Shown here: positions 1 to 64,000 of the stretch, in pieces
How the letters are laid out: the number at the start of each line of letters is the position of its first letter
How positions within the stretch are numbered: position 1 is the first letter of the stretch
Translations under genes and position numbers: made by a program
The notes under the pieces: model-generated
Databases searched by the model: none
What the model was told of the DNA's origin: nothing
Seen by the model: only the letters and a program-made list of their open reading frames with translations
NCBI GenBank assembly: GCA_019721035.1
Contig: JAHEAA010000001.1
Location: 39,991-103,990 of the forward strand
Reading direction: 5' to 3'
DNA length: 64,000 bases
From: Candidatus Sysuiplasma acidicola
Lineage (GTDB): Archaea; Thermoplasmatota; Thermoplasmata; Sysuiplasmatales; Sysuiplasmataceae

Positions 1-228
1 GCTGTCGAGCGCGTCGCCGTTCCCCCTCTCCTCCAGAATCCTCTCAAGCTCGGGTGAGGCATCAAAATGATCTTCGATTGCACGCTTCTCTCTTCCGGTG
101 ACAATTATGATGTCTTCTATGCCTGCGCTCACCGCCTCCTCCACCACATACTGAATGACCGGTTTGTCCACAACCGGCAGCATCTCCTTCGGCTGCACCT
201 TGGTCAGTGGAAGAAAGCGTGTTCCCAT
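1..228 (-). CDS. Partial sugar-1-phosphate nucleotidyltransferase (GalU/UTP-glucose-1-phosphate uridylyltransferase-like). The N-terminal part lies in the window and the rest runs off the left edge. The start is ambiguous.
   Basis: The reverse-strand translation of bases 1-262 reads ...[91 protein letters not shown]. This is the classic GalU/RmlA N-terminal motif (IPAAGxGTRFLP...PKEMLP..DKP.IQY). The only in-frame ATG is the M of MGTRF at 228. The conserved KAIIPAAG segment upstream has no canonical start before an in-frame TAA, and it overlaps the ugd stop at 260-262. Confidence 0.6.
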
Positions 229-259
229 TCCTGCGGCAGGTATTATCGCCTTCAGCGCA

Positions 260-1525
260 TCACCAGCATATCCCTTCGTAGTTCTTCGTCTTCGTTACCC
301 CCCTGCCGTCAACCACGAGCCTGCTGCCGTAAAGTTCCTGGTCAGAGAACTCCTTCCACTCCGTCACCACAACCACTGCGTCTGATCGTGCAACGGCGGC
401 GGTGGCTGATTCGGCGTAATCAATAGCAGGAAAGAGTTTCTTGAAGTTTTCCATTGCTGCCGGGTCGTACGCCACCACCTTCGCACCCTTTCCGATCAGC
501 GCCGAAACGACCTTTATTGACGGCGCCTCCCTTATGTCATCGGAGTCCGGCTTGAATGCGAGACCGAGCACGGCAACGGTTCTGCCGGAAACGGGTCCGT
601 GCTTCTCCAGAAGCTCAAGGAGTTTGAGTGGTTGCTTTTCATTCTGGGACAGCACGGCATCGATAATCGGTGTTTCTGCACCGAGTTTCCTCCCCATCAG
701 TGAAATCGCAGACGCATCCTTTCTGAAGCAGCTGCCTCCGAAGCCTGCACCTGCATTCAGAAAGAACGGTCCAATCCTCCTGTCCATGCCTACGGCCTTG
801 GACACGGTGCGTATGTCGACTCCAATCCTCTTTGCCACGTTTCCGAGCTCGTTAATGAGTGCGACCCTCGCGGAAAGGAAGACATTGGACGCATACTTGA
901 TCATTTCTGCAGTCGTGCAGTCCGTAAAGAGCATCGGCACATCGAGTGGGGCATAGAGCTTTTGCATGAAGTCCCTGGTCCTGTCGCCATTATAACCCAC
1001 AACAATCCTGTCGGGCTTCATGAAGTCACTGACCGCATCTCCCTCCTTCAGAAACTCCGGATTCATTCCCAGTCCGAAGTCTCTGCCTGCCTTTTTACCG
1101 CTGGTCATTTCGATAATTTTCCCGACAGTCTGAATCGTCGTGCCGGGGAGAACGGTGCTCTTGACAATCACTATGTGGTAACCGTCTTTATTTTTCAGTG
1201 ATGCACCGATCTCTTCAGAAACCTTCTCTATGTATTGTGTGTCCTGTGTTCCATCCTGTCTGGAAGGGGTTCCAACACAGATGAAGGTGATTTCAGTCGA
1301 TGCCACGGCGCTTTCAAGGTGGTTCGTAGCCCTGAGCGTTCCCCTTTTGACACCTCCTGATACGAGTGTGTCCAGATCTTTCTCGTACACCGTGGGTATG
1401 CCGGAGTTGATCAGCCTTACCTTTTCTTCGACCACATCAACAAGTGTGACATCGTGCCCCAGTGATGAAAAGCATGCACCTGTGACGATGCCAACGTATC
1501 CGGAACCAATCAATGACAGCCTCAT
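260..1525 (-). CDS. ugd: UDP-glucose/GDP-mannose 6-dehydrogenase, NAD-dependent
   Basis: 421 aa. N-terminal Rossmann motif [26 protein letters not shown]. The central [10 protein letters not shown] motif carries the catalytic Cys. Length and domain order are typical of Ugd. Confidence 0.9.
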
Positions 1526-1573
1526 GTAAATGGCATCAGGTCCGCAGAATATAATGCTTGCATATTGTCACCT

Positions 1574-2734
1574 TCAGCGCAAGCTGCGTCTTGCAAGCGT
1601 CATAAGAAAGTGATCGCCGAGCGAATTGAATGGCCATCTCTTCCCAAGCCACAGATCCGCATTCCTGAGCGTTTCCTGATGGCGTGAAAATTTTCTAGCA
1701 TAAGCATCCAAATCAGACGGAGGGAGGATCACAGGAACGCCGATTACGCTCTCCACTGTAAAAAAATCGTCAAAAATTTTCTCAACATCCTTAACACCGA
1801 ACGAATAAACGTCGATGCAGAATCTTGAATCACCCTCACGTACGGGCGCATTCATTCTCCTCAAGATTCTCTTGATTCTGAGAGAAAGCCCGTATCCGAT
1901 AATTTCCGAGAGGCAGTACTTGTTGTATATGCCTGCAACAAACTTTCCATTCTTCACGAGCAGGGCGTGTATTGCTTCCGGTATTCCTGAGAGTGACTCC
2001 TCGCAGTTGAGCGCGCCATAGGTGGAGTAGCATCCGTCAAAATAACCCTCCCCAAACTCCGAAACCAGCGATCCTATGTCACTCGCCCTCAACTTCCTTG
2101 TAATGATATGCTCCCTCAGTCCCTCATCTGCAGCCTTTTTGCTTACCACTTCGAGCATGACTGAGGAAATGTCCACAGCCACAACATCGTGTCCCTCCTT
2201 CAGCAACGACAGTGTTTCCATTCCCGATCCGCATCCAATCTCAAGCAGTCTCTTTGAGTGACTAAAAACATCTTTCATCAATGCCAGCGAGCGTTCTCTG
2301 AGGAGCATGTTGATACTGTTGCCAGTGATGTGTCCGTCATAATTATGCGCAACAGCATCAAACTCCGATTCCAGCCACCTGTAATATGTTTCCTTTGCAT
2401 CGGCGGCGTGAACGGACGGGGTGATCTTCACGATCCTGCCCGGTGCCGAAAACCACTGATTGTATTTCTCCTCTCCATATTTCCTGCGAAACATTTTGAT
2501 TACATTCTCTCTCTCCGCCTCATTCCCGACAAGTTCAGCTCTTCCTGAAATTGCTCGTCCTTCACGCTTCACCACTGCCTCCCCCTTTCTGAGTATTTCC
2601 GAAGGCCATCTTGAGTGATGCCCGGTGGACATAAGGAACAGGCAGTCTGAGCCTTCAACGTACGAAAGTGTCAGCCACCCGCCGGCCGCCGCCAGTTCAA
2701 CAGTGTCGCTTCTCTGCTGGGAATGCTGTTGCAT
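1574..2734 (-). CDS. Two-domain protein. N-terminal deazaflavin-dependent-reductase-like (DUF385/FDOR, PNPOx-like split barrel) domain fused to a class I SAM-dependent methyltransferase domain.
   Basis: 386 aa. The N-terminal ~115 aa match the DUF385 pattern (HSRWPSEIL..., EAERENVIKMFRRKYGEEKYNQWFSAPGRIVKITP, compare EeReelWprlvaayPgyaeYq...ReiPvvvLtP). The central part carries SAM-binding motif I LEIGCGSGMETLSLLKEGHDVVAVDIS and an acidic post-I motif. Confidence 0.65.
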   Translation of the reverse strand: MQQHSQQRSDTVELAAAGGWLTLSYVEGSDCLFLMSTGHHSRWPSEILRKGEAVVKREGRAISGRAELVGNEAERENVIKMFRRKYGEEKYNQWFSAPGRIVKITPSVHAADAKETYYRWLESEFDAVAHNYDGHITGNSINMLLRERSLALMKDVFSHSKRLLEIGCGSGMETLSLLKEGHDVVAVDISSVMLEVVSKKAADEGLREHIITRKLRASDIGSLVSEFGEGYFDGCYSTYGALNCEESLSGIPEAIHALLVKNGKFVAGIYNKYCLSEIIGYGLSLRIKRILRRMNAPVREGDSRFCIDVYSFGVKDVEKIFDDFFTVESVIGVPVILPPSDLDAYARKFSRHQETLRNADLWLGKRWPFNSLGDHFLMTLARRSLR

Positions 2735-2796
2735 GAATCTTCACTCTTAAAACAGCCGCTTACAGTATAAAAGTTGACGGCTCTCCTCAAGGGCAA

Positions 2797-3573
2797 TCAT
2801 GATATCTTGATTATCCTTCTATCCATTCCTCCCCATCTCACCGGAGAAAAAAACCCTCTCAGAAGTTTGATATAAAATATTGGTGTATATAGAATGTTTT
2901 TCGGCTTCCGGCTATTCATATGCATTAAAAGTATCACAATGAACGAATATATGAGCTGATGCGGACTCAAACCGGCACTGTTCCTAATCTGTGCCCCCTG
3001 CCACTCCGGCCAGTTCCTGTAACTCCGGTAGATTGAATCATGAGTCATGGAATCTTTGACATACCTTACCTTCAGCCTGGCTGCCGAAACAGCTCTCTGA
3101 ATGAAGTACGTTTCCCTTCCCTGAATTTCATCAGGTATGCGAACACTCTTGATGAATTCTGACCTGAACAGCGTTAATCCGAGCGGAAGACCATAAATGA
3201 ACGGATGGCCGTTTTCCACACCAACAACTGCCGCAGTCCTCCGGTTATCGAATCTCTCAATCGCTTCTCTATAGAAGTTCTTCCTCGTTATGATGACATC
3301 TCCGTCAAGGAACAATGTGAATTTGGTGCTGGCGAGGGATGCGCCAAGTGTTGTCGCATAACCGAGGCCCTTGTCCTCTGAATGTATCTCTGCACCAAAG
3401 CTTTCGCCTATCTCTGCTGTGCGGTCGGTGCTGTGGTGATCGATGATCAATATTCTGTTTATGGGCAGTGATAAGATGGCTGAGGAAATGCACTTCGACA
3501 GATATTTTTCGGAATTAAATGTACGTATAACTATGTCAACCGGAGGTAGTGTGCTGAGTTCAGCCATTGGCAT
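2797..3573 (-). CDS. Family 2 glycosyltransferase
   Basis: 258 aa. VDIVIRTFNSEKYLSKCI...LIIDHHSTDRTAEI...FLDGDVII has the GT2 DxD and nucleotide-binding architecture. Confidence 0.8.
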   Translation of the reverse strand: MPMAELSTLPPVDIVIRTFNSEKYLSKCISSAILSLPINRILIIDHHSTDRTAEIGESFGAEIHSEDKGLGYATTLGASLASTKFTLFLDGDVIITRKNFYREAIERFDNRRTAAVVGVENGHPFIYGLPLGLTLFRSEFIKSVRIPDEIQGRETYFIQRAVSAARLKVRYVKDSMTHDSIYRSYRNWPEWQGAQIRNSAGLSPHQLIYSFIVILLMHMNSRKPKNILYTPIFYIKLLRGFFSPVRWGGMDRRIIKIS

Positions 3574-3593
3574 CAGGCGTCGTATAATCGTGA

Positions 3594-3956
3594 GTGAAAA
3601 CGCACTATTTACGATTGTTTATATTCTTAACCGGGATCATGTGGATTGTAACAATCGTCAGCGTTAGCGTGCCGCCGGTTCTGGCATTACACAGTTGTGG
3701 TGAATCAGGGATGAAAATATATTCGGAACTGTTTCCGATAAAGTATCTCTTTTCAGACAAGGGAATCTGTTTTGGTCTGGATACGAAACGCTGCTCGTAT
3801 CTCTTTCTTCTTTCAAAGAAAGGCGTTATTTTCAGCAAGAGACCTGTAGGAGACAAGGTTGTTGAAAACCTGGGGTATGAGATTGATCTTATTGAGAACG
3901 CAATAAAAATCAACGGCAAAATCGACGGCAAACGTGAAGAAAGCCGTATGCCATAG
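3594..3956 (+). CDS. Hypothetical small protein with an N-terminal hydrophobic segment
   Basis: 120-aa ORF in an otherwise empty gap. N-terminal TM or signal-like stretch LFIFLTGIMWIVTIVSVSV. No recognisable domain. Confidence 0.3.
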   Translation: MKTHYLRLFIFLTGIMWIVTIVSVSVPPVLALHSCGESGMKIYSELFPIKYLFSDKGICFGLDTKRCSYLFLLSKKGVIFSKRPVGDKVVENLGYEIDLIENAIKINGKIDGKREESRMP

Positions 3957-3977
3957 ATAGGTTACAGGCTGCTATAG

Positions 3978-4973
3978 TTGCACCTGAGCCAGCCAGGAGT
4001 GATATGGTATTTGTCCGATGGTCTGACAATGCGTGAACAGAGCAGTGACGAGGAACATCCTGACGCCATAAGCACATTTGAGCGTTTTGACTTTCAATCC
4101 CTCTGGCGCGGAAGAGAGAAGGTCATTTCAACGGAGCGTTTCATTCTCACTTCTCTTCTCAGCAGGACAGATGGAAGAAGAACGCTGGAAATTGGGACCG
4201 GGGAAGGCAGGCTGTCCGGCGTTGTGCAGTTAAATTCGCAGGAATATGTGGGCACCGACATCAATCCCTCCTTTCTGAACAGAATCTCCAGCTCTTGCGA
4301 AAACAGGAAGATGAGACTCCTGTCTTCCAACCTTTATCATCTGCCGTTCAGGGATAATTCGTTCACCACTGTTGTGATGATACGTGTCTTCAATTTTCTC
4401 TCGAAGCCCGAATCGGCAATGCAAGAGATAACAAGAGTGCTTGCCCCCGGAGGCAGCCTGGTAATGTCGTATAATCCGAAACCTTCCATTGCCACTTTCA
4501 TTGATGACCTGAAGGCAATCCTCAGATATTCCAGCATGGTGGGGGACAACTGGAAACCTGTGACATTTTCAACCGGAGATGTTGTCCGTATCCACCCCTC
4601 GTCTATTCCTGCTTTCTCATTCAGTGTCCGTTATTTCGCCAGGTTAATGAGCGAATCGGGCCTTGCGGCTGTTGCTGAGAGCGCATCCGGCCTGGAAGAT
4701 TACAGATTTGTCGACAGGTTACCAGATGAGCTCTTTCAAAAGATGGCATTCTCTCTTTACCGCATGCCAATGATGCCGACAAGGTTCGTGCTGGCAAGAA
4801 AAATCAATGGCAGCGGTAAACTGATCATGGAGGCAGACTCAATGTATTGCTGTCCTCAATGCAGGAGTTCGATTTGGCTTGACGATGCCTCCACTCAGAC
4901 ATTCTGCGGCACATGTGGATTTCGGAGAGACAATTGCGAAGGATTGCCGGATTTGAGATATTTTCCAGATTGA
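3978..4973 (+). CDS. Class I SAM-dependent methyltransferase with a C-terminal zinc ribbon
   Basis: 331 aa. Motif I LEIGTGEGRLSGVV, then YVGTDINPSFL, then PFRDNSFTTVVMIRVFNFLSKPESAMQEITRVLAPGGSLVMSY. The C-terminus has CCPQCRSS...CGTCGF (CxxC...CxxC). The true start may be an internal Met. Confidence 0.7.
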   Translation: MHLSQPGVIWYLSDGLTMREQSSDEEHPDAISTFERFDFQSLWRGREKVISTERFILTSLLSRTDGRRTLEIGTGEGRLSGVVQLNSQEYVGTDINPSFLNRISSSCENRKMRLLSSNLYHLPFRDNSFTTVVMIRVFNFLSKPESAMQEITRVLAPGGSLVMSYNPKPSIATFIDDLKAILRYSSMVGDNWKPVTFSTGDVVRIHPSSIPAFSFSVRYFARLMSESGLAAVAESASGLEDYRFVDRLPDELFQKMAFSLYRMPMMPTRFVLARKINGSGKLIMEADSMYCCPQCRSSIWLDDASTQTFCGTCGFRRDNCEGLPDLRYFPD

Positions 4974-5067
4974 GTTGCCATTGCTTGCACAGACATAACC
5001 GTTACAGACCGGAACTATGTTGCCGGCACTCCCCGGCCGCCTTCAGCGCCGATAGACTTCATACAAT

Positions 5068-6384
5068 GTGATTTCATCCTATCCCTATCAGCCACTGCCA
5101 AAGGTTTTAACGATCGTAATATTCTCCCAGTGGTCAGGCATGACCGCTCGTTCTGTAGCGCCTTCTCTCACAACCCTCCTTGCATCTTCCGCCTCTTTCA
5201 TAGATGGCTACAATCTCATAATAATCGCACCTGTGTTGCTCATACTTGGCGGCACGCCTTTTACAAGCCATTTCAACACAACTCTCATTGCCTCCTCGGC
5301 ACTCATAGGCAACTTCTTCGGTGCATTCTTCCTTGGCAACCTGTCCGACCGTCTGGGCCGCAAGTACATGCTGGTCTGGGACATTGTTTTCTTTGTTGTA
5401 TTCGCGCTTGCGAGTGCTCTCTCATCCAATGCACTGGAACTGTTTGTTACGCGCCTTCTTCTGGGCATCGGCATCGGCGGCGATTATCCTATAGGATCTA
5501 CGCTCGTGGCAGAACATTCGCCTGCGGCGAAGAGAGGGAGACAGACCGCCAAGCTTGGTTTTTCATGGACACTGGGTTTCTTCACGGCGATACTCACTGG
5601 CCTGATATTCCTTCCCGTCGGCGCCGATTCGTGGCGGTTTATGCTTGCCGCTCCGGCAATTCCCTCGCTAGTCATCATACTGATGAGACAAAGGGCCATG
5701 GAATCGCCTCTCTGGCAGTCGGAGGTAAAGGGCAGCGCCAGGGCTGGAAAGTCATCTCAGATATTCGGCAGGACGCTGATAAGAGCGACCGCTTTCGCAG
5801 CCTCGTTCTGGTTTATTTTCGATGTAGTTCAATACGGCATAACAACATATGCCCCGTCTGTTGTGAGTGAAATTGGTTTTGCGAGTCACGAGTCATCTCT
5901 TGCCGGATCACTGCTCATAGCCGCCATCGAACTGGTCGCAACGCTCATAGGTATGCGTTATGTGGATGTGCTGGGAAGGAGGATACTGCTCATTGTTGGA
6001 TTTGCAGGAATAGCTCTTTCAATGTTTATCGCTTCCATATCCGACAATATCTTCATCTCCCTCGGCATACTCCTCCTTTTTGCGCTTTCAACCGGGTTCG
6101 GACCTGGTATAATAGAATTCGTTCTGCCCCCGGAGCTGTTTCCCACAAATGTAAGATCTTCGGGTGCCGGATTCGCCAATACAATGAGCAGACTCGGAGC
6201 AGTCGTCGGCGTTGTGGTTCAACCGGTTCTCAAACAGGATTTCGGCATTCATTCTGTGTTCCTGCTTTACGGGTTCGTCGCCATGTGCGGTCTCACCATA
6301 ACATATTTTTTCGCACCTGAGACAATGGGCATATCTCTTTCAGGCATGGATGATGCAGCGCAGGAACAGCCTGCCGTCGGCTGA
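5068..6384 (+). CDS. MFS transporter
   Basis: 438 aa, about 12 predicted TM helices. MFS loop signature GNLSDRLGRKYML between TM2 and TM3. The start may be at internal Met 5140. Confidence 0.8.
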   Translation: MISSYPYQPLPKVLTIVIFSQWSGMTARSVAPSLTTLLASSASFIDGYNLIIIAPVLLILGGTPFTSHFNTTLIASSALIGNFFGAFFLGNLSDRLGRKYMLVWDIVFFVVFALASALSSNALELFVTRLLLGIGIGGDYPIGSTLVAEHSPAAKRGRQTAKLGFSWTLGFFTAILTGLIFLPVGADSWRFMLAAPAIPSLVIILMRQRAMESPLWQSEVKGSARAGKSSQIFGRTLIRATAFAASFWFIFDVVQYGITTYAPSVVSEIGFASHESSLAGSLLIAAIELVATLIGMRYVDVLGRRILLIVGFAGIALSMFIASISDNIFISLGILLLFALSTGFGPGIIEFVLPPELFPTNVRSSGAGFANTMSRLGAVVGVVVQPVLKQDFGIHSVFLLYGFVAMCGLTITYFFAPETMGISLSGMDDAAQEQPAVG

Positions 6385-6458
6385 TCGCTCATCGTGCGCT
6401 TAATCCACAGTCTCATACAAATGATTAATAACTGTGAATATGAATTGAACGGCCTGGA

Positions 6459-7487
6459 TTGTTAATGGCGCTCGTTCCTGTCATTGAGGGATCAAGACTG
6501 CTTGTGGATTATGACGGCATCAGCAGCGCGGCTAAATCCAGGAAAGCAAAAACGGTCGCGCTGCAGCTGCCCGAAGGACTGAGGGCGTTTGCGTCACAGA
6601 TCGCCGGTAGAATAGAATCTTCCGCTTCAGTCGCCGTAATCATTGATTCGGAGCCATGTTTCGGCGCATGCGACATACCAACGCACCTGTTTGGTTCGGC
6701 GGACATGGTTGTGCAGCTGGGCCACACCGAGATGCCGAGCATCGGCGTTATGCCACGCATGTATTTTGCCAATATTTCTGTCGACATCGATCCGATACCT
6801 GTGGTCGAGAAGGCTATACCCCTTCTCAGCGGCACGGTTGGTGTTGTGACCACGGCCCAGCACATGCATTATCTCGACGGCATCATCTCATTCCTGAGGA
6901 GCAGGGGGGTGGAGGCGCTTTATTCAAGAGGTGATCGGAGACTCGGCGGATTCGCACAACTACTGGGTTGTGATTACACATCCGCGCGTGACATAGAAGA
7001 CAGGGTTGACTCCTTTCTCTATGTCGGGGACGGCGACTTTCATCCGATAGGTCTTGTTATGCTGAGCGACAGACCGCTCATTGCGGCTAATCCAATGAAC
7101 GGAACTGTGAGGACGCTGGATGCGCTCCGGGACATCATAATGAAGCAACGCCTGACGGCAATAGAGAGGGCCATGGGTGCGAAGTCGTTCGGAGTGCTGG
7201 TGAGCACGAAAGTCGGGCAGCGCAGGAGGGCACTGGCAGAAAAACTCGTATCCGAAGTGCAGGGCACAGGAAGAAGATCGTCGCTGATTCAGTCAAACGT
7301 CATATCGCCCGAACTTATCATGAGCTACGACTTCGACGCATTCACGTCCACCGCCTGTCCGCGGGTCGCAATAGATGATTTTTCGAAATACCCCCGGCCG
7401 TTGCTCACACCCATAGAAACAGAGATAGCACTGGGCATCAGAAAGTTTTCCGACTTCACTTTCGATCAGATACTTGCCGAACAATGA
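6459..7487 (+). CDS. dph2: Diphthamide biosynthesis enzyme Dph2, the 2-(3-amino-3-carboxypropyl)histidine synthase. This is a non-canonical radical-SAM enzyme.
   Basis: 342 aa, the same length as characterised archaeal Dph2. N-terminal VALQLPEGLRAFASQIAG, conserved Cys-containing segments (EPCFGACDI, TSTACPRVAIDD) and the three-domain layout. Dph2 is an archaeal and eukaryotic marker. Confidence 0.8.
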   Translation: MLMALVPVIEGSRLLVDYDGISSAAKSRKAKTVALQLPEGLRAFASQIAGRIESSASVAVIIDSEPCFGACDIPTHLFGSADMVVQLGHTEMPSIGVMPRMYFANISVDIDPIPVVEKAIPLLSGTVGVVTTAQHMHYLDGIISFLRSRGVEALYSRGDRRLGGFAQLLGCDYTSARDIEDRVDSFLYVGDGDFHPIGLVMLSDRPLIAANPMNGTVRTLDALRDIIMKQRLTAIERAMGAKSFGVLVSTKVGQRRRALAEKLVSEVQGTGRRSSLIQSNVISPELIMSYDFDAFTSTACPRVAIDDFSKYPRPLLTPIETEIALGIRKFSDFTFDQILAEQ

Positions 7488-7493
7488 ATGTCT

Positions 7494-8150
7494 CTATCGC
7501 CCTCTTTCATCTCCCCATATGTATTTGTGGAGCTGCGGCAGCACCCTGACCTCGAGGCCGTCCCTGAGCACTGTTTCTGCGAGCCATCCCATCTCTTTGC
7601 CACCCACAGGTGTCATTATGACTTCACACGGTATGCCGTTTTCGGACATCACCCTTCTGGCATATTCATAGTCTTTCCTGTCTGCAATTATGAATTTCAC
7701 CTGATCATGCCTGCCGAGTCGCTGCAGGTTGGAGAGCATGTTTCTGTCCTCCATCCCCGAACCGGGCAGTTTGATGTCCATGCTCACCGTTAGCCGCTCT
7801 GACGAGGGGAGACAAGACACATCGTACGCGCCGCTTGTTTCTACAACGACCCTGAAGCCTTCATCTAGCAGTCGGGTCGCAAGTTCGGCCGTTTCATCAC
7901 TCTGCATGAGCGGATCTCCTCCCGTGATGCATACATCCAGCACGCGCCTTTGTTTTGCCTCCGCTACAATGGATTCCACCGTCCACTCCGTTCCCTGGTC
8001 AGTGAGCAGAGCGTAAGGAGTGTCACACCATCTGCATCTGAGGTCGCAGCCTGCCGTGCGTATGAAGAGGGTTGGAAGGCCGATCATTATGCCTTCGCCC
8101 TGGATTGACTTGAAAATTTCATTTATTCTCATATTCCAACGGGTCCTCAA
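7494..8150 (-). CDS. queE: 7-carboxy-7-deazaguanine synthase QueE (radical SAM)
   Basis: 218 aa. INEIFKSIQGEGIMIGLPTLFIRTAGCDLRCRWCDTPYA is the QueE N-terminal Cx3Cx2C-variant cluster motif. Confidence 0.9.
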   Translation of the reverse strand: MRTRWNMRINEIFKSIQGEGIMIGLPTLFIRTAGCDLRCRWCDTPYALLTDQGTEWTVESIVAEAKQRRVLDVCITGGDPLMQSDETAELATRLLDEGFRVVVETSGAYDVSCLPSSERLTVSMDIKLPGSGMEDRNMLSNLQRLGRHDQVKFIIADRKDYEYARRVMSENGIPCEVIMTPVGGKEMGWLAETVLRDGLEVRVLPQLHKYIWGDERGR

Positions 8151-8805
8151 AACCCGCCTCCGTGAAACCCTTCAGTCTGAGAAGGCACGAATCGCAGACG
8201 CCGCACGCCTTCTCCCTTCCGTTGTAACAGCTCCAGCTCAGTTCATATGGAGCTCCAAGCTTTTTCCCCATCGACACGATGTCTGCCTTGCTCATGGATA
8301 TGAGCGGAGCGAGGACCACAGGCGATTTGCCTTCAATGCCCGCCTTTGTCGCGACTGCCGCCATCCTGTTAAATGCATCCAGGAATTCCGGCCTGCAGTC
8401 CGGGTACCCGCTGTAGTCCACGGCGTTGATGCCTGTATAGATGTGCCGGCATGCTCTTGCCTCTGCGATGGCAAGCGCGACTGCCAGAAACACAGTATTC
8501 CTGGCAGGAACGTAGGTCACAGGTATGCCTTTTGTTCCACCCACGGGCACTTCGACACTCGGGTCCGTCAGTGCGCTGCCGCCTATTTCGGAGAAATCGA
8601 CATTCATTGTTATCTGTTCGGCGCAGTAATGGCTTGCTATGCGGCGTGCAGCATCGACTTCTCTGGAATGCCTCTGTCCGTAGTCGACCGTCAGTGCTAT
8701 GAAGTGGATGTTCTCCGAATGCAGAAACGCCGCAACTGTTGTAGAATCAAGCCCGCCCGAGAGGAGCAGGACGGCCTCTCTCACGCCAGGTGACGTTCCG
8801 TCCAT
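8119..8805 (-). CDS. queC: 7-cyano-7-deazaguanine synthase QueC
   Basis: 228 aa. PP-loop LLLSGGLDSTTVAAFL, then DYGQRHSREVDAAR. The C-terminal Zn site is CYNGREKACGVCDSCLLR. Confidence 0.9.
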   Translation of the reverse strand: MDGTSPGVREAVLLLSGGLDSTTVAAFLHSENIHFIALTVDYGQRHSREVDAARRIASHYCAEQITMNVDFSEIGGSALTDPSVEVPVGGTKGIPVTYVPARNTVFLAVALAIAEARACRHIYTGINAVDYSGYPDCRPEFLDAFNRMAAVATKAGIEGKSPVVLAPLISMSKADIVSMGKKLGAPYELSWSCYNGREKACGVCDSCLLRLKGFTEAGFEDPLEYENK

Positions 8806-9257
8806 GCCTCCTGTCCCCTGCCTTCAGAAACGCCGACTGAAATTGATTTCACATTTCCGCCGAAAATGCCGCTTCCTGCGAGCTCCTCCGCGAAGTAGGC
8901 CGAGAGTTCCTCGGCGCTCACATTCTTCAGCGGCAGCATCACGACATCCGATACTGGAAAGATGTACCTCTTTCCGCCAAATTTCACGGAAACAGAATTG
9001 CCGCTCTGCCGTAAAGTCATAGACTTTCCCGATCCGGGCAAAAGCATCCTGTGGTCAATTCTGTCTATGAGTTTGTTGGCTGCCTCCTTCAGTTTCATGA
9101 AATCGAGTATTATGCCGTTCCTGTCCGGCTCGCCTTCCACCACTATTGTCAGCGCGTAATTATGTCCGTGCAGCCTGCTGCATTTCTCAACGGATGGAAG
9201 GAAATGCCCGGCCACAAACCTGATGCCCGCGTCCCAGCCGTTTATGGATATTTTCAT
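8781..9257 (-). CDS. queD: 6-carboxy-5,6,7,8-tetrahydropterin synthase QueD (PTPS family)
   Basis: 158 aa. MKISINGWDAGIRFVAGHFLPSVEKCSRLHGHNYALTIVVEG carries the Zn-binding His triad and the CxxxHGH motif of QueD/PTPS. Confidence 0.85.
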   Translation of the reverse strand: MKISINGWDAGIRFVAGHFLPSVEKCSRLHGHNYALTIVVEGEPDRNGIILDFMKLKEAANKLIDRIDHRMLLPGSGKSMTLRQSGNSVSVKFGGKRYIFPVSDVVMLPLKNVSAEELSAYFAEELAGSGIFGGNVKSISVGVSEGRGQEAWTERHLA

Positions 9258-9320
9258 TGAATTCTTCTCTCTCAGCAGTGCAAGAATCAGACAGTTTATG
9301 CATATTTAAGCGATGCGTCT

Positions 9321-9872
9321 TCATTGCCTGAGTTCCTCCCAAATCTCGATGAAACTGTCCACTATTGTTCCCGGCGGCGGTTCGTAGTTCAAAAGCAGCC
9401 GCGCCGTTTGTGCCTCGTTGGTCAGCCTGTACCCTCTGTCCTCTCCAGTAGAAGTCTTTGTTATGATGCCCCTCCTGGCGAGCTTGTTCAGATGATGTGA
9501 CAGCGTGGAAGGGGAAATGCCCATGGCCGGCAGCATATCTTTGTGTTGCGCGGTGCCATTCTTCAAAATAAAGAGAACAATCTGCAGTGGAATCCTCTGT
9601 CTGAGCAGCGCTATCGCCCTCTTCTCGTCCTGGGAGAGGGCATCCCTCTTCTGTTCTGCACCTATGGGATCTTTCGGATAATAACGCCTGTACTGCCCGT
9701 CGGATATTGCAGTGACTATGCCGTGCTTTTCAAGTGAATTCAGATGGTAATCCACAAGCGGAACGCTCTCTTCCAGTTGCCTTGCGATCTCCCTGAGATG
9801 GAGTCCAGGGAACTTGCAGACCTCCTCGAAAATCCGCTTCCTTGTCTGCAGCTCGAGGACGTCATCCTCCAA
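9321..9872 (-). CDS. Transcriptional regulator with two winged-helix (ArsR/MarR-like) domains
   Basis: 183 aa. Two HTH-like segments: LREIARQLEESVPLVDYHLNSLEKHGIV and DMLPAMGISPSTLSHHLNKLARRGIITK. Confidence 0.6.
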   Translation of the reverse strand: MEDDVLELQTRKRIFEEVCKFPGLHLREIARQLEESVPLVDYHLNSLEKHGIVTAISDGQYRRYYPKDPIGAEQKRDALSQDEKRAIALLRQRIPLQIVLFILKNGTAQHKDMLPAMGISPSTLSHHLNKLARRGIITKTSTGEDRGYRLTNEAQTARLLLNYEPPPGTIVDSFIEIWEELRQ

Positions 9873-9884
9873 TTAAGAATCCCC

Positions 9885-10175
9885 CTATCTCTTCAGCGTT
9901 GCGCCGAATATCAGTAGTAATATTGCAATGTCTATCAGACCAACTGCCGTGAAAAAGACCGGAAGAGCGAAAACAGGCTGGAAGAGCTCATAGGTGAAGA
10001 TGATGCCCTGAATAAAGAATAGGAAGAAGGAGACCGAAATCATTGCTATTCTTGCATTCCTCTTCTTCCTGAACGCGAGTATCGAAATGATGAAAAGGAC
10101 GAAGGCAACAACCGTGACCCATGCCGCCACGAAATTCTGGACTGTTGCGAAGCTTAGAAGGGACATTCCCTGCAC
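9885..10175 (-). CDS. Small integral membrane protein (2-3 TM helices)
   Basis: 96 aa, almost entirely hydrophobic helices with a KKRN cytoplasmic loop. Confidence 0.35.
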   Translation of the reverse strand: MQGMSLLSFATVQNFVAAWVTVVAFVLFIISILAFRKKRNARIAMISVSFFLFFIQGIIFTYELFQPVFALPVFFTAVGLIDIAILLLIFGATLKR

Positions 10176-10192
10176 TTTCCGGCCGTGCCGAT

Positions 10193-11215
10193 TCAGTTCC
10201 TGCGCCTGTAGGCTGCTGAAGCCGCCACCAGCACGATCGCGAGTGTCAGCGCAATGCCGTATATTATTATGTTTCCTGCCGCCTTGACGGCATTGTATAC
10301 AGCTGAGGTAATCGTCTGGGCGCTAATGCCTATCGTCGGATCATGTACTATCTTCTGGGCTGCAGGATAAGTAAGCGTGAGTTCCTGGCCTGAGAATGAA
10401 TAGCCCACGACCGCGCGCGTCCAGCCCTGCATACCACCGTTGGACACATAGGCGGTCTTGTTCCAGGCAAAGTAACCAGAATTATTGCCTTCTGTAAAAT
10501 TGAGCGCGAAACCATTATGCGTGCTGACTGCCGGCGGTATTCCAGATGGTGCGCTTATTTTCATCTGCAACGATATGTTACCAGACACTGGCGGACTTGT
10601 CTGCAGATTCATCGGGGAGGTTATGCTTGTGTTGATTATGATGAACGACAGCTTCACCTCATTCGGTGTGAGTGTCATCATTTTGCCCTGCATTGCCGGT
10701 GTTTGCACAGACGACGGTGCTCCGTTGACCTGGGCGATCATCGCAAACATCGTGTTTTCATGCAACACATATACGCCGAATTCCCTATATGAGCTATTGA
10801 AATTGTTGTTCATGGACATGCTCATATTGCTGTACATGGAGCTGTCCATGAGTGAGAAACCGGAATCGCCGAAATCTATCAGCGTCTCATTTCCGCCTGA
10901 TGCAGTGCTATAGACAAGTTTGTTTAGTGTTACTGCAAACTCCAGCGAAGAATTCTGCTGATTGGTGCTGTTTCTGAACGTCATGAGAAGCGTGTTTCCT
11001 GCAAAAACAAGTTCGAACTCGTTACTGTGCCCCGGAGGCGCTATCGACTTCGAGTCGATGCTGAAATATCCGTTGTTTGATGCATCGACTGAAACTTCCC
11101 TGTCCTGAGAGCCGTTGTCTGCCCTGGCAATAGAGCTGTATGCCAGAGGAACGAGCAGTACGGCAACGATCAGTATCGCGCCAATCTTGAGCGAGATGTG
11201 CTTATACATTCTCAC
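10193..11215 (-). CDS. Secreted, C-terminally anchored Ser/Thr/Asn-rich surface protein. Probable glycoprotein.
   Basis: 340 aa. N-terminal signal/TM MRMYKHISLKIGAILIVAVLLVPLAYSSIARA. Low-complexity N/S/T-rich body with many N-x-S/T sequons. C-terminal TM plus basic tail IIIYGIALTLAIVLVAASAAYRRRN. Confidence 0.5.
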   Translation of the reverse strand: MRMYKHISLKIGAILIVAVLLVPLAYSSIARADNGSQDREVSVDASNNGYFSIDSKSIAPPGHSNEFELVFAGNTLLMTFRNSTNQQNSSLEFAVTLNKLVYSTASGGNETLIDFGDSGFSLMDSSMYSNMSMSMNNNFNSSYREFGVYVLHENTMFAMIAQVNGAPSSVQTPAMQGKMMTLTPNEVKLSFIIINTSITSPMNLQTSPPVSGNISLQMKISAPSGIPPAVSTHNGFALNFTEGNNSGYFAWNKTAYVSNGGMQGWTRAVVGYSFSGQELTLTYPAAQKIVHDPTIGISAQTITSAVYNAVKAAGNIIIYGIALTLAIVLVAASAAYRRRN

Positions 11216-11301
11216 ACAAAATCAATCAGCGGGGTATAAAAGACTTCTTTAACACGTTTCGAATTGATTTACCCTTACGTGGAATGCCTGTCTGGTTTCT
11301 T

Positions 11302-11934
11302 TCAGGTTCTGATAAGGTTCTTGCAGGATGTGTCGCCTTTGCCTATACACGAGACGAGTTCCACTTCCGCCTTCCCGATCGGTTCCTTTACAAATGATGT
11401 GTCGCACTCATTGCACAGCACGCTTGAGAAGAGTTTTGCAGTCTTGTTGAAAATACAGTTGTGCCTGACCACAAATGTCTTTTCGCCGTCCTTTTCCACC
11501 GTTGCCATGAATCCCATCATGTTCAGGAAATTCACAACTTTACTGATGCGTTCTTCAACTGGCAGAGTGCTTTCACCCTCTGAGTCCTTGTTGAAATCCT
11601 TGACGACCTCTGAAATGAGCTGACTAAGAAGCACGTCGCCGCTTTTTTCGTGTATTTTCCGCATCAGTACGTTCAACAGTGTGTCGTAATGCTTCGGCAA
11701 CAGCTCAACTCCCAGCGGGGTGAGGTGATAAACCTTCCTCGGCCTTCCGACACCAAGATTGACAAAGCGCGATGAGATGATGCCCATTCGCTCCAAGGCA
11801 TCCATGTGTTCCCTGACGGCAGTCGTATTTATGCCAAGCAGGCCGGCAAGCTGCTGGCCAGTCTTTTCCCCTTCCCCAAGGCTCGCTATGATCTTCGCTT
11901 TCGATTCGCCGAGCATAGAGAGGTCAGAGTCCAT
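11302..11934 (-). CDS. Winged-helix transcriptional regulator with a Cys-rich C-terminal domain. Candidate Fe-S-sensing, SufR-like regulator of the adjacent suf operon.
   Basis: 210 aa. N-terminal HTH KIIASLGEGEKTGQQLAGLLGINTTAVREHMDALERMGII. Five Cys in the C-terminal ~50 aa (RHNCIFNKTAKLFSSVLCNECD...VSCIGKGDTSCKN). Transcribed divergently from sufC across a 134-bp gap. Confidence 0.55.
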   Translation of the reverse strand: MDSDLSMLGESKAKIIASLGEGEKTGQQLAGLLGINTTAVREHMDALERMGIISSRFVNLGVGRPRKVYHLTPLGVELLPKHYDTLLNVLMRKIHEKSGDVLLSQLISEVVKDFNKDSEGESTLPVEERISKVVNFLNMMGFMATVEKDGEKTFVVRHNCIFNKTAKLFSSVLCNECDTSFVKEPIGKAEVELVSCIGKGDTSCKNLIRT

Positions 11935-11982
11935 AGTTTCACTGTAATTCTTCAGCTATCTGCAGCTATTTAATTTTATGCA

Positions 11983-12008
11983 ATTTAAACACTAAGATAT
12001 GTTTAAAT
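11983..12008. promoter_or_regulatory. Inverted pair of TATA-like elements (ATTTAAAC-N10-GTTTAAAT) in the divergent regulator/sufC intergenic region. Candidate bidirectional promoter and/or operator.
   Basis: ATTTAAAC at 11983-11990 and its exact reverse complement GTTTAAAT at 12001-12008. They lie about 50 nt and 60 nt upstream of the two divergent start codons, matching archaeal TATA consensus. Confidence 0.35.
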
Positions 12009-12068
12009 AGGAAATGACTTATCGAATAGCATACACCCCAAAAAATCCTTCAAAAAAGAGGCGTTGCA

Positions 12069-12824
12069 ATGGTTTCAGAACTCGTGATAAAGGACCTGCG
12101 GGTCAGCATAGAGGGAAAGCAGATACTTAAAGGGATCAATCTCACTGTGAGGCAGGGAGAGGTCCACGCAATCATGGGACCGAACGGCTCGGGAAAGAGC
12201 ACTCTGAGTTACGCTCTGATGGGACACCCCAAGTATCATGTGACCGGTGGACAGGTGTTGCTGGACGGCGAGGATATCATGGCCCTGGCGCCGGACAAGA
12301 GGGCCAGATTGGGCCTCTTTCTAGGCTTTCAGTACCCGGTGGAAGTGCCCGGCGTGAGACTGGGCAATTTTCTCAGGATAGCTTATAACGGCGCTCACGC
12401 CGACAATCAGCTCAGCCCCACAAAGTTTTTCAGGCTGCTTAAGGAAAAGGTAAATCTCCTTGGCATCGATGAGAATTTCATAGGGCGCTCACTGAATGAA
12501 GGTTTCTCCGGCGGCGAAAAGAAAAGGGCTGAAGTGCTGCAGATGGCCGTGCTGCAGCCCAAATTCGGAATACTCGATGAGACAGACAGCGGCCTGGATA
12601 TTGATTCTCTCAAAATTGTTTCAAACGCGATAAACACCATGGCCGGTCCGGGCATCGGTCTCGTGCTGGTCACACACTACCAGCGTCTTCTGCAGTACAT
12701 CACACCGCAGTTTGTGCATGTTGTCGTGGATGGCAGAATAGTGAAGAGCGGCGGAAGAGAGCTGGCAAAGGAACTGGAGGAAAAAGGATATGACTGGCTC
12801 AAAGAACCGGCTATAACCGGGTAG
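12069..12824 (+). CDS. sufC: Fe-S cluster assembly ATPase SufC
   Basis: 251 aa. Walker A GPNGSGKSTL, ABC signature FSGGEKKR, Walker B ILDETDSGLD. A SufC-typical soluble ABC ATPase. Confidence 0.9.
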   Translation: MVSELVIKDLRVSIEGKQILKGINLTVRQGEVHAIMGPNGSGKSTLSYALMGHPKYHVTGGQVLLDGEDIMALAPDKRARLGLFLGFQYPVEVPGVRLGNFLRIAYNGAHADNQLSPTKFFRLLKEKVNLLGIDENFIGRSLNEGFSGGEKKRAEVLQMAVLQPKFGILDETDSGLDIDSLKIVSNAINTMAGPGIGLVLVTHYQRLLQYITPQFVHVVVDGRIVKSGGRELAKELEEKGYDWLKEPAITG

Positions 12825-12835
12825 AGGACATCGAC

Positions 12836-13213
12836 ATGGCATTTGACATTTATCAGGAAGAAATAATAGAACATTACAAGAAGCCTCAGAACAAGGGTGT
12901 GATAGAGCATCCGGACATGTTCAGCCACGGCAATAATCCGGTATGCGGTGATGACATAACTGTGTACCTTCGAGTCAACAACGATACAATCACTGATGTC
13001 AAGTTCGACGGACGCGGATGTGCCATAAGCCAGGCGTCCGCCTCCATGCTCACAGAAAAGGTGAAGGGCATGAAGCTGGCGGATGTTGCGAAGCTCACCG
13101 CAGACGACATAAAGGAGATGCTGCACATTCCACTCAGTGCTGTTAGAATGAAGTGTGCGACTCTTTCTCTTAACACGATTCATGAAGCAACAGCAGGAGG
13201 GGCTGTACGGTGA
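12836..13213 (+). CDS. sufU: Fe-S cluster scaffold / sulfur transferase, SufU-type (IscU/NifU-like)
   Basis: 125 aa. The three conserved Cys motifs are NPVCGDD, GRGCAISQASASM and RMKCATLSL. The KCATL motif is SufU-like rather than IscU HCSML. Confidence 0.75.
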   Translation: MAFDIYQEEIIEHYKKPQNKGVIEHPDMFSHGNNPVCGDDITVYLRVNNDTITDVKFDGRGCAISQASASMLTEKVKGMKLADVAKLTADDIKEMLHIPLSAVRMKCATLSLNTIHEATAGGAVR

Positions 13214-14142
13214 TTTGCAATGAAGTGAGAATGCAGTATGGTGACGACATACTGAGCAGGATAGGCAACACGCCTCTCCTGAGGCTCGAGAGGATCACGC
13301 AAGGCATGCCTCGAGTTCACATTTACGCAAAGGCGGAATGGTTCAACCCTGGAGGAAGTGTGAAGGACCGAACGGCGCTGGGTATCGTGGATGAGGCAAT
13401 AGTCTCGGGCAAACTCACAAAGAACAAAGTGCTGCTGGATGCTTCCTCGGGAAACACTGGCATAGCATACTCGATGATATGCGCTGTCAAGGGATTCAGA
13501 TCGACTATAGTGGTTCCCGGCAACATCGGGAAGGAGAAGCTCGAGATACTCAGGGCATACGGAGCAGAAGTAGTTCTCAGCAGCCCGATGGAAGGCACAG
13601 ACGGCTCGCAGAGACTTGCGAAAAAGATGGCCGAGCAGCATCCTGATCTCTACTTTTATGCAGACCAGTACAACAATGAAAGCAACTGGAAGGCTCACTA
13701 CTTACGCACTGGACGGGAGATTTTCGAACAGACAGAAGGTGAAATTGATTATTTCGTAGCCGGGCTCGGTACAGGCGGAACGTTTACCGGTGTGAGCCGC
13801 CTGCTGAAAGAGAGAAATAAATCAATAAGAACGGTGGCTGTCGAACCAGATTCCCCCTTGCACGGTATAGAGGGTCTGAAAAGAATGGACGCATCGGTGA
13901 GGCCCGGCATTTATGACGAGTCTATCGCTGATGAGCACGTCTATGTCAGCACCGAGGACGCGCAGAAGACGGTAATCAGAGCCGCCAGGACGGAAGGATT
14001 GCTTCTCGGCGTGAGCTCGGGAGCCGCGCTAAAGGCGTGCATGGACATAGCGGAGAGAGAAGGGAGAGGAAACATTGTGACGGTTTTTCCGGACAACGGT
14101 CAGCGGTATCTTGGCGAAAAGTTCTGGGAGGACAATCTATGA
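13210..14142 (+). CDS. cysM: PLP-dependent cysteine synthase homologue (CysK/CysM fold). Probable CysM-type enzyme that uses a protein thiocarboxylate.
   Basis: 310 aa. PLP-lysine motif GGSVKDRTALGIVDEA. Asn-loop and Gly-rich loop SSGNTGIAYS...GTGGTFTGV. The stop TGA overlaps the ATG of the downstream CysO-like gene (ATGA). Confidence 0.8.
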   Translation: MICNEVRMQYGDDILSRIGNTPLLRLERITQGMPRVHIYAKAEWFNPGGSVKDRTALGIVDEAIVSGKLTKNKVLLDASSGNTGIAYSMICAVKGFRSTIVVPGNIGKEKLEILRAYGAEVVLSSPMEGTDGSQRLAKKMAEQHPDLYFYADQYNNESNWKAHYLRTGREIFEQTEGEIDYFVAGLGTGGTFTGVSRLLKERNKSIRTVAVEPDSPLHGIEGLKRMDASVRPGIYDESIADEHVYVSTEDAQKTVIRAARTEGLLLGVSSGAALKACMDIAEREGRGNIVTVFPDNGQRYLGEKFWEDNL

Positions 14143-15569
14143 CTGCATCAAGTGTAAAGGTAATGATTCCCACGCCGCTAAGGCAGTATGTGGGTAACAG
14201 GGACACAGTTGAACTCAGGGGCGAGACGGTAGACGAAGTGCTGCGCAGTCTGGCCGATTCAAGCGTACAGCTGAAGAAACACCTGTATGACGACGGAGGG
14301 AAGATACGGAATTTCGTTAACGTGTACTTGAACGAGGAGGACATACGCTACCTTGAACGCGGCAGGACACAGGTCAGGGAAGGCGACGTGATAGCGATCA
14401 TTCCATCTATCGCCGGCGGCGCTGCCGGACTGGAGGAAGCATTCTCGTACGAAGACATACAGAGATACAGCCGCCATCTGCTTCTGCCCGAAGTGGGTCT
14501 GGAGGGCCAGCTCAAGCTGCGAAATTCCAGTGTGCTGGTTATCGGCGCGGGCGGTCTCGGCTCACCTCTGCTGCTTTATCTGGCCGCCGCGGGCGTAGGA
14601 ACAATTGGTATTGTCGACTTCGACACAGTCGACTTCAGCAACCTTCAGAGGCAGATTATACATTCACAGAAGGATGTCGGAAGGAAGAAAATCGATTCTG
14701 CGGAAGAGAAGATAAAGGGAATAAATCCGCACATCAGGGTCGTCAAGCATGAAGTTCAGATAACTTCTGAAAATGCGTTTGACATCATACGCAATTACGA
14801 CGTGGTGATAGACGGCACAGACAATTTTCCGACGCGTTACCTCGTCAACGATGCCTGCGTGCTGCTCGGAAAACCAAATGTCTACGGCTCCATTTACAGA
14901 TTCGAGGGACAGGTGTCGGTGTTCGATGCAAAAAGGGGTCCATGCTACAGGTGCCTGTATGAGAATCCCCCGCCTCCAGGACTCGTTCCATCCTGCGCAG
15001 AAGGAGGAGTCGTCGGCGTTCTTCCGGGAACGGTCGGAACGCTTCAGGCGATGGAAACAATCAAGCTAATACTCGGCCAGGGCGAACCGCTGATTGGTAG
15101 GCTTCTTCTGTTCGACGCGATGAAAATGCGCTTCAAGGAACTGAAACTCAGAAAGAATCCGGACTGTCCTGTCTGTGGAACCCATCCGACAGTGACCGAG
15201 CTCATAGACTACGAGCAGTTCTGCGGCATAACACATAATGCCGAAGCCGAAGGAGATGTGATTACTGTTGAGGAGCTGAACAGAAAATTCGGCGCAGGCG
15301 AATCGTTTGTGCTCCTCGATGTAAGGGAACCGCAGGAATGGGACATATGCCGCATAAACGGCGCGAAGCTCATTCCGATGAATGATGTCCCGGCAAGGGT
15401 AAGCGAACTCAATACGGCTGACGACATCATTGTGTACTGTAAGGCGGGACAGCGCAGCGCATACGTAATGAATTTCCTGAAGGATATCGGTTTCAGAAAG
15501 GTCAGGAATCTTAAGGGCGGCATCAATGCATGGGCGGAAAAAGTGGATCCGTCCTTGCCGAGGTACTGA
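14139..15569 (+). CDS. In-frame fusion of a CysO/ThiS/MoaD-like beta-grasp sulfur carrier (residues 1-96, ending ...IIPSIAGG) to a MoeZ/MoeB-type E1-like adenylyltransferase with a C-terminal rhodanese domain
   Basis: The first ~96 aa align along their length with M. tuberculosis CysO (IPTxLR...FVNxYxNEEDxRx...GDxxxIxPxxAGG). A 4-aa linker follows. Then E1 motifs RYSRHLLLPEVGLEGQLKL, GAGGLGSPLLLYLAAAGVG and a Zn tetracysteine CYRC...CPVC. The rhodanese domain has catalytic Cys in YCKAGQRS. No stop separates the GG from the E1 domain. The start is the ATG at 14139, which overlaps the cysM stop. Confidence 0.8.
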   Translation: MTASSVKVMIPTPLRQYVGNRDTVELRGETVDEVLRSLADSSVQLKKHLYDDGGKIRNFVNVYLNEEDIRYLERGRTQVREGDVIAIIPSIAGGAAGLEEAFSYEDIQRYSRHLLLPEVGLEGQLKLRNSSVLVIGAGGLGSPLLLYLAAAGVGTIGIVDFDTVDFSNLQRQIIHSQKDVGRKKIDSAEEKIKGINPHIRVVKHEVQITSENAFDIIRNYDVVIDGTDNFPTRYLVNDACVLLGKPNVYGSIYRFEGQVSVFDAKRGPCYRCLYENPPPPGLVPSCAEGGVVGVLPGTVGTLQAMETIKLILGQGEPLIGRLLLFDAMKMRFKELKLRKNPDCPVCGTHPTVTELIDYEQFCGITHNAEAEGDVITVEELNRKFGAGESFVLLDVREPQEWDICRINGAKLIPMNDVPARVSELNTADDIIVYCKAGQRSAYVMNFLKDIGFRKVRNLKGGINAWAEKVDPSLPRY

Positions 15570-15612
15570 CGATGAATATCAATGTGGCAGGTAATGAAAT
15601 GGAAGTGATTAA

Positions 15613-17016
15613 ATGGTAAACGAACAGGCAATAGATCGTGACTACAGCAAGTATGGATTCTATGATGAAGACGCGAAGTACGTCTTCCAGACCAAGAGAG
15701 GTCTGAGCAAAGAAGTCGTGGAAGCCATATCGAAACACAAGAATGAACCGCAGTGGATGCTGGACTTCAGACTCCGCTCGCTGGACTTGTTTAACCGGAA
15801 ACCGCTCCCCGCATGGGGCACGGATCTGAGCGAGATAGACTTCGATAGCATCTATTACTACATGGCGCCATCGGGCAAGAACAGCGACAGCTGGGACGAT
15901 GTGCCCGATTACGTGAAGAGAACATTCGACAAACTCGGGATACCGGAGGCGGAAAAGAAGTTCCTAGGCGGCGTCGGGGCTCAGTATGACAGCGAGGTCG
16001 TCTACCACAAGATACGCGAGGACCTGAGCAAGAAGGGTGTCATCTTCATGGGCACCGACGAGGGCCTTAGAGAGCATCCAGAAATATTCAAAGAATACTT
16101 CGGCACGATCATACCACCAGAAGACAACAAGTTTGCGGCGCTCAACAGCGCCGTCTGGAGCGGTGGCAGTTTCATCTATGTGCCGGAAGGCGTCGAGGTC
16201 GACATACCGCTGCAGGCGTATTTCAGGATCAATGCGAGGAGCGTCGGTCAGTTCGAGAGGACGCTGATCATAGCGGAGGAGAAGAGCCGCATACACTACA
16301 TCGAAGGCTGCACGGCACCGACATATTCCAAGGATTCGCTGCATTCCGCGGTCGTGGAGATACTGGCGAAGAAAGGTGCATACGTCCGCTATACCACCAT
16401 TCAGAACTGGTCCAACAATGTTTACAATCTGGTAACCAAGAGGGCGTTTGCGCATGAGGACGCGACCGTTGAGTGGATTGACGGAAACATAGGATCGAAA
16501 CTGACAATGAAATATCCGTCCGTATACCTGCTGGGACCAAGAGCAAAGGGTGAGGTGATATCCATAGCCTTTGCTGGCAGGGACCAGCATCAGGATGCCG
16601 GAGCGAAGATACTGCATTTCGCGCCTGAGACGACGTCGAGGATCACGTCGAAGAGTGTGAGCAAGGACGGCGGAAGGACAACATACCGCGGTCTCCTGCA
16701 CATAGAGAAGGGCGCCACTGCGTCAAAGAGCAGCGTCAGATGCGACGCACTGCTGCTTGACGAAAAGTCCAGAACGGACACATATCCATACAATGAGATT
16801 AATGAGGAGACTGCGTCGACAACGCACGAGGCAACAGTCGGAAAGATAAGTGAGGAGCAGCTGTTCTATCTGATGTCCAGGGGACTGAGCGAGGCAGACG
16901 CCCTCAACATGATCGTCATGGGTTTCCTCGACGTATTCTCGAAGGAACTTCCCATGGAGTATGCGGTCGAGCTGAACAGACTGATACAGCTCGAAATGAC
17001 CGGTTCCGTCGGGTGA
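15613..17016 (+). CDS. sufB: Fe-S cluster assembly protein SufB
   Basis: 467 aa. Conserved SufB core [23 protein letters not shown]. Length and homology extend across the whole protein. Confidence 0.9.
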
Positions 17017-18443
17017 ACCTGAAACGACGGTGCTCCGTTATGGCAGTAACAACACGCGACTTGCTCAAACCGGCCGAGTCGGACCTTCCCGAAATCATTG
17101 GTGAACCCACGTGGTTGAAGGAATATAGGAGACATGCACTGCGGGTGTTCAGCTCATCGAAGGTCGAACCGAATCCGCTGTATGTGAAGTATGAGACACT
17201 CACCAGGTTTGAGGCGGCGGGCGTGGCGGTCGCGGAGCCACCCGTAAAGACGGACAGCATAACGGGGGGTTTCGCCGATCTCGTTAGCAGCAGCACATTC
17301 ATGCTGCAGTCCGGAGGAGCGTTCCATATTGCAGGCGACCTGCCACCGGGCGTTATTTTCGAGGAGATGCACGATGCGATCACGAAACACGGCAATATGC
17401 TAAAGGAAGCATTCGGCAGGAAGGGTCTGAGTCCAGAGGACGACGTCTACGTCGCACTCAACAGTGCCATGTTCTCCTCCGGATATTTCCTGCATGTGCC
17501 GGACGGCGTCGTGCTTGAGAGCCCGATACACATACTCAATATCGAAGATGTTCCGGGCACCGCAAGATTCAACCAGAACATCGTGCAGATTGGTGATAAT
17601 GGCGGTGCAACTGTCATCGAGGAGATACTATCCCCTGAAGATTTCTCCCGGAAGTCGTTGTTTTCCAGCGTGACAGATGTGATGCTCGGCCGGAACGCAG
17701 AGCTGCATCATGCATCTCTTGAGAACCTTTCCTCCGGAGCAGTATACCTTTCCAGCAAGAGGTGTCTCGCCTCGAGCGACAGCAGGATGCACTGGGTTTC
17801 CAGCATGATGGGGTCGGATGTGACCAGATCGCGCGCTGATACCAGATTCGTGGGCCGTGGCGCATCTACTGACGATTACGAGATATTGTTCGGCAACGGC
17901 AAACAGCGATTTGACGTGGTGACCGATTTACACCACGATGTCGAGTCCACAAACGGCCGGATTACCGTCAGAAGCGTGCTGAAGGGACAGTCAAGGGCTC
18001 TTCTTCGCGGCATGATCAGGATTGGCGAGAATGCGGCGAATACAAACTCCTATCTTGCGGAACACGGCATGCTCATGAGCAAGGACGCAAAGTGCGACGC
18101 CATACCCGGACTGGAGATACTGACGAACGGCGTCAAGGCCACACACTCCGCGTCAGTTTCCCAGCTGGACGATCAGCAGCTGTATTACATTCAGTCGAGG
18201 GGTCTTGACAGGGATGAGGCCGAAAAGATGCTCGTTCTCGGTTTCTTTGATCCGGTGATTTCAAGAGTGCCGCTGGATACAATACGCGACAAGCTGCGAT
18301 TCCAGATAGAGGATAAATGGAACAATGTAGTATCGCTAAAAGCATCCAGGCATCTCGATGAAATTGAATTTGAGAAGTATGTCAAGGACCAGATCAAGGG
18401 ACCGGGAGAAAGCATTTTCGAAGGGCACTACAAGTACAGGTGA
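17013..18443 (+). CDS. sufD: Fe-S cluster assembly protein SufD
   Basis: 476 aa. SufB/SufD beta-helix family. ATGA overlap with the sufB stop. Position and length are typical of SufD. Confidence 0.85.
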
Positions 18444-18755
18444 GTGTCTTTGCCCTTCACAAAGGTGGCGTCCAGGACGGATTTTATGGGGCGAAGCATA
18501 AAGAAGGTCGATGTGGACGGCCGCAGCATCATGATAATAAGGCTGGGTGAAGAATACCACGCACTGGATGCCACGTGCACGCACGAGGACGCAGATTTGT
18601 CCAGAGGCATTCTCATGGGACGGACGATAGTGTGCCCCCTTCACCTGTCGCGATTCAGCGTCGACACCGGTGAAGTGGAGAATCCGCCGGCGACAGAGCA
18701 TCTGCAGAAGTATGAACTTAAAGTGGAAGGAGACGATATACTTGTCGAACTGTGA
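18444..18755 (+). CDS. Rieske [2Fe-2S] ferredoxin-like protein
   Basis: 103 aa. CTHEDADLSRGILMGRTIVCPLH is the CxH-x15-17-CxxH Rieske motif. Similar small Rieske proteins occur inside actinobacterial suf operons. Confidence 0.8.
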   Translation: MSLPFTKVASRTDFMGRSIKKVDVDGRSIMIIRLGEEYHALDATCTHEDADLSRGILMGRTIVCPLHLSRFSVDTGEVENPPATEHLQKYELKVEGDDILVEL

Positions 18756-20002
18756 GTGGAGCTTCCATGCATGCGCTTGACAGACTGGAACAAATTTCGC
18801 CTCTGAAGCGTGATTTTCCGATATTCTCGGAGAAGAGCAGGGAGTCGCTAGTCTATCTGGACAGTGCGGCAACCAGCCAGAAACCCGCCGTCGTCATAGA
18901 TGCAGTGGATGAATTCGAGAGGAGCTGCAACGCAAATGTGCACCGCGGCATATACCCTCTCAGCGAAGAAGCCACCGAACGATACGAAGACGCGAGGACC
19001 AAGGCTGCCCGTTTCATTGGTGCGCGTTCGCCTTCAGAAATAGTCTTCCTGCGGGGAACGACCGAGGCGCTGAATGTGCTGGCGCTGAGTTTCGGAACAT
19101 GGAAACTCAGGCGAGGCGACGAGGTGCTCACGACCGTAATGGAACATCATTCCAATATCGTGCCCTGGCAGATGCTCTCCTGGAAGGGTGTCGTCGTGAA
19201 ATTTGTCGATATCGACGAGAGGGGGCACATAGATATGGCCGATTTCGAAAGCAAGATCAGCGACAGGACGAAAATAGTCACCATCGCCCATGCGTCAAAC
19301 GTGCTTGGTACAGTGAATCCTATCAGGGAGATGGGAAGAATTGCACACGAACATTCGTCGACATTCATAGTGGACGGGGCTCAGTCCGCTCCCCATATTC
19401 CGCTCAACATGAAGGATTTGGAATGCGACTTTTTTGCGCTGTCGGGCCACAAGATGCTTGCACCCACCGGCATCGGCGTGCTGTATGGTCGCAGCGAACT
19501 GCTGCAGGAGATGGAACCGGCATTCGGCGGCGGTGAGATGATCAGCGAAGTGCATCAGCGCGGCTCAAAGTGGGCCGATCCGCCGTACAGGTTCGAGGCG
19601 GGCACTCCAAACATCAGCGGAGCGATTGGCCTCGGGGCCGCGATAGACTATCTCACCTCGATTGGAATGGAGAATGTGGAAAGATATGACAAGGAGATAC
19701 TTACCTATGCAATGAGCCGTCTTCTTGAGAACAAAGACATAGAAATATACGGTCCGACGGATATTGAGGAGAGGAGCGGCGTCATATCTTTCAACATCAG
19801 AGGCGTGCATGGCCACGATACGGCCGAAATACTGGGAAGGGAGGGTGTGGCGATAAGGTCCGGGCATCACTGTGCACAGCCGTTGATGGACAGACTCCAA
19901 ATACCGTCAACATCAAGGGCGTCATTCCAGATATACAACGGGCGGAGCGACATAGATGCCCTCGTGAACGCACTCGATGTTGTCAGAAAGGTGTTTGCCT
20001 GA
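18752..20002 (+). CDS. sufS: Cysteine desulfurase SufS (class II aminotransferase-V)
   Basis: 416 aa. PLP-Lys in ALSGHKMLAPTGIGVLYG. Catalytic Cys loop RSGHHCAQPLM is typical of SufS/CsdA group II. Confidence 0.9.
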   Translation: MSGASMHALDRLEQISPLKRDFPIFSEKSRESLVYLDSAATSQKPAVVIDAVDEFERSCNANVHRGIYPLSEEATERYEDARTKAARFIGARSPSEIVFLRGTTEALNVLALSFGTWKLRRGDEVLTTVMEHHSNIVPWQMLSWKGVVVKFVDIDERGHIDMADFESKISDRTKIVTIAHASNVLGTVNPIREMGRIAHEHSSTFIVDGAQSAPHIPLNMKDLECDFFALSGHKMLAPTGIGVLYGRSELLQEMEPAFGGGEMISEVHQRGSKWADPPYRFEAGTPNISGAIGLGAAIDYLTSIGMENVERYDKEILTYAMSRLLENKDIEIYGPTDIEERSGVISFNIRGVHGHDTAEILGREGVAIRSGHHCAQPLMDRLQIPSTSRASFQIYNGRSDIDALVNALDVVRKVFA

Positions 20003-20041
20003 AATACTCGTTTTGTTCATTGCTCCGGCGGAGCGCGATGA

Positions 20042-20473
20042 ATGGGTGATGCAATGGCGCTATACCTGCGAAACGACGTTTCCCGTTCCGTTATCAGACA
20101 CGCATCCGAGACATTTCCGGAGGAATGCTGCGGTTTCCTGATCGGTGAGGATGGAGGCGATCGGATGACGATGGAAGCACAGAGAGCAAGAAATTCTGCT
20201 ACAGAATCTAAAGGAAGCAGATATGTCATAGATCCTCTGGAAATAATGAAATGCGAAAGGGAATCTGCCTCCCGTGGACTCAGGGTGCTGGGTTACTACC
20301 ACTCCCATCCTGATCATCCTTCCATCCCCTCCGAATTCGACAGGCAGAATGCGTGGCCGGGCTACTCCTATCTCATTGTAAGCGTAATTTCCGGACACCC
20401 TTCAGGCATGCGGTCATGGCGGCTGACAGACGACAGATCACGTTTCGTCCGGGAAGAATTGTTTTATGAGTAA
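20042..20473 (+). CDS. JAMM/MPN+ (Mov34) zinc metalloprotease, Mec+/QbsD/HvJAMM-like
   Basis: 143 aa. EECCGFLIGE (Glu), then JAMM motif GYYHSHPDHPSIPSEFD (HxHx7Sx2D). Confidence 0.85.
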   Translation: MGDAMALYLRNDVSRSVIRHASETFPEECCGFLIGEDGGDRMTMEAQRARNSATESKGSRYVIDPLEIMKCERESASRGLRVLGYYHSHPDHPSIPSEFDRQNAWPGYSYLIVSVISGHPSGMRSWRLTDDRSRFVREELFYE

Positions 20474-20478
20474 ACTCC

Positions 20479-21255
20479 GTGCATCACCGTTGGTGTTGTG
20501 ATATGGACAGCAAGCTCAGATTTTCCGACAGAGCTTGCGACTATGCCCTCTACCGGCCTTCTTATCCCGCAGGCCTCATTGACGTGCTTGCATCGGAAGC
20601 GTCTTTTGCACCGGGATGTGTGGTGGCCGACGTCGGGGCAGGCACCGGAAAATTGTCCGCCCTTTTTGCTGACAGAGGTGCTGCAGTGTACTGCATAGAG
20701 CCGAACCCTGAAATGCTGCATGCTTGTATCAGTGAGCTAGGTGCAAGGAAGAACTGTCACTTCATACGGGCCACGGCAGAACGAACCGGCCTAGTCTCAG
20801 GCTCCGTGGACATCGTTTCGGCAGGACAGTCATTTCACTGGTTCGATGTGGAAGCTGCCCGGACGGAATTTCTGAGAGTGCTCCATCCCGACGGATGCGT
20901 ATTTATCGTCTGGAACACGAGAGACAACAAAGCGAACCCGTTCATGATTGAGTATGGTAAACTGTTGGAAAAACATGCCAGCCGGGGAGCGCCTGTCCTC
21001 AGCTCCGAGAGAGCCGGCATAGAGATACTTTTCGGGCAAAGCCGCTTCAAAAGCGGTGAACTGACAAATTCGCAGACGCTTGATTTGGCGGGTCTGATCG
21101 GAAGGTTGGCCTCTTCGTCCTATCTGCCGTCTAGAGGTTCTGTGGGCTACGACTCGATGCTGTCCGATGCGCTTGCTCTTTTCAAACGATTCGAGATCAA
21201 CGGACGGGTGCAATTGCTCTACAGAACGGAATATTTTATTGGAAGACCGGAATAG
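20479..21255 (+). CDS. Class I SAM-dependent methyltransferase (type 11)
   Basis: 258 aa. Motif I VVADVGAGTGKLSALFADRGAAVYCIEPNPEML. Starts 6 nt after the JAMM stop, so it is probably in the same operon. Confidence 0.7.
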   Translation: MHHRWCCDMDSKLRFSDRACDYALYRPSYPAGLIDVLASEASFAPGCVVADVGAGTGKLSALFADRGAAVYCIEPNPEMLHACISELGARKNCHFIRATAERTGLVSGSVDIVSAGQSFHWFDVEAARTEFLRVLHPDGCVFIVWNTRDNKANPFMIEYGKLLEKHASRGAPVLSSERAGIEILFGQSRFKSGELTNSQTLDLAGLIGRLASSSYLPSRGSVGYDSMLSDALALFKRFEINGRVQLLYRTEYFIGRPE

Positions 21256-21315
21256 GATTAAACGGAACGGGACCTGTTCTCCTGTCTTCGGACCGTGAAA
21301 AGCACCGGTGGAGTA

Positions 21316-21483
21316 TCAATGGAAGAGATAGACAGAGTTTCCCCTGTTCTTTCTCCTGTTTCTTCTGCGCCAGATAATCAGGATGAGCAATATGAGCAGT
21401 ATGACAATTGCAATGGCAATATTGTCAAACGCGCTCAGCGCCGCAAATGCCGCCGATGCCTGAATCTGTCTGCCATCATCCAT
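21316..21483 (-). CDS. Possible small tail-anchored membrane protein of 55 aa
   Basis: Read by eye. It is below the ORF-track size cutoff. MDDGRQIQASAAFAALSAFDNIAIAIVILLILLILIIWRRRNRRKNRGNSVYLFH has a single C-terminal TM helix followed by a poly-basic stretch. The competing + strand ORF 21295-21513 has no features. Confidence 0.25.
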   Translation of the reverse strand: MDDGRQIQASAAFAALSAFDNIAIAIVILLILLILIIWRRRNRRKNRGNSVYLFH

Positions 21484-21547
21484 GCCTGCCAAACAACGTC
21501 ACTCGTGATTTAAGTCTTCTCCTGCTTCACAGGCCGCTTTCAATTTT

Positions 21548-22042
21548 TCACGTCTTTCTCGCGAATACTCCGTAATGGAACTCGGCAGCGCAGAAAATTT
21601 TCTCGATTGCAAAGCCTGCTCCTGCGATGAGCGTCTCGGCCTCCTCCTGCGAGAGTCGTTCGGACAGCGGAGGACCAATCGGCGTCTTCTGTTTCTCCCA
21701 TTCAATTGCTCCCAGCACACCATTTTTCCTGAGTATTCTATGGACTTCCTTCAGTGTGGCATCCCCTTCCAGTTCATGCAAAGTCGTGATCATCAGTGCC
21801 ACATCAACCGTACCGCTCCCTGCCGGAATTTTCTGCTCCTCCGACAGTATGAATTTTACATTCCGGAGGCCATTTTTCCCGGCGATATTTTTAGCCATGC
21901 CGATGAACTGCTCCTGTATGTCAACGGCAATAACCTTTCCCGTCTCACCGACACTTTCAGAAGCGGCCGCCAGGAAAGCACCTGGGCCGCATCCGACGTC
22001 CATCAGAACATTTCCCTTCCTGATGCCAAACAAACTCATCAC
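21548..22042 (-). CDS. Class I SAM-dependent methyltransferase (UbiE/ArsM-like)
   Basis: 164 aa. Motif I VLMDVGCGPGAFLAAASESVGETGKVIAVDIQEQFI and post-II NVKFILSEEQKIPAGSGTVDVA. Confidence 0.7.
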   Translation of the reverse strand: MMSLFGIRKGNVLMDVGCGPGAFLAAASESVGETGKVIAVDIQEQFIGMAKNIAGKNGLRNVKFILSEEQKIPAGSGTVDVALMITTLHELEGDATLKEVHRILRKNGVLGAIEWEKQKTPIGPPLSERLSQEEAETLIAGAGFAIEKIFCAAEFHYGVFARKT

Positions 22043-22144
22043 TGCAGCAGGCTGCAGCAGACTGAGTCTTTCCTCGCTCAGCAGGACGTCGCCTATCCCG
22101 ACAGGAAACTTCCTCTTCTTCTTCGTGGCCGCTCCTCCCCCTCG

Positions 22145-23380
22145 TCAATATGATGCATTGCGCAGCTCTTTCATATTTGTTGCTGCTGCGCAGGTGACCA
22201 GCATCAGCAAGGCGAAGAACAGATAGACGCCTTGCACTCCCATAACATCCACAAGTAAGCCGCTAGCCATCATGGAGAGCGAAGCGCTGCCGAGCAGCAG
22301 AAGGCTCAGGGCGGCAAGCACGCTGCCGAGACGTTCATTCGGCGTTCTGGCCTGGATGAGCGTAACAAACGGGACAATCGATATGCCCTCCACGAAGCCT
22401 ATCACCACTGAGACGGCAACTGCCAGCAATGCGTTGCCCGAATAGGCAAAAAGTATGTAGAGAAAGGCATCGACGGTGTTTGATATTATCAGTATCTTCC
22501 CCACTCTGCTCCCGGGATTGAATTTTGTCACTATGTAATTGCCGGCGACCGTTCCGGCAGCAAGAAAGACCAGTATTGAAGCAAAGATGCCAGGACCGGA
22601 TCTGAAAACTACTTTGGCCATGATGGCAGGGAGCACTATCATGCCTGCACCCGTGAAATTTACAACAGAAAGGAAGATAGCAATTTCCAGTATGAGCCTG
22701 TCGCTCCGGATATAACGCAAACCGTCGAAACCGCTCCTCTTCTTTGTACTCCTTTTCTGCCCCGAAAGGTTCATTCCGCCGAACATCAGAGCGCTGGTCA
22801 AGAACACTGCAACCTCGATGAGCGCTATTCCGCGTATACCTAACAGGAGCAACAGTGCGCCTCCCGCAAGGAATCCGAAAATCCTGGTGAGCTGTGTCGT
22901 CGCCTGCTGCAGCGAATTTGCCGCAGTGAGTTCATCCTTAGGAACTGTAAGCGGTATGCTGCTGCTCCTGGAAATCGAAACAAGGAATCCAAAACTGGCT
23001 ATTGAGAAGACCGCAATGAATGATGTTTGCAGTACAAACACGTCGAACGTTATCGAAAGGTAGAGAAGTATTGCAAATGTCATCTCCGAAAGCGTTGCGG
23101 CAATCATGACTTTCTTTCTGTTGTAGCCGTCGGCTATCTTGCCGAATACAGGTGCAAACAGGAACGTAGGAGCATAATATGCCGCAGCAATGAGACCAGC
23201 GTACATCACATTGTGCGTCAGCACTCCATATACGAACCACAGCATGGCTATGGAGAGCAGATTGTCTCCTGTCCTTGACACCAGTGTTGCTGCCCAGAGA
23301 TAGAAGAAACTCCTGTTGCCTAGTACCCTGAAGTACCCCACCTTAGGGTGAACTGTTTCTGTAGTCAAATTAGAGCCCAA
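22145..23380 (-). CDS. MFS transporter (EntS/YbdA-like exporter family)
   Basis: 411 aa, about 12 TM helices. N-terminal YFRVLGNRSFFYLWAATLVSRTGDNL is typical of this MFS subfamily. Confidence 0.8.
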   Translation of the reverse strand: MGSNLTTETVHPKVGYFRVLGNRSFFYLWAATLVSRTGDNLLSIAMLWFVYGVLTHNVMYAGLIAAAYYAPTFLFAPVFGKIADGYNRKKVMIAATLSEMTFAILLYLSITFDVFVLQTSFIAVFSIASFGFLVSISRSSSIPLTVPKDELTAANSLQQATTQLTRIFGFLAGGALLLLLGIRGIALIEVAVFLTSALMFGGMNLSGQKRSTKKRSGFDGLRYIRSDRLILEIAIFLSVVNFTGAGMIVLPAIMAKVVFRSGPGIFASILVFLAAGTVAGNYIVTKFNPGSRVGKILIISNTVDAFLYILFAYSGNALLAVAVSVVIGFVEGISIVPFVTLIQARTPNERLGSVLAALSLLLLGSASLSMMASGLLVDVMGVQGVYLFFALLMLVTCAAATNMKELRNASY

Positions 23381-23520
23381 CCCGATTGACCTTGCGAATG
23401 AACGTCATTATAATATTAAATTGTAGTACACGATTTTCGGAAAATATATTCAAAACGCTCCGTCATCTGCAGCTCCCCGCCTGCCAAGTTTTATGGCAGG
23501 CTGGGGCATTTCCCACAGGA

Positions 23521-24159
23521 GTGATTGGGTTGAAGGTTGAACTGGTAAATTACACCGCCAGCCCTGTGGAGGCATGCGGAAAGGCTGCGGGCATTTGTTA
23601 TGACAGAGAGGCGAAAGAGGACTACGGTTCCTTCATCAAGCGCATCATAAGTTACGGCCATATGGACGTCATTGAGCATGCCAACTTCACCTTCCGGATA
23701 GAAGGAATAAGCAGGGCCTGCTCCCATCAGCTCGTACGGCACAGACACAGCTCCTTCAGTCAGAGGAGCCAGCGATATGTCTCGGAAAAGGAAAGCAATT
23801 ATGTTCTCCCCTCGCTGGAGAATGTTGCACTGGAAAAGAGAGGCGAGGCACTGTCAGTAATGGAGGATTTCATCCGGAAGAGTTACGATGTTTACGCGTC
23901 TCTTCTCAAACTCGGCGTTAAGAAGGAGGATGCACGTTTTGTGCTGACTAACGCTGCCGAGACCAGACTCTACTGGACAACAAACGCCAGATCGCTTAGA
24001 CACTTCTTCATAATGCGCCTTGATGTGAGCGCACAGTGGGAAATCAGGAAGATGGCACAGCTTGCATTTGATGAAGTGATAAAGGTGGCGAAGGAGTTAT
24101 TTGATGATCTGCTTGAATTGAGGAACACAGGGCATCTGGGCCATCCTGTCTACGAGTGA
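23521..24159 (+). CDS. thyX: Flavin-dependent thymidylate synthase ThyX
   Basis: ThyX signature RHRHSSFSQRSQRY (RHRxxSxxxxSxRY). I place the start at GTG 23521 or TTG 23530. The ORF-track start at 23386 lies in the divergent promoter gap. Confidence 0.85.
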   Translation: MIGLKVELVNYTASPVEACGKAAGICYDREAKEDYGSFIKRIISYGHMDVIEHANFTFRIEGISRACSHQLVRHRHSSFSQRSQRYVSEKESNYVLPSLENVALEKRGEALSVMEDFIRKSYDVYASLLKLGVKKEDARFVLTNAAETRLYWTTNARSLRHFFIMRLDVSAQWEIRKMAQLAFDEVIKVAKELFDDLLELRNTGHLGHPVYE

Positions 24160-24161
24160 TA

Positions 24162-24986
24162 TCACCTGTCGTCGATATGGGTGATTTTCTGCGCCGCTGG
24201 AACATGTTCCGCCTCGCCCGACTTGAAGAAATAGACGAGCAGCGTCACGAGAAGTATGAGATAGGCTACGAGCTGTGCAAGTGTGTAGGCGGTTCCGTCG
24301 AATCCGATCAGCAGCGTCAGCATGGAATGCAGTATCGATGACGCATATCCGGTGTCTCTGTATCTAAGCAGGATGCTTGCTGCCGGGATCAGTCCCACCT
24401 GCTCAAGGTTGTGTATAACAATCGAAAGTATGGCGGATGCAAAAATAATCAGCGCCAGGGACGTCCATCTGAAGACCGTTCCTATGTCCATCTTGCGCGT
24501 CATGCTGTTGAGCGCGACGAATAGAATGGAAACGGCTGCGATTCCCCCTGCGGCACCTATTGCACTTCCTGTCTCGGATATGAAGATGAACGGTGCAATG
24601 AATATTACTGCCTCTACACCCTCTCTGAGCACAGTGGTGAAACTGATGAAAAAAATGGCCGGAAAGCCATGACTTTGTATGTTTTTCTCCAGTTTCCGCT
24701 CAATTGATACACGCATCGACCTAGAGTGCTTTTTCATGAAAAGTATCATGTATGTTAGCACTGCGACGGCAAATATGCCCATCAGCGCTTCAAAATAGTC
24801 ACCGAACGCAGCGTAGAGATAACCAAATGCTGCTGCCAGCAGTACCGAAACTGCAATGCCTGCGGCCACACCTGCGTATACGTACGGGATGCGCTTAGGG
24901 TCGACTGCCGCCAGATATCCGGAAAGAACGATGACGACGAGTGACGCCTCGAGTGCTTCCCTGAAACTGATGACGAATGCTGCCAC
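24162..24986 (-). CDS. FTR1/EfeU-family high-affinity iron permease
   Basis: 274 aa, 7 TM helices. Two RExxE motifs at TM starts: SFREALEASLVV and VLREGVEAVIFI. Confidence 0.7.
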   Translation of the reverse strand: MAAFVISFREALEASLVVIVLSGYLAAVDPKRIPYVYAGVAAGIAVSVLLAAAFGYLYAAFGDYFEALMGIFAVAVLTYMILFMKKHSRSMRVSIERKLEKNIQSHGFPAIFFISFTTVLREGVEAVIFIAPFIFISETGSAIGAAGGIAAVSILFVALNSMTRKMDIGTVFRWTSLALIIFASAILSIVIHNLEQVGLIPAASILLRYRDTGYASSILHSMLTLLIGFDGTAYTLAQLVAYLILLVTLLVYFFKSGEAEHVPAAQKITHIDDR

Positions 24987-25191
24987 TAAGGCCGCTATTT
25001 CAGCAGATGCCAGGAATGTTCACCGTACGGCGCTAGATACGCGTATTATTTGAATATAACGCCGTAATAGTGGCGGTAACCGCTGGCGTTGGCGACTGAA
25101 AAAGTGTAATGAATCTTCCGTTTGTTTCTCGCCCATGCTCAATGCCTCCGTCAGCAATGTATTTTTATGCTATCCTGCTTCAGACTGTCAG

Positions 25192-27774
25192 ATGTCTGCG
25201 TATGACCATACGGTCTCAGAACCCGAATGGCAACAGAAGTGGAAGGAGTGGAACATTTACCGCTTCGACCCTTCATCGAAAAGAGAGGTTTACAGCATTG
25301 ACACCCCTCCGCGCTATACCTCGGGTGCGCTTCATCTTGGCCATGCAACAGGATATCCGATGCTGGATTTTGCCGCAAGATACCGCAGGATGCGCGGCTA
25401 CAATGTCTTTTTCCCTCTCTGTTTCGACACAAACGGAATGCCCGTTGAGACTGCGACAGAGAAGAAACACGGAATTACAAAGTTCAGCGTGGACCGAAAG
25501 ACCTACCTTCGCCTGTGTTCAGAATATGCGCATCAGTTCATAGACACGATGACCATGCAATTTGAGATGCTCGGCATGAGCCTTGACCCGAGCATCTATT
25601 ACCAGACCGATGCGCCGGCGTACAGGCGCATCACACAGATTACATTTCTGCGCATGCTTGACAAGGGTCTTGCCTATCGCGGCACCTTTCCCGTGAACTG
25701 GTGCGTTCACTGCAATACGTCACTGGCGGATGCCGAGGTGGAGAGAGAGGAACGAAAGGCCATACTGCATCATATAAAATTCCCGCTCAAGGATGGCGGA
25801 CATGTTACAATCGCCACCAGCAGGCCGGAGCTCATAGGCGCATGCCAGGCTGTTCTGTTCAACGGAGATGACAGCAGGCATTCAGCACTCGCCGGCAGAA
25901 CCGCAGTTCTGCCGATCTATGACAGGGAGGTGCCTCTGCTTGAAGACGGCAAGGTGGATATGGCGTTCGGCACCGGCGCAGTAATGGTCTGCTCTTACGG
26001 CGACAAAGAGGATGCCGAGTGGATACTCAAACACAAGCTGCCGGTCAGCGTCATCATAGACGACATGGGAAACATGAATGACGTTGCTGGCTTCCTTTCC
26101 GGCAGTAACACAATCGATGCAAGGAAGACCATGGTCGCCGCACTGACTGAGAAGGGTCTTCTGCTTAAAACAGAAACATTCGATCAGAGCGTGGGAGTGT
26201 GCTGGCGTTGCGCAACTCCTGTCGAGATTATTGAAACGAGGCAGTGGTTCCTGAAGTCGGTGTCTTTCAAAGAGGAGATCATGGAGAAGGCCAGGGAGAT
26301 ACGGTGGTTTCCGGAGTTCATGAAGCAGCGGCTCAGGGACTGGGCAGATTCACTCACCTGGGACTGGGTCATATCCAGACAGCGGCTGTTCGCGACTCCC
26401 CTGCCTATCTGGGAATGCGCAGGGTGCGGGCACGTTGTGCCTGCAACTGAGAACCAGTGTTATATCGACCCTCTTGAAATGCCTCCCCCGGGCCCCTGTC
26501 CTCGGTGCGGGTCAGAACTGAAGGGCAGCACAGACGTGTTTGACACGTGGATGGATTCGAGCGTGAGCGTGCTGTACAACACCTTCTGGGAAAGAGATGA
26601 GAAGCTCTTTTCGCATCTCTTCCCGATGAGCCTGAGGGGTCAGGCGCACGAGATCATAAGGACATGGGCATACTACACGATACTTCGATCTCATCTGCTG
26701 CTCGACGAAATCCCCTGGAATGACATAATGATCACGGGCTTTATCATGGCGCCGGACAAGACGCCGATGCACACGCATCTCGGCAACATGATTGACCCTG
26801 TGCCTATTATGAAAAAATACGGCGCGGACGCTCTCAGGTATTTTGCTGCGACATGCAGTCTCGGAACCGATCAGGCATTCAGGGAAAAGGACGTGGTCCA
26901 TGGACAGAGGCTGTGCAACAAGATATGGAACATTGCCAGATTCTGTTCATCCTTTGAGATAAAGGACAAGGCCATGCCCCGCTCCGCGGGTCCTGTAGAC
27001 TCGTGGATAATTTCGCTGTACAGTGACGCGGTGAGGGACGCAACAGCGTTCATGGAAACGTATGAGTTCGACAGGGCCATGAGGGCCATAGAGGGGTTTG
27101 CATGGCACGATTTCGCCGATGATTATGTGGAGATGGCGAAACAGCGTGCAAAGGACGGGGATCGTGCGGCAATATGGGTCCTCCGGACCATCTCCCAGGG
27201 CATAGTGAAGATGCTTGCGCCGCTCCTGCCTCACGTAAGCGAAGCAGTGTATCAGGAATTTTTCAAAACGGAGGAAAAGAGCATACATCTGTGCAGCTGG
27301 CCCGAACCGCTTCCACCCGAGATCGAAGCTACTGACACAGGCAGGACGGCAGTCAGGATCGTCCATGCCCTTAGAGACTGGCGTGCAAAGAACAGTTTCA
27401 ACGGTCCGATATCACAGATCACAGTGCTGCACTTCCCGGATGAGCTTAAAACAGCCGCAGTCGACATAGCGAGTGCGTGCAGAGCCGCCAAAGTCAGTTT
27501 CGGAACGGCTGGAAGCTACAGGAGAGCCGTCACGGCCATCAAGCCCAATTATCAGTACATAGGTCCCAGATACAGGGAGAAGGCGAAGGCAATAACCGAT
27601 GCCCTGAAGGCACTCGATCCTGCAGCACTGTCGCTCAACGAGGACGGCAGCATTACGCTGGGCGGCACATCACTGGAGAAGGAGGCCTTTCAGCTCACCA
27701 CATCGTACATTGTCGACGGAACCGAGGCGGATGCTCTGCAGGTCGGGGATATACTCCTCCTCGTAAGGAAATGA
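25192..27774 (+). CDS. Class Ia aminoacyl-tRNA synthetase, archaeal type. Best fit is valyl-tRNA synthetase-like (ValRS/IleRS/LeuRS clade). HIGH motif intact, KMSKS position non-canonical.
   Basis: Start at ATG 25192 (MSAYDHTVSEPEWQQKW...). HIGH region is PPRYTSGALHLGHATGY. Family motifs: ARYRRMRGYNVFFPLCFDTNGMPVE, WCVHCNTSLADAEVE, WDWVISRQRLFATPLPIW, FDTWMDSS. Zn ribbon insert CAGCGH...CPRCG. At the expected KMSKS position the sequence reads GFIMAPDKTPMHTHLGNMIDP (PMHTH in place of KMSKS). Confidence 0.8.
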   Translation: MSAYDHTVSEPEWQQKWKEWNIYRFDPSSKREVYSIDTPPRYTSGALHLGHATGYPMLDFAARYRRMRGYNVFFPLCFDTNGMPVETATEKKHGITKFSVDRKTYLRLCSEYAHQFIDTMTMQFEMLGMSLDPSIYYQTDAPAYRRITQITFLRMLDKGLAYRGTFPVNWCVHCNTSLADAEVEREERKAILHHIKFPLKDGGHVTIATSRPELIGACQAVLFNGDDSRHSALAGRTAVLPIYDREVPLLEDGKVDMAFGTGAVMVCSYGDKEDAEWILKHKLPVSVIIDDMGNMNDVAGFLSGSNTIDARKTMVAALTEKGLLLKTETFDQSVGVCWRCATPVEIIETRQWFLKSVSFKEEIMEKAREIRWFPEFMKQRLRDWADSLTWDWVISRQRLFATPLPIWECAGCGHVVPATENQCYIDPLEMPPPGPCPRCGSELKGSTDVFDTWMDSSVSVLYNTFWERDEKLFSHLFPMSLRGQAHEIIRTWAYYTILRSHLLLDEIPWNDIMITGFIMAPDKTPMHTHLGNMIDPVPIMKKYGADALRYFAATCSLGTDQAFREKDVVHGQRLCNKIWNIARFCSSFEIKDKAMPRSAGPVDSWIISLYSDAVRDATAFMETYEFDRAMRAIEGFAWHDFADDYVEMAKQRAKDGDRAAIWVLRTISQGIVKMLAPLLPHVSEAVYQEFFKTEEKSIHLCSWPEPLPPEIEATDTGRTAVRIVHALRDWRAKNSFNGPISQITVLHFPDELKTAAVDIASACRAAKVSFGTAGSYRRAVTAIKPNYQYIGPRYREKAKAITDALKALDPAALSLNEDGSITLGGTSLEKEAFQLTTSYIVDGTEADALQVGDILLLVRK

Positions 27775-28478
27775 ACGAAGTGCACTGCTTCGGGCCCGGT
27801 GATATTGTGGACTGGAACAGAACTACTGAAAACAGGGCACATGTGGCATCGCGATGGAAAGCCCTCTATTCAGCCGGAATGAACATAGGCGGCTGTCCCC
27901 TTTCTGACTTCTCTTCGCGCATGATAGTTCGCTACTGCAAACAGGGTTCGAGGCTGCTGGATGCGGGCTGCGGAACAGGGCGATCCATGAGGCACCTGCT
28001 CGCCATGCCGGAACTGCGTGAGAACGCGATCGAGGTGATGGGTCTGGACTTCTGTATGGATGCACTTCTGTCTCACAATGACAGCATCATCAGGATCTGC
28101 GGCGATATGCTCAACATGCCGTTCATTCCCGGATGTTTCGACATCGTCACATCCAGGCAGGTCCTGGATGGATATTCTGCCCGGGAAATATCACTTTTCT
28201 CCGCCTCTTGCTTGAGCGTGCTCAGGGAAGGTGGCATACTCATTATCGACGCAAGGGGACCATTCGACACCCGGGCGCGCAGTGCCGCTTTTGGTAAAGA
28301 GGATACAGAGGGCCATCGAAGTTCATATTTTTCAAGACCTGAACTCATTGAATTCTTCGCTCCTTTCTCAGCAGTTGACTGGGAGGAGGACTTCAGGTGC
28401 AGGAAAACGCCGTCCGGGAAGAGACTGATAACCCACAATATTTCGCTCCTCTTCAGAAAAGGGAAAGTGCAGCATTAG
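27771..28478 (+). CDS. Class I SAM-dependent methyltransferase, translationally coupled to the upstream aaRS
   Basis: The start ATG overlaps the aaRS stop (ATGA at 27771-27774). Motif I LLDAGCGTGRSMRHL. Post-I VMGLDFCMDAL. Motif II/III region ICGDMLNMPFIPGCFDIVTSRQVL...LREGGILIIDARG. Confidence 0.7.
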   Translation: MNEVHCFGPGDIVDWNRTTENRAHVASRWKALYSAGMNIGGCPLSDFSSRMIVRYCKQGSRLLDAGCGTGRSMRHLLAMPELRENAIEVMGLDFCMDALLSHNDSIIRICGDMLNMPFIPGCFDIVTSRQVLDGYSAREISLFSASCLSVLREGGILIIDARGPFDTRARSAAFGKEDTEGHRSSYFSRPELIEFFAPFSAVDWEEDFRCRKTPSGKRLITHNISLLFRKGKVQH

Positions 28479-28536
28479 CCAGCAGGCGTTACAAGTTTTT
28501 TCAGGCTTCTCCGTTAGACACTTAACCGCGGCACAG

Positions 28537-30819
28537 TTGTTGCAGTCTGGCTTTAACAAGTATCGAATAAAGGAAGTCGTGAACTGTGTTTTATATACTA
28601 ATCGCAGCAAAATTATGCTGAGAATTATGACGAGTTTCGGTTCGACGATTAAGAGTGTATTATTGACTGCTTTGTTGATACTTTCCGCCGTAATGGTGCT
28701 TCAGGGCGCTTCCGTGCCCGCACTGGCGGTGCCATATTCAGGTTCCCCGCCCACGCCTACAAACCTGACCATGTACTTCCACAATCTGTCGTCCCCTGTC
28801 ACCGTCGGCGGCGTTCCGCACCTGCACATAGCGAATACGTGGAATGACTCCGTAGCTCAGTATGCCAATACGGGAGACAATATTTCATCGACGCATTATC
28901 TGTCGATCAACTTCACCATGTATCCTCAACTGGCAGGTCCACTGCAGTTGAACGGCACCATGTACACATTTCTCTATATGGAACAGAACGGCTCTGCTCC
29001 GACATCCGGTCATATCACCATGTCACTGTATCTTGATGCTCCGGGAGGTACATCAACGCTTATTGCAACCGGCCCCGCGACTTCCACAACAAAGACTTAT
29101 CCAGGCTCCGGTCCAACACTGATTCGCGTTACCGGTCCAACACTGGACCTGACTTTGGCAGCCAACTATAGTCTCTCTGTCTCGATTGTGGTTAGCGGAG
29201 GAACGAGTCAGATTTACAACGTCCTCTGGGGGCACGTTAGTGGGACATATTACGATTCTCAAGCTGTTCTCTCTGTTTCTTCCTATCTCGAAGTTGGAAG
29301 TATGTACGCTTTGAACAGTTCTGGAGCAAGAGTCTATTCGCTGTCACCTAACGCAACCAACAAGAGTGTTAGTGTATATGCTAACCTGACAGACCCTCTA
29401 GGTGCTTATGATTTCTCGTCTTGGCCAGTGCAGTACTCCATAGGAAACTCAAGTGGAACGCTCTTGAGCGGTGTTATGACAAACGCAACTGTTTTCGCCG
29501 TCGACAGCTACTTGATGACTTACAAATTTACATTTAACTACAGCAGTTTCTCTCCCGGTGACTACACTATAACTGTTAACGGCACAGACAATACCATGCA
29601 CAATTACATCAACTCACTGGGAGTCGTATATGGTAGAAATGCCTACGGCAGCATGCAGCTCTTTATCGGTCTGCCCCCGGTTCGCGCGCTGTTTACAGTC
29701 CAGGACTCTCAGGGACACGCGCTCAGCGGTGCAACAGTTCGTGCATACTACTCTGTCTCATTCATTGCATCGAACCGCACAAACGGCAGCGGTGTGGCAG
29801 GCATATCTCTGTTTGGCGGAAACTACACTGTGCAAGTATTCTGGCAGTCTATCAATGTCGGATCGTTTGCAGTAACGGTGAACAATACAAGCAGCTCGTT
29901 CACGCTTAAATCGAATGTCTATTCCCCCTCGTACATATTCGAGAGTCAGTCTGGATTGCCTCTCTCCAACGCGTTCGTTTACATGACCTCGCCGAATGGA
30001 ACTCAGCTGCCTTTGCTGGTCACAGGAAGCAGCGGCGCATACCCTCTCTCCGAAATGGCCGGAGGCAACTACCCCACCGTCGTCGTATGGCACAGCAGTG
30101 TGATATTCAATGGAAGCATTGACATCAACAGTAACGGAAACGTGCCCGTCAATGTCCATGCATACACCCAGTCATTCAAGGTTGTCAGTGCGTCGGGGAC
30201 ACCCGTGGCCACTGCGAACATACTCATAGTCAATTCCACAACGGGCATAGATCTGGGTTTCAACACAACCGACGCTTCGGGCGCAGCATCGTCGGTCATA
30301 CCCTACGGCACATACGCAGTTTCCGTCTACTGGAAGGGAATACTCGTTTATGACAACAGCAATGTTGTGCTTAACAACCCCACTGCGCCGGCAATGGTGC
30401 TCAACAGCAGCATCTACACCATGACCGTCAGGGCGCTCTCGGCTGACGGATCACCGTTAGGCAATGTAGTCGTCAATGTATTCAGCAATTCGACGGGAAC
30501 ATTCCTTTCCGCAGTCACGGACAGCAGCGGCTATGCAACATTTGAGCTTGCGGGCGGCACATACTCCGTCACAGCGTCGTTTTCAACGACATACGATCTA
30601 ACACCTGTATCACAGAAGATCACCCAGTCTGTGACCGTCTCCAGCTCATCGACACTTGCACTCAAGTTCACGCAGGTCTACCCCCCGATAACATCGACCA
30701 ACCTGTTCTACTTCATTGTGGTTATAGTGGTAATAGCAATAATCGCTGTTGCCGTCATAGCCATGATTGCAAAGAAGAGCGGCATGATGGGCAAACCCGG
30801 AAAGAAGGATGAGAAGTGA
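28537..30819 (+). CDS. Large S-layer-like surface glycoprotein with 4 tandem CarboxypepD_reg/prealbumin-like beta-sandwich repeats and a C-terminal membrane anchor
   Basis: About 735-760 aa. The start is probably an internal Met near 28615-28630 (MLRIMTSF... / signal peptide LLTALLILSAVMVLQGASVPALA). Dozens of N-x-S/T sequons. Four similar ~50-aa modules (V.D..G..L.GA.V....S..G...TD.SG.A.F.L.GG.Y.V). C-terminal TM plus basic tail FYFIVVIVVIAIIAVAVIAMIAKKSG...KKDEK. Confidence 0.6.
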   Translation: MLQSGFNKYRIKEVVNCVLYTNRSKIMLRIMTSFGSTIKSVLLTALLILSAVMVLQGASVPALAVPYSGSPPTPTNLTMYFHNLSSPVTVGGVPHLHIANTWNDSVAQYANTGDNISSTHYLSINFTMYPQLAGPLQLNGTMYTFLYMEQNGSAPTSGHITMSLYLDAPGGTSTLIATGPATSTTKTYPGSGPTLIRVTGPTLDLTLAANYSLSVSIVVSGGTSQIYNVLWGHVSGTYYDSQAVLSVSSYLEVGSMYALNSSGARVYSLSPNATNKSVSVYANLTDPLGAYDFSSWPVQYSIGNSSGTLLSGVMTNATVFAVDSYLMTYKFTFNYSSFSPGDYTITVNGTDNTMHNYINSLGVVYGRNAYGSMQLFIGLPPVRALFTVQDSQGHALSGATVRAYYSVSFIASNRTNGSGVAGISLFGGNYTVQVFWQSINVGSFAVTVNNTSSSFTLKSNVYSPSYIFESQSGLPLSNAFVYMTSPNGTQLPLLVTGSSGAYPLSEMAGGNYPTVVVWHSSVIFNGSIDINSNGNVPVNVHAYTQSFKVVSASGTPVATANILIVNSTTGIDLGFNTTDASGAASSVIPYGTYAVSVYWKGILVYDNSNVVLNNPTAPAMVLNSSIYTMTVRALSADGSPLGNVVVNVFSNSTGTFLSAVTDSSGYATFELAGGTYSVTASFSTTYDLTPVSQKITQSVTVSSSSTLALKFTQVYPPITSTNLFYFIVVIVVIAIIAVAVIAMIAKKSGMMGKPGKKDEK

Positions 30820-30855
30820 CGGAAACGTGATTTCTCATCAGATGTTGTCTGCAGA

Positions 30856-30896
30856 GCATCTGCTGTGACGGCCGCAGATGCCCCCAAACATTTTTT
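30856..30896 (+). terminator. Hairpin followed by a T6 tract, downstream of the surface glycoprotein gene
   Basis: GCATCTGC (30856-30863) pairs with GCAGATGC (30874-30881). A 10-nt loop separates them. TTTTTT follows at 30891-30896, consistent with T-tract-dependent archaeal termination. Confidence 0.35.
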
Positions 30897-31223
30897 CACT
30901 TTACCCATTGAAGTTTTTCATATGCTGGAGCGGAATTCCGGTTTTAAGGCCTGTCTGATTTTGTTCAAACGCCTCGTCCGGTCAAGGATGAAGAACGGCG
31001 CGACAATTGTTACTGTCTGGCTAATTATTGAAAGGACAGGGTGATTCATTGAACTCTTTTTGATACCCGGCCAGGCTGCAACCCCGTGTAATCTGCGTTC
31101 GCCTTATAGCCTTTGGTTTTCAAGAATTCGAAACCATCGGACCACTGATATTTCTCTTGCTGTACCGTCAGGGAACGGACCGCCCCGGAACCGAGAAAGC
31201 ACCGTATTCATGCAGGGATGGTA

Positions 31224-31505
31224 TCACTGCTTTGTTTCCCCATTCTCGTGTCTCGGACCCTTGTGCGTGTGAAGAACCATGGATGTGACAGTGCTCTTCA
31301 CTCCGTTTATCTTCATAATCTTGTTCTTGAGTATTTCCCTGAATTCCTCTATGTCCGAACACGCAATGACTGAAACTATGTCAAACTCTCCGGTAACTTC
31401 ATAGAGTTCCTCGACGCTGGGAAGGCTTGCAAGCTCAGCAACAACATTGTCTAGCAGGGGCGATTCCACGAAGATGTTAACCATTGCAAGTAATCGCTTG
31501 GTCAA
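31224..31505 (-). CDS. Standalone RAM (Lrp/AsnC C-terminal ligand-binding) domain protein
   Basis: 93 aa. The beta-alpha-beta-beta-alpha-beta RAM pattern (VNIFVESPLLDNVVAELASLPSVEELYEVTGEFDIVSVIACSD.EEFREILKNKI..INGVKSTVTSMVL) is present. No HTH domain. Confidence 0.6.
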   Translation of the reverse strand: MTKRLLAMVNIFVESPLLDNVVAELASLPSVEELYEVTGEFDIVSVIACSDIEEFREILKNKIMKINGVKSTVTSMVLHTHKGPRHENGETKQ

Positions 31506-31588
31506 TCAAATCACCGCATTCTCCCGTTCGATGAGATTCTTAAGTATATGTATGTATCCAAGGTCCAGACCGTCCGTGTCACACTGAA

Positions 31589-32032
31589 TCATGCGAGGAA
31601 TGCGCTATAGACCTGCGGATAATTCTCCATCAGCAATATGTTGAGTCTGAGCACGTTGACGTAAGGCGTTCCGGCAATCCAGTATGTCCACCTGATGTTA
31701 TCTTTGATTATCGCTTTCAGCGACGCTATCGGTATATGTGTTGAGTTGTTTATTCTCGGCACCTGCGCATACGCACTGCTCAGCGTGATGTCCGGATCTA
31801 CCCCTGAAGCGGAATTGTTTCTCGGATGGAAGAAGAGCGGTGATGTGAACGACTGGGTTATAAGCTCAGAACCCACAGGTTTTCCGTTGATGTTCACTAT
31901 TTCCCCGTTTGCCTGATAAGGCATGGCAATCTGTGCTATGCCAGTAATTACGAGCGGAAAGATGAGACCGCATACTACGGCAAAAATTACTGCCAGTCTG
32001 GCGCAAGTCATCGCCAACTCCTTAACTGTCAC
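31589..32032 (-). CDS. kdpC: Potassium-transporting ATPase subunit KdpC
   Basis: 147 aa. N-terminal TM LAVIFAVVCGLIFPLVITGIAQ, then PYQANGEIV...GSELITQSF, the KdpC family pattern. Sits immediately downstream of kdpB. Confidence 0.8.
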   Translation of the reverse strand: MTVKELAMTCARLAVIFAVVCGLIFPLVITGIAQIAMPYQANGEIVNINGKPVGSELITQSFTSPLFFHPRNNSASGVDPDITLSSAYAQVPRINNSTHIPIASLKAIIKDNIRWTYWIAGTPYVNVLRLNILLMENYPQVYSAFLA

Positions 32033-32057
32033 TTATTCAATCTCCTTGTCAATCATA

Positions 32058-34271
32058 TCACCTTCGCATGATCAGGCCAAGCGCGATGTCTATCAGTTTG
32101 ATGCCGGCAAACGGAATCAAAACACCGCCTATGCCGTATGTGATTGCGTTCTTCAGAAAGAGCGACATTGCGCTGGCCGGTTTGAACGAAACCCCGCGCA
32201 TTGCCAGCGGTATCAGCAAGGGTATGATGACTGCATTGAATATGAGTGCGGAGAGCACTGCAGTGTGAATGCCAAGGTTGAGTATGTTCAGCGCATGCAG
32301 GGTGGGAATCGTCGCGAACATGACGGGCACAATTGCAAAATACTTTGCAACGTCATTGGCTATGCTGAACGTAGTCACCGCACCGCGCGTCATGAGCAGC
32401 TGCTTTCCCACCATCACCGCTTCGATGATCTTGGACGGATCAGATTCGAGATCCACCATGTTTGCAGCCTCCTTCGCTGCCGCGGTTCCAGAGTTCATGG
32501 CAAGACCCACATCTGCTATGGCCAGTGCGGGCGCATCGTTTGAACCGTCCCCAATCATGGCCACTATTCTGTGCTGGTTGCGCTCCTCTATTACCTTCTG
32601 ATATTTGTCCTCTGGTTTGGCCTGAGGCACATAGTCATCGATACCCACTTCCGCCGCAATGCTCTTTGCTGTGACAGGATGGTCGCCGGTAATCATCACA
32701 GGTTTAATTCCCATTGACTTGAGCGCATTTATCCTGCCCTTCATACCGGGCTTCAGAACATCCTTCAGTCTTATGACGCCCAGGGCTTCCCTGTTTCTTG
32801 TAACCGCTATTGCCGTATCACCCGCGGATGAGACTGAATTCGTCAGAGCATCGTATTCCTCCGGTACGATGTTCATCCCGGCCTTCATTGCATCTGGAGC
32901 TCCCTTGATAATGTCCATGTCGTCTATCTTCAGTTCCGGATTCTCTGCATCCAGAAACTTTCGTTTGGGCCTTCCGCGCTGTTTGAGCACCTTCCCGCTC
33001 TTTAGATGGAAGGACTGAGAACCTTCGCTCATGTGTGTGCCGCTTGTTCTTGATACTGCTGAAAACTCATAGTAGCTGGAGCCGGAGAGCGAACCGACTT
33101 CCTGCGGTATGAATCCCTTCTGGTAGGCGAGGTCTATGATGCTCCTGCCCTCGGGAGTGTCGTCTCCCCATGATGCGAGGAACGACGCCTCTCCCAGCTC
33201 CTTTTCGGTGTGCCCCCCGAAGGGTATGAACTGCACGGCTCTTCTGTTGCCGATGGTTATGGTGCCTGTCTTGTCGAGCATAATCGTGTCCACGTCGCCG
33301 GCCGTTTCTATCGCCCTGCCTGATTTGGCTATGATCTTCCTGGCATAGAGTCTTGAAATGCCAGAAATTCCTATCGCGGGCAGTAGCGCTCCTATCGTCG
33401 TCGGCAGAAGACAGACGTACAGCGCTATCAGGACAGAAAGATCGACACCCAATCCAAGCTCTATAGAGATTCCAAGCAGCGCCAGCACTATGATAGTGAA
33501 TATGGCTGTGAGTCCTATGAGCAAGATTGTTAGCGCCTGCTCATTGGGCGTTTTAGGCCTCTTTGATGATTCGACCAGTTTTATCATCTGGTTGATGAAG
33601 CTCTCTTCGGGATTCACCGTTATGCGCGCTTTCAGAATGTCGCTCACGACAGTCGATCCGCCAATCAGTGTATCGCCGGTAGCCTTTCTCACCGCCGTCG
33701 ATTCGCCAGTCATGAGAGATTCGTCAACCATGGCAATGCCTTCGATGACTTCCGCATCCGTCGGCACTATGTCTCCCTTCTCGATGATCACGATGTCTCC
33801 TTTGCACAACTCTGTGGAGGGCGTCGGCTTCACTGTCTCTGTCGTAGAACTGCCAGTTTCCGGCGGTTTACTCACGACAATCTTCTTTGCCATCACCGTG
33901 CTTTCCAGTCTCCTAAGGCTCTTCGCCGTGTTTTCGGCCTGCGCTTCTGCAAGTGCATCGGACAGCGTGCTGAACCATACGGTGAGCAGAAGCAGGAATG
34001 CCACTTCGACATAGAACGTCTGCTCGCTCGTGTGTGCTACAGGATAAAACGCTCCCGGAAATACGGCCATGGCCGCTACAACAAAAAACGTCAGCTCAAC
34101 GACGAACATGACGGGATTCGATTTGAGTCTGGTGGGGCTCAAACGCAGGACAGAGTCCTTGAGAACTGTCGACAGCTTCCACCTCTCTTCCACAGGTGTT
34201 TCGTCCTCCGCTCTCTTATCCTCCTCAGAATCGGAGTTTGCGCTTGCGATCGGCTGGATATCAGAATCCAT
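32058..34271 (-). CDS. kdpB: Potassium-transporting P-type ATPase subunit KdpB
   Basis: 737 aa. Phosphorylation motif DKTGTIT, hinge MITGDHPVTA, GDGSNDAPALA, and TGES in the actuator domain. Confidence 0.95.
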   Translation of the reverse strand: MDSDIQPIASANSDSEEDKRAEDETPVEERWKLSTVLKDSVLRLSPTRLKSNPVMFVVELTFFVVAAMAVFPGAFYPVAHTSEQTFYVEVAFLLLLTVWFSTLSDALAEAQAENTAKSLRRLESTVMAKKIVVSKPPETGSSTTETVKPTPSTELCKGDIVIIEKGDIVPTDAEVIEGIAMVDESLMTGESTAVRKATGDTLIGGSTVVSDILKARITVNPEESFINQMIKLVESSKRPKTPNEQALTILLIGLTAIFTIIVLALLGISIELGLGVDLSVLIALYVCLLPTTIGALLPAIGISGISRLYARKIIAKSGRAIETAGDVDTIMLDKTGTITIGNRRAVQFIPFGGHTEKELGEASFLASWGDDTPEGRSIIDLAYQKGFIPQEVGSLSGSSYYEFSAVSRTSGTHMSEGSQSFHLKSGKVLKQRGRPKRKFLDAENPELKIDDMDIIKGAPDAMKAGMNIVPEEYDALTNSVSSAGDTAIAVTRNREALGVIRLKDVLKPGMKGRINALKSMGIKPVMITGDHPVTAKSIAAEVGIDDYVPQAKPEDKYQKVIEERNQHRIVAMIGDGSNDAPALAIADVGLAMNSGTAAAKEAANMVDLESDPSKIIEAVMVGKQLLMTRGAVTTFSIANDVAKYFAIVPVMFATIPTLHALNILNLGIHTAVLSALIFNAVIIPLLIPLAMRGVSFKPASAMSLFLKNAITYGIGGVLIPFAGIKLIDIALGLIMRR

Positions 34272-35937
34272 TCACATGCCCCCTGAGGAATTCGAGTAGC
34301 GGTCCAAGTGCAAGGAACGGGAAAAACGTGAGCACCACTACAATCAGTATTGTGGCAAATAGGACGAATGCGAATGTCAGGCTGTCCGTCTTTATGCCCA
34401 CGCCATCCGCTGGTCCCCTTTCCCTGGAATACATGGAACCTGCAATTGCCAGCATGACCGCAATCGGCGCGAATCTGCCAGTCCACATCACCAGTGCCGT
34501 GGACACATTGAAGAAGACAGTATTGGCAGCGGTGCCCAGAAAATCTGAACCGTTGTTAGCCGCCGCCGACGTGAACTCGTATAGCACTTCGGTGAACGAA
34601 ATCGAACCCGTTCCTAGACCTATTGCATTTGTTGCCCTCGTCGCATATGCAAGGACAGTCGGCACGAGTATGATGGCCGGATGCACAAGAAAACCTATGA
34701 CTGCGAGTTTGATGTCCCCCGCCTTTATCTTCATTCCCAGGTATTCCGGAGTCCTTCCTGACATCAGACCGACTATGAAAACGGTTATGATCACATACAT
34801 GAGCATGTACATCAGCCCCACGCCGATACCACCCGGCGTCGCCTGTATCAACATGCCCATGAATGCCGAAACAATTACAAGCGGATTGAACGCCGATAGG
34901 GACGCATTGACTGATCCTGTCGTTACAGCCGTGGTGATCACAGTCCAGAACACTGGCGCGAAACCGCCGAATCTCACTTCCATCCCGGGCCCGATCGCTT
35001 CCGGGGGATAGAGCGCAATTGCCAGATCGAGCATGAACAGTGCGTATGCTGCCACGAGTATGCTCGTTCCCTCCCTCCTGCTCTTCTTTCCGAGCATCTC
35101 GCCATAGACGAACGGCATGGCTGTCGGAATGAGCAGCATAAGAATCATCTCCAACAGGTCTGAGACCTGACTGGGATTCTGGAGTGGATATGCCGAATTT
35201 GCACCATAATATCCTCCTCCGTTGGTTCCTATCTGCATAATCGATACGAGAGAAGCGACGGGACCGATCTTGATAAGCTGCTGGGCACCCTGTATCGTTG
35301 TGACTGCGGTGTATCCGTTCAACGACTGAGGAACGCCCAGATAGACTAACACAAGTGCTGCAATAAACGACAACGGCAACAGTATTCTTGTGAGCGATCT
35401 GGTGAAATCCACATAGAAGTTTCCAAGCCCGTTCTTTGTTCGGGCCTTACCGGCGAAGCCGCGTATTACAGCAACTGCCACAGCAAGTCCTGTTGCGGCG
35501 GAAGTGAACTGGAGGAACTGGATCGCAACCATCTGGCTCAGATAGGAAAGCGTACTCCCTCCGTCGTAATGCTGAAGATTCGTGTTTGACGAAATCGACA
35601 TCGCAGTGTTGAGCGCGAGATCCCATCTCACGCCGGGAAAACCTTGTGGATCCAGCGGAAGGCTGTTCTGGAATATCAGTACGAGAAATGAGATGAGTGC
35701 CATCATCCCATTGAGCACGAACATTGCGGTGAAATATTCCTTCCATCCCATGGCACGGTCATGTTTTATGCCGCAGAGCCTGTAGATGGCGTTCTCGACA
35801 GGAAGGAAAAATCGGTCAAGTCGGCCCGGCGTGTCGTAAGAATAGACATGGGCTATGTATGGCGCCAGCAGCCGGGCAAGCAACAGTCCTGCGGATAGCA
35901 CTGAGACGAGCACTACCAACTGAACAAAACCGATCAT
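34261..35937 (-). CDS. kdpA: Potassium-transporting ATPase channel subunit KdpA
   Basis: 558 aa, about 10 TM helices. KdpA N-terminus MIGFVQLVVLVSVL..., selectivity-filter-like GTNGG segments. Overlaps the kdpB start. Confidence 0.9.
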   Translation of the reverse strand: MIGFVQLVVLVSVLSAGLLLARLLAPYIAHVYSYDTPGRLDRFFLPVENAIYRLCGIKHDRAMGWKEYFTAMFVLNGMMALISFLVLIFQNSLPLDPQGFPGVRWDLALNTAMSISSNTNLQHYDGGSTLSYLSQMVAIQFLQFTSAATGLAVAVAVIRGFAGKARTKNGLGNFYVDFTRSLTRILLPLSFIAALVLVYLGVPQSLNGYTAVTTIQGAQQLIKIGPVASLVSIMQIGTNGGGYYGANSAYPLQNPSQVSDLLEMILMLLIPTAMPFVYGEMLGKKSRREGTSILVAAYALFMLDLAIALYPPEAIGPGMEVRFGGFAPVFWTVITTAVTTGSVNASLSAFNPLVIVSAFMGMLIQATPGGIGVGLMYMLMYVIITVFIVGLMSGRTPEYLGMKIKAGDIKLAVIGFLVHPAIILVPTVLAYATRATNAIGLGTGSISFTEVLYEFTSAAANNGSDFLGTAANTVFFNVSTALVMWTGRFAPIAVMLAIAGSMYSRERGPADGVGIKTDSLTFAFVLFATILIVVVLTFFPFLALGPLLEFLRGHVNGF

Positions 35938-36264
35938 TTATTCTGGTCGACCCTCGCATATTCAACTCTTACAGTCCGTCGATACGTAATCCTTATTTTA
36001 ACCTTTGGAGCCTTTTTGTGCACGATTCACGGCTCATTGATTTTGAATTGCAGGCCGGCGCATACTTCTGTCAATCGGGAGTCGGGCTCCTTCAGCTTCG
36101 GCTCGATGTCTCTATCGTCGAATCATTCCGTCAGGTTTAAGGTTAGTTTTCAGTTCATACGCGTTCAAAGGAGCGTATCAGGCATCATGCTCCGTCTGAA
36201 GCCGGGCAGCGTCAGTCCGAAACTGCCGGCAATTCAGAAATACAGAACGGTTAAGTGATAGGAT

Positions 36265-38442
36265 TTGGCAAGATCTGACTTTCAGAGAATAGCAGGCTTT
36301 GAGGAATGCGGCCCCCTCAGCATTCTCGGCGTGCATGATTCAGGGAAAGGTACGCACCAGGTGATATGCTTCCTGCCGCTCGCAGTCAGCGCATGGCTTG
36401 AAGACAGCGACGGCGCGAAGATAGTCGATCTTGACAGGGACAGCGTCTCAGGCTTCTTTACGGCGGAAGTGAAGGAAACCGCTCCTGCACCCGGGTTTGT
36501 AGTGTGCTTTGTCGACGCATCAGGTTATACGCACAGAAGGCACGATCCCTACTCCTTCCAGCCCGAGCTTACAGACTTCGACATTTATCTTTTCGAGAAA
36601 GGGGAGCTTCTCTTCAGCCATGAAATGCTTGGCGCACATATACGCGAACGGAACGGCGTGCGCGGTGTCCGTTTCGCCGTCTGGGCTCCAAATGCTGTCG
36701 CAGTCTCGGTCATAGGTAATTTCAACCACTGGAGTGTCGGCATGCATCCAATGTCCAACGTACGTCTTTCCGGTTTATGGGAGCTTTTTGTCCCAGGGAT
36801 AGTGGCAGGTGAGGTATACAAGTTCGCCGTAAAATCAGCCGTCGACGGAAAGGTAAGGATAAAATCAGATCCATATGCCTTCAAAACGGAATTGAGGCCG
36901 CGGACAGGGTCTGTTGTTACGGAACTGGCTTACGAGTGGAGCGATCAGGAATGGATATCCTCAAGAAGCTCTGCCGGCATTCTCTCTGCACCGCTCTCGA
37001 TCTATGAGGCCCATTTCTCGTCGTGGAAGAGAAAGCCGGACGGTTCATTTTTCAACTACAGGGAGACAGGGAAAGAGCTCATCGAGCATGTGAAGCACCT
37101 TGGTTTTACGCACATTGAGCTCATGCCTGTAATGGAGCACCCCCTTGATGCCTCGTGGGGTTATCAGGTTGTCAGTCACTATTCACCTACCGCTAGAAAC
37201 GGGAGTCCGGAAGACCTCATGTGGTTCATCAACGAATGTCACAGAAACGGCATTGGCGTCATACTGGACTGGGTCCCGGCACACTTTCCGGACGACGAAC
37301 ACGGCCTGTCCATGTTCGACGGCACTCATCTCTTCGACCATGAAGATCCGAGAAGGGGAAGGCACCCGGACTGGGGAACAAGCATATTCAACTACGGGCG
37401 CAATGAAGTCAGGAATTTCCTCACATCCAGCGCGCTCTTCTGGCTCGAAAGATACCATGCAGACGGCATCAGAATAGATGCCGTATCGTCCATGCTCTAT
37501 CTCGACTACTCAAGAAAGAAGGGGGAGTGGTTACCCAACAAGTACGGCGGAAGGGAGAATATAGAGGCTATAGATTTTCTCAGAGGACTCAACAGTGTCA
37601 TACACGATAAATTCCCCGGCGTCTTCACTGTAGCCGAGGAGTCGACCGCGTGGCCCGGAGTTACCGAGTCCCAGGCATCCGGGGGCCTCGGGTTTGATTT
37701 CAAGTGGAACATGGGATGGATGCACGACACGCTTGAGTATTTCAGCAAGGAACCTGTTCACAGAAAATACCATCAGCACAATCTCTCATTTTCAATATGG
37801 TATGCATTCAGCGAAAAATTCATACTACCATTTTCGCATGATGAAGTGGTTCACGGAAAATCGCCCATGATAGGCAAGATGCCCGGTGACGTCTGGCAGA
37901 AGTTTGCCAACCTACGGCTTTGCTATGCCTACATGTTCGGCAGTCCAGGAAAGAAACTGCTCTTCATGGGAGATGAGTTCGGCCAGTGGAGCGAATGGAG
38001 CGAAACATCCGGTCTTGACTGGACCCTGCTAACTCATGATATGCACAGGAAACTCCTTCTTTTTGTCCGCGACCTGAACACGCTTTACACGACATACGGG
38101 CAGCTGCACTCGCTCGACAACGATCCACGCGGTTTCGAGTGGATAGATTTCAGCGATACAGATAACAGCGTGTTGTGTTTCATACGGCATGCAGAGGACA
38201 GAAGGAACAGCCTCATTTTTGTCTACAACATGACGCCTGTCCCGCGTTACAATTACCTGATCGGCGCTCCGTGGAAGGGAAAGTACATGGAAGTACTCAA
38301 TTCCGATTCGTCTCATTACGGAGGCAGCGGAGTAGGGAATCTCGGCGGTGTCGTCTCCGGCGAATTTCCGTCACATGGACGGCAGCAGTCGCTTTCACTG
38401 ACGCTGCCCCCGCTGGGCGCTCTGGTGCTGGAATATGTGTGA
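36265..38442 (+). CDS. glgB: 1,4-alpha-glucan branching enzyme GlgB (GH13_9)
   Basis: 725 aa. N-terminal LFEKGELLFSHEMLGAHIRERNGVRGVRFAVWAPNAVAVSVIGNFNHW (CBM48 region). GH13 catalytic regions GIRIDAVSSMLY, EESTAWP and HDEVVHGK. Confidence 0.9.
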   Translation: MARSDFQRIAGFEECGPLSILGVHDSGKGTHQVICFLPLAVSAWLEDSDGAKIVDLDRDSVSGFFTAEVKETAPAPGFVVCFVDASGYTHRRHDPYSFQPELTDFDIYLFEKGELLFSHEMLGAHIRERNGVRGVRFAVWAPNAVAVSVIGNFNHWSVGMHPMSNVRLSGLWELFVPGIVAGEVYKFAVKSAVDGKVRIKSDPYAFKTELRPRTGSVVTELAYEWSDQEWISSRSSAGILSAPLSIYEAHFSSWKRKPDGSFFNYRETGKELIEHVKHLGFTHIELMPVMEHPLDASWGYQVVSHYSPTARNGSPEDLMWFINECHRNGIGVILDWVPAHFPDDEHGLSMFDGTHLFDHEDPRRGRHPDWGTSIFNYGRNEVRNFLTSSALFWLERYHADGIRIDAVSSMLYLDYSRKKGEWLPNKYGGRENIEAIDFLRGLNSVIHDKFPGVFTVAEESTAWPGVTESQASGGLGFDFKWNMGWMHDTLEYFSKEPVHRKYHQHNLSFSIWYAFSEKFILPFSHDEVVHGKSPMIGKMPGDVWQKFANLRLCYAYMFGSPGKKLLFMGDEFGQWSEWSETSGLDWTLLTHDMHRKLLLFVRDLNTLYTTYGQLHSLDNDPRGFEWIDFSDTDNSVLCFIRHAEDRRNSLIFVYNMTPVPRYNYLIGAPWKGKYMEVLNSDSSHYGGSGVGNLGGVVSGEFPSHGRQQSLSLTLPPLGALVLEYV

Positions 38443-38451
38443 GCTGGTGAT

Positions 38452-40386
38452 GTGATGTCTGAGGCCGAAACTATTGTTATTGAAAACGTGGATCCGGAGA
38501 TTGATTGCGGCAGTCATCCGGCGAAGCGCAAGGTGGGCGACACTGTCGTCGTCAGTGCGGATATATTTTCCCACGGAACAGACTTGCTTGCTGCCGATGT
38601 GCTCTACAGGAGAAAGGGACAGAATTCCTGGAAGAGGGCATCGATGGTGCATCTCGGCAATGACAGGTGGAGCGGACATTTCACGTTGGATGCCTGCGGC
38701 CTGTTCCAGTTCACCATTGAAGCATGGCGTGATCACTATTCAACATGGCTGGACAGGCTGAATAGATGGCACGCGGCACATGATGACATATCCCAAGACA
38801 TCAGGATAGGTGCCAGGATGCTGCGCGCCATGTCCGTGAATGCGGGGAGCAGCGGCCAATCACTGTCAGAGGCAGCCGACAGGCTGGAAAAACTGACAGG
38901 CGACGATGCCGTTGTCTTTGCAGGAAGCAAATCCGTCCTCCTGCTTGCCGCGTCCTTCCAGAAGAGGAGCACCACGCGTCTCGAGCAGGAACTGGAGATA
39001 TATGTGGACAGAACAATAGCCGGCTTTGCCAGCTGGTATGAGCTCTTCCCGAGATCGCAGGGAACGGTGCCCGGCAGGTCAGGCACGTTTGCGGATTGTG
39101 AAAGACGGCTTCCGGACATTGCCGCGATGGGCTTCGATGTCATCTACCTTCCTCCCATTCACCCTATCGGAAGAACGGGCAGGCGCGGAAAGGACGGCGG
39201 ACCTTCCCCTGGACCGGACGAACCGGGAAGTCCGTGGGCGATCGGAAACGAGCAGGGCGGGCACAAGTCGATACACAGCGAACTCGGAACCATTGAGGAC
39301 TTCAGGCATCTGATCATAAAGGCGAAATCCATGAACATTGAAATTGCGCTGGATATTGCCTTTCAATGCTCTCCCGATCATCCTTACGTGAAAGAGCATC
39401 CGGAGTGGTTTTATCACAGGCCCGACGGCTCGATAAGGTATGCGGAAAACCCGCCAAAGAAATATTACGACATTTATCCACTGGATTTTGAGAATGAAAA
39501 CAGGAAGGCGCTGTGGGAAGAACTCAGGAGCATCTTCGAATTCTGGATTGATGCAGGAATAAAAACCTTCAGGGTTGACAACCCTCACACCAAACCGTTC
39601 TCATTCTGGAAGTGGGTCATAGCGGAGTTGAGGAAGAAACACCAGGACGTGATATTCCTCTCTGAAGCATTCACTAAACCGAACGTGATGTATGAACTTT
39701 CGAAGATTGGTTTTTCGCAGTCTTACACATACTTCACATGGAAAAATTTCAATTTCGAACTGGAGCAGTATTTCAGCGAGATTTCAGCGCCCGGAATTTC
39801 AAATTTCTTCCGGCCGATGCTTTTCACAAACACGCCGGACATCCTTCCCTTCGTCCTCCAGACCGGGGGAAGGAATGCCTTCATCATCAGGGCCCTTCTT
39901 GCCGCAACGCTATCCCCGCTGTGGGGAATTTACAGCGGCTACGAGCTCTGTGAAAACGATGCGCTGCCGGGAAAAGAGGAATACAGGAATTCCGAAAAAT
40001 ATGAGATCAGGACGAGGGACTGGAACAGCCCCGGCAACATAAAGGCGTATATTGCGAAGTTGAATGAAATAAGGCGAGAGAACGCAGCGCTCCAGGAGTT
40101 CGGCAACATCCGTTTCCATCCCGCCGGCAATCCGAATCTCGTCTGTTACACAAGAACATCGGTCCGTGGCGATAATGTGCTTATGGTCGTTGCGAATGTG
40201 AATCCCTTTGAGGCGCAGGAAACACTCCTGCGTGTGCCTCTTTCTGAGCTTGGTGTAGCCTCGCCCGAAAACTACAGGGTGGAAGATTTGCTTTCGGGTG
40301 ATGTTTATACATGGCATGGCGAAAACAATCTCGTCAGGCTGGTGCCCGGAGAGGCATCGGCACACGTGTTTAAGGTCGTGCAATAA
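38452..40386 (+). CDS. glgE: Alpha-1,4-glucan:maltose-1-phosphate maltosyltransferase GlgE (GH13_3)
   Basis: 644 aa. N-terminal DUF3416-type domain (VVVSADIFSHGTDLLAADVLYRRKGQNSW). GlgE signature around the nucleophile, FRVDNPHTKPFSFWKW. ALDIAFQCSPDHPYVKEHPEWF matches GlgE region 2. Confidence 0.8.
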   Translation: MMSEAETIVIENVDPEIDCGSHPAKRKVGDTVVVSADIFSHGTDLLAADVLYRRKGQNSWKRASMVHLGNDRWSGHFTLDACGLFQFTIEAWRDHYSTWLDRLNRWHAAHDDISQDIRIGARMLRAMSVNAGSSGQSLSEAADRLEKLTGDDAVVFAGSKSVLLLAASFQKRSTTRLEQELEIYVDRTIAGFASWYELFPRSQGTVPGRSGTFADCERRLPDIAAMGFDVIYLPPIHPIGRTGRRGKDGGPSPGPDEPGSPWAIGNEQGGHKSIHSELGTIEDFRHLIIKAKSMNIEIALDIAFQCSPDHPYVKEHPEWFYHRPDGSIRYAENPPKKYYDIYPLDFENENRKALWEELRSIFEFWIDAGIKTFRVDNPHTKPFSFWKWVIAELRKKHQDVIFLSEAFTKPNVMYELSKIGFSQSYTYFTWKNFNFELEQYFSEISAPGISNFFRPMLFTNTPDILPFVLQTGGRNAFIIRALLAATLSPLWGIYSGYELCENDALPGKEEYRNSEKYEIRTRDWNSPGNIKAYIAKLNEIRRENAALQEFGNIRFHPAGNPNLVCYTRTSVRGDNVLMVVANVNPFEAQETLLRVPLSELGVASPENYRVEDLLSGDVYTWHGENNLVRLVPGEASAHVFKVVQ

Positions 40387-40388
40387 CT

Positions 40389-42041
40389 ATGACGGACAAT
40401 CTGTGGTTCAGGGACGCAATATTCTATGAGCTGCCTGTAAAGTCGTTCTACGATTCCGACGGCGACGGCATCGGAGATATAAACGGCGTGCGGATGAAAC
40501 TGGATTATCTGCGCGACCTCGGCGTCGACTGCATCTGGCTCCTTCCGTTCTACAAATCGCCGATGAAGGATGACGGCTACGACATATCCGACTTCTATTC
40601 GGTGCAGCCTGAATACGGCACGACGGATGATTTCAGGAATCTGGTCAGCGAGGCGCACTCCAAAGGTATACGCGTCATAGCTGATCTCGTTCTGAATCAT
40701 TGCTCCGATCAATGTTCGTGGTTCAGGGAGGCAGTCTCAAGCAGGGATTCACCGAAAAGGAACTGGTTCGTCTGGAGCGAAACAGGCACAGAGTACAGCA
40801 AGGCGCGCATCATATTCGTCGATACGGAAATTTCGAACTGGGCGTGGGAGCCGAGATCGAAGCAGTACTACTGGCACAGATTCTACAGCAACCAGCCCGA
40901 TCTGAATTACGACAATCCCGAGGTCCGGGAGGAGATGAAGAACGTCATGCGTTACTGGCTTCGATTCGGGCTTGACGGCTTCAGGTGTGACGCCGTGCCA
41001 TATCTCTTTGAACGCGAGGGAACAAGCTGCGAAAACCTCCCCGAAACGCACGCATACTTCAAAGAAGTCAGGAAGATGCTTGACAGCGAATTTCCTGGAT
41101 GCATTCTGCTAGCCGAGGCAAACCAGTGGATCACCGAAACAAAGACGTATTTCGGAGATCAGGATGAGTTTCACATGGCATTCAATTTCCCCCTCATGCC
41201 GAGGATGTTCATATCGCTTGCAAAGGAGGACTCTTTCCCTATAATCAACATAATCAAACAGATTTTGCCCATACCCGATAAGTGCGACTGGGGAATATTT
41301 CTCAGGAATCACGATGAACTTACGCTTGAAATGGTTACCGACGAGGAGCGTGACATAATGTACAGCGAATATGCGAAACATCCGAAGATGCGCCTGAACC
41401 TTGGCATCAGGAGAAGACTTGCGCCACTTCTTGACAACGACAGGCAAGCCATAGAGCTCATGCACGCCCTCATTCTGTCGCTGCCCGGATCGCCAGTACT
41501 TTATTACGGCGATGAAATAGGCATGGGAGACAACATATATCTCGGCGACAGGAACGGCGTCAGGACGCCGATGCAGTGGTCCTATGACAGGAATGCGGGT
41601 TTTTCCAGATGCGATGCAGAGCAGCTGTACACGCCTCCGGTCATTAGTCCCAATTACCATTACGAGAGCGTGAATGTCGAATCGGAAAACAGGCTGCCCA
41701 CATCCCTTCTGCAGTGGATGAGACGTATGCTGAAGATCAGGCGCCGGTACAGCCAGGTGCTCGGAAGAGGCGATATACGTTTTCTGGAGCACAGGAACAG
41801 GAAGGTCCTCTCATACGTGCGCACGTACGGAGAACAGAACATGATGTGCATTTTCAATCTATCCAGAAAGCCCACATACCTCGAGTTGAAGCTCCCTGAA
41901 TTCGCGGGACTCAGACCAGTCGAAACGATAACGGACGCGCCCTTTCCCAGGATCGGCGAGCTCCCATATTTCTTTACGCTTCAGCCGCATTCGTTCTTCT
42001 GGTTCAGTCTGACCAAGCCGGCGGAGAATGAAGAGGAATAG
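40389..42041 (+). CDS. treS: Trehalose synthase TreS (maltose alpha-D-glucosyltransferase, GH13_16)
   Basis: 550 aa. WFRDAIFYELPVKSFYDSDGDGIGDINGV..LDYLRDLGVDCIWLLPFYKSPMKDDGYDISDFY is near-identical in pattern to characterised TreS. Confidence 0.9.
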   Translation: MTDNLWFRDAIFYELPVKSFYDSDGDGIGDINGVRMKLDYLRDLGVDCIWLLPFYKSPMKDDGYDISDFYSVQPEYGTTDDFRNLVSEAHSKGIRVIADLVLNHCSDQCSWFREAVSSRDSPKRNWFVWSETGTEYSKARIIFVDTEISNWAWEPRSKQYYWHRFYSNQPDLNYDNPEVREEMKNVMRYWLRFGLDGFRCDAVPYLFEREGTSCENLPETHAYFKEVRKMLDSEFPGCILLAEANQWITETKTYFGDQDEFHMAFNFPLMPRMFISLAKEDSFPIINIIKQILPIPDKCDWGIFLRNHDELTLEMVTDEERDIMYSEYAKHPKMRLNLGIRRRLAPLLDNDRQAIELMHALILSLPGSPVLYYGDEIGMGDNIYLGDRNGVRTPMQWSYDRNAGFSRCDAEQLYTPPVISPNYHYESVNVESENRLPTSLLQWMRRMLKIRRRYSQVLGRGDIRFLEHRNRKVLSYVRTYGEQNMMCIFNLSRKPTYLELKLPEFAGLRPVETITDAPFPRIGELPYFFTLQPHSFFWFSLTKPAENEEE

Positions 42042-42044
42042 TCG

Positions 42045-43526
42045 ATGCGCCTGAACGCAAAACAGTTTGAAGACACCGCCCTTGAACAGCTTTCGCAGAT
42101 CATTCGCAGGCAGCGGTGGTTCAGGAGCAAGTCGAAGTCGGTGGATGCCGCAGACCTCGAGGATTTTTCATTCTTTGAGGCCGGGGGCAACTCGTTTGTG
42201 CTGCCCCTCATCCGTTTTGCCTACAGCGACGGAAGCAGCGAAACATACTTTGTCCCCCTCCTGTGCTCCGAACATGAGCATGGTGCGGGTGCGGGCTTCA
42301 GCTTTCATGTTCACGCAGGCGGCAGCGAGGTGCACTTCAGCGATGCGCTCCATGACAGCACATTTGTCCGGTCGCTGCTCTTCCTGATGGAAAGAGGGGC
42401 GACGATAGTATTCGCAAAGGGACGCCTCACAGGGCGCTCCATGATGTATACGGCAAGTATGCAGATAACGGCTGAAGTGCAAACGAAAGTTGTCTCCTCG
42501 GAGCAGAGCAACACTTCAGTAATGATAGGCAACCACTCAATATACAAGAGCTACAGGAGGATCGACAGGGGTATCAATCCCGATTACGAGATGCCGGAGT
42601 TTCTGTACGCGCACACCACTTTCAGGGCGTTGCCCAGGCCTCTCGGGAGGCTGGAATACCTGAACGGGGGAGAACATGCTGTCGGTGTGCTCAGCGAATA
42701 TGTGGAAAATGAGGGCGACTGCTGGACATATTTCCTAAGCAGACTGACAGAAGCCCTCAAACGGGGCGACGGCGTGAAAACCTGCTTTGAGCACGTGGCC
42801 GCCCTGGCAGGCATCACATCGTCAATGCACAACGCTCTGTCGGGCGCCGCACTGCCTGCTTTCACCCCCTCTCCTGTAAATGCCGAGGACATAAACGGGT
42901 GGATGAGCAATTATGAATCGCTGCTTCACTCAACATGCGCGACGCTGCGCAGATCGTCGGGCGGTCTGACGGATGAGGACAGAAAGCTTGCATTATCAAT
43001 TCTGGACGCGGAATACAAGCTGTCGCGGGCGGGTTCCGCGCTCCGTGTGCTCTCTGACGAGCGCGTATGTGCGACGAGGATACACGGCGATTACCACCTC
43101 GGTCAGATTCTGAAGGCAGGAACATCTTTCTTTGTCATAGACTTCGAAGGCGAGCCGATGAGACCACCGGAGGAGCGGAGGCGCATGAATTCTCCTCTGA
43201 AGGATGTCGGAGGCATGCTGCGCTCACTTGACTACGTAATCGGCGCGGCGGCTCGTTCAGCGGGCATCCCGGCCGGGGATGAAACGGTGGAGTCCTGGCG
43301 AAACGGAGCTGCCGAACTCTTCACAGTAAAATACATGGAAGGTTATTCGCCGTCGATGCCGTATCTTCCGTCGCGCTTTGCAGACATGGCAGACGTGCTG
43401 CATTTCTTCCTCGTGGAGAAGGCTGTTTATGAGCTTGATTACGAACTGAACAACAGGCCGGACTGGGTTCATATCCCGCTGGATGCACTCGTGCGTCTTT
43501 CGGCCGCATCCGGGGGCCCCTATTGA
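42045..43526 (+). CDS. mak: Maltokinase (Mak/Pep2), maltose 1-phosphate forming
   Basis: 493 aa. C-terminal aminoglycoside-phosphotransferase-like kinase motifs IHGDYHLGQILK and FVIDFEGEP. Immediately downstream of treS, as in the actinobacterial treS-pep2 pair. Confidence 0.8.
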   Translation: MRLNAKQFEDTALEQLSQIIRRQRWFRSKSKSVDAADLEDFSFFEAGGNSFVLPLIRFAYSDGSSETYFVPLLCSEHEHGAGAGFSFHVHAGGSEVHFSDALHDSTFVRSLLFLMERGATIVFAKGRLTGRSMMYTASMQITAEVQTKVVSSEQSNTSVMIGNHSIYKSYRRIDRGINPDYEMPEFLYAHTTFRALPRPLGRLEYLNGGEHAVGVLSEYVENEGDCWTYFLSRLTEALKRGDGVKTCFEHVAALAGITSSMHNALSGAALPAFTPSPVNAEDINGWMSNYESLLHSTCATLRRSSGGLTDEDRKLALSILDAEYKLSRAGSALRVLSDERVCATRIHGDYHLGQILKAGTSFFVIDFEGEPMRPPEERRRMNSPLKDVGGMLRSLDYVIGAAARSAGIPAGDETVESWRNGAAELFTVKYMEGYSPSMPYLPSRFADMADVLHFFLVEKAVYELDYELNNRPDWVHIPLDALVRLSAASGGPY

Positions 43527-43560
43527 GGCTCCGCAAACATCAAGGCAGGTGTATCTGTAA

Positions 43561-45681
43561 TTGAAAACAAAGCTTGGAAGACCGTATCCTCAGGGCGTTA
43601 CGCTTGAAAACGGCGGCGCCAATTTTGCACTGTACTCTGAGAATGCGACAGGCGTTACGCTCGAGTTGTACAACAGGCACGACAGCGGCACGCCGACCGA
43701 GCAGATAGAACTCCGTGAGAGGGACGGTTTCGTATGGCACATTCATGTTTCCGGCATCAAGCCAGGCGACCTTTACGGCTTCAGGGTGGACGGCCCCTAC
43801 AATCCTGGTACCGGGCAGAGGTTCAACAGAAATAAACTTCTCATTGATCCGTATGCCCGTGCAATAAGCGGCGTCATAGACTGGAATAATGATATTTTCG
43901 GCTATGACATCGGAGACGTCAACGGGGACCTCTCATTCAACAAAAACGACGACGCAGCCTCCGTGCCCAAATCGGTTGTTTCGGACAACGGATTTGACTG
44001 GAAGGGCACAAAGAATCCCCGGCTTCCGTGGAACAGAACGGTAATCTACGAAACGCATGTGAAAGGCATTACGGCGCTGCGGGAAGATGTAGATGTGCGA
44101 TTGAGGGGCACATACAGAGCTCTTGCTTCGCCCCAGATGATTGACTATTTCAAGGATCTGGGCATCTCGGCGGTGGAACTGATGCCTGTCCATCACAGAG
44201 TCGATTCCAAACACCTCGTGGACAGGGGTCTCTCCAACTACTGGGGATACAATACAATAGGTTTTCTTGCTCCCGACATAAGGTATTCGAGCGAGGACAC
44301 TTCAGGGCACCAGATCGTTGAATTCAAGGAAATGGTAAGGGCTCTTCACGCAAACAACATTGAAGTCATTCTTGATGTTGTTTACAACCATACTGCGGAG
44401 GGAAACCATCTGGGCCCGACGCTCTCTTTCAGGGGAATAGATAATTCTGTCTATTACAGGCTGAATCCCGAGAATCCGAGATACTACGTCGACTTCACCG
44501 GAACAGGGAACAGCCTGAATGTCCGCCATCCTCAAACGTTGCAGCTGATTATGGACAGCCTTCGCTACTGGATACTCGAGATGCACGTCGACGGATTCAG
44601 GTTTGATCTTGCATCGACACTGGCCCGTGAACTGTATGCCGTCGAACGGCTCTCCTCCTTCTTCGATGTGATACATCAGGATCCCGTGATTTCCCGTGTC
44701 AAGCTCATTGCCGAGCCGTGGGACGTAGGTCCCGGCGGATATCAGGTCGGCCGTTTCCCGATACTCTGGGCTGAATGGAACGGAAAATACAGGGATGCTG
44801 TGAGACATTACTGGAAAAACGACATCCATAACCTGGGGGAGTTTGCCACGCGCATCGCCGGCTCACAGGATCTGTACGGCAACGACGGAAGGAGACCGAA
44901 CGCAAGCATCAATTATGTCACATCGCACGACGGCTTCACGCTTCTGGACCTCGTCAGCTACAGCCGGAAACACAACGAGGCAAATATGGAAGACGGCAAG
45001 GACGGCACTGACGACAACATAAGCGAAAATTTCGGTGTCGAGGGTCCGACGGACGACGCATGCATCAACGACATGCGCTCCAGGCGGATCAGGAGTTTTC
45101 TCATCACACTGCTGACATCCCAGGGTATTCCTATGCTGCTCGGAGGCGATGAAATTGGCCGGACTCAGCTGGGAAACAACAACGCCTACTGCCAGGACAA
45201 CAGTGTCAGCTGGTACAACTGGGACATTGACGAGAGACGGAGAAGGCTGCTGGATTTTACGCGTCTTATGATACACATAAGGCTGAATTACCATGTGCTT
45301 CGCAGGAGGAAATTCTTCATGGGCGCCCCGCTGCCAGGAACGCAGGTGAAGGACATAATCTGGATGAAGCCGGACGGCGGCGAAATCGGGCAGGAAGAGT
45401 GGAATTCCGGCACAATGGCGATAGCAGCACTGCTGTACGGGAAGGGGATAGAGGACATCGGGTACGAGGGGGATGAGGTCCTGGAAGACGATCTGATGCT
45501 TCTATTCAATCCGGAAAAGACGCCTGTGGAATTCACCATACCTGAGGACTGGTCGTCCCAGGAGGTACTGATAGACTCGGAGGAGGGCAATCAGAATCGG
45601 TATCCGATACCGATGGACTGGAAGAAAGTCACCGTTGCCGCAGGGGGAGCTGCAATACTCAGGGGAAGGAGAAATCAGTGA
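43561..45681 (+). CDS. glgX: Glycogen debranching enzyme GlgX/TreX (GH13_11)
   Basis: 706 aa. N-terminal CBM48 GVTLENGGANFALYSENATGVTLELY. GH13 regions VILDVVYNHTAEGN, GFRFDLAST, EPWDVG and YVTSHDGFTL. Confidence 0.9.
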   Translation: MKTKLGRPYPQGVTLENGGANFALYSENATGVTLELYNRHDSGTPTEQIELRERDGFVWHIHVSGIKPGDLYGFRVDGPYNPGTGQRFNRNKLLIDPYARAISGVIDWNNDIFGYDIGDVNGDLSFNKNDDAASVPKSVVSDNGFDWKGTKNPRLPWNRTVIYETHVKGITALREDVDVRLRGTYRALASPQMIDYFKDLGISAVELMPVHHRVDSKHLVDRGLSNYWGYNTIGFLAPDIRYSSEDTSGHQIVEFKEMVRALHANNIEVILDVVYNHTAEGNHLGPTLSFRGIDNSVYYRLNPENPRYYVDFTGTGNSLNVRHPQTLQLIMDSLRYWILEMHVDGFRFDLASTLARELYAVERLSSFFDVIHQDPVISRVKLIAEPWDVGPGGYQVGRFPILWAEWNGKYRDAVRHYWKNDIHNLGEFATRIAGSQDLYGNDGRRPNASINYVTSHDGFTLLDLVSYSRKHNEANMEDGKDGTDDNISENFGVEGPTDDACINDMRSRRIRSFLITLLTSQGIPMLLGGDEIGRTQLGNNNAYCQDNSVSWYNWDIDERRRRLLDFTRLMIHIRLNYHVLRRRKFFMGAPLPGTQVKDIIWMKPDGGEIGQEEWNSGTMAIAALLYGKGIEDIGYEGDEVLEDDLMLLFNPEKTPVEFTIPEDWSSQEVLIDSEEGNQNRYPIPMDWKKVTVAAGGAAILRGRRNQ

Positions 45682-47438
45682 ACGGCAACAGTGAATGAAA
45701 ATGGTCTGAGTTCTGAGTCGGTTCTGCCGCAGCTCCCACCGTATTCTTTCCATTCAGAATTCAGCTCAATATTCCAGTGCGCTTCATGTTCAAGACGTGC
45801 GTTTGTCCCTGAAAGATTGAATCGCGCTCTCATCTTTCCGCCATATTCAAGAAGCATGATACCGTCGTGCTTGCTGCATTTGAAGTCATTTCTGAGCGTC
45901 GGTATATATCTCTTCCTGAGTGCCAGGAGATCGCGGTAAAGCCGAAGCATCCGGCCGGATTCCTCATCTGCCGTGTTCCATCTGAGTTTCGTCCGCTCGA
46001 ATGTTTCGAGGCTGTTCGGCTCGGGTGTGTCCTGCCAGTGGAACAGTTCAAACTCCTTCTTCCTTCCTTCGTAGACGGTGTTTGCGAAGTTCCTGTCATC
46101 CGTATCTATGAAAAAGAGAAACGGTGCCTTTTCGGCGTATTCCTCCCCCATGAAGAGCATCGGTGTGAATGGAGAGAGCAGAACCGCGCCGGCCGCAAAC
46201 CGCATCTTTTCCGGCGGTACGAGCACACTCAGCCTGTCGCCCTGGGCCCTGTTGCCTATCTGATCATGATTCTGAGAAAAAACGATGAGTTTCTCCCGCG
46301 GCATGCCGGCAAAGGGTGCGCCTCTCCTCCTCGCAAGATGTTTCGAGTATGCACCATCGTAAACAAAACCGTCTTTCATCGCCTTCAGTATGTAATCGGC
46401 ACTGCCGTAATCCTCGTAATAACCGCCGAGTTCGCCGGTGAGCACTGTATGGATGGAATGGTGGAAGTCATCATTCCACTGTGCGGAAATCCCGTAACCG
46501 CAGCTGTCACGTCCCCTGACAACTTTCGGATCATTGAGATCGCTCTCTGCAATCAGGTGCAGCCTCCTGCCTGTCTTCGACGATAATGCATCGACCCTTT
46601 CAGCCATCTCCCTGAGCAGATGCTTTGGCGAACTGTCCAGTATTCCATGTATCGCGTCGAGCCTGAGCGCGTCAAACCTGTACTGCTCCAACCAGTATAT
46701 TGCATTTGAAAGCACAAACTCTCTCACAGGATCGCAATAGGGCCCATCATAATTCAGCCCTGTTCCCCATGGTGTTCTGTATCTGTCGCTGAAAAACGGT
46801 CCGTATTTCGATAGGCAGTTTCCGACTGGTCCGATGTGGTTGTAGACGACGTCCAGAACGACAGCCATTTTTCTAGAATGTGCCGCATCCACGAGATGCC
46901 TCAGTTCGTACGGGCTACCGTAACTGTTTTGCGGCGCGTAGATGTACACTCCGTCATAGCCCCAGTTCCTGCTGCCGTAGAACTGTGCCACGGGCATGAG
47001 TTCAAGCGCTGTGATGCCGAGGTCTGCAAGATAGTCGAGTTTCTCCTCCACCGCAGAGAATGTGCCATTCCGTGTGAATGTGCCCACGTGTATTTCCATA
47101 ATCACGTAATCGCTCAACTCAATGCCCTTCCATCCGTCATCGCTTCCCATCCATCCGGCGGTGTCAACAATTTTCGATAGTCCGTGCACACCGTCTGGCT
47201 GGCATCTGGAGGCGGGATCCGGAAATACACCCTCCCCGTCGATTTCATAACCATATCTCATCGTGTCTTTCAGTGCCGCTGAACATTTCCAGAAGCCTCT
47301 TTCCTCTCTTTCCATAGGCACCTTTCGGCCGTCACCAAGTCTGAGCACAACTTCCTTCTTTCCCGGTGCCCATATCCTGAAGCAGGCATTACCGCCGTCA
47401 ACCAGTTCTGCACCGAATGTCATATCTTCAGAATCCAT
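45675..47438 (-). CDS. treZ: Malto-oligosyltrehalose trehalohydrolase TreZ (GH13_10)
   Basis: 587 aa. N-terminal FGAELVDGGNACFRIWAPGKKEVVLRL. GH13 regions VVLDVVYNHIGP, RFDALRLDAIHG, AESDLND and FSQNHDQIGNR. Confidence 0.85.
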   Translation of the reverse strand: MDSEDMTFGAELVDGGNACFRIWAPGKKEVVLRLGDGRKVPMEREERGFWKCSAALKDTMRYGYEIDGEGVFPDPASRCQPDGVHGLSKIVDTAGWMGSDDGWKGIELSDYVIMEIHVGTFTRNGTFSAVEEKLDYLADLGITALELMPVAQFYGSRNWGYDGVYIYAPQNSYGSPYELRHLVDAAHSRKMAVVLDVVYNHIGPVGNCLSKYGPFFSDRYRTPWGTGLNYDGPYCDPVREFVLSNAIYWLEQYRFDALRLDAIHGILDSSPKHLLREMAERVDALSSKTGRRLHLIAESDLNDPKVVRGRDSCGYGISAQWNDDFHHSIHTVLTGELGGYYEDYGSADYILKAMKDGFVYDGAYSKHLARRRGAPFAGMPREKLIVFSQNHDQIGNRAQGDRLSVLVPPEKMRFAAGAVLLSPFTPMLFMGEEYAEKAPFLFFIDTDDRNFANTVYEGRKKEFELFHWQDTPEPNSLETFERTKLRWNTADEESGRMLRLYRDLLALRKRYIPTLRNDFKCSKHDGIMLLEYGGKMRARFNLSGTNARLEHEAHWNIELNSEWKEYGGSCGRTDSELRPFSFTVAVH

Positions 47439-47453
47439 ATGTAATCACCATCT

Positions 47454-50213
47454 TCAGCCTATGCTGTACTCTATTCCTGAAAGAAGCACCGAGACCGGAA
47501 AGTCGACCAGAACATCCTTGACCATGAGTCTGCGGGCTGAATTCTTCCTGCCTGTGCCTGGCTTCCTGCCTGTAAACACGTCACTTAACACGGCAGGGAA
47601 GCCTGCGGGCAGGAGTATGCTTGTGTCGTTCCAGCTTCCCTGCCAGAGACTCTTTCGCCCTTCTCCGGTCAGCCTGGTTGTGTAACGGGGAACTGATACG
47701 ACAGCGCATTTCTCTCCAAGCTTCCTGGCAAACGACACGACGTTATTTTTTCCCGCTCCTGCCGTCTTCAGCGGAACGTAATCACCGTCCAGGAACAGGT
47801 CGCTCTCCTGCCTCCTCAATCTCAGAAGCAACCGTGTGAGATATGTCTTCACAGCACCGTCCCGGAATCTGCCTGCTAGTTCGGCTGCTGTATGACTGTT
47901 CCCTCTCCCGCTTAAACTCTGCAGGCGCTCCTTCAGTGAATTAAAGTCCGCAGGTCTCCTGTTGTCCGGATCCACAAAGCTGAAATTCCAGCCCTCTGAA
48001 CCCTGGTATGTATCAGGCACCCCGGGACACATTATTTTGAGTGTTACCATAGACATTGAATTCAGGAAGCCATGAAACGCCACTTTGCGCTGCAAGCGAT
48101 CAAACGATTTCATGAAACTGTCATTTCCGGTCGAAAGTATCTTTTCAATGAACTGCAGGCAGCATGATTCATAGGCTGTATCAGGTTTTTCCCATGAAGT
48201 ACAAGTGCCGCCTTCTCTCATGTATTTCACCATGTGTGCCTTCAGCCTCCTCCTCCATTCCCTTCTGCTCCCTTCCGGAGGCCTTGAGCCAAGTAGGATC
48301 TGATAAATGTAATATTCATCGCCGGGTGTCGGGCACAATCCTGATTTCCATTTTTTTCTGTATCTGTTATTGGCAGCTCTCCACCTCAGTATGTTCCTAT
48401 CCCACTCCTCCGGTATTTCAGACAGTACACTGATTCTGCATCTGAGGTCCTCGCCCATTTTTGTGTCATGTGTTGACGTACTGTTCATCGAATACGGATG
48501 GCGCCCGAAGCGTTCAACGATTTTCTTATGGAACTCCATGGACGTCAGACCGAACTCCCTGGGATCTGAACCAACTTCGTTCAGCGATACAAGTGCATTG
48601 TAATTGAAGAAGAATGTGTCCTCAACAGATTTTGCCATGGCCGCAGGCATAAGTTGCTGCAACCTCATTAGCGGGATTCGGAGAGATATGTCTGTTGCAG
48701 CATCATTCATCAGTGAGAGCAGCGCGCTCAGTTCAGTCTGCAGTTCCGGCTTGGTGACCGAAGCACTCTTCACCGCTTCACTGAATCTTTCGACATCGTC
48801 CTTATCGTAAGAGCCCTTGCTGAAATAGGTTCTGTAAACAGTCATATGTGCCAGGAACTCAATTACGGCTTCCTGCAACCCCTTCAGCGTGACATCTCTC
48901 CCGTACTTCCTGTCTTTCATGGAACCAAGAAGAATGAGTGAAACATTTGCGACATCCCCATCCAGCAGAGTTCGCACAACCTTTCTCTTCGTCTCGATCA
49001 CATTTTCATCAATGCTTCCGGAATATCCAGTAAATTTCCTGTATGTGTCTGTAATTGGTCCTCTGCTTTCAGGCATGACAAACAGTGAGTTTGTCCAGCT
49101 CATGAAATCATATCCAGTCGAACCATCCACAGGCCATTTCATGCTCAGGCGTTCGTTACCGCACGTGATCTTCTCTACGGCAACAAAGCAATTACCTATC
49201 AGTTCTCTCAATCTGCGAAGATATTCCACTGGATCAGAGAGGCCGTCAATGTGGTCAACCCTGACACCGTCGACCAGCCCTTTTCTGACAAGCTCACCTG
49301 CGAAGCTGTGCAATTCAGCGAACACCGGAGGATCCTCCACCCGCACAGCAATGAGGTCATTGACAGCGAAGAACCGTCTGTAGTTTATTTCACGTGACGC
49401 GCTGCCCTGCCATCGAAGCAGGAAATGCTGCTCCGACAATATCGCATCTATCTTCTCCAAATTTCTGTTGATTTCGGCAATAACCTGCCTGGCACTTCGC
49501 TCGAATCTCCTGTTCGAAATCAGTTTCCTGAATATTTCGACAGCGCTGGCAGAGTCGTCATTTACGGACGCGGCGAATTCAGAGAGCGCATCGGCATCTC
49601 CGGAAAGCCCGGACGCAATTATGTCGTCGATCAAATTCTTGTGAGTCCTTGAAGAAAGAGGAAGCCTGAAGCCGCGGTAGTCAACCATGACTCCATCATC
49701 CACAACAAGCTTCAGTTCGTGTTTTGCAAGCGCTTCATAATAGCCAGTTCCGAGGAAAGGTGCAACAACCTTTCCCTTCAGTCCCGGAGAATAATGATCC
49801 CAGTCGATGTCAAAGCAGACGCTGTGGGCGGAGGCCCGGCCATTCTCGAGAACATCTCTCAGAAGTCTGTTGCTGCGGTCAAACGCCATGTGATTAGGCA
49901 CAATCCCCTGCAGCCAGCTCATGCCTGCCAGATGCACCGCTTCTGACAGTGCCGTGAACTCTTCCAGCGTGCCAAACTCATGTCTGATTTTCGAAGCATC
50001 TGTAACGTCGTAGCCATGTCCGCTTCCCTGTCTCGCTTCGAAGATCGGTGAGGAGTAGATTGTTGTTGCTCCAAGTTCTTTCAGGCTATCTATAACCGCC
50101 ATTGCATCCCTGAACGTAAATTGAGGAGTGAACTGCAGCCTGTATGTGGAAACAATTTTACGCCACCCCTTACAGTCCGTACGGGCTGTTACATTTTCCT
50201 GTTTTTTTGTCAT
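47454..50213 (-). CDS. treY: Malto-oligosyltrehalose synthase TreY (GH13_26)
   Basis: STYRLQFTPQFTFRDAMAVIDSLKELGATTIYSSPIFEARQGSGHGYDVTD is the TreY N-terminal signature. GVRVDHIDGL follows. I place the start at MTKKQ... (50213). The ORF track extends to 50291. Confidence 0.85.
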   Translation of the reverse strand: MTKKQENVTARTDCKGWRKIVSTYRLQFTPQFTFRDAMAVIDSLKELGATTIYSSPIFEARQGSGHGYDVTDASKIRHEFGTLEEFTALSEAVHLAGMSWLQGIVPNHMAFDRSNRLLRDVLENGRASAHSVCFDIDWDHYSPGLKGKVVAPFLGTGYYEALAKHELKLVVDDGVMVDYRGFRLPLSSRTHKNLIDDIIASGLSGDADALSEFAASVNDDSASAVEIFRKLISNRRFERSARQVIAEINRNLEKIDAILSEQHFLLRWQGSASREINYRRFFAVNDLIAVRVEDPPVFAELHSFAGELVRKGLVDGVRVDHIDGLSDPVEYLRRLRELIGNCFVAVEKITCGNERLSMKWPVDGSTGYDFMSWTNSLFVMPESRGPITDTYRKFTGYSGSIDENVIETKRKVVRTLLDGDVANVSLILLGSMKDRKYGRDVTLKGLQEAVIEFLAHMTVYRTYFSKGSYDKDDVERFSEAVKSASVTKPELQTELSALLSLMNDAATDISLRIPLMRLQQLMPAAMAKSVEDTFFFNYNALVSLNEVGSDPREFGLTSMEFHKKIVERFGRHPYSMNSTSTHDTKMGEDLRCRISVLSEIPEEWDRNILRWRAANNRYRKKWKSGLCPTPGDEYYIYQILLGSRPPEGSRREWRRRLKAHMVKYMREGGTCTSWEKPDTAYESCCLQFIEKILSTGNDSFMKSFDRLQRKVAFHGFLNSMSMVTLKIMCPGVPDTYQGSEGWNFSFVDPDNRRPADFNSLKERLQSLSGRGNSHTAAELAGRFRDGAVKTYLTRLLLRLRRQESDLFLDGDYVPLKTAGAGKNNVVSFARKLGEKCAVVSVPRYTTRLTGEGRKSLWQGSWNDTSILLPAGFPAVLSDVFTGRKPGTGRKNSARRLMVKDVLVDFPVSVLLSGIEYSIG

Positions 50214-50368
50214 GCCGCCTCCCCTTACGCAGTTCTTCGTAATTAGTCTTGACAGAATCGTGCGACCTGCTTCGGCTCTAATCGGCTGCAAGATTTAGCC
50301 GGGGCGTAAAACCCCTGACAGTGAATGTGCTGAACGGAATGCTGCAGAGTATCTATTCGGTTTATTCT

Positions 50369-52579
50369 CTATCTGAAGATTTTCACTGATATCTTCGACT
50401 CTGAAAGAAGTCCTTTTCCGGAGGCTCCGAGCTTCCCTCTCTTATAACTTAATAGGATGGAACCGTATCTGCCGAAGTTCAGCTCGTGCAACCTGCTGAT
50501 GCCGTAGATGCTCACGGTCATCTTGCTAAACAATTTCTCATCCGCACTCTCTGATTTGCTGTCTGACCGTACAGTGATGCAGTTGCCTCTCACGAATACG
50601 GGGATCACTTCCAGAGGGGCGGTGTATTCTATCAGAGACGGGCCCTGCAACTTTCTGCCTGTCCAGAAATCCCACCACTTCCCTTCGGGAAGGTAGACGG
50701 TTCTCTCAACTCCGCGCGCAAGCGGCGCTACGAGAAGAGTTTCGCCGAGCATGTATTCATCCTGTATGTTCCTGGCGAACACATCATCCGGGAACTCGAA
50801 TACCAGGGCTCTGATGAGCGGTTTTCCCTCGGCCAAAGACTTGACTGACTGCCAGTAGAGGTACGGTATGAGTGAATACCTCAGTATGTCATACCCGGTG
50901 AAAATGGCCTCAGCTCTTCTGCCAAAATTCCATGGCTCCCTTGGCGTCGTTCCGTGCGCCCTTGAATGCGAAAACAGCAACCCCATCTGCGACCATCTGG
51001 CATAAAGTTCCGGACTCGGTTTTCCTGCGAAGCCGCCTATGTCGAAACTCATGAATGCGCCGCCCGAAAGAGAGTAGGAAAGTGCGCCCCTGAGAGCGGC
51101 AAGCATATCTCTCTCCGTGCAACTGGGATCACCGCCCCACTGAACCGGAAATCTGTGTATGCCCGTTCCGCCCGATCTGCCCCAGACGATTCCTTCACCT
51201 TTTTTCTCCCTGACTGTGTTGAATACTGTTTCATTATACAGTGTGGGAAGGGCGTTATGCGCCTCTCGGGAGTCAAGACCAAAATATCTGCCTGTCGACG
51301 GCGCCCCTTCTCCGTAATCGGTTTTCAGCACGTCCACTCCCTGATCGCACAATTTCCGCACCTGATCTGCATACCACTCCCTGGCAGCAGGATTTGTAAA
51401 GTCCACTGTTCCGAAATCATGCGTTATGCTGTCAAACTCTGCAATGGGCACGCCGTTGCCGTCCGTGACAAACAGTCCGTTTTCAAGAAGGTGCTCAAAC
51501 GCGTTTGAGCCCCTGGGGACGTACGGATTGATCCAGAGCGAAAGTCGAAATGACATTTCGTGGAGTTTCCTTATCATCCCCTCCGGGTCCGGAAAGAGCT
51601 GTTTGTTCCATTCGAACGTGCATCCTTCACCCGGATAGCCCATGCTGTTCATCTCCTCCGGATAGTCTGCGTTGAGCCGTTCCAGCAACTCCCCCGGAAC
51701 GCCGTAGTTGGTGCAGTATGACCGGGGGTCGATCCCCTTCTCCTTCAGCATCTCGATCAACGAATGCGGGACTGGCCTTCTGAGCCATTGGGGGTCCAGG
51801 TGCAGAACGTCGCAAGGCAGCCTCTTCTTCCTGATCTTCCTCGCAACATCCAGCAACTCCCTTTCGCTCATGTAGGAACAGCGGCTCATCCACAGACCGT
51901 ATGACCAGAGTGGCGGAACCTGCGGCTTTCCGGTTAGTTGCCAATATGCATCTACTATCTCCCACGGCTTTCCGGCGAAAAGGTAAATGTCTGCACTATC
52001 TTCTTCAATCACGATCTCTCCTGCGCCTTTGAAGTTTCGGCCGAAATCAAATCTGACAGCCGAAGTGGTGTCTACAAACAATCCGTAACCTCTCGTGCTC
52101 CAGAAAAATGGATATGTGACATATGTCTCGTCATTCGGCAGTGAGAGGGAGTCCTTCACGTTCACCGTCAGCTCCTGCCCGTTTCTGTTGATGTCGCCGA
52201 AGAATTCTCCAAGGCCGTATATTCCCTCATCTTCGTGTATTTCAAATGGAATGCTCAGACGTTTGTCTGAAAGGGAAAGCTTTGTGGGATGCCCTCTTTT
52301 ACCCGACGGCGGATTGGGCAGCATGTGCAGCAGTTTTGTGCCCTTGAATGAAATATTGAGCTCCGGAGGCTCAGTTGAAGCATCGACCGCGAAGTTTCCG
52401 GTCAGGAAGTGCACTTTTCGACCCCCCGGCGCAGTGGCTGAACCATAATGACCGAACGACATGCACATTGTGCTCTCCCCGGCCAGTCCAAGTTTTACTG
52501 AAACCGCAGCCTTCTGTTCTGTCCGGAAATGGCATGTTCCCGACGCCCTACCTGCCCCATTTTTCCTTTTCTGAATCAA
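50369..52579 (-). CDS. GH31 family alpha-glucosidase
   Basis: Up to 736 aa. The start is possibly at internal Met 52468. GH31 regions include CDVLHLDPQW, the nucleophile region GIVWGRSGGTGIHRFPVQWGGDPS and FMSFDIGGF (acid/base). Confidence 0.85.
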   Translation of the reverse strand: MIQKRKNGAGRASGTCHFRTEQKAAVSVKLGLAGESTMCMSFGHYGSATAPGGRKVHFLTGNFAVDASTEPPELNISFKGTKLLHMLPNPPSGKRGHPTKLSLSDKRLSIPFEIHEDEGIYGLGEFFGDINRNGQELTVNVKDSLSLPNDETYVTYPFFWSTRGYGLFVDTTSAVRFDFGRNFKGAGEIVIEEDSADIYLFAGKPWEIVDAYWQLTGKPQVPPLWSYGLWMSRCSYMSERELLDVARKIRKKRLPCDVLHLDPQWLRRPVPHSLIEMLKEKGIDPRSYCTNYGVPGELLERLNADYPEEMNSMGYPGEGCTFEWNKQLFPDPEGMIRKLHEMSFRLSLWINPYVPRGSNAFEHLLENGLFVTDGNGVPIAEFDSITHDFGTVDFTNPAAREWYADQVRKLCDQGVDVLKTDYGEGAPSTGRYFGLDSREAHNALPTLYNETVFNTVREKKGEGIVWGRSGGTGIHRFPVQWGGDPSCTERDMLAALRGALSYSLSGGAFMSFDIGGFAGKPSPELYARWSQMGLLFSHSRAHGTTPREPWNFGRRAEAIFTGYDILRYSLIPYLYWQSVKSLAEGKPLIRALVFEFPDDVFARNIQDEYMLGETLLVAPLARGVERTVYLPEGKWWDFWTGRKLQGPSLIEYTAPLEVIPVFVRGNCITVRSDSKSESADEKLFSKMTVSIYGISRLHELNFGRYGSILLSYKRGKLGASGKGLLSESKISVKIFR

Positions 52580-52776
52580 TTATTATCCTCGTCCAATCGC
52601 GCTTACGTCCCGTCGGCATATTCTACCTGCATAATAATGTCACCGAAGGTACGACCACCGCTGGGGGTGGGGGTTGGGAACTTCGTATGGCACACAATCC
52701 TGGGAATACATTCGCTCATCGTGTCACTTAACGTTTAAATAGTTCAGGCTCAATCAAACGGGACAGGTGCAGTAAA

Positions 52777-53133
52777 ATGGTCAGTCTCGTATTGACTGAA
52801 AAGGCCAGTGACAAAGTCAGGTCGTTGATCGCAGAGCAGGAGAAAAAGGACCTTCTCCTCAGAGTTTATCTTACGGCAGCAGACCACGGATTCAGGTATG
52901 GCATGGCCTTTGACGAAAATGCTGATCCTTCACAGGACATTCAGCTGGAACAGAACGGAGTAAAGATTGTCGTCGACAAGGAGAGCGCAGACCATCTCGA
53001 AGGCACGGAAATCGACTATGTCGAGTCGATAGAAGGCGGAGGGTTTACCATAAACAACCCCAACCTCAAAGTGAATAACGGCGCCGGCTGCAGCTGTGGC
53101 GGCGGCGGATGCGGATGCGGTTGCGGCTCGTGA
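52777..53133 (+). CDS. HesB/IscA-family (A-type carrier-like) protein lacking the first conserved Cys and carrying a Gly/Cys-rich C-terminal tail
   Basis: 118 aa. HesB fold pattern (VSLVLTEKASDKVRSLI...LRVYLTAADHGFRYGMAFDE...GVKIVVDKESADHLEGTEIDYVE...GFTINNPN). The canonical GCSG Cys is absent. The C-terminus is GAGCSCGGGGCGCGCGS. Confidence 0.7.
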   Translation: MVSLVLTEKASDKVRSLIAEQEKKDLLLRVYLTAADHGFRYGMAFDENADPSQDIQLEQNGVKIVVDKESADHLEGTEIDYVESIEGGGFTINNPNLKVNNGAGCSCGGGGCGCGCGS

Positions 53134-53282
53134 GCCTTGCTTCGACGCGTAACCCATATAAATCACTTCATTCTATTTTCATCGGTTCCAACGGTCCGAC
53201 TGCGATGCCATTGATTTCCAGCAGACTTATATCGTGACTGTGCACTATACTCAAGCATCATCCTCCGGGGAAGGCTTCCATC

Positions 53283-53393
53283 TATGATATGCAGATATTG
53301 CGGAAGGAAGATGAATGAACATGCAGACCTTCGCAGCAAGGTGATAAAGGCGCTGTATCACTGTGCATGCGGTTCTGCATGCTACCAGTGCTG
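53283..53393 (+). CDS. Possible 36-aa Cys-rich mini-protein (zinc-ribbon-like)
   Basis: Read by eye. It is below the ORF-track size cutoff. ATG ATA TGC AGA TAT TGC ... TGA gives MICRYCGRKMNEHADLRSKVIKALYHCACGSACYQC, with CxxC-x20-CxCxxxCxxC. It sits in the 350-bp gap between the HesB-like and CsaA genes. Confidence 0.2.
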
Positions 53394-53479
53394 ACATTTG
53401 GCGTTCAGGTTCGGGAGCGTGCTATGTGTGCCATGCTTACAGAATAGTTGAAGAACAATCAGGTTTTTCATGTTTTTAC

Positions 53480-53818
53480 ATGACTGAGGAGATAGAATCA
53501 GAGAGATTCGCGTCGGTCGACATCCGAACCGGAAGAGTGCTGGAAGCGACGAACTTTCCCGAAGCGCGTAAACCATCATACAGGCTGCTGATTGATTTCG
53601 GCTCCCTCGGCGTGAAGAAGAGCAGCGCTCAGATTACTTCACTCTACAGGCCGGAAGATCTCGTGGGAAGGAATGTGATTGCAGTCGTCAATCTGAAACC
53701 AAGGCAGATAGCTAATTTCATCTCGGAAGTGCTGGTCCTCGGTGTGCCAGTTGGAGACGGAAAAGTTGTGCTGCTGCATCCGGATCGGGATGTTGAGCCG
53801 GGTCTCCGGATCTCCTGA
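53480..53818 (+). CDS. tRNA-binding protein CsaA/Trbp111-like (EMAP-II / MetRS C-terminal-like OB fold)
   Basis: 113 aa from ATG 53480. FASVDIRTGRVLEATNFPEARKPSYRLLIDFGSLGVKKSSAQITSLYRPEDLVGRNVIAVVNLKPRQIANFISEVLVLGV matches CsaA (…DLRVGkIve…ykL.vD.G…rqivsgl..y…eel.Gk.vv.v.NLkp.k..G..SeGM.L). Confidence 0.75.
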   Translation: MTEEIESERFASVDIRTGRVLEATNFPEARKPSYRLLIDFGSLGVKKSSAQITSLYRPEDLVGRNVIAVVNLKPRQIANFISEVLVLGVPVGDGKVVLLHPDRDVEPGLRIS

Positions 53819-54058
53819 GTGCAGTGCCCTTGTTCAGGACAGGAACGATATTTCCATATGTTGCAGAATTGTAGTAATTTAAGATTCGTGGTTTGCTTTC
53901 TCCGCCAGTTCCTTCTTCGCGGCGAATCCATCAATTGCTGCCCGGCCTCTGAGATTTCTTGCTTCCTTTTTCAGCTGCATGCGCAATGCTCGAAGTGCAT
54001 CGAAAGCATGGCTCATGTGAATCAACTTTGATACGAGCAGATCGTATTGGGTGGATGT

Positions 54059-55054
54059 TTATGCAAACGAGCTGAGAACTGCTTCGTCAGCAATTGCCAT
54101 TGCATATGAAGCAATGGCCCTGATGTCTCTTGTGATCAGTGAAATTGACAGAAGGTTTTTTTCATCCATTCCCTTCATGAGCTTCAGGTAAGTCGTCTCG
54201 TGCAGTTTCCTCACTTTGCCCATTTTGTCGGTTATTGCTGATGCAAGGTTGACGTTTTTGTTCATAAGTGCTCTCGTCGTCATATCCAGCATTTCTGCCG
54301 CTGCAGCAGCCATTTCATTGATGGCCGCAGCCAGTGAAGCTTCCGGGCTCTTTCCGATCTCTCCGACATGCTGCGCTATGCGCATCGCGTAGTATGCCAC
54401 TCTCCCCAGTTCCCTGATGGCCATTGTCTGCACCATGACGCTGGACACATTCGGAAAATTCATCTGATTCCTCAGTTTCTTGTCGTTGGCTGCCTGGAAT
54501 GCAAGTCTCATCATCAGTCGGTAAACTCTCGTGCTCTCCACCCCCCTGTCGTAAGCATCCGTTGCAAGCGCTTTGTCATTCTCAATAAGAGCCTTGACAG
54601 CATCAAGTAATATGGCCGTCGAAGTTGCAGAAAATCGCTCAAGCAGTTTGTTAAGATCAAATTTGGCCGGATCAACCAGGTTCTGCAGTATCATCTGATT
54701 TGCAAATTCCTCTGAAATCTCTACGCCTATCAGTTTTTCAATGATATCTTTTATCCACTTTTTATGCTCCGGGAGCATCTTACGTTGCGCCACAACCTCT
54801 GTAATATCGTGCCCAAGAATGTAAGAAGCCGTGATGGACAACTCGAGAAGTTTCTGTTCCCTGAATTCGTCTATCTGAAGTGAATGGGGCGTGACTTCCA
54901 TTCTCGAATGTGTGGGGCTGACAATGATCTCGTCTTCCTCAAGCTCGATAGAGACGTGGTCGCCCTTCCTCATCTTCATTCTCTCTATCCAGTCTTTTGG
55001 AATCGTTATTACAAAAGTGCCTCCGGCGGTTGTCTGCAGCTTCCGAACTTCCAT
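54059..55054 (-). CDS. Archaeal phosphate-uptake-regulator homologue: N-terminal AbrB/SpoVT swapped-hairpin DNA-binding domain fused to tandem PhoU domains
   Basis: 331 aa. N-terminal MEVRKLQTTAGGTFVITIPKDWIERMKMRKGDHVSIELEEDEIIVSP (AbrB/MazE-like). The remainder is helical with PhoU-like repeats (AYYAMRIAQHVGEIGK..., IASYAMAIADEA). Confidence 0.75.
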   Translation of the reverse strand: MEVRKLQTTAGGTFVITIPKDWIERMKMRKGDHVSIELEEDEIIVSPTHSRMEVTPHSLQIDEFREQKLLELSITASYILGHDITEVVAQRKMLPEHKKWIKDIIEKLIGVEISEEFANQMILQNLVDPAKFDLNKLLERFSATSTAILLDAVKALIENDKALATDAYDRGVESTRVYRLMMRLAFQAANDKKLRNQMNFPNVSSVMVQTMAIRELGRVAYYAMRIAQHVGEIGKSPEASLAAAINEMAAAAAEMLDMTTRALMNKNVNLASAITDKMGKVRKLHETTYLKLMKGMDEKNLLSISLITRDIRAIASYAMAIADEAVLSSFA

Positions 55055-55359
55055 GATTATGACAGCTCCTCCTCATCAGTTGAGTGCAAACTTTGCATTG
55101 CATATGTAATATATGTATTTATCTTAGCTTCTATACAAGTCATTATTAATTTCCATAATTTACTTAGAGTTAAATAGAGGTATACGGTATCCACCACTGG
55201 TGCAAGCTTGGCAAAACTGAACAGTGCCCGCCTCACTGTCGGTTGTTCATGGAACGGCCGAGCCTGCACCGAAAACTCGAACGACCTGCCTGCTGGATGG
55301 ATCATGGTGCGGTTTCTGCACACAGGCAGCATCGATCCTGCTTTCTGGGAGAGAATGAT

Positions 55360-56676
55360 ATGAACAAGCATCTCGCGACTGAGGTATCCGAAATCGAGTC
55401 AGCATGGAGATCAGACAGATGGAACGGCATTGTGAGGCCGTACACTGCGGAAGAGGTTTGCAAGCTTCGTGGCTCCATTCACATTGATCACACACTTGCC
55501 AGGCTGTCTTCAGAGAAGCTCTGGAATTTGATTCAAAATGAGCAGCACGTGCTGGCACCCGGAGCGTCGACTGCCGATGATGCTGTGCAGATGGTACGTG
55601 CAGGACTTAAGGTGATACATCTCGGCGGTCAATCGATGAGTTTCGATGATGTGCCATCTACCCCGCTTCCGCATGAGCAGGGCAATGTTCAGTCTGCGGT
55701 GGACCCGGAGACGGTTGCGCGCATCAATGGTGCACTGCTTCTGTCCGACCAGCTCCACAAGACTGCCGGGAACGGCAATATTGACTGGCTCGCAGCAATC
55801 GTTGCGGAAGGGAAGACGGGGACGGACTACCCAATGCATGCGTACGAGTCCGCAAAGTTGTTAATCGAAGCAGGAGCTGCCGGCCTTTACTTCAGGGACA
55901 TGATCGCTGTGGGAAGGTCCCATCCACATGTTGACTGGAGGGCGCTGATTCCCACTTGCCAGTTCATCAGCAATCTTGTTGCGGCAAGGCTCGCGTCCGA
56001 CGTAATGGGCGTACCAACGGTCCTGATAGCAAAGACCGCTGCAAGAAGCGCTACTCTGCTCACAAACGACATTGATGAGCGTGACTACAGATATGCATCA
56101 GGCGAGAGAACAGATCTTGGTCACTACTGGATACGCGGAAGCTTGGAGACGGCCATTGAAAGGGCAGTGTCACTGGCGCCTTTCGCAGATATGCTATCCT
56201 ATGAAACAACGGCTCCTGACATTGAGGAGGCAAGAAAGTTTTCAGCTGCAGTCCTTAGCGAATATCCGGGAAAGCCCCTTGTCTACAGTTGCTCTCCTTC
56301 CCGAGAGTGGTTGAACGACATGACGCCTGAAGACATGACTGCTTTTCATGAAAGACTCGGCAGAATGGGTTACAGACTGCAGACCGTGGCAGGGACATCT
56401 CTGGCGGGCGCAAATGCTCCGACATCCCTTTCAGAAGAGAATCTTGCATCGGTGGCTCTGACTGCTCGCATGAGTGTGCAGAAGAGTCGGGCAAAGCAGG
56501 AAATGGGCGTAACTGCATTAACGGGTGCACGTGATCCGCTTGGTTCCATATATTTTGCCGAGGTGTCGAAACTCATATCACGTGTGCCTCGATTCCAGTA
56601 TGTGTATGGAATGACCGGAAGCACCGACGCTTCGGCACAGCAGGTAATGGTCGTCCAGAAAGCCGCTGGCAGGTGA
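55360..56676 (+). CDS. Isocitrate lyase (ICL/PEP-mutase superfamily) homologue with substituted catalytic motifs. Probable pseudoenzyme or neo-functionalised paralogue.
   Basis: 438 aa from ATG 55360. Strong ICL-specific N-terminus WRSDRWNGIVRPYTAEEVCKLRGS (E. coli AceA: WTQPRWEGITRPYSAEDVVKLRGS). Conserved LIEAGAAGLYF, LVAARLASDVMGVPTVLIA and YSCSPSREW (AceA NCSPSFNW). The AceA catalytic positions differ: HFEDQ is YFRDM, SVKKCGH is AVGRSHPH (Cys replaced by Ser), DAEAGFGG is AEGKTGT, ARTDA is AKTAA. Confidence 0.8.
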   Translation: MNKHLATEVSEIESAWRSDRWNGIVRPYTAEEVCKLRGSIHIDHTLARLSSEKLWNLIQNEQHVLAPGASTADDAVQMVRAGLKVIHLGGQSMSFDDVPSTPLPHEQGNVQSAVDPETVARINGALLLSDQLHKTAGNGNIDWLAAIVAEGKTGTDYPMHAYESAKLLIEAGAAGLYFRDMIAVGRSHPHVDWRALIPTCQFISNLVAARLASDVMGVPTVLIAKTAARSATLLTNDIDERDYRYASGERTDLGHYWIRGSLETAIERAVSLAPFADMLSYETTAPDIEEARKFSAAVLSEYPGKPLVYSCSPSREWLNDMTPEDMTAFHERLGRMGYRLQTVAGTSLAGANAPTSLSEENLASVALTARMSVQKSRAKQEMGVTALTGARDPLGSIYFAEVSKLISRVPRFQYVYGMTGSTDASAQQVMVVQKAAGR

Positions 56677-56770
56677 AAAGAGGCATACACAACGTTCCTT
56701 TTTGAATATTCGCAAAGTCCCGCAGCCTCTGCTGCATGTATTTCAGCGCGATGTTTTGTTGCCGGGAAAA

Positions 56771-56844
56771 TGCGGGGTGCGGGATTCGAACCCGCCTTAC
56801 TAGCTTGGCAAGCTAGTGTCCTAACCAGACTAGACTAACCTCGC
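56771..56844 (-). tRNA. tRNA-Gly (anticodon GCC)
   Basis: The reverse-strand sequence is GCGAGGTTAGTCTAGTCTGGTTAGGACACTAGCTTGCCAAGCTAGTAAGGCGGGTTCGAATCCCGCACCCCGCA. Anticodon stem CTAGC/GCTAG, loop TTGCCAA. T-arm GCGGG-TTCGAAT-CCCGC. D-arm GTCT...GGAC. The 7-bp acceptor stem has one A4·C69 mismatch. Discriminator A. A TTTT follows the 3' end. No CCA is encoded. Confidence 0.8.
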
Positions 56845-57596
56845 TCGGGGAAACGCGTTATGATTGCCGATCTTATTAAAGTACGTTGCGTGCGGGACTT
56901 GCCCCCTCCACGCAAGGTTTTTGCCTCCTGTCTCATGGCGTAGGCACACATGTCCATGACGGGGCACACTTCGCAATCAGGCCGGAGGGGTTTGCATATG
57001 TGCTGCCCGTGAATAACCATCAGCTCGTTCGTGTCTATCCAGAGCTTCCTGGGCAGTAGGCGCATGAGATCCTTTTCCGTTTCTTCCGGCTCGTCTGTTT
57101 TCACCAAACCGAGCCTGTTCGAGATACGATGAACATGCGTGTCGACGGGTATCGCGTTCTTTCCGAATCCATACACAAGCGTGCAGTTTGCCGTCTTTCT
57201 TCCCACCGACGGGAGGAGCATCAGTTCTTCCACTTTGTCCGGCACGCGTCCTCCGTAATCCCTGTCTATGGTTTTAGCTATCTGCTTTATCGCAATGGCC
57301 TTGTTCCTGTAGAAGCATACCGCTCTTATAGCCTGCTTGATGTCCTTGAGCGGAGCACTGCACAGTGCTTTCGCATCTGGGTACCTCCGGAAAAGTCTCT
57401 TTGACGCATCTTCTGTGACCGCATCCCTTGTTCTCTGGGAGAGAACAGTTGATATGAGCACCCTGAACGGATCGTCATGAATGGCAATGGCACCGAGTGC
57501 GGTCGTCAGGCCGAGTCCCGAATAATGTTGCCTGAGCCTTTTGAAAATCTCGTCCGGCCCGTCTTCATTTCCAGAGCTTTTCGTTGTATTTCTCAT
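56835..57596 (-). CDS. nth: Endonuclease III (Nth), HhH-GPD DNA glycosylase with a [4Fe-4S] cluster
   Basis: HhH-GPD motif LLPSVGRKTANCTLVYGFGKNAIPVDTHVHRISNRL. Catalytic Lys/Asp region. Cluster ligands CKPLRPDCEVCPVMDMC (Cx6Cx2Cx5C). The start is Met at 57596 or 57617. A ~30-aa C-terminal extension overlaps the tRNA 5' end by about 10 nt. Confidence 0.9.
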   Translation of the reverse strand: MRNTTKSSGNEDGPDEIFKRLRQHYSGLGLTTALGAIAIHDDPFRVLISTVLSQRTRDAVTEDASKRLFRRYPDAKALCSAPLKDIKQAIRAVCFYRNKAIAIKQIAKTIDRDYGGRVPDKVEELMLLPSVGRKTANCTLVYGFGKNAIPVDTHVHRISNRLGLVKTDEPEETEKDLMRLLPRKLWIDTNELMVIHGQHICKPLRPDCEVCPVMDMCAYAMRQEAKTLRGGGKSRTQRTLIRSAIITRFPERG

Positions 57597-58944
57597 ACCA
57601 CCATTCCATCGCTTCACCGACGGTTCTCAGAGACCCTGTTACGAGCACCATTCCCTCCCCCGGCTCTTTCAACGCCGCTTCCATTGCTGCGCCAACGCTC
57701 TCTGTCACCACAGCCATCACACCGGTGGATGCCGCGGCCTCCATCACTTCGCCTGCCGTCCTTGCCCTGGGAGTCTTGGGCCCTGCGCAAATGAATTTAC
57801 ATGTTATCGTCGAGAGGGTTCTCATAACGCCTCCGAGGTCCTTGTCGGACAGCACGCCTGCGACGCAAATGAATTTTCTGTCAGTCAGCGCCCTCAGAGA
57901 CGAGGATAGTGCCTGTGCGGCGTCCGGATTGTGTGCCGTGTCGAATATGAATTTCCTGTCTCTGCCAGCCAGCTGCAGTCTTCCCGGCCAGAACACTTCC
58001 TTCAACCCCGTCCTGATGGAGTTCGTGCTTATGAAAACACCGCGCTGTTGCAGTTTTTCCAGCACTGCTATGGCAAGAGTAATGTTTGGTACCTGGTAAT
58101 CCCCACAGAGAGCACAGCTTACTACTTCAATGTGTGAGATACCTGTAACATTGAATTTCATTTCCCCAAATCCCCTTTCCAGGATGTCGAGCTCAATCAT
58201 CTCGTATGATTTCTCAAGTACTGCTCCCCGCTCATTCGCTATTCTCTCAAACACTTCGAGAGGTTCCCTTTTCGTTTCTGCAGTTATCACTGGAACGGAA
58301 TTTTTGATGATGCCTCCTTTTTCGGCGGCTATCTGTCCTAGCGTGTTGCCCAGGTAGGCCGTGTGTTCAAGCGCTATGTGCGTTATCGCAGATACTTCCG
58401 GAACTATGACGTTCGTTGCGTCAAGCCTTCCTCCGAGGCCCACTTCGACTACGGCAAACTCCACTTTCTTCTTCGCAAAATAAAGAAATGCAATCGCAGT
58501 TGTGATCTCAAAGAATGTCATCTCCCTGGCATCTCTGCCGAACAGGCTGTCCAGCGCCTCCCTTACCTCTGAAGCGCATTCAAGCAGGTCTGGAGTGGGA
58601 ATGCACTCGCGTCCTATCTTTATCCTCTCCTCGAACTCGACCAGATGCGGCGAGGTGTAGAGACCCGTGGCATACCCCTCGGATGAGAGCACAGATGCTA
58701 TCATGGCGCTGACCGAGCCTTTTCCGTTAGTGCCAGCAACATGCACTGTCTTGAATTTCTCCTGCGGATTACCCAGCTGGTTCAGAAGCAATCTTTCGTT
58801 GTCCAGGCCCAGTTTTATGCCGAAATTCTCCAGTCCGTAGAGCCATTTCAGCAGCTCTTTACGTTCGTCTGCCGTATCGTTCAATTCCATCCACCACCGT
58901 TCAATCATGTTCCGGATTCGATATGCACTCCGGTTCTTCGGCAT
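57565..58944 (-). CDS. folC: Folylpolyglutamate synthase / dihydrofolate synthase (FolC, Mur-ligase family)
   Basis: 459 aa. P-loop VHVAGTNGKGSVSAMIAS. Mur-ligase middle and C-terminal domains (TSPHLVEFEERI, VVEVGLGGRLDATN, FDTAHNPDA). The start is probably an internal Met (MELNDTADERKELLKW). Confidence 0.8.
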   Translation of the reverse strand: MPKNRSAYRIRNMIERWWMELNDTADERKELLKWLYGLENFGIKLGLDNERLLLNQLGNPQEKFKTVHVAGTNGKGSVSAMIASVLSSEGYATGLYTSPHLVEFEERIKIGRECIPTPDLLECASEVREALDSLFGRDAREMTFFEITTAIAFLYFAKKKVEFAVVEVGLGGRLDATNVIVPEVSAITHIALEHTAYLGNTLGQIAAEKGGIIKNSVPVITAETKREPLEVFERIANERGAVLEKSYEMIELDILERGFGEMKFNVTGISHIEVVSCALCGDYQVPNITLAIAVLEKLQQRGVFISTNSIRTGLKEVFWPGRLQLAGRDRKFIFDTAHNPDAAQALSSSLRALTDRKFICVAGVLSDKDLGGVMRTLSTITCKFICAGPKTPRARTAGEVMEAAASTGVMAVVTESVGAAMEAALKEPGEGMVLVTGSLRTVGEAMEWWYEKYNEKLWK

Positions 58945-59010
58945 GCTGTGCTTCCGGCGCTGTCAGCAGGCATGGTTGCATTGTACGCGACTCCGTGATT
59001 CTCATGCTGA

Positions 59011-60003
59011 CTACAGCCTCGCCATCAGCAATTTCATGTATATCTTCCTGCTCAAATCCGGAGAGAACATATAGATGACTGCGAGCGATTCCGGGAAAAG
59101 GTTGGCAACCGTTCTGTAACCGCTCGAATTTCTTATGAATGACAGGCACGCTTCCGATACCCTGCCTCTGTTAACTTCCGGGCTGCTTATGTCTCTTACC
59201 AGCGCGAACAGGAACTTCTGTCTTCTCAGAACACGCGCAATTTCCTTTTCTCCGATGCTCTCTGCGAATTCACACAGTGCATCGAAGGTTTTCACCTGTC
59301 TCACCGAGAATTCGTATCTCGACGACACAGTCACACTTTTTCTGTTCAGCCTGTAGTGTGTTAGTATCCTGCCGTCTATCATAACAGATCGTCCCCGCAT
59401 TGCAGCAAGATAGAAGATCAGGCTGTCATGAGCGGACACTGTCTTTCTCGCAACTTCAAGATTTTCCTGAAGTATCCTCTTTCTGACGGATATGCTGCTG
59501 TTGTTGTAATCACACTGTCCTGCAATGAGCTCATTCACTTTCATTCTGATCTCTTCATGATTCATCACGACCGTCCCTTTATCTCTCTCCAGGATTGAGA
59601 AACGGAACGAAAATGGTGGTGCAATCACATTGCCCTCGACATCGATGTAGTCAATTGCATTGTGATAATAGTCGATCTCGTGATTGCTCCTGAAAACTTC
59701 TGTTACTGTGGAAATTTTGTTCGGCAGGAAGAGATCGTCGTCGTCGAGGAAGCACAGTATCTCCCCCTTTGCCTTTTTCACTGCTTCCTCAGAAAAAGAG
59801 CGCAGTGCTTTGCTGTTGTCGAAGATTGACAGTGCTCCCATGTTCTCAATTGTTCTGTCCACTTCAGCGTTTTCGAAGTTCTTGACAACTATTACTTCAA
59901 AAGCTCCCGCAGGTGCATCCTGCGCAATGAGCGACTCGAGAGCGGCTTTTAGAAATTCCTGCCTGTTGTATGCCGTAACAATGACGGTGATGTATGGAGT
60001 CAT
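59011..60003 (-). CDS. Family 2 glycosyltransferase
   Basis: 330 aa. ITVIVTAYNRQEFLKAALESLIAQ and ILCFLDDDDLFLPNK show the GT2-A fold and DxD. Confidence 0.8.
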   Translation of the reverse strand: MTPYITVIVTAYNRQEFLKAALESLIAQDAPAGAFEVIVVKNFENAEVDRTIENMGALSIFDNSKALRSFSEEAVKKAKGEILCFLDDDDLFLPNKISTVTEVFRSNHEIDYYHNAIDYIDVEGNVIAPPFSFRFSILERDKGTVVMNHEEIRMKVNELIAGQCDYNNSSISVRKRILQENLEVARKTVSAHDSLIFYLAAMRGRSVMIDGRILTHYRLNRKSVTVSSRYEFSVRQVKTFDALCEFAESIGEKEIARVLRRQKFLFALVRDISSPEVNRGRVSEACLSFIRNSSGYRTVANLFPESLAVIYMFSPDLSRKIYMKLLMARL

Positions 60004-60269
60004 CCTGACCTTTGTTTCCCCGTTCGGTTGAATCTGTGCTGAAATGCGCCTGCTGTATTAAAATGCAATATGCGGCAGAAGTGTGCAGCACGCGAAGTGC
60101 TTATGCGTGTCTCCCGTCACCTTTGCCTTCAATCGCGATCACGCGTCGACAACTTGTGACAATTAACATAAACTCACCTTCTGATTGCGCTTCCGGCGTA
60201 CTGTCATGCCGTAGCAGTTCAGAGTGCAGGATGCGCCGCCCGCACATACCAGGTGTTCGGTGAAGACAA

Positions 60270-61388
60270 TTGAAAATGACATTCGTTGGTTACAACTCGG
60301 TGGACCATGGCGGCGGAGGAGAAACATGGTTACGTGATGTAACGTCCCGCCTCTCTTCCCGACACTCAATCAGCATCATAGCACCCCCTTCGGAAACAGG
60401 GCGTACGGCAATCGGCGATGAGCTGCGATCACTCGGCATTGAAATCAACGAGATCGGTTATGTGGACGGAACATCGTTTCCGTCACCACGCTCATTGCAC
60501 CGCATGGCAGGTGTGCTCTCCTCTTCCGATGTGGTCTATTTTAATTATGCGACGGGCGGCCTTGAAATTGCCATGTTTGCGCTGCAGAAGATCATCTCGT
60601 TTCCTATGGTCGCGGGCCATCATCTCATAATGAACCGCCGTTTTTTCGGCGGAAGCATGCCCAGCTCAAGGGAATCATATTACAGGATATTCGGATTCAG
60701 AGGCGACAGGATTGCCAGGCGCATGCCAGCTCACCACGTCCTCAACAGAGAGACAGAGAAAGACCTGCTGTTCCGCGGATACAGGAACGTCCGCAGGATA
60801 CCAAACGGTGTCGACAGCTCCTCTTTTTCTCCATCCAAAAAGTTCGATAAATTTACCATCCTGTTTCTAGGGCGCCTTGTAGAACAGAAGGGTGCAGATA
60901 TCCTCCCTGACTTTTACCGCGAAATAAGCACCGCTGTCGATGATTTCGACTTCGTCATTGCTGGATCAGGCGAATATCAAAATGTGCTGAGAAAGCAACT
61001 CCATGACGACAGGGTCAGCATGCCAGGTTTCGTTGATGAAAAGAGAAAGAGAGAGCTGCTTTCCCGCTCACATCTTCTTCTGATGCCTTCGAGATATGAG
61101 ATGTTCCCGATTACAGCGCTCGAAGCACTCTCCTCCGGAACTCCCGTCGTTTCGTCTAATATTATGGGCACAGGTGAATATCTTGTGCCGGGAGTCAATG
61201 GTTTTTTGGCCTCCAGTGCTACAGAAATGGCGCAGAAAACTGCAGAACTCTACGGCATGTATGCAGACGACCGGTATGCCGAACTTTCCGAGAGGTGCAG
61301 GAGGTCTGCCGAACCTTTTGATATAGGTGTGGTTGCAAAGAGAATCGAGGAAATGCTGCTCCAAATCGCCAGCTCGAGCGCTCAGTGA
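60270..61388 (+). CDS. Family 4 (GT-B) glycosyltransferase
   Basis: 372 aa. The C-terminal GT4 signature is LFLGRLVEQKGADIL...FVIAGSGEY...LLMPSRYEMFPITALEALSSGTPVVSS (the EX7E region). Confidence 0.8.
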   Translation: MKMTFVGYNSVDHGGGGETWLRDVTSRLSSRHSISIIAPPSETGRTAIGDELRSLGIEINEIGYVDGTSFPSPRSLHRMAGVLSSSDVVYFNYATGGLEIAMFALQKIISFPMVAGHHLIMNRRFFGGSMPSSRESYYRIFGFRGDRIARRMPAHHVLNRETEKDLLFRGYRNVRRIPNGVDSSSFSPSKKFDKFTILFLGRLVEQKGADILPDFYREISTAVDDFDFVIAGSGEYQNVLRKQLHDDRVSMPGFVDEKRKRELLSRSHLLLMPSRYEMFPITALEALSSGTPVVSSNIMGTGEYLVPGVNGFLASSATEMAQKTAELYGMYADDRYAELSERCRRSAEPFDIGVVAKRIEEMLLQIASSSAQ

Positions 61389-61534
61389 ACGACACCTCCC
61401 GACTGAAATCGTCCTGAAAAGTTGCTCTTCAGGCCGCTCTGAACCGCCGATCAGACCTGTTTTTGCACCTGTCAGGACCGAACATTGCCCTGATCGCCCT
61501 TCAATTGAGGCTAAATCTAAGTATTTTTTATATA

Positions 61535-61717
61535 ATGGGATGTGAATTGAAGGGCAGGGTGGATTACACGCCTGACAAAGTCAAAGCATATTGTGTGAAA
61601 TGCAAGAAATCTGTAGAAGTAAAGAATCCGGTCAAGACAAAGCTGAAGAACGGCAAGCCTGCGACCAAGGGCTCGTGTCCGAGCTGCGGTACGAAGGTTT
61701 TCAGGATCGGAAAGTAA
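61535..61717 (+). CDS. Small basic zinc-ribbon protein (C4 type) of 60 aa
   Basis: MGCELKGRVDYTPDKVKAYCVKCKKSVEVKNPVKTKLKNGKPATKGSCPSCGTKVFRIGK has CxxC-x23-CxxC. Lys-rich and nucleic-acid-binding-like. Preceded by an A/T-rich TTTTTTATATA element. Confidence 0.5.
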   Translation: MGCELKGRVDYTPDKVKAYCVKCKKSVEVKNPVKTKLKNGKPATKGSCPSCGTKVFRIGK

Positions 61718-61862
61718 ACTGTTCCAGTTTTTTACAGCATAAGATGGGTCCAATGATCCATCAAATCATTATTTCCTTTTTTCATTTTTTTAAATACCGT
61801 AGAGATAACTTTCGATAAATGATTAATAAAGTAATTATACCACAGCATCAGCTTAATCGGTT

Positions 61863-62522
61863 ATGGTCGCAACGCACCTCTACGGGTTCGTTCCAGCGAT
61901 TCCCCAGACGGTTTATCCATATGTGGGCATTGTTGCAGTGGCAATAGGACTATTGCTCGCCTTTTTTGGCGAGGCGATATGGAGGATAGCGACGACGATT
62001 ATAGGGAGTATAATCGGAGCAGTGATAGGTCTTGCCTTCGGTGTAGCCATAGCGGGTTTCATCGGCGCCCTCCTCGTCGGTCTGATAGGCGCGATTATCG
62101 GCGGCCTGCTGTTCTATTACATTGCCGAGGCAGGAATATCCCTGATGGTGGCATACTTCTCGCTTCTCGGCGTGCTGACACTGTTCGGCGTCAATGGAGG
62201 CTTATTGAGTCAGGGAACACGCGCCTCAGCCTTGCCATTCATCGTGGCGCTTATCGTCGCGGTGATAGTCTTCATTGTGTGCATCATCTACTTCAAAGAT
62301 CTCATAGCCATCTTCACGGCGGTCGGAGGAGGATTCCTGGTCGATTACGGCCTCGCTGTGCTGCATATCGGAAGCGTGGCAACAATTGTGTCACTCGCCG
62401 TTATCCTGCTCGGCATGGTCTTCCAGTTTGTCAGGATCGCCAGGAAGAAGAAGAGGCTCACTGCCGTTCCTGATTACGGAACGAATCAGGCAGGCGGCAC
62501 ATCATATACGCAGGAAGAGTGA
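61863..62522 (+). CDS. Gly-rich polytopic membrane protein (hypothetical)
   Basis: 219 aa, 6-7 TM helices rich in GxxxG/AxxxG packing motifs. Basic C-terminal tail RIARKKKRLTAVPDY. Confidence 0.5.
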   Translation: MVATHLYGFVPAIPQTVYPYVGIVAVAIGLLLAFFGEAIWRIATTIIGSIIGAVIGLAFGVAIAGFIGALLVGLIGAIIGGLLFYYIAEAGISLMVAYFSLLGVLTLFGVNGGLLSQGTRASALPFIVALIVAVIVFIVCIIYFKDLIAIFTAVGGGFLVDYGLAVLHIGSVATIVSLAVILLGMVFQFVRIARKKKRLTAVPDYGTNQAGGTSYTQEE

Positions 62523-62527
62523 CACAC

Positions 62528-62995
62528 TTACCAGTGGAAAGCCAGAAACAGAGGCGGAATGAGCAGGAGGAAGAGAGCGATCATGGAGAAGCTTAGCCTT
62601 TCGGTCTTCGCTCCGCCCGTGCGCCCGAGCAGCAGCGCAGTAAATATGGACACTGCAATCGTGATAATGCCGGCAACCACAAGTATCATTTCAGAACTCG
62701 CGTTCAGCAGGCCGCCGTTTGATATGTAATTTCCCGCGAGGATCGATCCGTAGCCGAATATGTATGTTATGCCCAGCAGGGACATCTGCACCATCGTGGA
62801 GTTGAAATCGAACATTCCGTTATGTGATGTCAATGCCGATTCGTGAGCCGCCGTCCTGCCGCCATGACCCTGTACTACAGGCTCCTCGGCGGTCCCCGGC
62901 TCAAATTCTGCGCCGCAGTGGGGGCACGAAGGGTCGGCCATGGAGACCTCCTTCCCGCAAACGGGACAGGCAACTACCTCAATTACATCCTCCAT
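62528..62995 (-). CDS. Membrane protein with an N-terminal zinc ribbon
   Basis: 155 aa. N-terminal CPVCGKEV...CPHCGAEF (C4 ribbon), a linker, then 3-4 TM helices. Convergent with the preceding membrane protein. Confidence 0.45.
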   Translation of the reverse strand: MEDVIEVVACPVCGKEVSMADPSCPHCGAEFEPGTAEEPVVQGHGGRTAAHESALTSHNGMFDFNSTMVQMSLLGITYIFGYGSILAGNYISNGGLLNASSEMILVVAGIITIAVSIFTALLLGRTGGAKTERLSFSMIALFLLLIPPLFLAFHW

Positions 62996-63066
62996 TTATG
63001 ATCACATCCTGAACGCAACAGCGGACTTTACGCAACATGAATGCTGTGTTTGGGTTCTTATAATTA

Positions 63067-64000
63067 TCACTCCGGATGTTTCACTGCGGTAATTTCCTCA
63101 TCTCCGCCCATGTATGGTCTCAGCACGTCGGGCACCTTTATCGTCCCGTCCTCCTGCTGGTAGTTCTCCACAACGCCTATGAATGTCCTTGGCAGCGCCA
63201 GTCCGGAGCCGTTGAGCGTGGCCACAAACTCGCTTTTGAGATGCGGCGCCTTCCTGTACTTTATATGCGCCCTCCTGGCCTGAAAATCGGAGAATGAACT
63301 GCACGAAGACACTTCGAGCCATCTGTCAACACCAGGCGCATAAACCTCGATGTCGTATGTTTCCTCGTTCGAAAAACCCAGATCCCCTGTACAGAGGTGT
63401 TTCAGCCGGTATGGAAGGTGCAGCTGCCGCACTACTTCCTCGGCATCCTTCAGCAGCCCTTGCAGCTCTTTCTCCCTGTACTCCGGTTCAACGATTTTTA
63501 CCATTTCCACTTTGTTGAATTCATGCACCCTGCCGATGCCCTTCAAATCCACGTGTCTCCCCGCTTCCTTTCTGAAGGATCGCAGGTAAGCCGTATAGTA
63601 AATAGGAAGATCATCGACCGACAGTATTTCACCGTTCAGCAAGTTCGTCACAGGAACTTCCGCCGTCGGGTTAAGCAGCAGATCCTCGCCTGCAATCCAG
63701 TACATGTCGTTCCTCTTTTCCGGAAGCGTGCCTGTACCCTCTGCGCAGAGGGATTTTACGACTACAGGCACCTGGACCTCGATGTATCCCTGCTTCCTGT
63801 GTATGTCCAGCATGCAGTTTATCAGCGCTCTCTCGAGCCTCGCCCCGTCTCCCTTCAGTACATAGAAGCCGCTACCTGTTATTTTCGCTCCCCTCTTCAA
63901 ATCCAGTATGCCCATGCGTGAGCATATCTCGTAGTGGGGGAGTGGTCTGAAACCCAGATCCGCCGGTTTAGAGGGCACGCTGATGACGACATTGTCCTCC
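63067..64000 (-). CDS. serS: Seryl-tRNA synthetase, partial. The catalytic domain is in the window and the N-terminus runs past the right edge.
   Basis: Class II motifs: motif 2 region FRKEAGRHVDLKGIGRVHEFNKVEMV, motif 3 region GSGLALPRTFIGVVENYQ. The ORF-track start at 63978 is a GTG. The upstream in-frame sequence (...EDNVVISVPSKPADLGF) continues SerRS homology to position 64000 without a stop. Confidence 0.9.
   Translation of the reverse strand, partial: EDNVVISVPSKPADLGFRPLPHYEICSRMGILDLKRGAKITGSGFYVLKGDGARLERALINCMLDIHRKQGYIEVQVPVVVKSLCAEGTGTLPEKRNDMYWIAGEDLLLNPTAEVPVTNLLNGEILSVDDLPIYYTAYLRSFRKEAGRHVDLKGIGRVHEFNKVEMVKIVEPEYREKELQGLLKDAEEVVRQLHLPYRLKHLCTGDLGFSNEETYDIEVYAPGVDRWLEVSSCSSFSDFQARRAHIKYRKAPHLKSEFVATLNGSGLALPRTFIGVVENYQQEDGTIKVPDVLRPYMGGDEEITAVKHPE

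Follow-up and report, generated by a model that had tools for sequence, protein, structure and literature searches.

Related systems

Four functions of the CysO/CysM/Mec+/MoeZ(R) pathway of M. tuberculosis, namely a Gly-Gly carrier, a CysM-family PLP enzyme, a JAMM hydrolase and an E1-rhodanese, are shared by the locus described here, which lies in a 64-kb stretch of DNA (the window, i.e., the whole stretch analysed). [quoted passage not shown] Several differences exist nonetheless. The host of the window is an uncultured archaeon from an acidic environment, a member of the Thermoplasmata close to Ca. Sysuiplasma. The window's carrier is made as the N-terminal part of a fusion with the E1 and would first have to be released by proteolysis. 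The mycobacterial CysM has a C-terminal tail that is missing from the CysM-like enzyme, which is no closer to CysM than to CysK. The window's module sits in a SUF operon, whereas the actinobacterial genes sit in a ClpS-containing neighbourhood (type 4d of Iyer et al.).

The same module has been documented separately from SUF, as a predicted operon of type 4c consisting of ThiS/MoaD, E1-rhodanese, JAB, and cysteine synthase genes (Iyer, Burroughs and Aravind 2006). This agrees with the original prediction, in which SUF and the CysO-type module were each regarded as known. The gene content of type 4c is identical to that of the window's module. However, its description makes no link to SUF, and 'Suf' appears nowhere in Iyer et al. 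2006. The window also splits the type 4c triplet: the JAB gene follows sufS, and cysM and the fusion separate sufU from sufB.

As for the SUF genes, the SufS-SufU type shares SufB, SufC, SufD, a group II SufS, a U-type partner, a Rieske protein, and a SufR-like regulator with the window. In the window, the order is interrupted by the module, the U-type protein has 125 aa and no insertion, and the regulator is only remotely SufR-like. Layouts of the SufS-SufU type include sufCDSUB in Firmicutes, sufR-sufBD-(Rieske)-CSU, and, in loci found here, sufC-sufB-sufD-Rieske-sufS-sufU.

In the nif clusters of Azotobacter, the serine acetyltransferase CysE1/NifP has been suggested to increase the amount of cysteine available for cluster assembly (PMC6006210). 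The logic is the same, as a cysteine-biosynthesis gene is co-located with an operon encoding a cysteine desulfurase and a scaffold. CysE1/NifP differs in supplying O-acetylserine for use with free sulfide, in belonging to the NIF system, and in coming from another domain of life.

Carriers with a blocked C-terminus are a further parallel. In work from the Begley laboratory, a JAMM enzyme reportedly removes the C-terminal extension of HcyS and QbsE (HcyS/HcyD, QbsE/QbsD). For MoaX, a fused MoaD-MoaE, the title of one report gives cleavage as necessary for activity (PMC4326299). In all three, the extension or fusion partner must go to expose the Gly-Gly before adenylation. The extension of HcyS and QbsE is 1-2 residues long and the partner in MoaX is MoaE, whereas the window's carrier is fused to the activating E1 itself. 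Finally, the archaeal SAMP/UbaA/HvJAMM1 system has its folds and an archaeal host in common with the window. In contrast to it, the window has a rhodanese on the E1, a fused Ubl, and a cysteine-synthase partner, and its matches to the SAMP1, UbaA, and desampylase models all fall below the cutoffs.

Organization of the locus

The string consists of ten ORFs with the extent originally predicted, in the order sufC-sufU (short)-cysM-like-Ubl::E1::rhodanese fusion-sufB-sufD-Rieske-sufS-JAMM-methyltransferase. The features of the locus are as follows.

11302..11934, minus strand: distant SufR-like HTH regulator, 210 aa, divergent from the string
11983..12009, no strand: conserved promoter block, perfect 9-nt inverted repeat ATTTAAACA-N8-TGTTTAAAT
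12069-21255, plus strand: gene string, ten ORFs
12069..12824, plus strand: sufC, ABC-type ATPase of the SufBC2D scaffold (TIGR01978, 342.6 bits, cutoff 212.8)
12836..13213, plus strand: short U-type protein, SufU-like, 125 aa (NifU_N, 7e-33)
13231..14142, plus strand: CysM/CysK-family PLP enzyme, 303 aa (PALP, 4e-68; alternative GTG start 13210)
14139..14420, plus strand: CysO-like ubiquitin-fold carrier, fusion residues 1-94, ending in IPSIAGG (ThiS, 3e-12)
14421..14465, plus strand: linker after the Gly-Gly (AAGLEE...), predicted JAMM processing site
14466..15173, plus strand: E1-like adenylyltransferase domain of the MoeB/MoeZ/ThiF type (ThiF, 5e-87)
15264..15539, plus strand: C-terminal rhodanese domain of the fusion, active-site loop CKAGQRS (Rhodanese, 7e-20)
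15613..17016, plus strand: sufB (TIGR01980, 716.9 bits, cutoff 346.4)
17040..18443, plus strand: sufD (TIGR01981, 226.4 bits, cutoff 222; start as in public gene calls)
18444..18755, plus strand: small Rieske [2Fe-2S] protein (Rieske, 3e-16; CxH...CxxH motif)
18767..20002, plus strand: sufS, group II cysteine desulfurase (TIGR01979, 564 bits, cutoff 475)
20042..20473, plus strand: JAMM/MPN+ metallopeptidase, Mec-like (Prok-JAB, 6e-25)
20503..21255, plus strand: class I SAM methyltransferase, accessory (Methyltransf_11, 1e-17)

Profile searches matched every ORF to the family first named for it, and the expected co-directional, tight packing was found, with all ten ORFs on the plus strand and junction gaps from -4 to 43 nt. 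Four ATGA/GTGA overlaps had also been predicted. Only the ATGA between cysM and the fusion (14139-14142) is robust; the GTGA overlaps at 13210, 17013, and 18752 are present only when the longest ORFs are taken. In matching contigs, gene callers mostly prefer the downstream ATGs at 13231, 17040, and 18767, so that the gaps measure 17, 23, and 11 nt, respectively. The methyltransferase exists as an ORF of the named family, but its place in the unit is not conserved: besides the window, only L010 (69% identity) and L012 (39%) have it, and it is missing after JAB in L009, L011, and L119. The GC content of the string is 0.527 against 0.514 for the window, i.e., its composition is fully ameliorated.

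The divergent regulator occupies the same position in every interleaved locus. Its residues 15-208 align to positions 6-208 of the 208 in TIGR02702 (SufR_cyano), i.e., over the full length, with an E value of 1.4e-13 and 51 bits, far under the cutoff of 178.8 bits. Judged by sequence, it is a remote SufR relative only. Five C-terminal cysteines (RHNC, LCxxC, CxGKGxxxC) are invariant in six orthologues. Homologues with 24-28% identity adjoin sufB in loci of the order regulator-sufB-sufD-Rieske-sufC-sufS-sufU.

In the promoter block, the right arm of the repeat, TGTTTAAAT, overlaps the archaeal TATA consensus TTTAAATA (12002-12009). This consensus occurs in only 3 copies in the 64 kb, one of them 60 nt upstream of sufC, and a scan of the window found none inside the string (12069-21255). 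About 40 bp of the block are nearly invariant in six lineages, whereas the flanking intergenic DNA is not. The block is probably a pair of back-to-back TATA boxes and/or an operator. Scans for sigma-70 promoters and intrinsic terminators gave no excess over shuffled sequences; these are bacterial models applied to an archaeal host. Internal archaeal promoters may lie within the coding sequence of the string.

The SUF genes

The SUF system here is read as an archaeal, aerobic-type one, and the putative cysteine route as bacterial-type. The U-type protein scores 116 bits against 92.5 for SufU (TIGR01994), matching model positions 3-94 of 137 only. It carries Cys37, Asp39, Cys62, and Cys107 and, like SufU of B. 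subtilis, has Lys and not His before the last Cys. Its Cys62-Cys107 spacing is 45 residues, without the SufU-specific insertion. SufS has both the RSGHHCA active-site motif and the SGHK PLP lysine. The Rieske gene is a regular member of this type of SUF operon; many of 80 loci of SufB relatives have one, either flanked by sufD and sufS or following sufU.

The putative cysteine module

The fusion is one uninterrupted ORF of 476 aa with ThiS (3e-12), ThiF (5e-87), and Rhodanese (7e-20) matches. Its start is the ATG at 14139 and not the GTG of the longest ORF at 14037; the ThiS domain opens just downstream of this ATG, which is also used in public gene calls of an identical fusion protein. The best solved matches of the carrier are 4n6e_B (ThiS/MoaD family) and 3dwg_C (M. 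tuberculosis CysO in the CysM complex), both aligned end to end as far as the C-terminal Gly-Gly. The motif P-[SA]-[IV]-A-G-G is invariant in 120/120 fusions, whereas the linker behind it varies in length and sequence across the 120 homologues. AlphaFold2 gives a pLDDT below 50 for fusion residues 91-100, compared to a mean of 84 for the whole model. An invariant Gly-Gly followed by a variable, disordered linker implies processing of the fusion by the JAMM enzyme.

The E1 domain scores 517 bits against MoeZ (NF005902), under the cutoff of 647. Invariant features of this domain are Cys286 in the crossover loop, the zinc motifs CYRC and CPVC, DGTDN, and the nucleotide loop GAGGLGS. In the rhodanese domain, Cys434 does not vary among 55 fusions. 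The JAMM motif is intact (Glu27/28, H87-S-H89-x7-S97-x2-D100), and the best solved match of this protein is 2kcq.

The CysM-like enzyme is 49-54% identical to the cysM products of bacterial cysM-JAB-fusion modules. It reaches 324.6 bits against cysM (TIGR01138), below the cutoff of 394.2, and stays under the NCBIfam cysM and cysK cutoffs as well as that of every curated cysteine-synthase model. Its similarity is 228 bits to CysK1 and 173 bits to M. tuberculosis CysM. Neither the PLP lysine (SVKDR) nor the SGNTG loop varies, and a basic residue (Lys in GLKRM) aligns to Arg220 of M. tuberculosis CysM. Since the enzyme scores below the cutoffs, is as near to CysK1 as to M. tuberculosis CysM, and has no mycobacterial C-terminal tail, its substrates and product are only putative.

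Distribution and history of the gene order

The suggested survey of gene neighbourhoods did reveal the module beside suf genes in other genomes. The interleaved order was found in seven lineages (the window, L009, L010, L011, L012, L119, and the truncated L026), and a tandem sufS-sufU-cysM-JAB-fusion order in five loci of other Thermoplasmatota (L116, L013, L034, L035, and L014); as the archaeal loci are of common ancestry, these counts are not independent events. SufD, JAB, and regulator identities among the interleaved loci go down to 51-57%. At least two types of SUF operon are represented among the tandem loci; their SufB proteins share 69% and 42% identity with the window's. The tandem layout of SUF and module is probably ancestral, and, as far as gene order can tell, the interleaving is a lineage-specific rearrangement of this wider-spread layout.

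The bacterial cysM-JAB-fusion modules (L007, L008, L117, and L118) are compact triplets whose proteins are 33-67% identical to those of the window. All 4 stand alone, with no SUF genes within 10 kb. Conversely, cysM, JAB, or a Ubl-E1 fusion occurs in 0 of the 80 loci of SufB relatives (64-76% identity; 45 of the loci span 10 kb or more). Among them, the module queries matched only L081, where an E1-rhodanese-like stretch with 33% identity lies on the opposite strand. A JAB gene accompanies every cysM-JAB-fusion module inspected.

Whether the arrangement is a common and already annotated operon type can be answered in part. It is common, as the seven lineages attest, but no description of a SUF/CysO-module operon was found in the full-text literature searched, which is not proof of absence. 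A 2026 Fe-S review contains zero occurrences of 'thiocarboxylate', 'CysO', and 'cysteine synthase'. The parts are known, and their combination is apparently undescribed in the literature searched.

Possible function of the combined operon

The best reading, in which we place slightly better than even confidence, is that a thiocarboxylate-dependent cysteine supply is co-expressed with SufS in one transcription unit. The catalytic residues of the JAMM enzyme, E1, rhodanese, SufS, and PLP enzyme are all there. A linkage that persists across the interleaved and tandem orders, its absence from the bacterial modules and the SufB relatives, and a conserved block upstream of a tightly packed string with no TTTAAATA inside also speak for this reading. 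The regulator would sense Fe-S status and de-repress the whole string. The JAMM enzyme would then cut the fusion precursor after Gly94, releasing a 94-aa carrier with a Gly-Gly carboxylate; the invariant internal Gly-Gly, the variable disordered linker, the intact JAMM motif, and the ever-present JAB gene point to this cut. Following the chemistry of the MoeZ/MOCS3 family, the E1 domain would adenylate Gly94, and a persulfide on rhodanese Cys434 would turn the adenylate into a thiocarboxylate. The sulfane sulfur would most likely come from thiosulfate or sulfide and not from cysteine, because a cysteine-derived supply would be a futile cycle. MoeZR acts as a thiosulfate sulfurtransferase and forms the thiocarboxylate of CysO (PMC3227635). 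By analogy with CysM/CysO/Mec of M. tuberculosis, the CysM-like enzyme would make aminoacrylate from O-phosphoserine or O-acetylserine and add the thiocarboxylate; after an acyl shift, the JAMM enzyme would free cysteine, and the carrier would be recycled. SufS (Cys369) would draw sulfur from the module's cysteine and pass it via the U-type protein to SufBC2D, as expected for the SUF family. The Rieske protein would be an accessory, possibly an electron donor.

Sulfur might also flow in the reverse direction, which is considered rather unlikely. SufS and the U-type protein would load the rhodanese with cysteine persulfide, and the E1 would thiocarboxylate the released Ubl. Other carriers of the ThiS/MoaD type might be served as well, and the sulfur would go to tRNA thiolation, molybdopterin, or other thio-cofactors. 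The CysM-like enzyme would be a side branch or serve salvage, and the system would parallel Nfs1-MOCS3/Uba4 or IscS-MoeB. In most characterised E1-rhodanese systems, a cysteine desulfurase loads the rhodanese. The adjacency of sufS-sufU to cysM-JAB-fusion, retained in every tandem arrangement, fits a relay from SufS to the rhodanese equally well. MoeZR functions in the synthesis of molybdenum cofactor as well as of cysteine, and an author of the MoeZR report assumes a desulfurase as the donor to its rhodanese (PMC3227635). In Thermoplasma, bacterial E1-like enzymes apparently displaced the ancestral archaeal form (PMC2948915), and the window's E1 could thus be the general E1 of the cell. Nevertheless, the module always includes a CysM-family gene, in archaea as in bacteria, the Ubl is CysO-like, and the return of cysteine sulfur to cysteine would be futile. 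Moreover, no acceptor gene of the TtuA/NcsA, MoaE, or ThiG type lies nearby, and the 64-kb window holds no second Gly-Gly carrier.

Little credence is given to a CysM-like enzyme making something other than cysteine, e.g., another beta-substituted alanine or a thio-metabolite supplied alongside SUF. Its best matches are all cysteine synthases, the PLP lysine, the Asn loop, and the basic residue at the Arg220 position are conserved, and the module has the same composition as the characterised pathway of M. tuberculosis. The scores below all curated cysteine-synthase cutoffs do agree with another product, as do significant matches to SbnA, cysteate synthase, O-ureidoserine synthase, and cystathionine beta-synthase.

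It is similarly improbable that the linkage is historical, SUF and module having co-arrived or become adjacent by bacterial transfer, with no coupling beyond shared expression. In favour of this, SUF and module alike are of bacterial type, fusions of Acidobacteria and Armatimonadota share 62-66% identity with the window's, and SUF with SufD is nearly absent in methanogenic relatives (PMC8351635). In a neighbour-joining tree, the archaeal fusions fall into one group, a result that a single acquisition could explain. The link between SUF and the module has, however, outlasted at least four gene orders and two SUF operon types. In the window's clade, the module is split and woven among suf genes with ORFs overlapping or nearly abutting, and the ameliorated composition of the string also speaks against a merely historical association.

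A SAMP-like conjugation system modifying SUF proteins or other targets is very improbable: NCBIfam does report SAMP1 (52.5 bits), UbaA (361.6 bits), and desampylase (91.2 bits, the only NCBIfam family listed for JAB), but these scores lie under the cutoffs of 60, 450, and 130 bits, the E1 has a rhodanese domain and scores better against MoeB/MoeZ models, the Ubl's best match among solved structures is CysO, and a cysteine-synthase gene is the obligate partner.

If the cysteine supply is indeed built into the SUF operon, cysteine would be made where and when the cluster-building enzyme uses it.

Gene content and organization

Ten co-directional open reading frames (ORFs) on the + strand, from 12069 to 21255, form a string in which SUF genes are interleaved with a cysteine module. 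The module comprises cysM, a gene for a JAMM peptidase (JAB) and a fusion gene whose single protein joins a CysO-like ubiquitin-like domain (Ubl, ThiS), an E1 domain (ThiF) and a rhodanese domain. The original prediction had assigned a function to each of the ten genes, and every assignment was matched by profile searches.

Genes of the string (positions in the window; scores in bits against model cutoffs, or E-values)
12069-12824, +, sufC (SufC); profile match, equivalog model 342.6 against a cutoff of 212.8
12836-13213, +, U-type protein, 125 aa; TIGR01994, 116 against 92.5
13231-14142, +, PLP enzyme of the CysM/CysK family; profile match
14139-15569, +, fusion of ThiS, ThiF and Rhodanese in a single ORF; profile matches, ThiF 5e-87, Rhodanese 7e-20
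15613-17016, +, sufB (SufB); equivalog model 716.9 against a cutoff of 346.4
17040-18443, +, sufD (SufD); equivalog model 226.4 against a cutoff of 222
18444-18755, +, Rieske protein; CxH...CxxH motif
18767-20002, +, sufS, group II SufS; TIGR01979, 564 against 475; RSGHHCA and SGHK motifs
20042-20473, +, JAMM peptidase; Prok-JAB 6e-25, intact Glu...HxHx7Sx2D motif
20503-21255, +, class I methyltransferase; profile match

The genes are tightly packed, with junction gaps of -4 to 43 nt. Four ATGA/GTGA overlaps had been proposed; the one between cysM and the fusion stands, the ATG of the fusion overlapping the cysM stop codon (ATGA), while the other three, of the GTGA type, hinge on the choice of the longest ORF.

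SufB, SufC and SufD all pass their equivalog models, SufD marginally. In SufS, the RSGHHCA motif lies at residues 364-370 and SGHK at 226-229. The U-type protein keeps the ligands Cys37, Asp39, Cys62 and Cys107 plus a Lys-Cys pair. It passes TIGR01994, yet the alignment is limited to model positions 3-94; Cys62 and Cys107 are spaced by 45 residues, and the SufU insertion (about 19 residues relative to IscU) is absent. The string encodes a SUF Fe-S assembly set, with the cluster-assembly activity predicted from these sequence features. An A-type Fe-S carrier (Fe-S_biosyn, 118 aa; about 52777-53133, +) is encoded 32 kb from the SUF operon.

The string has neighbours of archaeal type, namely genes for diphthamide synthase, an HVO-type HTH protein and Thy1. 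Recent horizontal arrival was considered and rejected, as the composition of the string is the same as that of its surroundings and gives no compositional signal. Among named genomes, the closest are those of 'Thermoplasmata archaeon WH2.bin25' (94% identity) and Candidatus Sysuiplasma superficiale (83%). Rfam and tRNA scans came up empty for the string and its vicinity; the sole RNA gene detected in the window is a tRNA-Gly(GCC) at 56771-56844 (-).

The fusion protein and predicted carrier processing

Translation of the fusion is free of stops from ...IPSIAGG via AAGLEE into the E1 domain. The Gly-Gly of the carrier is therefore internal, followed by a linker and then E1 with no stop codon between. 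An assembly or frameshift artefact was rejected, because 119 of the 120 best homologues listed share the combination of ThiS, ThiF and Rhodanese (the remaining one is shorter and covers 68% of the query) and the exact protein is present on 20 public contigs, whose gene order matches that of the window. Assemblies with the identical protein include GCA_019720995.1, GCA_021798215.1, GCA_027379195.1 and GCA_029850475.1. Among the 120, the homologues are mostly bacterial, with 62-66% identity. Of the solved structures, the carrier is best matched by 4n6e_B, a chain of the ThiS/MoaD family, and by the CysO of M. tuberculosis in its complex with CysM; the two alignments run from residue 5 to the terminal Gly-Gly of the carrier domain, which falls on the very C-terminus of CysO. 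In the E1-rhodanese part, the nucleotide loop, the zinc cysteines, the loop Cys286 and the rhodanese Cys434 are invariant; it scores 517 bits with the MoeZ equivalog model, below the cutoff of 647.

Since adenylation needs a free carboxylate, the precursor would have to be cleaved after Gly94, which would free the Gly-Gly C-terminus. Several observations point to such a cut. The motif P-[SA]-[IV]-A-G-G is invariant in all 120 fusions, and the linker after it varies in length and sequence. The AlphaFold2 model (mean pLDDT 84) is confident except for residues 91-100 and a few loops. All of the cysM-JAB-fusion modules inspected include a JAMM gene, and the peptidase of the string retains Glu27/28 and H87-S-H89-x7-S97-x2-D100. 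Cleaved carriers are also known: HcyS and QbsE are extended sulfur carriers that require cleavage. MoaX is reported to be a fused carrier with the same requirement (PMC4326299). A search of the window for a second, free-standing Gly-Gly carrier gave spurious overlapping ORFs only.

Comparative gene order and history

The interleaved order (regulator, then sufC, sufU, cysM, fusion, sufB, sufD, Rieske, sufS and JAB) recurs in the related loci L009, L010, L011, L012 and L119, and in L026 up to the contig end. Across these loci the fusion is 71-94% identical, while SufD, JAB and the regulator fall to 51-57%. Of the ten-gene operon originally proposed, the stretch from sufC to JAB is thus conserved in relatives. 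The methyltransferase follows JAB in the window, L010 and L012 only, so it is no part of the conserved unit.

In further contigs of Thermoplasmatota type, an intact triplet of cysM, JAB and fusion comes after sufS-sufU. In L116, the order is sufC, sufB, sufD, Rieske, sufS, sufU, cysM, JAB, fusion (SufB 69% identical); in L013, L034 and L035, it is sufB, sufC, sufD, sufU, sufBD-like, sufS, sufU, cysM, JAB, fusion (SufB 42% identical). In L014, sufS, sufU, cysM, JAB and fusion are divergent from sufC, sufB, sufD and Rieske. A neighbour-joining tree clusters these archaeal fusions together, separate from the bacterial ones. In all four bacterial loci examined, cysM, JAB and fusion form a compact triplet, and no SUF gene lies less than 10 kb away. 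Neither cysM, JAB nor the Ubl-E1 fusion was found in any of 80 metagenomic loci with SufB 64-76% identical (45 of them at least 10 kb long), where the typical order is sufC, sufB, sufD, (Rieske), sufS, sufU. The sole match to the module queries there was an opposite-strand E1-rhodanese-like stretch, 33% identical, in L081.

On this reading of the gene orders, the link to SUF is a conserved archaeal trait that predates the interleaving. In the simplest history, a canonical sufCBD-Rieske-sufSU operon gained the triplet at its 3' end, and later rearrangements in the Sysuiplasma-like clade interwove the two. The linkage has been kept through at least four gene orders, which argues for selection on co-expression, although the loci share ancestry and are not independent trials. 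Historical hitch-hiking of the module with SUF is a less likely explanation.

Several neighbouring features were recorded in the compared loci. In L036, the locus of the closest metagenomic SufB relative (76% identity), about 6 kb (6489-12489) separate sufD from Rieske-sufS-sufU. A DUF1684 protein follows the fusion in L013, L034, L035 and L116, i.e., in all tandem-type archaeal loci but L014, and in three of these four it is preceded by a protein of about 105 aa without a Pfam match; both may be extra members of the tandem version of the unit. Directly before the stand-alone triplet of one bacterial genome (L117, 7973-11440) lies a gene for an Rrf2-family regulator, a hint that IscR- or CymR-type regulation may act on the bacterial module. 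In Vicinamibacterales (L016, L017 and L018, about 10000-18600), an E1-rhodanese gene lies directly upstream of an Rrf2 regulator, an IscS-like desulfurase, SufA and sufBCDSU. These loci were rejected as a bacterial counterpart and deemed incidental, as Ubl, CysM and JAB are missing and the Rrf2 regulator intervenes; they could represent a second, independent E1-rhodanese/Fe-S neighbourhood, or chance.

Regulator and promoter region

An HTH protein of 210 aa is encoded divergently from the string at 11302-11934. It aligns over its whole length, weakly, to the cyanobacterial SufR model, and five of its cysteines are invariant in six orthologues. The architecture (an N-terminal winged HTH and a C-terminal cysteine cluster), the position next to suf genes and the five cysteines fit SufR, but the protein reaches 51 bits where the cutoff is 178.8; the regulator is therefore termed SufR-like and not filed as SufR.

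Between lineages with regulators only 53-69% identical, an intergenic block of about 40 bp hardly changes. It holds a perfect inverted repeat, ATTTAAACA-N8-TGTTTAAAT (11983-12009), the right arm of which overlaps the octamer TTTAAATA (at 12002). The window has three copies of this octamer, none of them in the string. A distance of 50-60 nt separates each arm from one of the divergent start codons, so the repeat may act as two back-to-back TATA boxes, as an operator, or in both roles. When models of bacterial promoters and terminators were run over 11000-22500, hits were as frequent as in shuffled sequences; such models are unsuited to an archaeal host.

One of the three TTTAAATA boxes lies 36 nt upstream of the A-type carrier gene, whose upstream region has GTTTAAATAG in common with the suf promoter, without the inverted repeat. 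As for a shared operator, the part common to the two regions is the TATA box with a few flanking bases, not the inverted repeat.

Proposed function and alternative explanations

The best explanation for the union is a thiocarboxylate-dependent cysteine supply co-expressed with SufS. The E1 and rhodanese domains would charge the cleaved CysO-like carrier, the CysM-like enzyme would then yield cysteine, and SufS would consume it. This chain is suggested by the CysO-like carrier, the predicted cleavage after Gly94, the conserved E1 and rhodanese residues, the residues of the CysM-like enzyme and the activity of MoeZR, a thiosulfate sulfurtransferase that moves sulfur onto CysO (PMC3227635). The CysM-like enzyme retains the PLP lysine and the Asn loop, and a lysine aligns with Arg220 of M. 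tuberculosis, a phosphate contact in CysM (position confirmed against the validated PDB sequence). Oxidative stress is the condition that SUF is built for. The same stress induces moeZ, mec, cysO and cysM in M. tuberculosis (PMC11361707).

A sulfur relay from SufS via the rhodanese to the Ubl is a serious rival, since rhodanese domains of this kind usually receive their sulfur from cysteine desulfurases, and the module adjoins sufS-sufU specifically. Such a relay would be futile for net cysteine synthesis, though not if the E1 also serves other carriers. The CysM-like protein falls under the curated cysM and cysK cutoffs (324.6 against 394.2 bits for cysM) and is more similar to CysK1 than to the O-phosphoserine-using CysM of M. 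tuberculosis, so that both its substrate and its product are putative. A product other than cysteine is less likely. SAMP-like conjugation is likewise less likely, as the scores for SAMP1 (52.5 against 60 bits), UbaA (361.6 against 450) and desampylase (91.2 against 130) are all below the equivalog cutoffs.

Beyond co-expression of cysteine supply and SufS, the SUF link might be a direct protein-to-protein sulfur circuit, which is considered improbable. In one version, SufS/SufU persulfide may be the physiological donor to the rhodanese-E1; in the other, a protein thiocarboxylate charged from thiosulfate via the rhodanese domain may feed the SUF scaffold or the U-type protein.

Relation to known systems

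For Acidobacteria, Chloroflexus, Salinibacter, Rubrobacter and others, Iyer et al. 2006 described a predicted operon that combines ThiS/MoaD and E1-rhodanese with JAB and cysteine synthase, and suggested that sulfur transfer is thereby coupled to cysteine production; 'Suf' does not occur in that paper. CysE1/NifP of nif clusters provides a precedent for boosting cysteine for a desulfurase (PMC6006210). Every protein family, the stand-alone module, which is widespread, and SUF of the SufS-SufU type are already known. What appears to be new is the physical union of SUF and module, appended in several lineages of the Thermoplasmatota and interleaved in the Sysuiplasma-like clade, together with its placement behind a SufR-like regulator and its occurrence in archaea. 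The interleaving had been claimed as undescribed, and no description was found in the literature searched, the coverage of which is incomplete. The comparative-genomic signal is clear and yields a hypothesis about sulfur flow, but the system itself is not of a new kind.

Other features of the window

Further gene groups of the window are listed below.

Other gene groups (positions in the window)
7494-9257, -, QueE-like radical SAM, QueC and QueD/PTPS trio (7-cyano-7-deazaguanine synthesis), adjoining a diphthamide synthase gene; region kept upstream of the SUF string in all relatives
9885-10175 and 10193-11215, both -, ORFs of 96 and 340 aa without Pfam/NCBIfam match; conserved in every related archaeal locus, with the SufR-like regulator on one side and an ArsR-type double-HTH protein on the other
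32058-35937, -, KdpABC potassium-transport ATPase operon; kdpC just downstream, AsnC-type regulator nearby
36265-52579, large alpha-glucan gene cluster in an archaeon; GlgB-like, GlgE-like, TreS/alpha-amylase-like, further alpha-amylases, a GH31 enzyme and a 493-aa protein without Pfam match

Implications

The string is a conserved archaeal example of genes for making cysteine and for desulfurating it behind one predicted promoter. The series of gene orders, from stand-alone in bacteria to appended and then woven into SUF, may be read as the record of an operon absorbing a foreign module. With its invariant internal Gly-Gly and obligate JAMM partner, the widespread CysO::E1::rhodanese precursor would be a simple prokaryotic analogue of ubiquitin-precursor processing. 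The candidate donors to CysO-type carriers, SufS/SufU and the rhodanese acting on thiosulfate, are encoded side by side and make a natural test system. Either version of a direct circuit, if true, would bear on what loads CysO-type carriers in vivo. If the thiocarboxylate did feed the SUF scaffold or the U-type protein, these aerobic acid-dwelling archaea would bring sulfur into Fe-S clusters independently of cysteine and without sulfide.

Follow-up and report, generated by a model that had tools for sequence, protein, structure and literature searches.

A ubiquitin-like sulfur carrier of the CysO type is encoded in frame with its own activating enzyme in the archaeon Candidatus Sysuiplasma acidicola, by a single gene (14139..15569, + strand) of the 64,000-nucleotide stretch analysed here (the window). 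The 476-aa product consists of a CysO-like ubiquitin-like (Ubl) domain, a linker, a MoeB-type E1 and a rhodanese domain. Comparison with independent sequences confirmed that this carrier-E1-rhodanese fusion is real and widespread. It is best explained by a scheme that we consider probable, in which a JAMM metalloprotease from the same operon cuts the precursor after Gly94, and the released carrier then serves a cysteine pathway of the CysO/CysM/Mec+ kind.

The reading frame is open throughout, starting with the ATG at 14139 and closing with a stop codon at 15567-15569; the start codon shares bases with the TGA that ends the cysteine-synthase gene upstream (ATGA at 14139-14142). Residues 1-94 (14139..14420, +) are a ThiS/MoaD beta-grasp domain of the CysO type with a C-terminal PSIAGG. 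Pfam ThiS matches residues 8-94 (E 2.8e-12; 47.4 bits, cut-off 22.5), and the Ubl part alone matches CysO structures over its full length, terminal AGG included, both in 4n6e_B (E 4.5e-15) and in 3dwg_C from M. tuberculosis (E 3.4e-14). The AF2 model gives this part a strand/helix pattern that fits a beta-grasp, with pLDDT of 82-94 (10-residue block means, residues 1-90). These matches bear out the CysO/ThiS-like domain with Gly-Gly that the initial annotation had read from the letters, and the beta-grasp homology whose absence it had allowed for is evident from both Pfam ThiS and 3dwg_C. Gly93 and Gly94 are encoded by ggc ggc (14415-14420). The next codons are gct gcc gga ctg (AAGL), none of them a stop, and the carrier runs in frame into the E1 through the uninterrupted ORF, as first described. 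In the encoded chain Gly94 is peptide-bonded to Ala95, such that the free C-terminal carboxylate of sulfur carriers is absent as translated.

The E1-like adenylyltransferase (ThiF/MoeB Rossmann, residues 110-345; 14466..15173, +; Pfam ThiF E 4.4e-87) carries a GxGxxG motif, RYSRH, two CXXC motifs (CYRC 269-272 and CPVC 343-346) and a conserved Cys286, and its model resembles MoeB 1jw9_B with a TM score of 0.96 and an rmsd of 1.8 (Foldseek). The rhodanese domain (residues 376-467; 15264..15539, +; Pfam Rhodanese E 5.8e-20) has the active-site loop C434-KAGQRS. In an alignment of 63 sequences the invariant positions include P89, A92, G93 and G94 in the carrier, R109, R112, G136, G138, G139, G141, D228 and both CXXC motifs in the E1, and C434, G437, R439 and S440 in the rhodanese. 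The best PDB match of the whole chain is 6yub_A, of the Uba4/MOCS3 type (phmmer E 1.8e-71; Foldseek E 1.1e-37). The initial annotation was right about the tetracysteine motif and about the C-terminal rhodanese with its active-site Cys, but the MoeZ label that it gave to the E1 does not hold. MoeZ-type enzymes have NYRD in place of the first CXXC and lack the second (PMC3227635), whereas the fusion E1, unlike MoeZR, keeps both zinc motifs; its score against NCBIfam MoeZ PRK07878 (517.4) is below the cut-off of 647, while that against the subfamily PRK05690 (321.5) is above the cut-off of 266. MoeZ-type identity was rejected on these grounds, and by its sequence the enzyme is better named MoeB/MoeBR-type.

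The three-domain architecture was found in 119 of the 120 best database matches, which are clusters from independent projects, down to 62% identity and in every one that is full-length; the sole exception (P0018) is a 335-aa fragment, on a separate contig, that matches the window protein with 100% identity. A relative with 94% identity, also 476 aa long, sits on a 121-kb contig. Among the 80 best species-representative genome loci, 79 carry the fusion, and these span more than ten phyla (Acidobacteriota, Gemmatimonadota, Thermoplasmata, Bacteroidota, Verrucomicrobiota, Armatimonadota, Cyanobacteriota and others). Beyond the a-priori possibility raised at first annotation, nothing speaks for an artefact of sequencing or assembly in which loss of a stop codon or a shift of frame merged two genes. 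We regard it as vanishingly improbable, because the same architecture and frame are conserved in these independent clusters and genomes, in the 94%- and 100%-identical sequences on other contigs, and in four relatives (L081-L084) independently called as fusions. Such fusions are frequent among Acidobacteriota and Gemmatimonadota from soil, and current annotation names them simply "MoeB". In one split relative (L068) the carrier has a gene of its own, which ends AGGTR*; judged by its sequence, the product still needs trimming after AGG. Among the closest CysO-like Ubls in a library of 1.84 billion proteins, 6 of 150 end at GG, and extensions or fused domains are frequent.

Conservation changes abruptly at the junction. 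All 120 sequences have PSIAGG, PSVAGG or PAIAGG, i.e., P(S/A)(I/V)AGG, and G93 and G94 are present in every one; column identity is 1.00 at A92, G93 and G94 and 0.43, 0.19 and 0.27 in the next three columns, where indels also occur. The first residue after the Gly-Gly (P1′) is Ser in 62 of the 120 and Ala in 39, making Ser or Ala 101/120 (84%). The AF2 model has pLDDT <50 at residues 91-100 only, flanked by well-folded domains, a pattern of predicted disorder. The "4-residue linker" described at first has no such sharp bounds and is replaced by this predicted disordered stretch of about residues 91-100, in which residues 95-100 (AAGLEE; 14421..14438, +) follow the predicted cleavage point, Gly94|Ala95. 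Taken together, alignment and model make the junction look like one that carries a cleavage-site signature. The spacer between GG and the RYxR motif ranges from 12 to 42 aa in the 120 sequences (median 18); at 14 aa, that of the window protein lies at the short end of the family range, and protease access could therefore be limited.

E1 enzymes adenylate a free C-terminal carboxylate. Because of this chemistry, and because conservation drops right after the Gly-Gly, the view that a free GG-ended carrier needs proteolysis at this point, put forward in the initial annotation, is supported. The alternative offered there, an uncut single chain that charges itself intramolecularly, is chemically untenable as stated, since the bond to Ala95 leaves Gly94 without a free carboxylate.

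The fusion gene belongs to a tightly packed operon in the order sufC-sufU-cysM-fusion-sufB-sufD-Rieske-sufS-JAMM, all on the + strand. Upstream lie sufC (12069-12824; NCBIfam SufC 342.6 bits, cut-off 212.8), sufU (12836-13213; NCBIfam SufU 116.1 bits, cut-off 92.5) and a PLP-dependent cysteine synthase of the CysK/CysM family (13210..14142; Pfam PALP E 4e-68). Downstream, sufB (15613-17016; NCBIfam SufB 716.9 bits, cut-off 346.4), sufD (17013-18443; NCBIfam SufD 226.4, cut-off 222), a Rieske ferredoxin (18444-18755; Rieske Pfam E 3.1e-16) and sufS (18752-20002; NCBIfam SufS 564.1, cut-off 475.1) together separate the fusion gene from the JAMM gene (15613..20002). The JAMM/MPN+ metalloprotease of 143 aa (20042..20473) matches Pfam Prok-JAB (E 5.9e-25; 87.8 bits, cut-off 25) and PDB 2kcq (E 2.8e-27), and its motif is intact: EECCG...HSHPDHPSIPSEFD, i.e., HxHx7Sx2D (H87-S-H89-x7-S97-x2-D100). 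The gene had been located correctly at the outset, but "nearby" understated the relation, as the JAMM gene closes the very operon that holds the fusion. Gene order is the same in L081-L084, again with the JAMM in the operon. Across the 79 fused loci, a JAMM homologue is present in 72 (directly upstream in 68) and a cysteine synthase homologue in 65; none of the 79 has a second Ubl/carrier gene, and the 64-kb window contains no free-standing ThiS/MoaD ORF. Within reach of five fused loci (L057, L061, L069, L073 and L075), for each of which 3.8 kb or more of upstream sequence is available, no JAMM was found. The archaeal copies look like acquisitions of a bacterial cysM-JAMM-fusion operon. Because the module sits inside a SUF operon in the Thermoplasmata lineage, cysteine synthesis and Fe-S cluster assembly would be co-expressed.

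According to the scheme that we favour, the carrier (residues 1-94) and the MoeB-type E1/rhodanese would be made as a single precursor chain. The operon JAMM would hydrolyse the Gly94-Ala95 bond, exposing the Gly-Gly carboxylate and yielding carrier and E1 in a 1:1 ratio. The freed carrier could then be adenylated by the E1, and the rhodanese persulfide would turn the adenylate into a thiocarboxylate, which the adjacent cysteine synthase would join to an activated serine. Following an S-to-N acyl shift, the same JAMM would hydrolyse CysO-Gly-Gly-Cys, releasing cysteine and regenerating the carrier. The protease would thus act on one bond type, the alpha-peptide bond after CysO-GG, in maturation and turnover alike.

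Several published systems bear on the protease step. Mec+ hydrolyses CysO-Cys (PMC3227635). In Haloferax, HvJAMM1 cleaves linear SAMP1-MoaE exactly behind the GG, a cut on which activity depends (PMC4443979); DRJAMM cuts MoaD-MoaE (PMC8832034), and MoaX is active only after a cut at Gly82|Ser83 (PMC4326299). Iyer et al. 2006 already proposed that JAB proteins free ThiS/MoaD domains fused to other proteins (PMC1779556). The suggestion made at first annotation, that the JAMM is the candidate processing enzyme, is supported by its near-obligatory linkage to the fused loci and by such cuts of Ubl-GG|X. Linkage is however no proof of processing, because a Mec+ role, i.e., release of Cys from CysO-Cys, explains it fully. 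The pathway assignment likewise rests on gene context, because the synthase, E1 and JAMM all score under their NCBIfam equivalog cut-offs (CysM, MoeZ/MoeB and desampylase, respectively). The synthase best matches cysM TIGR01138 (324.6 bits, equivalog cut-off 394.2); it is not specifically closest to M. tuberculosis CysM, as its top PDB match is a CysK (E 1e-66) and 3dwg_A (E 8e-50) lies outside the top matches. A further elaboration, which we put forward as speculative and rather unlikely, is a JAMM-gated pro-enzyme, in which the uncut, tethered CysO sits on its own E1 with both inactive. The activity of the JAMM, depending for instance on its metal or redox state, would then time the flow of protected, protein-bound sulfide into cysteine and on to SufS/SufU/SufBCD, placing start-up and every turnover under one metalloprotease; the fusion would thus do more than supply carrier and E1 in equimolar amounts.

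Other readings must be weighed against JAMM cleavage followed by cysteine synthesis. There is a small chance that the precursor is processed as proposed and that its main output is something other than free cysteine, whether another thiolation (tRNA, cofactor or Fe-S supply) or a SAMP-like modifier that the JAMM de-conjugates. Below-cut-off matches point that way: against NCBIfam SAMP1 the Ubl reaches 52.7 bits, against the SAMP-activating UbaA the E1 reaches 361.9, and the only NCBIfam match of the JAMM is the desampylase equivalog (91.2, cut-off 130). The genes are also embedded in a SUF operon, and MoeZR of M. tuberculosis serves both Moco and cysteine pathways (PMC3227635). Against this, the cysteine synthase gene adjoins the fusion with overlapping stop and start codons and recurs in most fused loci, among solved structures the carrier is best matched by CysO in its complex with CysM (3dwg), and the archaeal copies resemble an acquired bacterial operon that includes cysM.

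We consider it improbable that the fusion is never cut, with the Ubl acting as a regulatory or docking module or an intramolecular pseudo-substrate and a free carrier encoded elsewhere. Iyer et al. 2006 do infer another role for the Ubl in Campylobacter-type Ubl-ThiF fusions, which accompany a free-standing ThiS (PMC1779556), the present view of the genome covers 64 kb, such that a free carrier might lie outside it, and five fused loci have no JAMM nearby. The fused domain is nonetheless a bona fide CysO homologue rather than a divergent Ubl, and a second Ubl gene is absent from the 79 operons and the window. Moreover, the Gly-Gly and the P-S-I-A before it are kept over more than ten phyla while the residues that follow vary, which is unexpected for a mere docking domain.

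Also improbable is cleavage after GG by another enzyme, through a housekeeping protease or autoprocessing, with the JAMM confined to hydrolysing CysO-Cys as Mec+ does. The study of M. tuberculosis MoaX did not identify its protease, and E. coli processed MoaX incorrectly (PMC4326299); the Mec+ role would also account in full for the linkage of the JAMM gene. A second enzyme is unnecessary, however, because Mec+-type chemistry is already hydrolysis of the alpha-peptide bond after CysO-GG. JAMMs cut linear Ubl fusions in Haloferax and Deinococcus, and the small P1′ residue (Ser or Ala) resembles the natural Cys. The presence of Ala at P1′ in a third of the sequences, including that of the window, counts against self-cleavage by an intein-like or N-to-O shift.

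The locus shares four functions with the CysO/MoeZR/CysM/Mec+ system of M. tuberculosis, namely an AGG-ended carrier, an E1-rhodanese, a PLP synthase and a JAMM, clustered in an operon. In M. tuberculosis, moeZ presumably lies outside the mec-cysO-cysM operon. There cysO forms a gene of its own that stops at GG, whereas in the archaeal host the carrier is fused to the E1 and SUF genes are interspersed in the cluster. Ubl-MoaE fusions (MoaX, the Deinococcus MoaD-MoaE cut by DRJAMM, and the engineered Haloferax SAMP1-MoaE cut by HvJAMM1) likewise place a carrier with an internal Gly-Gly N-terminal to a partner enzyme. They are inactive until cut exactly after GG, the cutter is a JAMM/MPN+ protein where tested, and P1′ is small (Ser83 in MoaX). 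Their partner, MoaE, is a downstream sulfur acceptor in molybdopterin synthesis; the partner here is the upstream activating E1, and the proposed product is cysteine. QbsE/QbsD and CxnE/CxnF also combine residues after GG with an E1-rhodanese activator and a clustered JAMM of their own, and trimming of the extended carriers by QbsD and CxnF was proposed, not demonstrated, in that work (PMC5925218). Their extensions are of 2-10 residues and their products are secondary metabolites, whereas a whole 380-residue enzyme follows the Gly-Gly here; L068 (AGGTR*) and many relatives with short extensions link extended carriers with full fusions. Eukaryotic Uba4/MOCS3 has the same E1-rhodanese architecture and converts Urm1 to a thiocarboxylate by adenylation and persulfide transfer. 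Urm1 is a separate gene product without JAMM processing, and serves tRNA thiolation, Moco synthesis and urmylation.

The gene set also equals that of operon type 4c (ThiS/MoaD, E1-rhodanese, JAB and cysteine synthase) as given by Iyer, Burroughs and Aravind 2006, whose list includes Solibacter usitatus, of the Bryobacterales, the order of L001-L004 (PMC1779556). Makarova and Koonin 2010 describe Ubl-E1 fusions as common to archaea and bacteria. The CysO-E1-rhodanese fusion is not singled out in the parts of these two surveys at hand, and our literature search found no paper on this architecture. The Campylobacter-type Ubl-ThiF fusion of Iyer et al. 2006 has a non-ThiS Ubl in a thiamine operon with a free ThiS alongside. 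Such an identity was rejected for the present protein, given its CysO-type Ubl with GG, its cysteine synthase/JAMM/SUF context and the lack of a second Ubl in the window and the 79 loci. Thaumarchaeota have a Ubl-E1 fusion that, unlike this one, lacks a rhodanese.

The finding opens no new field, because the concept (2006, PMC1779556) and close precedents are already published and the architecture is common in databases. Carrier-E1 fusions form a large set with a wide phylogenetic spread, to which the locus adds an archaeal, SUF-embedded case. If JAMM cleavage is true, the JAMM-processing rule established with Ubl-MoaE fusions would also hold for a ubiquitin-like protein joined to the E1 that activates it, maturation of the precursor and release of the product would be carried out by one protease, and the annotation of these genes would have to change to precursors of two proteins in a CysO-type cysteine pathway. 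The arrangement would offer a prokaryotic parallel to ubiquitin, which is translated as part of a fusion and then released by a deubiquitinase.

An uninterrupted open reading frame at 14139-15569 (+ strand; ATG at 14139, stop codon at 15567-15569) encodes a 476-aa protein in which a CysO-type ubiquitin-like beta-grasp carrier (Ubl) is joined to a MoeB-type E1 and a rhodanese domain. Pfam places ThiS at residues 8-94 (E 2.8e-12), ThiF at residues 110-345 (E 4.4e-87) and Rhodanese at residues 376-467 (E 5.8e-20). As the initial annotation had read it, no stop codon follows the terminal I-A-G-G of the carrier (residues 91-94; codons atc gcc ggc ggc, 14409-14420), and the same frame runs on into AAGLEEAFSYEDIQRYSRHL, the conserved sequence with which MoeB-type E1 enzymes begin. 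A longer version of the frame from GTG 14037 also appears in the ORF listing; homologues of the fusion begin at the ATG, not at that GTG, and the database match P0001 is 476 aa long and 94% identical at 100% query coverage. This ATG shares bases with the stop codon of the preceding gene (ATGA at 14139-14142). Such stop/start overlaps are typical of coupled genes.

The proposed CysO/ThiS-like character of the N-terminal domain is confirmed by the Pfam match and by solved structures: residues 1-94 align over their full length, the terminal AGG included, with the CysO protein 4n6e_B (E 4.5e-15) and M. tuberculosis CysO 3dwg_C (E 3.4e-14), MoaD-related and SAMP proteins being weaker matches. Similarly, the predicted E1 with a C-terminal rhodanese and active-site Cys is borne out by Pfam, by both CXXC motifs (CYRC 269-272, CPVC 343-346) and by the rhodanese loop C434-KAGQRS, which are invariant in a 63-sequence alignment together with the nucleotide-binding glycines, RYSRH and Cys286. 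The naming of this E1 as MoeZ did not hold, because retention of both CXXC motifs marks a MoeB/MoeBR-type rather than a MoeZ-type enzyme (PMC3227635). Equivalog level was reached neither for NCBIfam MoeB PRK07411 (531.9, cut-off 633) nor for MoeZ PRK07878 (517.4, cut-off 647). In the AlphaFold2 model (mean pLDDT 86.4, pTM 0.70) the domains are well folded; Foldseek superposes the E1 part on MoeB 1jw9_B (TM 0.96, rmsd 1.8 A) and also on ThiF, and the best whole-chain match is Uba4.

The fusion is conserved well beyond this contig. Among the 120 best matches in a collection of 5.8 billion proteins (identity down to 62%), precomputed architectures show PF02597 + PF00899 + PF00581 within 466-502 aa in 119, the sole exception being a 335-aa fragment that matches the window protein at 100% identity. 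With each species represented by one genome, a scan gave at least 600 candidate stretches, and Ubl and E1 are joined in 79 of the best 80 loci, which were analysed. An assembly artefact, a possibility flagged in the initial annotation, is rejected on these grounds, the same architecture recurring also in the relatives L081-L084. Among these best 80 of at least 600, fused loci come from Acidobacteriota (Bryobacterales, Vicinamibacterales, Terriglobales, Blastocatellia), Gemmatimonadota, Thermoplasmata, Bacteroidota, Verrucomicrobiota, Armatimonadota, Cyanobacteriota, Eisenbacteria, Elusimicrobia, Chloroflexota and others. The architecture is present in databases in large numbers, usually labeled "molybdopterin-synthase adenylyltransferase MoeB." The closest relatives among the matches listed (71-94% identity) are Thermoplasmata or Methanomassiliicoccales metagenome-assembled genomes, whose contigs bear archaeal markers, e.g., diphthamide synthase and the DNA primase small subunit.

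Conservation changes abruptly at the Gly-Gly. In the 120 proteins the six residues leading up to the junction read PSIAGG (104), PSVAGG (9) or PAIAGG (7), while the residue directly after it (P1′) is Ser in 62, Ala in 39 and mostly another small residue in the rest; the spacing from GG to RYxR ranges from 12 to 42 residues (median 18; 14 in the window fusion). In the alignment of fusion homologues, column identities for P89-G94 are 1.00, 0.90, 0.90, 1.00, 1.00 and 1.00, fall past G94 to 0.43, 0.19 and 0.27, continue through about 30 indel columns and return to 1.00 at R109; averaged by segment, column identity is 0.70 in the Ubl, 0.36 in residues 95-103 and 0.82 in the E1. A linker had been described here, and one exists, although it lacks a sharp four-residue boundary. 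AlphaFold2 gives pLDDT below 50 only in residues 91-100, which are the junction, and 367-369. By alignment and model, the junction resembles a site of cleavage.

E1-type enzymes adenylate the carboxylate of the carrier's last glycine, which must be free. Because Gly94 is peptide-bonded to Ala95 in the encoded chain, the carrier is not chargeable before cutting, and the earlier argument that a free carrier requires proteolysis after GG is thus backed by chemistry. Intein-like or N-to-O acyl-shift self-cleavage would be conceivable at a P1′ Ser, the commonest residue there, and is rejected as a general mechanism in view of the Ala found in 39 of 120 proteins, including the window fusion. The alternative first put forward, an uncut single-chain E1-Ubl that charges itself, is ruled out, as a glycine inside the chain has no carboxylate to adenylate.

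The fusion lies in a tightly packed, same-strand (+) run of genes from sufC through JAMM (12069-20473): sufC (12069-12824), sufU (12836-13213), cysteine synthase (13210-14142), the fusion, sufB (15613-17016), sufD (17013-18443), a Rieske ferredoxin (18444-18755), sufS (18752-20002) and a JAMM/MPN+ metalloprotease (20042-20473), the five suf genes scoring above their NCBIfam cut-offs. The JAMM protein has the full HxHx7Sx2D motif HSHPDHPSIPSEFD with the upstream Glu, and matches Prok-JAB (Pfam, E 5.9e-25) and the Salinibacter JAMM structure 2kcq (E 2.8e-27). It had been noted as a nearby candidate processing enzyme; the gene is real and the candidacy stands, but "nearby" is too weak, since the packed same-strand order is kept in L081-L084 (83% and 71% identity) and JAMM is therefore a member of the operon. 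Two sets of genes alternate within this operon, a cysteine module (cysM, fusion, JAMM) and a full complement of SUF genes for Fe-S assembly. This arrangement may link cysteine synthesis from protein-bound sulfide with the assembly of Fe-S clusters; alternatively, the rhodanese may receive its persulfide from SufS. No other ThiS/MoaD-like ORF was found in the window when every ORF of 40 aa or more was checked for a GG terminus and by phmmer with the Ubl.

Flanking genes were also considered. A class I SAM-dependent methyltransferase (20479-21255, +; Methyltransf_11, E 9.8e-18) starts 5 bp past JAMM on the same strand; it may lie outside the operon's function, since the gene after JAMM in L081 and L083 is on the opposite strand. 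Upstream, ORFs at 7494-9257 (-) correspond by synteny to genes for radical-SAM, QueC and PTPS (QueD-like) proteins in relatives (L081 3356-5122) and on this basis are assigned to a predicted 7-deazaguanine (archaeosine precursor) cluster, which HTH regulator genes separate from sufC.

Linkage to JAMM extends to the 79 fused loci from other species. A JAMM homologue occurs in 72 of them, directly upstream of the fusion on the same strand in 68 (gap -4 to 260 bp), and 65 also have a cysteine synthase, in the canonical order cysM-JAMM-fusion. None of the 79 has a second Ubl gene, a SufS-like gene is near the fusion in 12 (loci from other phyla), and in five fused loci with ample flanking sequence JAMM was not found within 10 kb. 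JAMM stands at the operon end in the window lineage, in contrast to the canonical order of bacteria and of the other Thermoplasmata (L005, L044, L050, L058), which also have SUF genes alongside. The window fusion is 56-60% identical to those four and 52-66% identical to the bacterial fusions listed (63% for several Bryobacterales and Gemmatimonadales loci), so that the four are no nearer to it than the listed bacteria are. These comparisons suggest that the fusion was acquired horizontally from bacteria, possibly more than once, and that the operon was then rearranged.

In the CysO pathway an E1-rhodanese produces CysO-COSH, CysM joins this to aminoacrylate from O-phosphoserine, and Mec+ hydrolyses the CysO-Cys adduct (PMC3227635). 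We propose a route in which carrier and E1-rhodanese would be translated as a single precursor, JAMM would cut it after Gly94, the freed E1-rhodanese would adenylate and thiocarboxylate the carrier, the adjacent synthase would perform the condensation on its presumed substrate, and JAMM would act again to release cysteine, the putative product. The operon's own JAMM is likely the precursor protease and the most economical candidate, because the CysO-GG|Ala/Ser bond is of the same type as the CysO-GG|Cys bond turned over by Mec+. Burns et al. in 2005 reportedly found that an S-to-N acyl shift turns the CysO-Cys adduct into an ordinary peptide bond. The Mec+ role would by itself fully account for the linkage of JAMM to the fusion. 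All three of synthase, E1 and JAMM fall below NCBIfam equivalog cut-offs and, in a comparison with solved structures, M. tuberculosis CysM does not stand out as the nearest match of the synthase; it is therefore the context that assigns the genes to cysteine synthesis. Through the fusion, carrier and E1 would likely be made in a 1:1 ratio and be co-localised.

Precursor processing of this kind has close experimental precedents. HvJAMM1 cuts SAMP1-MoaE exactly after GG, the fusion being inactive without HvJAMM1 and GG deletion blocking cleavage (PMC4443979); Deinococcus MoaD-MoaE is cut by DRJAMM (PMC8832034); and M. tuberculosis MoaX requires cleavage at Gly82|Ser83, with Gly81 needed for recognition (PMC4326299). 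QbsD, also cited initially as a trimming precedent, is indeed named in the literature, although there trimming of 2- and 10-residue carrier extensions by QbsD and CxnF is proposed (PMC5925218).

Related carriers were surveyed by searching 1.84 billion representatives exhaustively with HMMER, using the Ubl alone; the counts are rough, as many entries are fragments or poor reads. Among the best 150 matches, GG is the exact C-terminus in only 6, and 23 extend 1-6 residues beyond it; others are fused to E1 or are tandem ThiS domains (P0121, P0190, P0268), and further partners after GG are TusA (P0242), NIL (P0220, P0266) and a phosphatase-like domain (P0203), these tandem or fused Ubl domains matching the window Ubl at E 1e-19 to 1e-30. 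The CysO clade thus clearly tends, judging from these sequences, to bear something after GG, which would fit an obligatory JAMM partner. A split form occurs in L068 (Thermoanaerobaculia MAG), where the carrier ORF (7253-7531) ends ...VPAIAGGTR*, two residues past GG, and the E1-rhodanese (8757-9896) lies ~1.2 kb downstream with sequence in between; the AGGTR* extension would still have to be trimmed. In L074 (Omnitrophota MAG, 3234-5279), a cysteine synthase adjoined upstream by SUF genes is directly followed by an unfused E1-rhodanese starting ~11 residues before RYSRHL, and neither Ubl nor JAMM was detected within the 6.6-kb contig.

Iyer, Burroughs and Aravind (2006) describe operon type 4c as ThiS/MoaD, E1-rhodanese, JAB and cysteine synthase, with Solibacter usitatus listed, and the window gene set is of this type. 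Makarova and Koonin (2010) report Ubl-E1 fusions common to archaea and bacteria, and Thermoplasma E1s acquired from bacteria (PMC2948915). The Campylobacter-type Ubl-ThiF fusion differs in that its Ubl is not ThiS-like and it sits in a thiamine operon with a free ThiS present. A literature search, whose reach likely excluded an architecture catalogue, found no paper analysing or testing a CysO-E1-rhodanese fusion. Overall, the fusion is real, conserved and was sensibly interpreted at the outset; its architecture is common, and the idea of release by JAMM is already published, as are its close precedents. What is new is an archaeal, SUF-embedded instance among JAMM-linked sulfur-carrier precursors, and the fusion is a clear-cut case, open to testing, of a ubiquitin-like protein produced in one chain with its own E1.

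Follow-up and report, generated by a model that had tools for sequence, protein, structure and literature searches.

Isocitrate lyase (ICL) carries a KKCGH motif that has been described as essential, and Rv1916 (AceAb) of M. tuberculosis H37Rv, a product of a split ICL2 without this motif, does not turn over isocitrate and binds acetyl-CoA (PMC12088919). Four acidic residues that hold the metal have been described as needed across the reactions of the superfamily (PMC11982470). In the literature searched, nothing relevant was found on ICL pseudoenzymes or on regulation of the glyoxylate shunt by AbrB-PhoU proteins. Here, we analyzed an uninterrupted ORF of 438 aa at 55360-56676 (+) in a 64-kb stretch of DNA (the window) from the acid-mine archaeon Candidatus Sysuiplasma. 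We consider its product to be a non-catalytic, repurposed ICL that descended in place from aceA, a reading to which we assign a probability of roughly 0.55.

The ICL-like gene, its neighbors and its 5' leader

The features of the locus are the following:
54059..55054, minus strand: AbrB(SpoVT)-PhoU regulator, 331 aa, conserved and divergently oriented next to aceA/aceB in relatives and next to the degenerate ICL at this locus; omega 0.04-0.06
55100..55180, unstranded: AT-rich divergent promoter region, conserved in the window, L001, L006, L009, L026 and L028
55102-55108 and 55111-55117, unstranded: two ATATGTA repeats in the divergent promoter region
55170-55177, unstranded: TATA-like box TTAAATAG in the divergent promoter region
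55199..55274, plus strand: 5' domain of the leader, GGTGCAAG to TGCACCGAAA, 76 nt, conserved, starting ~25 nt downstream of the TATA-like box
55275..55359, plus strand: remaining 5' leader, less conserved, with GGGAGAG (55347-55353) able to pair with an upstream UCCUG
55360..56676, plus strand: ICL-derived protein, 438 aa, with the TIM-barrel scaffold kept, the catalytic Cys lost and the Mg/glyoxylate site largely lost

The protein is identical to NCBI MBX8635315.1, "isocitrate lyase [Candidatus Sysuiplasma acidicola]", and resembles ICLs in sequence and fold over its whole chain. It matched PF00463 with E=2.9e-50 (Pfam) and the ICLs in the PDB with E=1e-97 to 1e-74, the best match being the Chloroflexus ICL 6lrp (E=1.1e-97, residues 6-423). 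Identity to the solved ICLs was ~40-43% over the whole chain, and the AF2 model matched ICL structures with a TM-score of ~0.70 (Foldseek). Most likely, the protein still folds as an ICL-like barrel. Against the curated ICL equivalog models (NCBIfam NF011645 and TIGR01346; family EC 4.1.3.1, PF00463) it scored below both cut-offs, with 347.6 bits for NF011645 (cut-off 562) and 266.9 bits for TIGR01346 (cut-off 275.9). Among the subfamily models and PDB entries, no PrpB, PEPM or other ICL/PEP-mutase subfamily fitted the protein better than ICL. The prpB model TIGR02317 gave 21.6 bits (cut-off 354), and PDB matches to petal death protein, OAH and DMML had E-values of 0.0025-0.2. A second ICL was not found inside the window.

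The start was placed at the ATG at 55360, with GGGAGAG upstream at 55347-55353. A longer protein starting at a TTG at 55243 was unsupported because in L006 and L009, two homologous loci, stops or indels break the upstream frame; the homologs, all of which begin with MN[KR], also oppose it. An antisense ORF of 104 aa (55057-55371) was rejected as well, being closed in other loci and lacking a start codon there. A preliminary description of this DNA had reported an ICL homolog with an intact 438-aa frame, a good start and a divergent PhoU/AbrB regulator upstream. All of this was borne out, and an AF2 model, which it had proposed as a check, resembled ICL structures; the strings that it quoted (GRSHPH, YFRDM, AEGKTGT, AKTAA and SCSPSREW) are all present in the protein.

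In related loci, the genes transcribed divergently from the regulator are malate synthase and a canonical ICL (L011, L029 and L031) or a malate-synthase-like gene (L030 and L032). Malate synthase adjoins the canonical ICL in L011, L012, L014, L018, L024, L025, L029 and L031. At the window and clade loci this genomic partnership was missing, and tblastn detected neither a malate synthase nor a remnant of one in the 64-kb window or any clade locus. The degenerate ICL occupies the same position as the canonical aceA of L029, L011 and L031. Gene order thus shows the degenerate gene to be the in-place descendant of the aceA of an aceB/aceA unit divergent from the AbrB-PhoU regulator, and it shows the malate synthase gene (aceB) to have been lost from the locus in the ICL-like clade. 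It further suggests that the 331-aa AbrB-PhoU family is a conserved neighbor of aceA/aceB in Thermoplasmatota and Nitrososphaerales; this family, annotated as "phosphate uptake regulator", is a candidate archaeal glyoxylate-shunt regulator. A phosphate link through the PhoU domain and the polyphosphate gene cluster of L004 and L028 was rejected, and the cluster was not counted in the unit because neither the window nor L001 contains it.

The 5' domain of the leader was 68-88% identical between lineages (window/L001, L004 and L009), compared with 44-49% at third codon positions, and its conservation exceeded that of the coding sequence. In the predicted fold, an outer and an inner stem accompany the hairpin CAGUG-CCCGCCU-CACUG (55222-55238); folding z-scores were -3 to -4.9. 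In the outer stems, 7/7 variable pairs stayed paired through one-sided, G-U-compatible changes across 4 lineages; double compensatory changes were absent there and, with only 4 lineages, shuffle controls were not significant. These data make an RNA structure plausible without proving it. A covariance model (R1) found one copy per clade locus, with all matches confined to these loci and none upstream of canonical aceA/aceB, and pattern scans of the JGI metagenome collection gave no matches. Rfam 15 returned noise only (E of at least 2.4, nothing over 55199-55359), and an origin as a malate synthase relic was rejected, as similarity was absent. The leader is a candidate RNA element, uncatalogued, highly conserved and predicted to be structured, and would probably act at the RNA level.

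Active-site residues of the ICL-like protein

Three segments of the former active site were delimited:
55624..55704, plus strand: former glyoxylate/Mg loop, codons 89-115 (canonical SGWQ...YPDQSLYP), omega 0.6-1.0, pLDDT <50 at 91-110
55906..55950, plus strand: former catalytic loop, codons 183-197, with the clade motif AVGR[SA][HN][PA][HY]VD[WR]RAL in place of the canonical one, omega 0-0.28
56380..56544, plus strand: former succinate-binding/swapped C-terminal region, codons 341-395, degenerate, omega 0.4-0.9, pLDDT <50

The catalytic loss is common to a small Thermoplasmata clade (Ca. Sysuiplasmatales and relatives) of 4 protein clusters, and in the alignment the catalytic Cys was absent from every member. 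The counterpart of KKCGH in the window protein is R-S-H-P-H, in which Cys is replaced by His, both loop Lys are changed and the loop His is retained. In the clade members P0002-P0004 it is R-A-N-[PA]-Y, with Asn at the Cys position and Tyr at the loop His position. This register is fixed because the FxDx-to-LIPT segment matches that of canonical ICLs in length; the alignment was gap-free between the flanking invariant blocks. The preliminary description had read Cys to Ser and His to Pro, which was off by one position.

With D108, D153, E155 and E182 of M. tuberculosis as the reference, the Mg2+ ligand positions of the window protein are occupied by E106, E150, K152 and R179, that is, by two conservative Asp to Glu changes (E106 and E150) and two charge reversals (Glu to K152 and Glu to R179). 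The positions differ within the clade (D/E; K/K/E/D/D; R/R/G/E/E), and the basal members P0003 and P0004 have an acidic residue at 3/4 of them. Such variation is the pattern that would be expected once catalysis had stopped, and because the positions drift, it favors a dead protein over a new enzyme. The potential metal-binding acids left in the window protein are E106, E150, D180 and E282, and some clade members may have a metal site.

The glyoxylate- and succinate-binding motifs read G-G-Q (for S-G-W), K-T-A (R-T-D), S-C-S-P-S (N-C-S-P-S) and A-G-T (T-L-A-G), and only the two Ser of the binding residues were kept; the roles of these residues are those in the M. tuberculosis ICL1 structures. 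The window protein thus has neither the KKCGH loop nor the four acidic Mg2+ ligands nor the full glyoxylate/succinate set. Only part of the earlier statement that every catalytic-motif residue is substituted stands. The Cys and many other residues are lost, but the protein retains D180 (F-E-D-Q), E282 (W-C-E-T-S), the R-T-D Thr and the two N-C-S-P-S Ser, and two of the ligand changes are conservative. A careful alignment of the Cys/His pair and the Mg acids, which had been proposed as a check, left the catalytic Cys absent and two acidic ligands lost (K152 and R179), with the loop His present. Over the whole chain, 67/178 canonical columns (those conserved at ≥97% across 116 canonical ICLs) were kept in all five clade members. 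As judged from these residues and from the missing malate synthase gene, the ICL-like protein almost certainly no longer cleaves isocitrate, and a complete loss of catalysis appears probable.

Selection within the clade and alternative explanations

Among the clade genes, overall dN/dS was 0.13-0.32 at a pS of 0.58-0.70 (saturated synonymous sites), and the full-length frame of ~1.3 kb was free of stops and frameshifts in four or five lineages. Because synonymous sites are saturated and dN/dS is nevertheless this low, the gene is not a pseudogene. By region, omega was 0.03-0.11 at residues 198-340 (143 codons), 0-0.28 at 181-197, 0.6-1.0 at 89-115 and 0.4-0.9 at 341-395, and the near-neutral regions coincided with the low-pLDDT segments. 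At 3-5 times the value for the neighboring regulator, the overall dN/dS shows a constraint that is genuine, if relaxed. Identity within the clade is 79-89% for the regulator and 57-68% for the ICL-like protein, compared with 64% and 66% for the regulator and ICL of the canonical lineages; for canonical ICLs it amounts to 68-76% even when archaeal and Brevibacillus proteins are compared. In the tree, the ICL-like clade sits on a long stem branch, and its proteins (417, 428 and 436-438 aa) differ at their C-termini. No canonical ICL labeled Sysuiplasma was present among the 120 best-ranking relatives of the nearest canonical ICL.

The same or near-identical ORFs were present in independent NCBI, ENA, Logan and JGI assemblies. 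Residues that the original reaction needs have been lost, and the ORF is intact and under purifying selection across diverged lineages, as would be expected of a pseudoenzyme. The view of the preliminary description, a pseudoenzyme or repurposed ICL, gains from the missing Cys in all members, the dN/dS and the recurrence in independent assemblies. Its argument against simple decay likewise agrees with the open frame and the low dN/dS, and the dN/dS test it had asked for gave purifying selection, both overall and, most strongly, in residues 198-340.

The main rival to a repurposed, non-catalytic ICL is a neo-enzyme, in which the barrel would catalyze another reaction or use another substrate within the ICL/PEP-mutase superfamily, with the new loop (R186, D192, R194 and the His/Asn at the Cys position) as its device. 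The residue at the Cys position is Asn in PEP mutase and Ser in oxaloacetate hydrolase. The Asn of P0002-P0004 would fit this idea, as would the conservation and constraint of the former catalytic loop within the clade, the acidic residues at three ligand positions of P0003 and P0004, and the existence of other KKCGH-less ICL homologs that keep HFEDQ. All characterized superfamily reactions, however, need a metal held by four acids (PMC11982470), and these positions vary within the clade, two of them being Lys and Arg in the window protein. The glyoxylate/oxo-acid loop is moreover nearly neutral and predicted to be disordered, and the PrpB, PEPM and other subfamily models scored at noise level (prpB 21.6 bits against 354). 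We regard a new enzymatic activity as unlikely, if worth keeping in mind. A functionless relic, under relaxed selection after loss of the shunt and with a frame that is open only for the time being, would explain why the ICL-like protein evolves much faster than the neighboring regulator, why two segments are near neutral, why the C-terminal length varies and why aceB is gone. It is hard to reconcile with a ~1.3 kb frame kept intact despite saturated synonymous divergence, with omega of 0.03-0.11 across 143 codons and with a dedicated, highly conserved leader and an SD-like sequence maintained upstream, and we consider it improbable.

That the protein is still a working ICL, its losses being misalignments or compensated by substitutes such as His188 as the base, is very improbable. 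The NCBI name, the high overall similarity and the His at the Cys position of the window protein speak for it. Against it, the gap-free alignment between invariant blocks fixes the register, other members have Asn in place of this His, the S-G-W, R-T-D and T-L-A-G residues and the Asn of N-C-S-P-S are changed as well, the scores lie below both ICL equivalog cut-offs, and the malate synthase partner is absent from the locus. A sequencing or assembly artifact could be suspected, as all sources are metagenome assemblies and the 5' ends are mosaic between lineages. We find this barely credible, since assemblies from NCBI, ENA, Logan and JGI, with contigs of up to 232 kb, supply 17 + 5 + 4 cluster members that represent this protein or a near variant of it, and three more assemblies confirm the mosaic N-terminus of P0002.

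Proposed role and comparison with known systems

For the repurposed ICL, we propose the following course. In the ancestral state, aceA belonged to an archaeal glyoxylate-shunt unit, which the AbrB-PhoU regulator transcribed divergently from it would have controlled. The Sysuiplasma-type lineage lost malate synthase from the locus and the general-base Cys from its ICL, after which the Mg2+/glyoxylate/succinate site would have degenerated, and the protein was kept. It would now be a non-enzymatic binding protein (a sensor, adaptor or scaffold), expressed from the ancestral regulated promoter via the new structured 5' leader. Its working surfaces would likely be the constrained half-barrel 198-340 and the remodeled, conserved, Arg-rich loop 184-196. 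We infer a binding or regulatory role in general; a more specific and speculative version, which we consider improbable, has the dead ICL as a regulator acting on or with the structured leader of its own mRNA, by analogy an aconitase/IRP-like switch inside the AbrB-PhoU circuit. On this view, the leader with its hairpin loop CCCGCCU would have emerged at the same time as the remodeled Arg-rich loop. In line with this, the leader occurs only where the ICL is degenerate, and leader and loop are both constrained.

Since NCBI and JGI label the protein "isocitrate lyase", metabolic reconstructions of Ca. Sysuiplasmatales and of related Thermoplasmata from acid mines would wrongly infer a glyoxylate shunt. 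The clade would also provide a natural example of how an enzyme evolves after its death, in which the general base goes first, the metal ligands drift and two substrate segments become neutral, while the half-barrel and the rebuilt loop stay constrained.

With canonical AceA (for instance Chloroflexus aurantiacus 6LRP/6LRT and M. tuberculosis ICL1 1F8I), the ICL-like protein shares family, fold and length, and it has kept the N-terminal helices, the barrel strands and motifs including EAGAAG and AARLA-DV-GVPT. Unlike canonical AceA, it is changed at the catalytic Cys, the loop Lys pair, two Mg ligands, the glyoxylate SGW/Arg and the succinate Asn/Thr, its C-terminal region is degenerate and it has no malate synthase neighbor. 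Other KKCGH-less ICL homologs were present in the 50%-representative library (among them P0136, P0138, P0139, P0141, P0142, P0143, P0145, P0159 and P0222); in the literature searched, no characterization of them was found. They are full-length or nearly so and, as here, have a degenerate catalytic loop and often a degenerate SGW/YPDQ, but they come from unrelated lineages, and the sole close representative of the window protein is P0003. Because degenerate ICL paralogs occur in other lineages, such degeneracy is not unique to this clade.

Rv1916 is likewise ICL-derived and without KKCGH, and it offers a precedent of an ICL remnant that serves in binding and does not catalyze. It is, however, a fragment comprising the C-terminal regulatory domain of ICL2 and results from a strain-specific frameshift, whereas the protein described here spans a complete ICL1-type barrel, has diverged through substitutions and is conserved throughout its clade. 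In IRP2 of the aconitase family and in bacterial trigger enzymes, the fold of a metabolic enzyme is used for sensing or regulation once catalysis has been lost, or side by side with catalysis. The retained fold and the hairpin-bearing UTR are alike in these systems and at the locus studied here; the analogy is a functional one only.

Isocitrate lyase homology and the former active site

The gene of the isocitrate lyase (ICL)-like protein and the motif preceding it are located as follows.

55360-56676, + strand: intact ORF of the ICL-like protein, 438 aa, with ATG 55360 as the real start
55347-55353, + strand: GGGAGAG ahead of this ATG

A longer in-frame start, TTG 55243, was rejected, as stops or indels break the frame in homologous loci. 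The window protein unambiguously belongs to the ICL family. It matched Pfam PF00463 (E=2.9e-50), its best solved relative was the Chloroflexus aurantiacus ICL 6lrp (E=1.1e-97, residues 6-423), and an AlphaFold2 model (mean pLDDT 76, pTM 0.78), a check proposed in the preliminary description, matched ICL crystal structures at TM ~0.70. The intact ORF with a good start and the convincing ICL homology claimed there were therefore confirmed. Both NCBI curated ICL equivalog cut-offs were missed (347.6 vs 562 bits; 266.9 vs 275.9 bits).

The KKCGH motif and four acidic Mg2+ ligands have been described as essential (PMC12088919, PMC11982470). The canonical catalytic-loop stretch, flanked by the conserved blocks F-x-D and L-I-P-T, aligned gap-free with YFRDMIAVGRSHPHVDWRAL, and KKCGH therefore corresponds to R-S-H-P-H, in which the Cys is replaced by His and the loop His is retained. 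The Cys-to-Ser and His-to-Pro replacements reported initially resulted from a register that was one residue out. Two Mg ligands are changed from Asp to Glu and the other two are charge-reversed (K152, R179). Of the claim that every catalytic-motif residue was substituted, the loss of the Cys stood, but D180, E282, T226, the loop His and both Ser of NCSPS are still present.

Canonical ICL motifs and their counterparts in the window protein
SGWQ: GGQS
YPDQS: PHEQG
DAEAGFGG: EGKTGTDY
RTDA: KTAA
NCSPS: SCSPS
TLAG: AGTS

Distribution of the loss and selection on the gene

In a set of 5.8 billion proteins, the window protein grouped with only four further clusters (90% identity), to which it was 95% (P0001), 67% (P0002), 58% (P0003) and 57% (P0004) identical; beyond P0004 the identity fell to ~43%, at canonical ICLs. 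In an exhaustive scan of a 50%-representative library P0003, whose locus derives from a Thermoplasmata MAG, was the single clade representative. Taxonomically this is Thermoplasmata, Ca. Sysuiplasmatales. Two NCBI entries, MBX8635315.1 and MBX8645218.1, 'isocitrate lyase [Candidatus Sysuiplasma acidicola]', have the same sequence as the window protein, and a further cluster member carries the name 'hypothetical protein [Methanomassiliicoccales archaeon]'.

The catalytic Cys is absent from all clade members, which have the motif VGR[SA][HN][PA][HY]VD[WR]RAL in common. All five members keep 67 of the 178 columns that are at least 97% conserved in 116 canonical ICLs. The Mg-ligand positions equivalent to D150, E152 and E179 read E/E/E/E/D, K/K/E/D/D and R/R/G/E/E, respectively (window protein, then P0001 to P0004), and drift without a new fixed state. 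Such a pattern would be expected if the general base was lost first and the remainder decayed later.

Nei-Gojobori estimates between lineages, a form of the dN/dS check suggested at the outset, revealed purifying selection, with a dN/dS (omega) of 0.13-0.32 at a saturated pS of 0.58-0.70. The full-length frame is kept in all clade lineages and the gene is not a pseudogene. Constraint varied along the protein, and the AlphaFold pLDDT was below 50 at residues 91-110 and 346-392, within the two regions of high omega.

Omega by region of the ICL-like protein
Residues 198-340, second half of the barrel: 0.03-0.11
Residues 181-197, former catalytic loop: 0-0.28
Residues 89-115, former glyoxylate/Mg loop: 0.6-1.0
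Residues 341-395, former succinate-binding and swapped C-terminal region: 0.4-0.9

Divergent regulator, gene neighborhood and 5′ leader

The divergent PhoU/AbrB regulator noted previously was recovered upstream, and its relatives (L numbers, loci from other assemblies) face genes of the glyoxylate shunt.

54059-55054, - strand: AbrB(SpoVT)-PhoU regulator gene, 331 aa
L011, 6847-7842: regulator, 50% identical, divergent from malate synthase and canonical ICL
L029, 4726-5721: regulator, 62% identical, divergent from canonical ICL and malate synthase
L031 (Nitrososphaerales), 6001-6996: regulator divergent from malate synthase and ICL
L030, 4398-5393, and L032, 6001-7017: regulator divergent from a malate-synthase-like gene

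The regulator is the divergent neighbor in all clade loci reaching far enough (L001, L002, L006, L009, L026-L028), and its family had only 133 matches at E<=1e-30. Malate synthase and/or ICL divergently adjoins it in every Thermoplasmatota/Nitrososphaerales locus examined; for ~10 further regulator/ICL pairs, in which both proteins have a 'longest contig' of identical length, the support for adjacency is circumstantial. As the regulator is divergent from glyoxylate-shunt genes in non-clade loci, the window gene is an in-place descendant of aceA. Judged by this gene order, the family annotated as 'phosphate uptake regulator' looks rather like a glyoxylate-shunt regulator. No malate synthase was found in the window or any clade locus, nor any remnant in the intergenic region. 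In L030 (1520-4279) and L032 (3113-5880) the malate-synthase-like gene shares only ~30% identity with malate synthase of L011 and is followed by a 180-aa protein and a hemerythrin, with no adjacent ICL.

The ICL-like protein evolves far faster than the neighboring regulator. Clade members have regulators of 79-89% identity (omega 0.04-0.06) but ICL-like proteins of only 57-68%; for the canonical lineages L029 and L011 the values are 64% (regulator) and 66% (ICL). Canonical ICL is conservative, the archaeal L029 enzyme being 68-71% identical to Brevibacillus enzymes, and the clade sits on a long stem in a neighbor-joining tree.

Several neighborhood differences were observed. In L001 the tRNA-binding-domain gene is separated from the regulator by an acetyltransferase gene and a Cas12f/TnpB-like fragment (7648-8667), where the window has a mere 240-bp gap (53819-54058). 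Between nth and the ICL-like gene, the P0003 sub-lineage (L004 2114-9292; L028 1-6358) has an inserted phosphate/polyphosphate cluster (HPP, CHAD, two thymidylate-kinase-like genes, Ppx/GppA, His_Phos_1, phosphoesterases) that both the window and L001 lack. The window also carries ValRS (25135-27774), KdpB (32058-34271) and a large alpha-glucan/trehalose cluster (36265-52579). The + strand of this cluster has GlgB, an alpha-amylase-like gene, TreS, a Pep2-like maltokinase and GlgX; the - strand, going by the annotation of the homologous L001 genes, has two members of the alpha-amylase family and one of GH31.

The intergenic region upstream of the ICL-like gene was unexpectedly conserved.

55170-55177: TATA-like TTAAATAG
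55199-55274, + strand: conserved leader domain, 76 nt, beginning ~25 nt downstream of the TATA-like box (whole leader to 55359)
Leader domain in relatives: L001 9828-9915; L004 615-690; L009 1625-1700; L026 3764-3839 (-); L028 7781-7856 (-)

Between lineages (window/L001, L004, L009) the domain is 68-88% identical, compared with 44-49% at third codon positions. The predicted fold (z-scores -3 to -4.9) has an outer stem GGUGCA/UGCACC, an inner stem and a hairpin CAGUG-CCCGCCU-CACUG with an invariant CCCGCCY loop. Across four lineages all variable pairs of the outer stems stay paired via one-sided changes, with no double compensatory change and controls that were not significant. The leader is non-coding on both strands and matched no Rfam family. 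A covariance model found one copy per clade locus, only upstream of degenerate ICL genes and never upstream of canonical aceA/aceB. We regard the leader as a candidate cis-regulatory RNA, whose presence speaks for the importance of expressing the degenerate gene.

In L001-L003, the closest relative, the leader contains a 12-nt tandem duplication (TTGGCAAAACTG x2; L001 9842-9865) that the window lacks. The identity of the P0002 locus L008 to the P0003 locus L004 is ~99-100% over the leader and the first ~45 codons (L008 1-330 vs L004 593-920) but only 66% over the rest of the gene, and L028 combines a P0003 body with a leader and N-terminus different from L004. As the N-terminus of P0002 is met again in three other assemblies, genuine recombination, not chimeric assembly, seems to be the cause. 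Two ATATGTA repeats (ATATGTA-AT-ATATGTA, 55102-55117) in the AT-rich divergent promoter are kept in every clade locus and could serve as the operator for the AbrB-PhoU protein. An antisense 104-aa ORF spanning the intergenic region (55057-55371, -) is open in the window alone and was dismissed as spurious, because it is interrupted or has no start codon in other loci.

Interpretation and known parallels

The most economical reading, to which we give a probability of roughly 0.55, is that a catalytically dead ICL has been kept because it serves some non-enzymatic function. This function would make use of the constrained half of the barrel and the rebuilt loop, and the protein would be expressed from the ancestral regulated promoter via the new leader. 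The original proposal of a pseudoenzyme or repurposed ICL is supported by the clade-wide loss of the Cys, the dN/dS of 0.13-0.32 and the open frames. A neo-enzyme that is still catalytic in a new way would fit the conserved former catalytic loop and the three acidic ligand positions kept in basal members, but is unlikely, given that the clade does not conserve the ligand positions and that the oxo-acid-binding loop evolves almost neutrally. Passive decay matches the accelerated protein evolution and is more doubtful still, since frames are open at saturated dS and omega is 0.03-0.11 in the second barrel half; simple decay had also been argued against from the outset, on the basis of the intact ORF. 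A still-working ICL and an artefact are both very unlikely.

ICL-derived pseudoenzymes had been called rarely reported, and no description of one was found in the literature; degenerate homologues, however, are not unique to this clade. K[KR]CGH is missing from 59 of the 269 ICL-family sequences in hand, among which about a dozen full-length homologues have broadly degenerate motifs. In the representative library, unrelated family proteins without KKCGH and with degenerate SGW/YPDQ are P0136, P0138, P0139, P0141, P0142, P0143, P0145, P0159 and P0222. Non-canonical homologues of this kind appear to be fairly common and to have gone unstudied. The window protein can be classed as a pseudoenzyme or else as a diverged member of its family, and the case adds an evolutionary reconstruction, a misannotation, the regulator association and the leader. 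The nearest documented parallel is Rv1916, an ICL2 fragment lacking KKCGH that binds acetyl-CoA and is without activity (PMC12088919).
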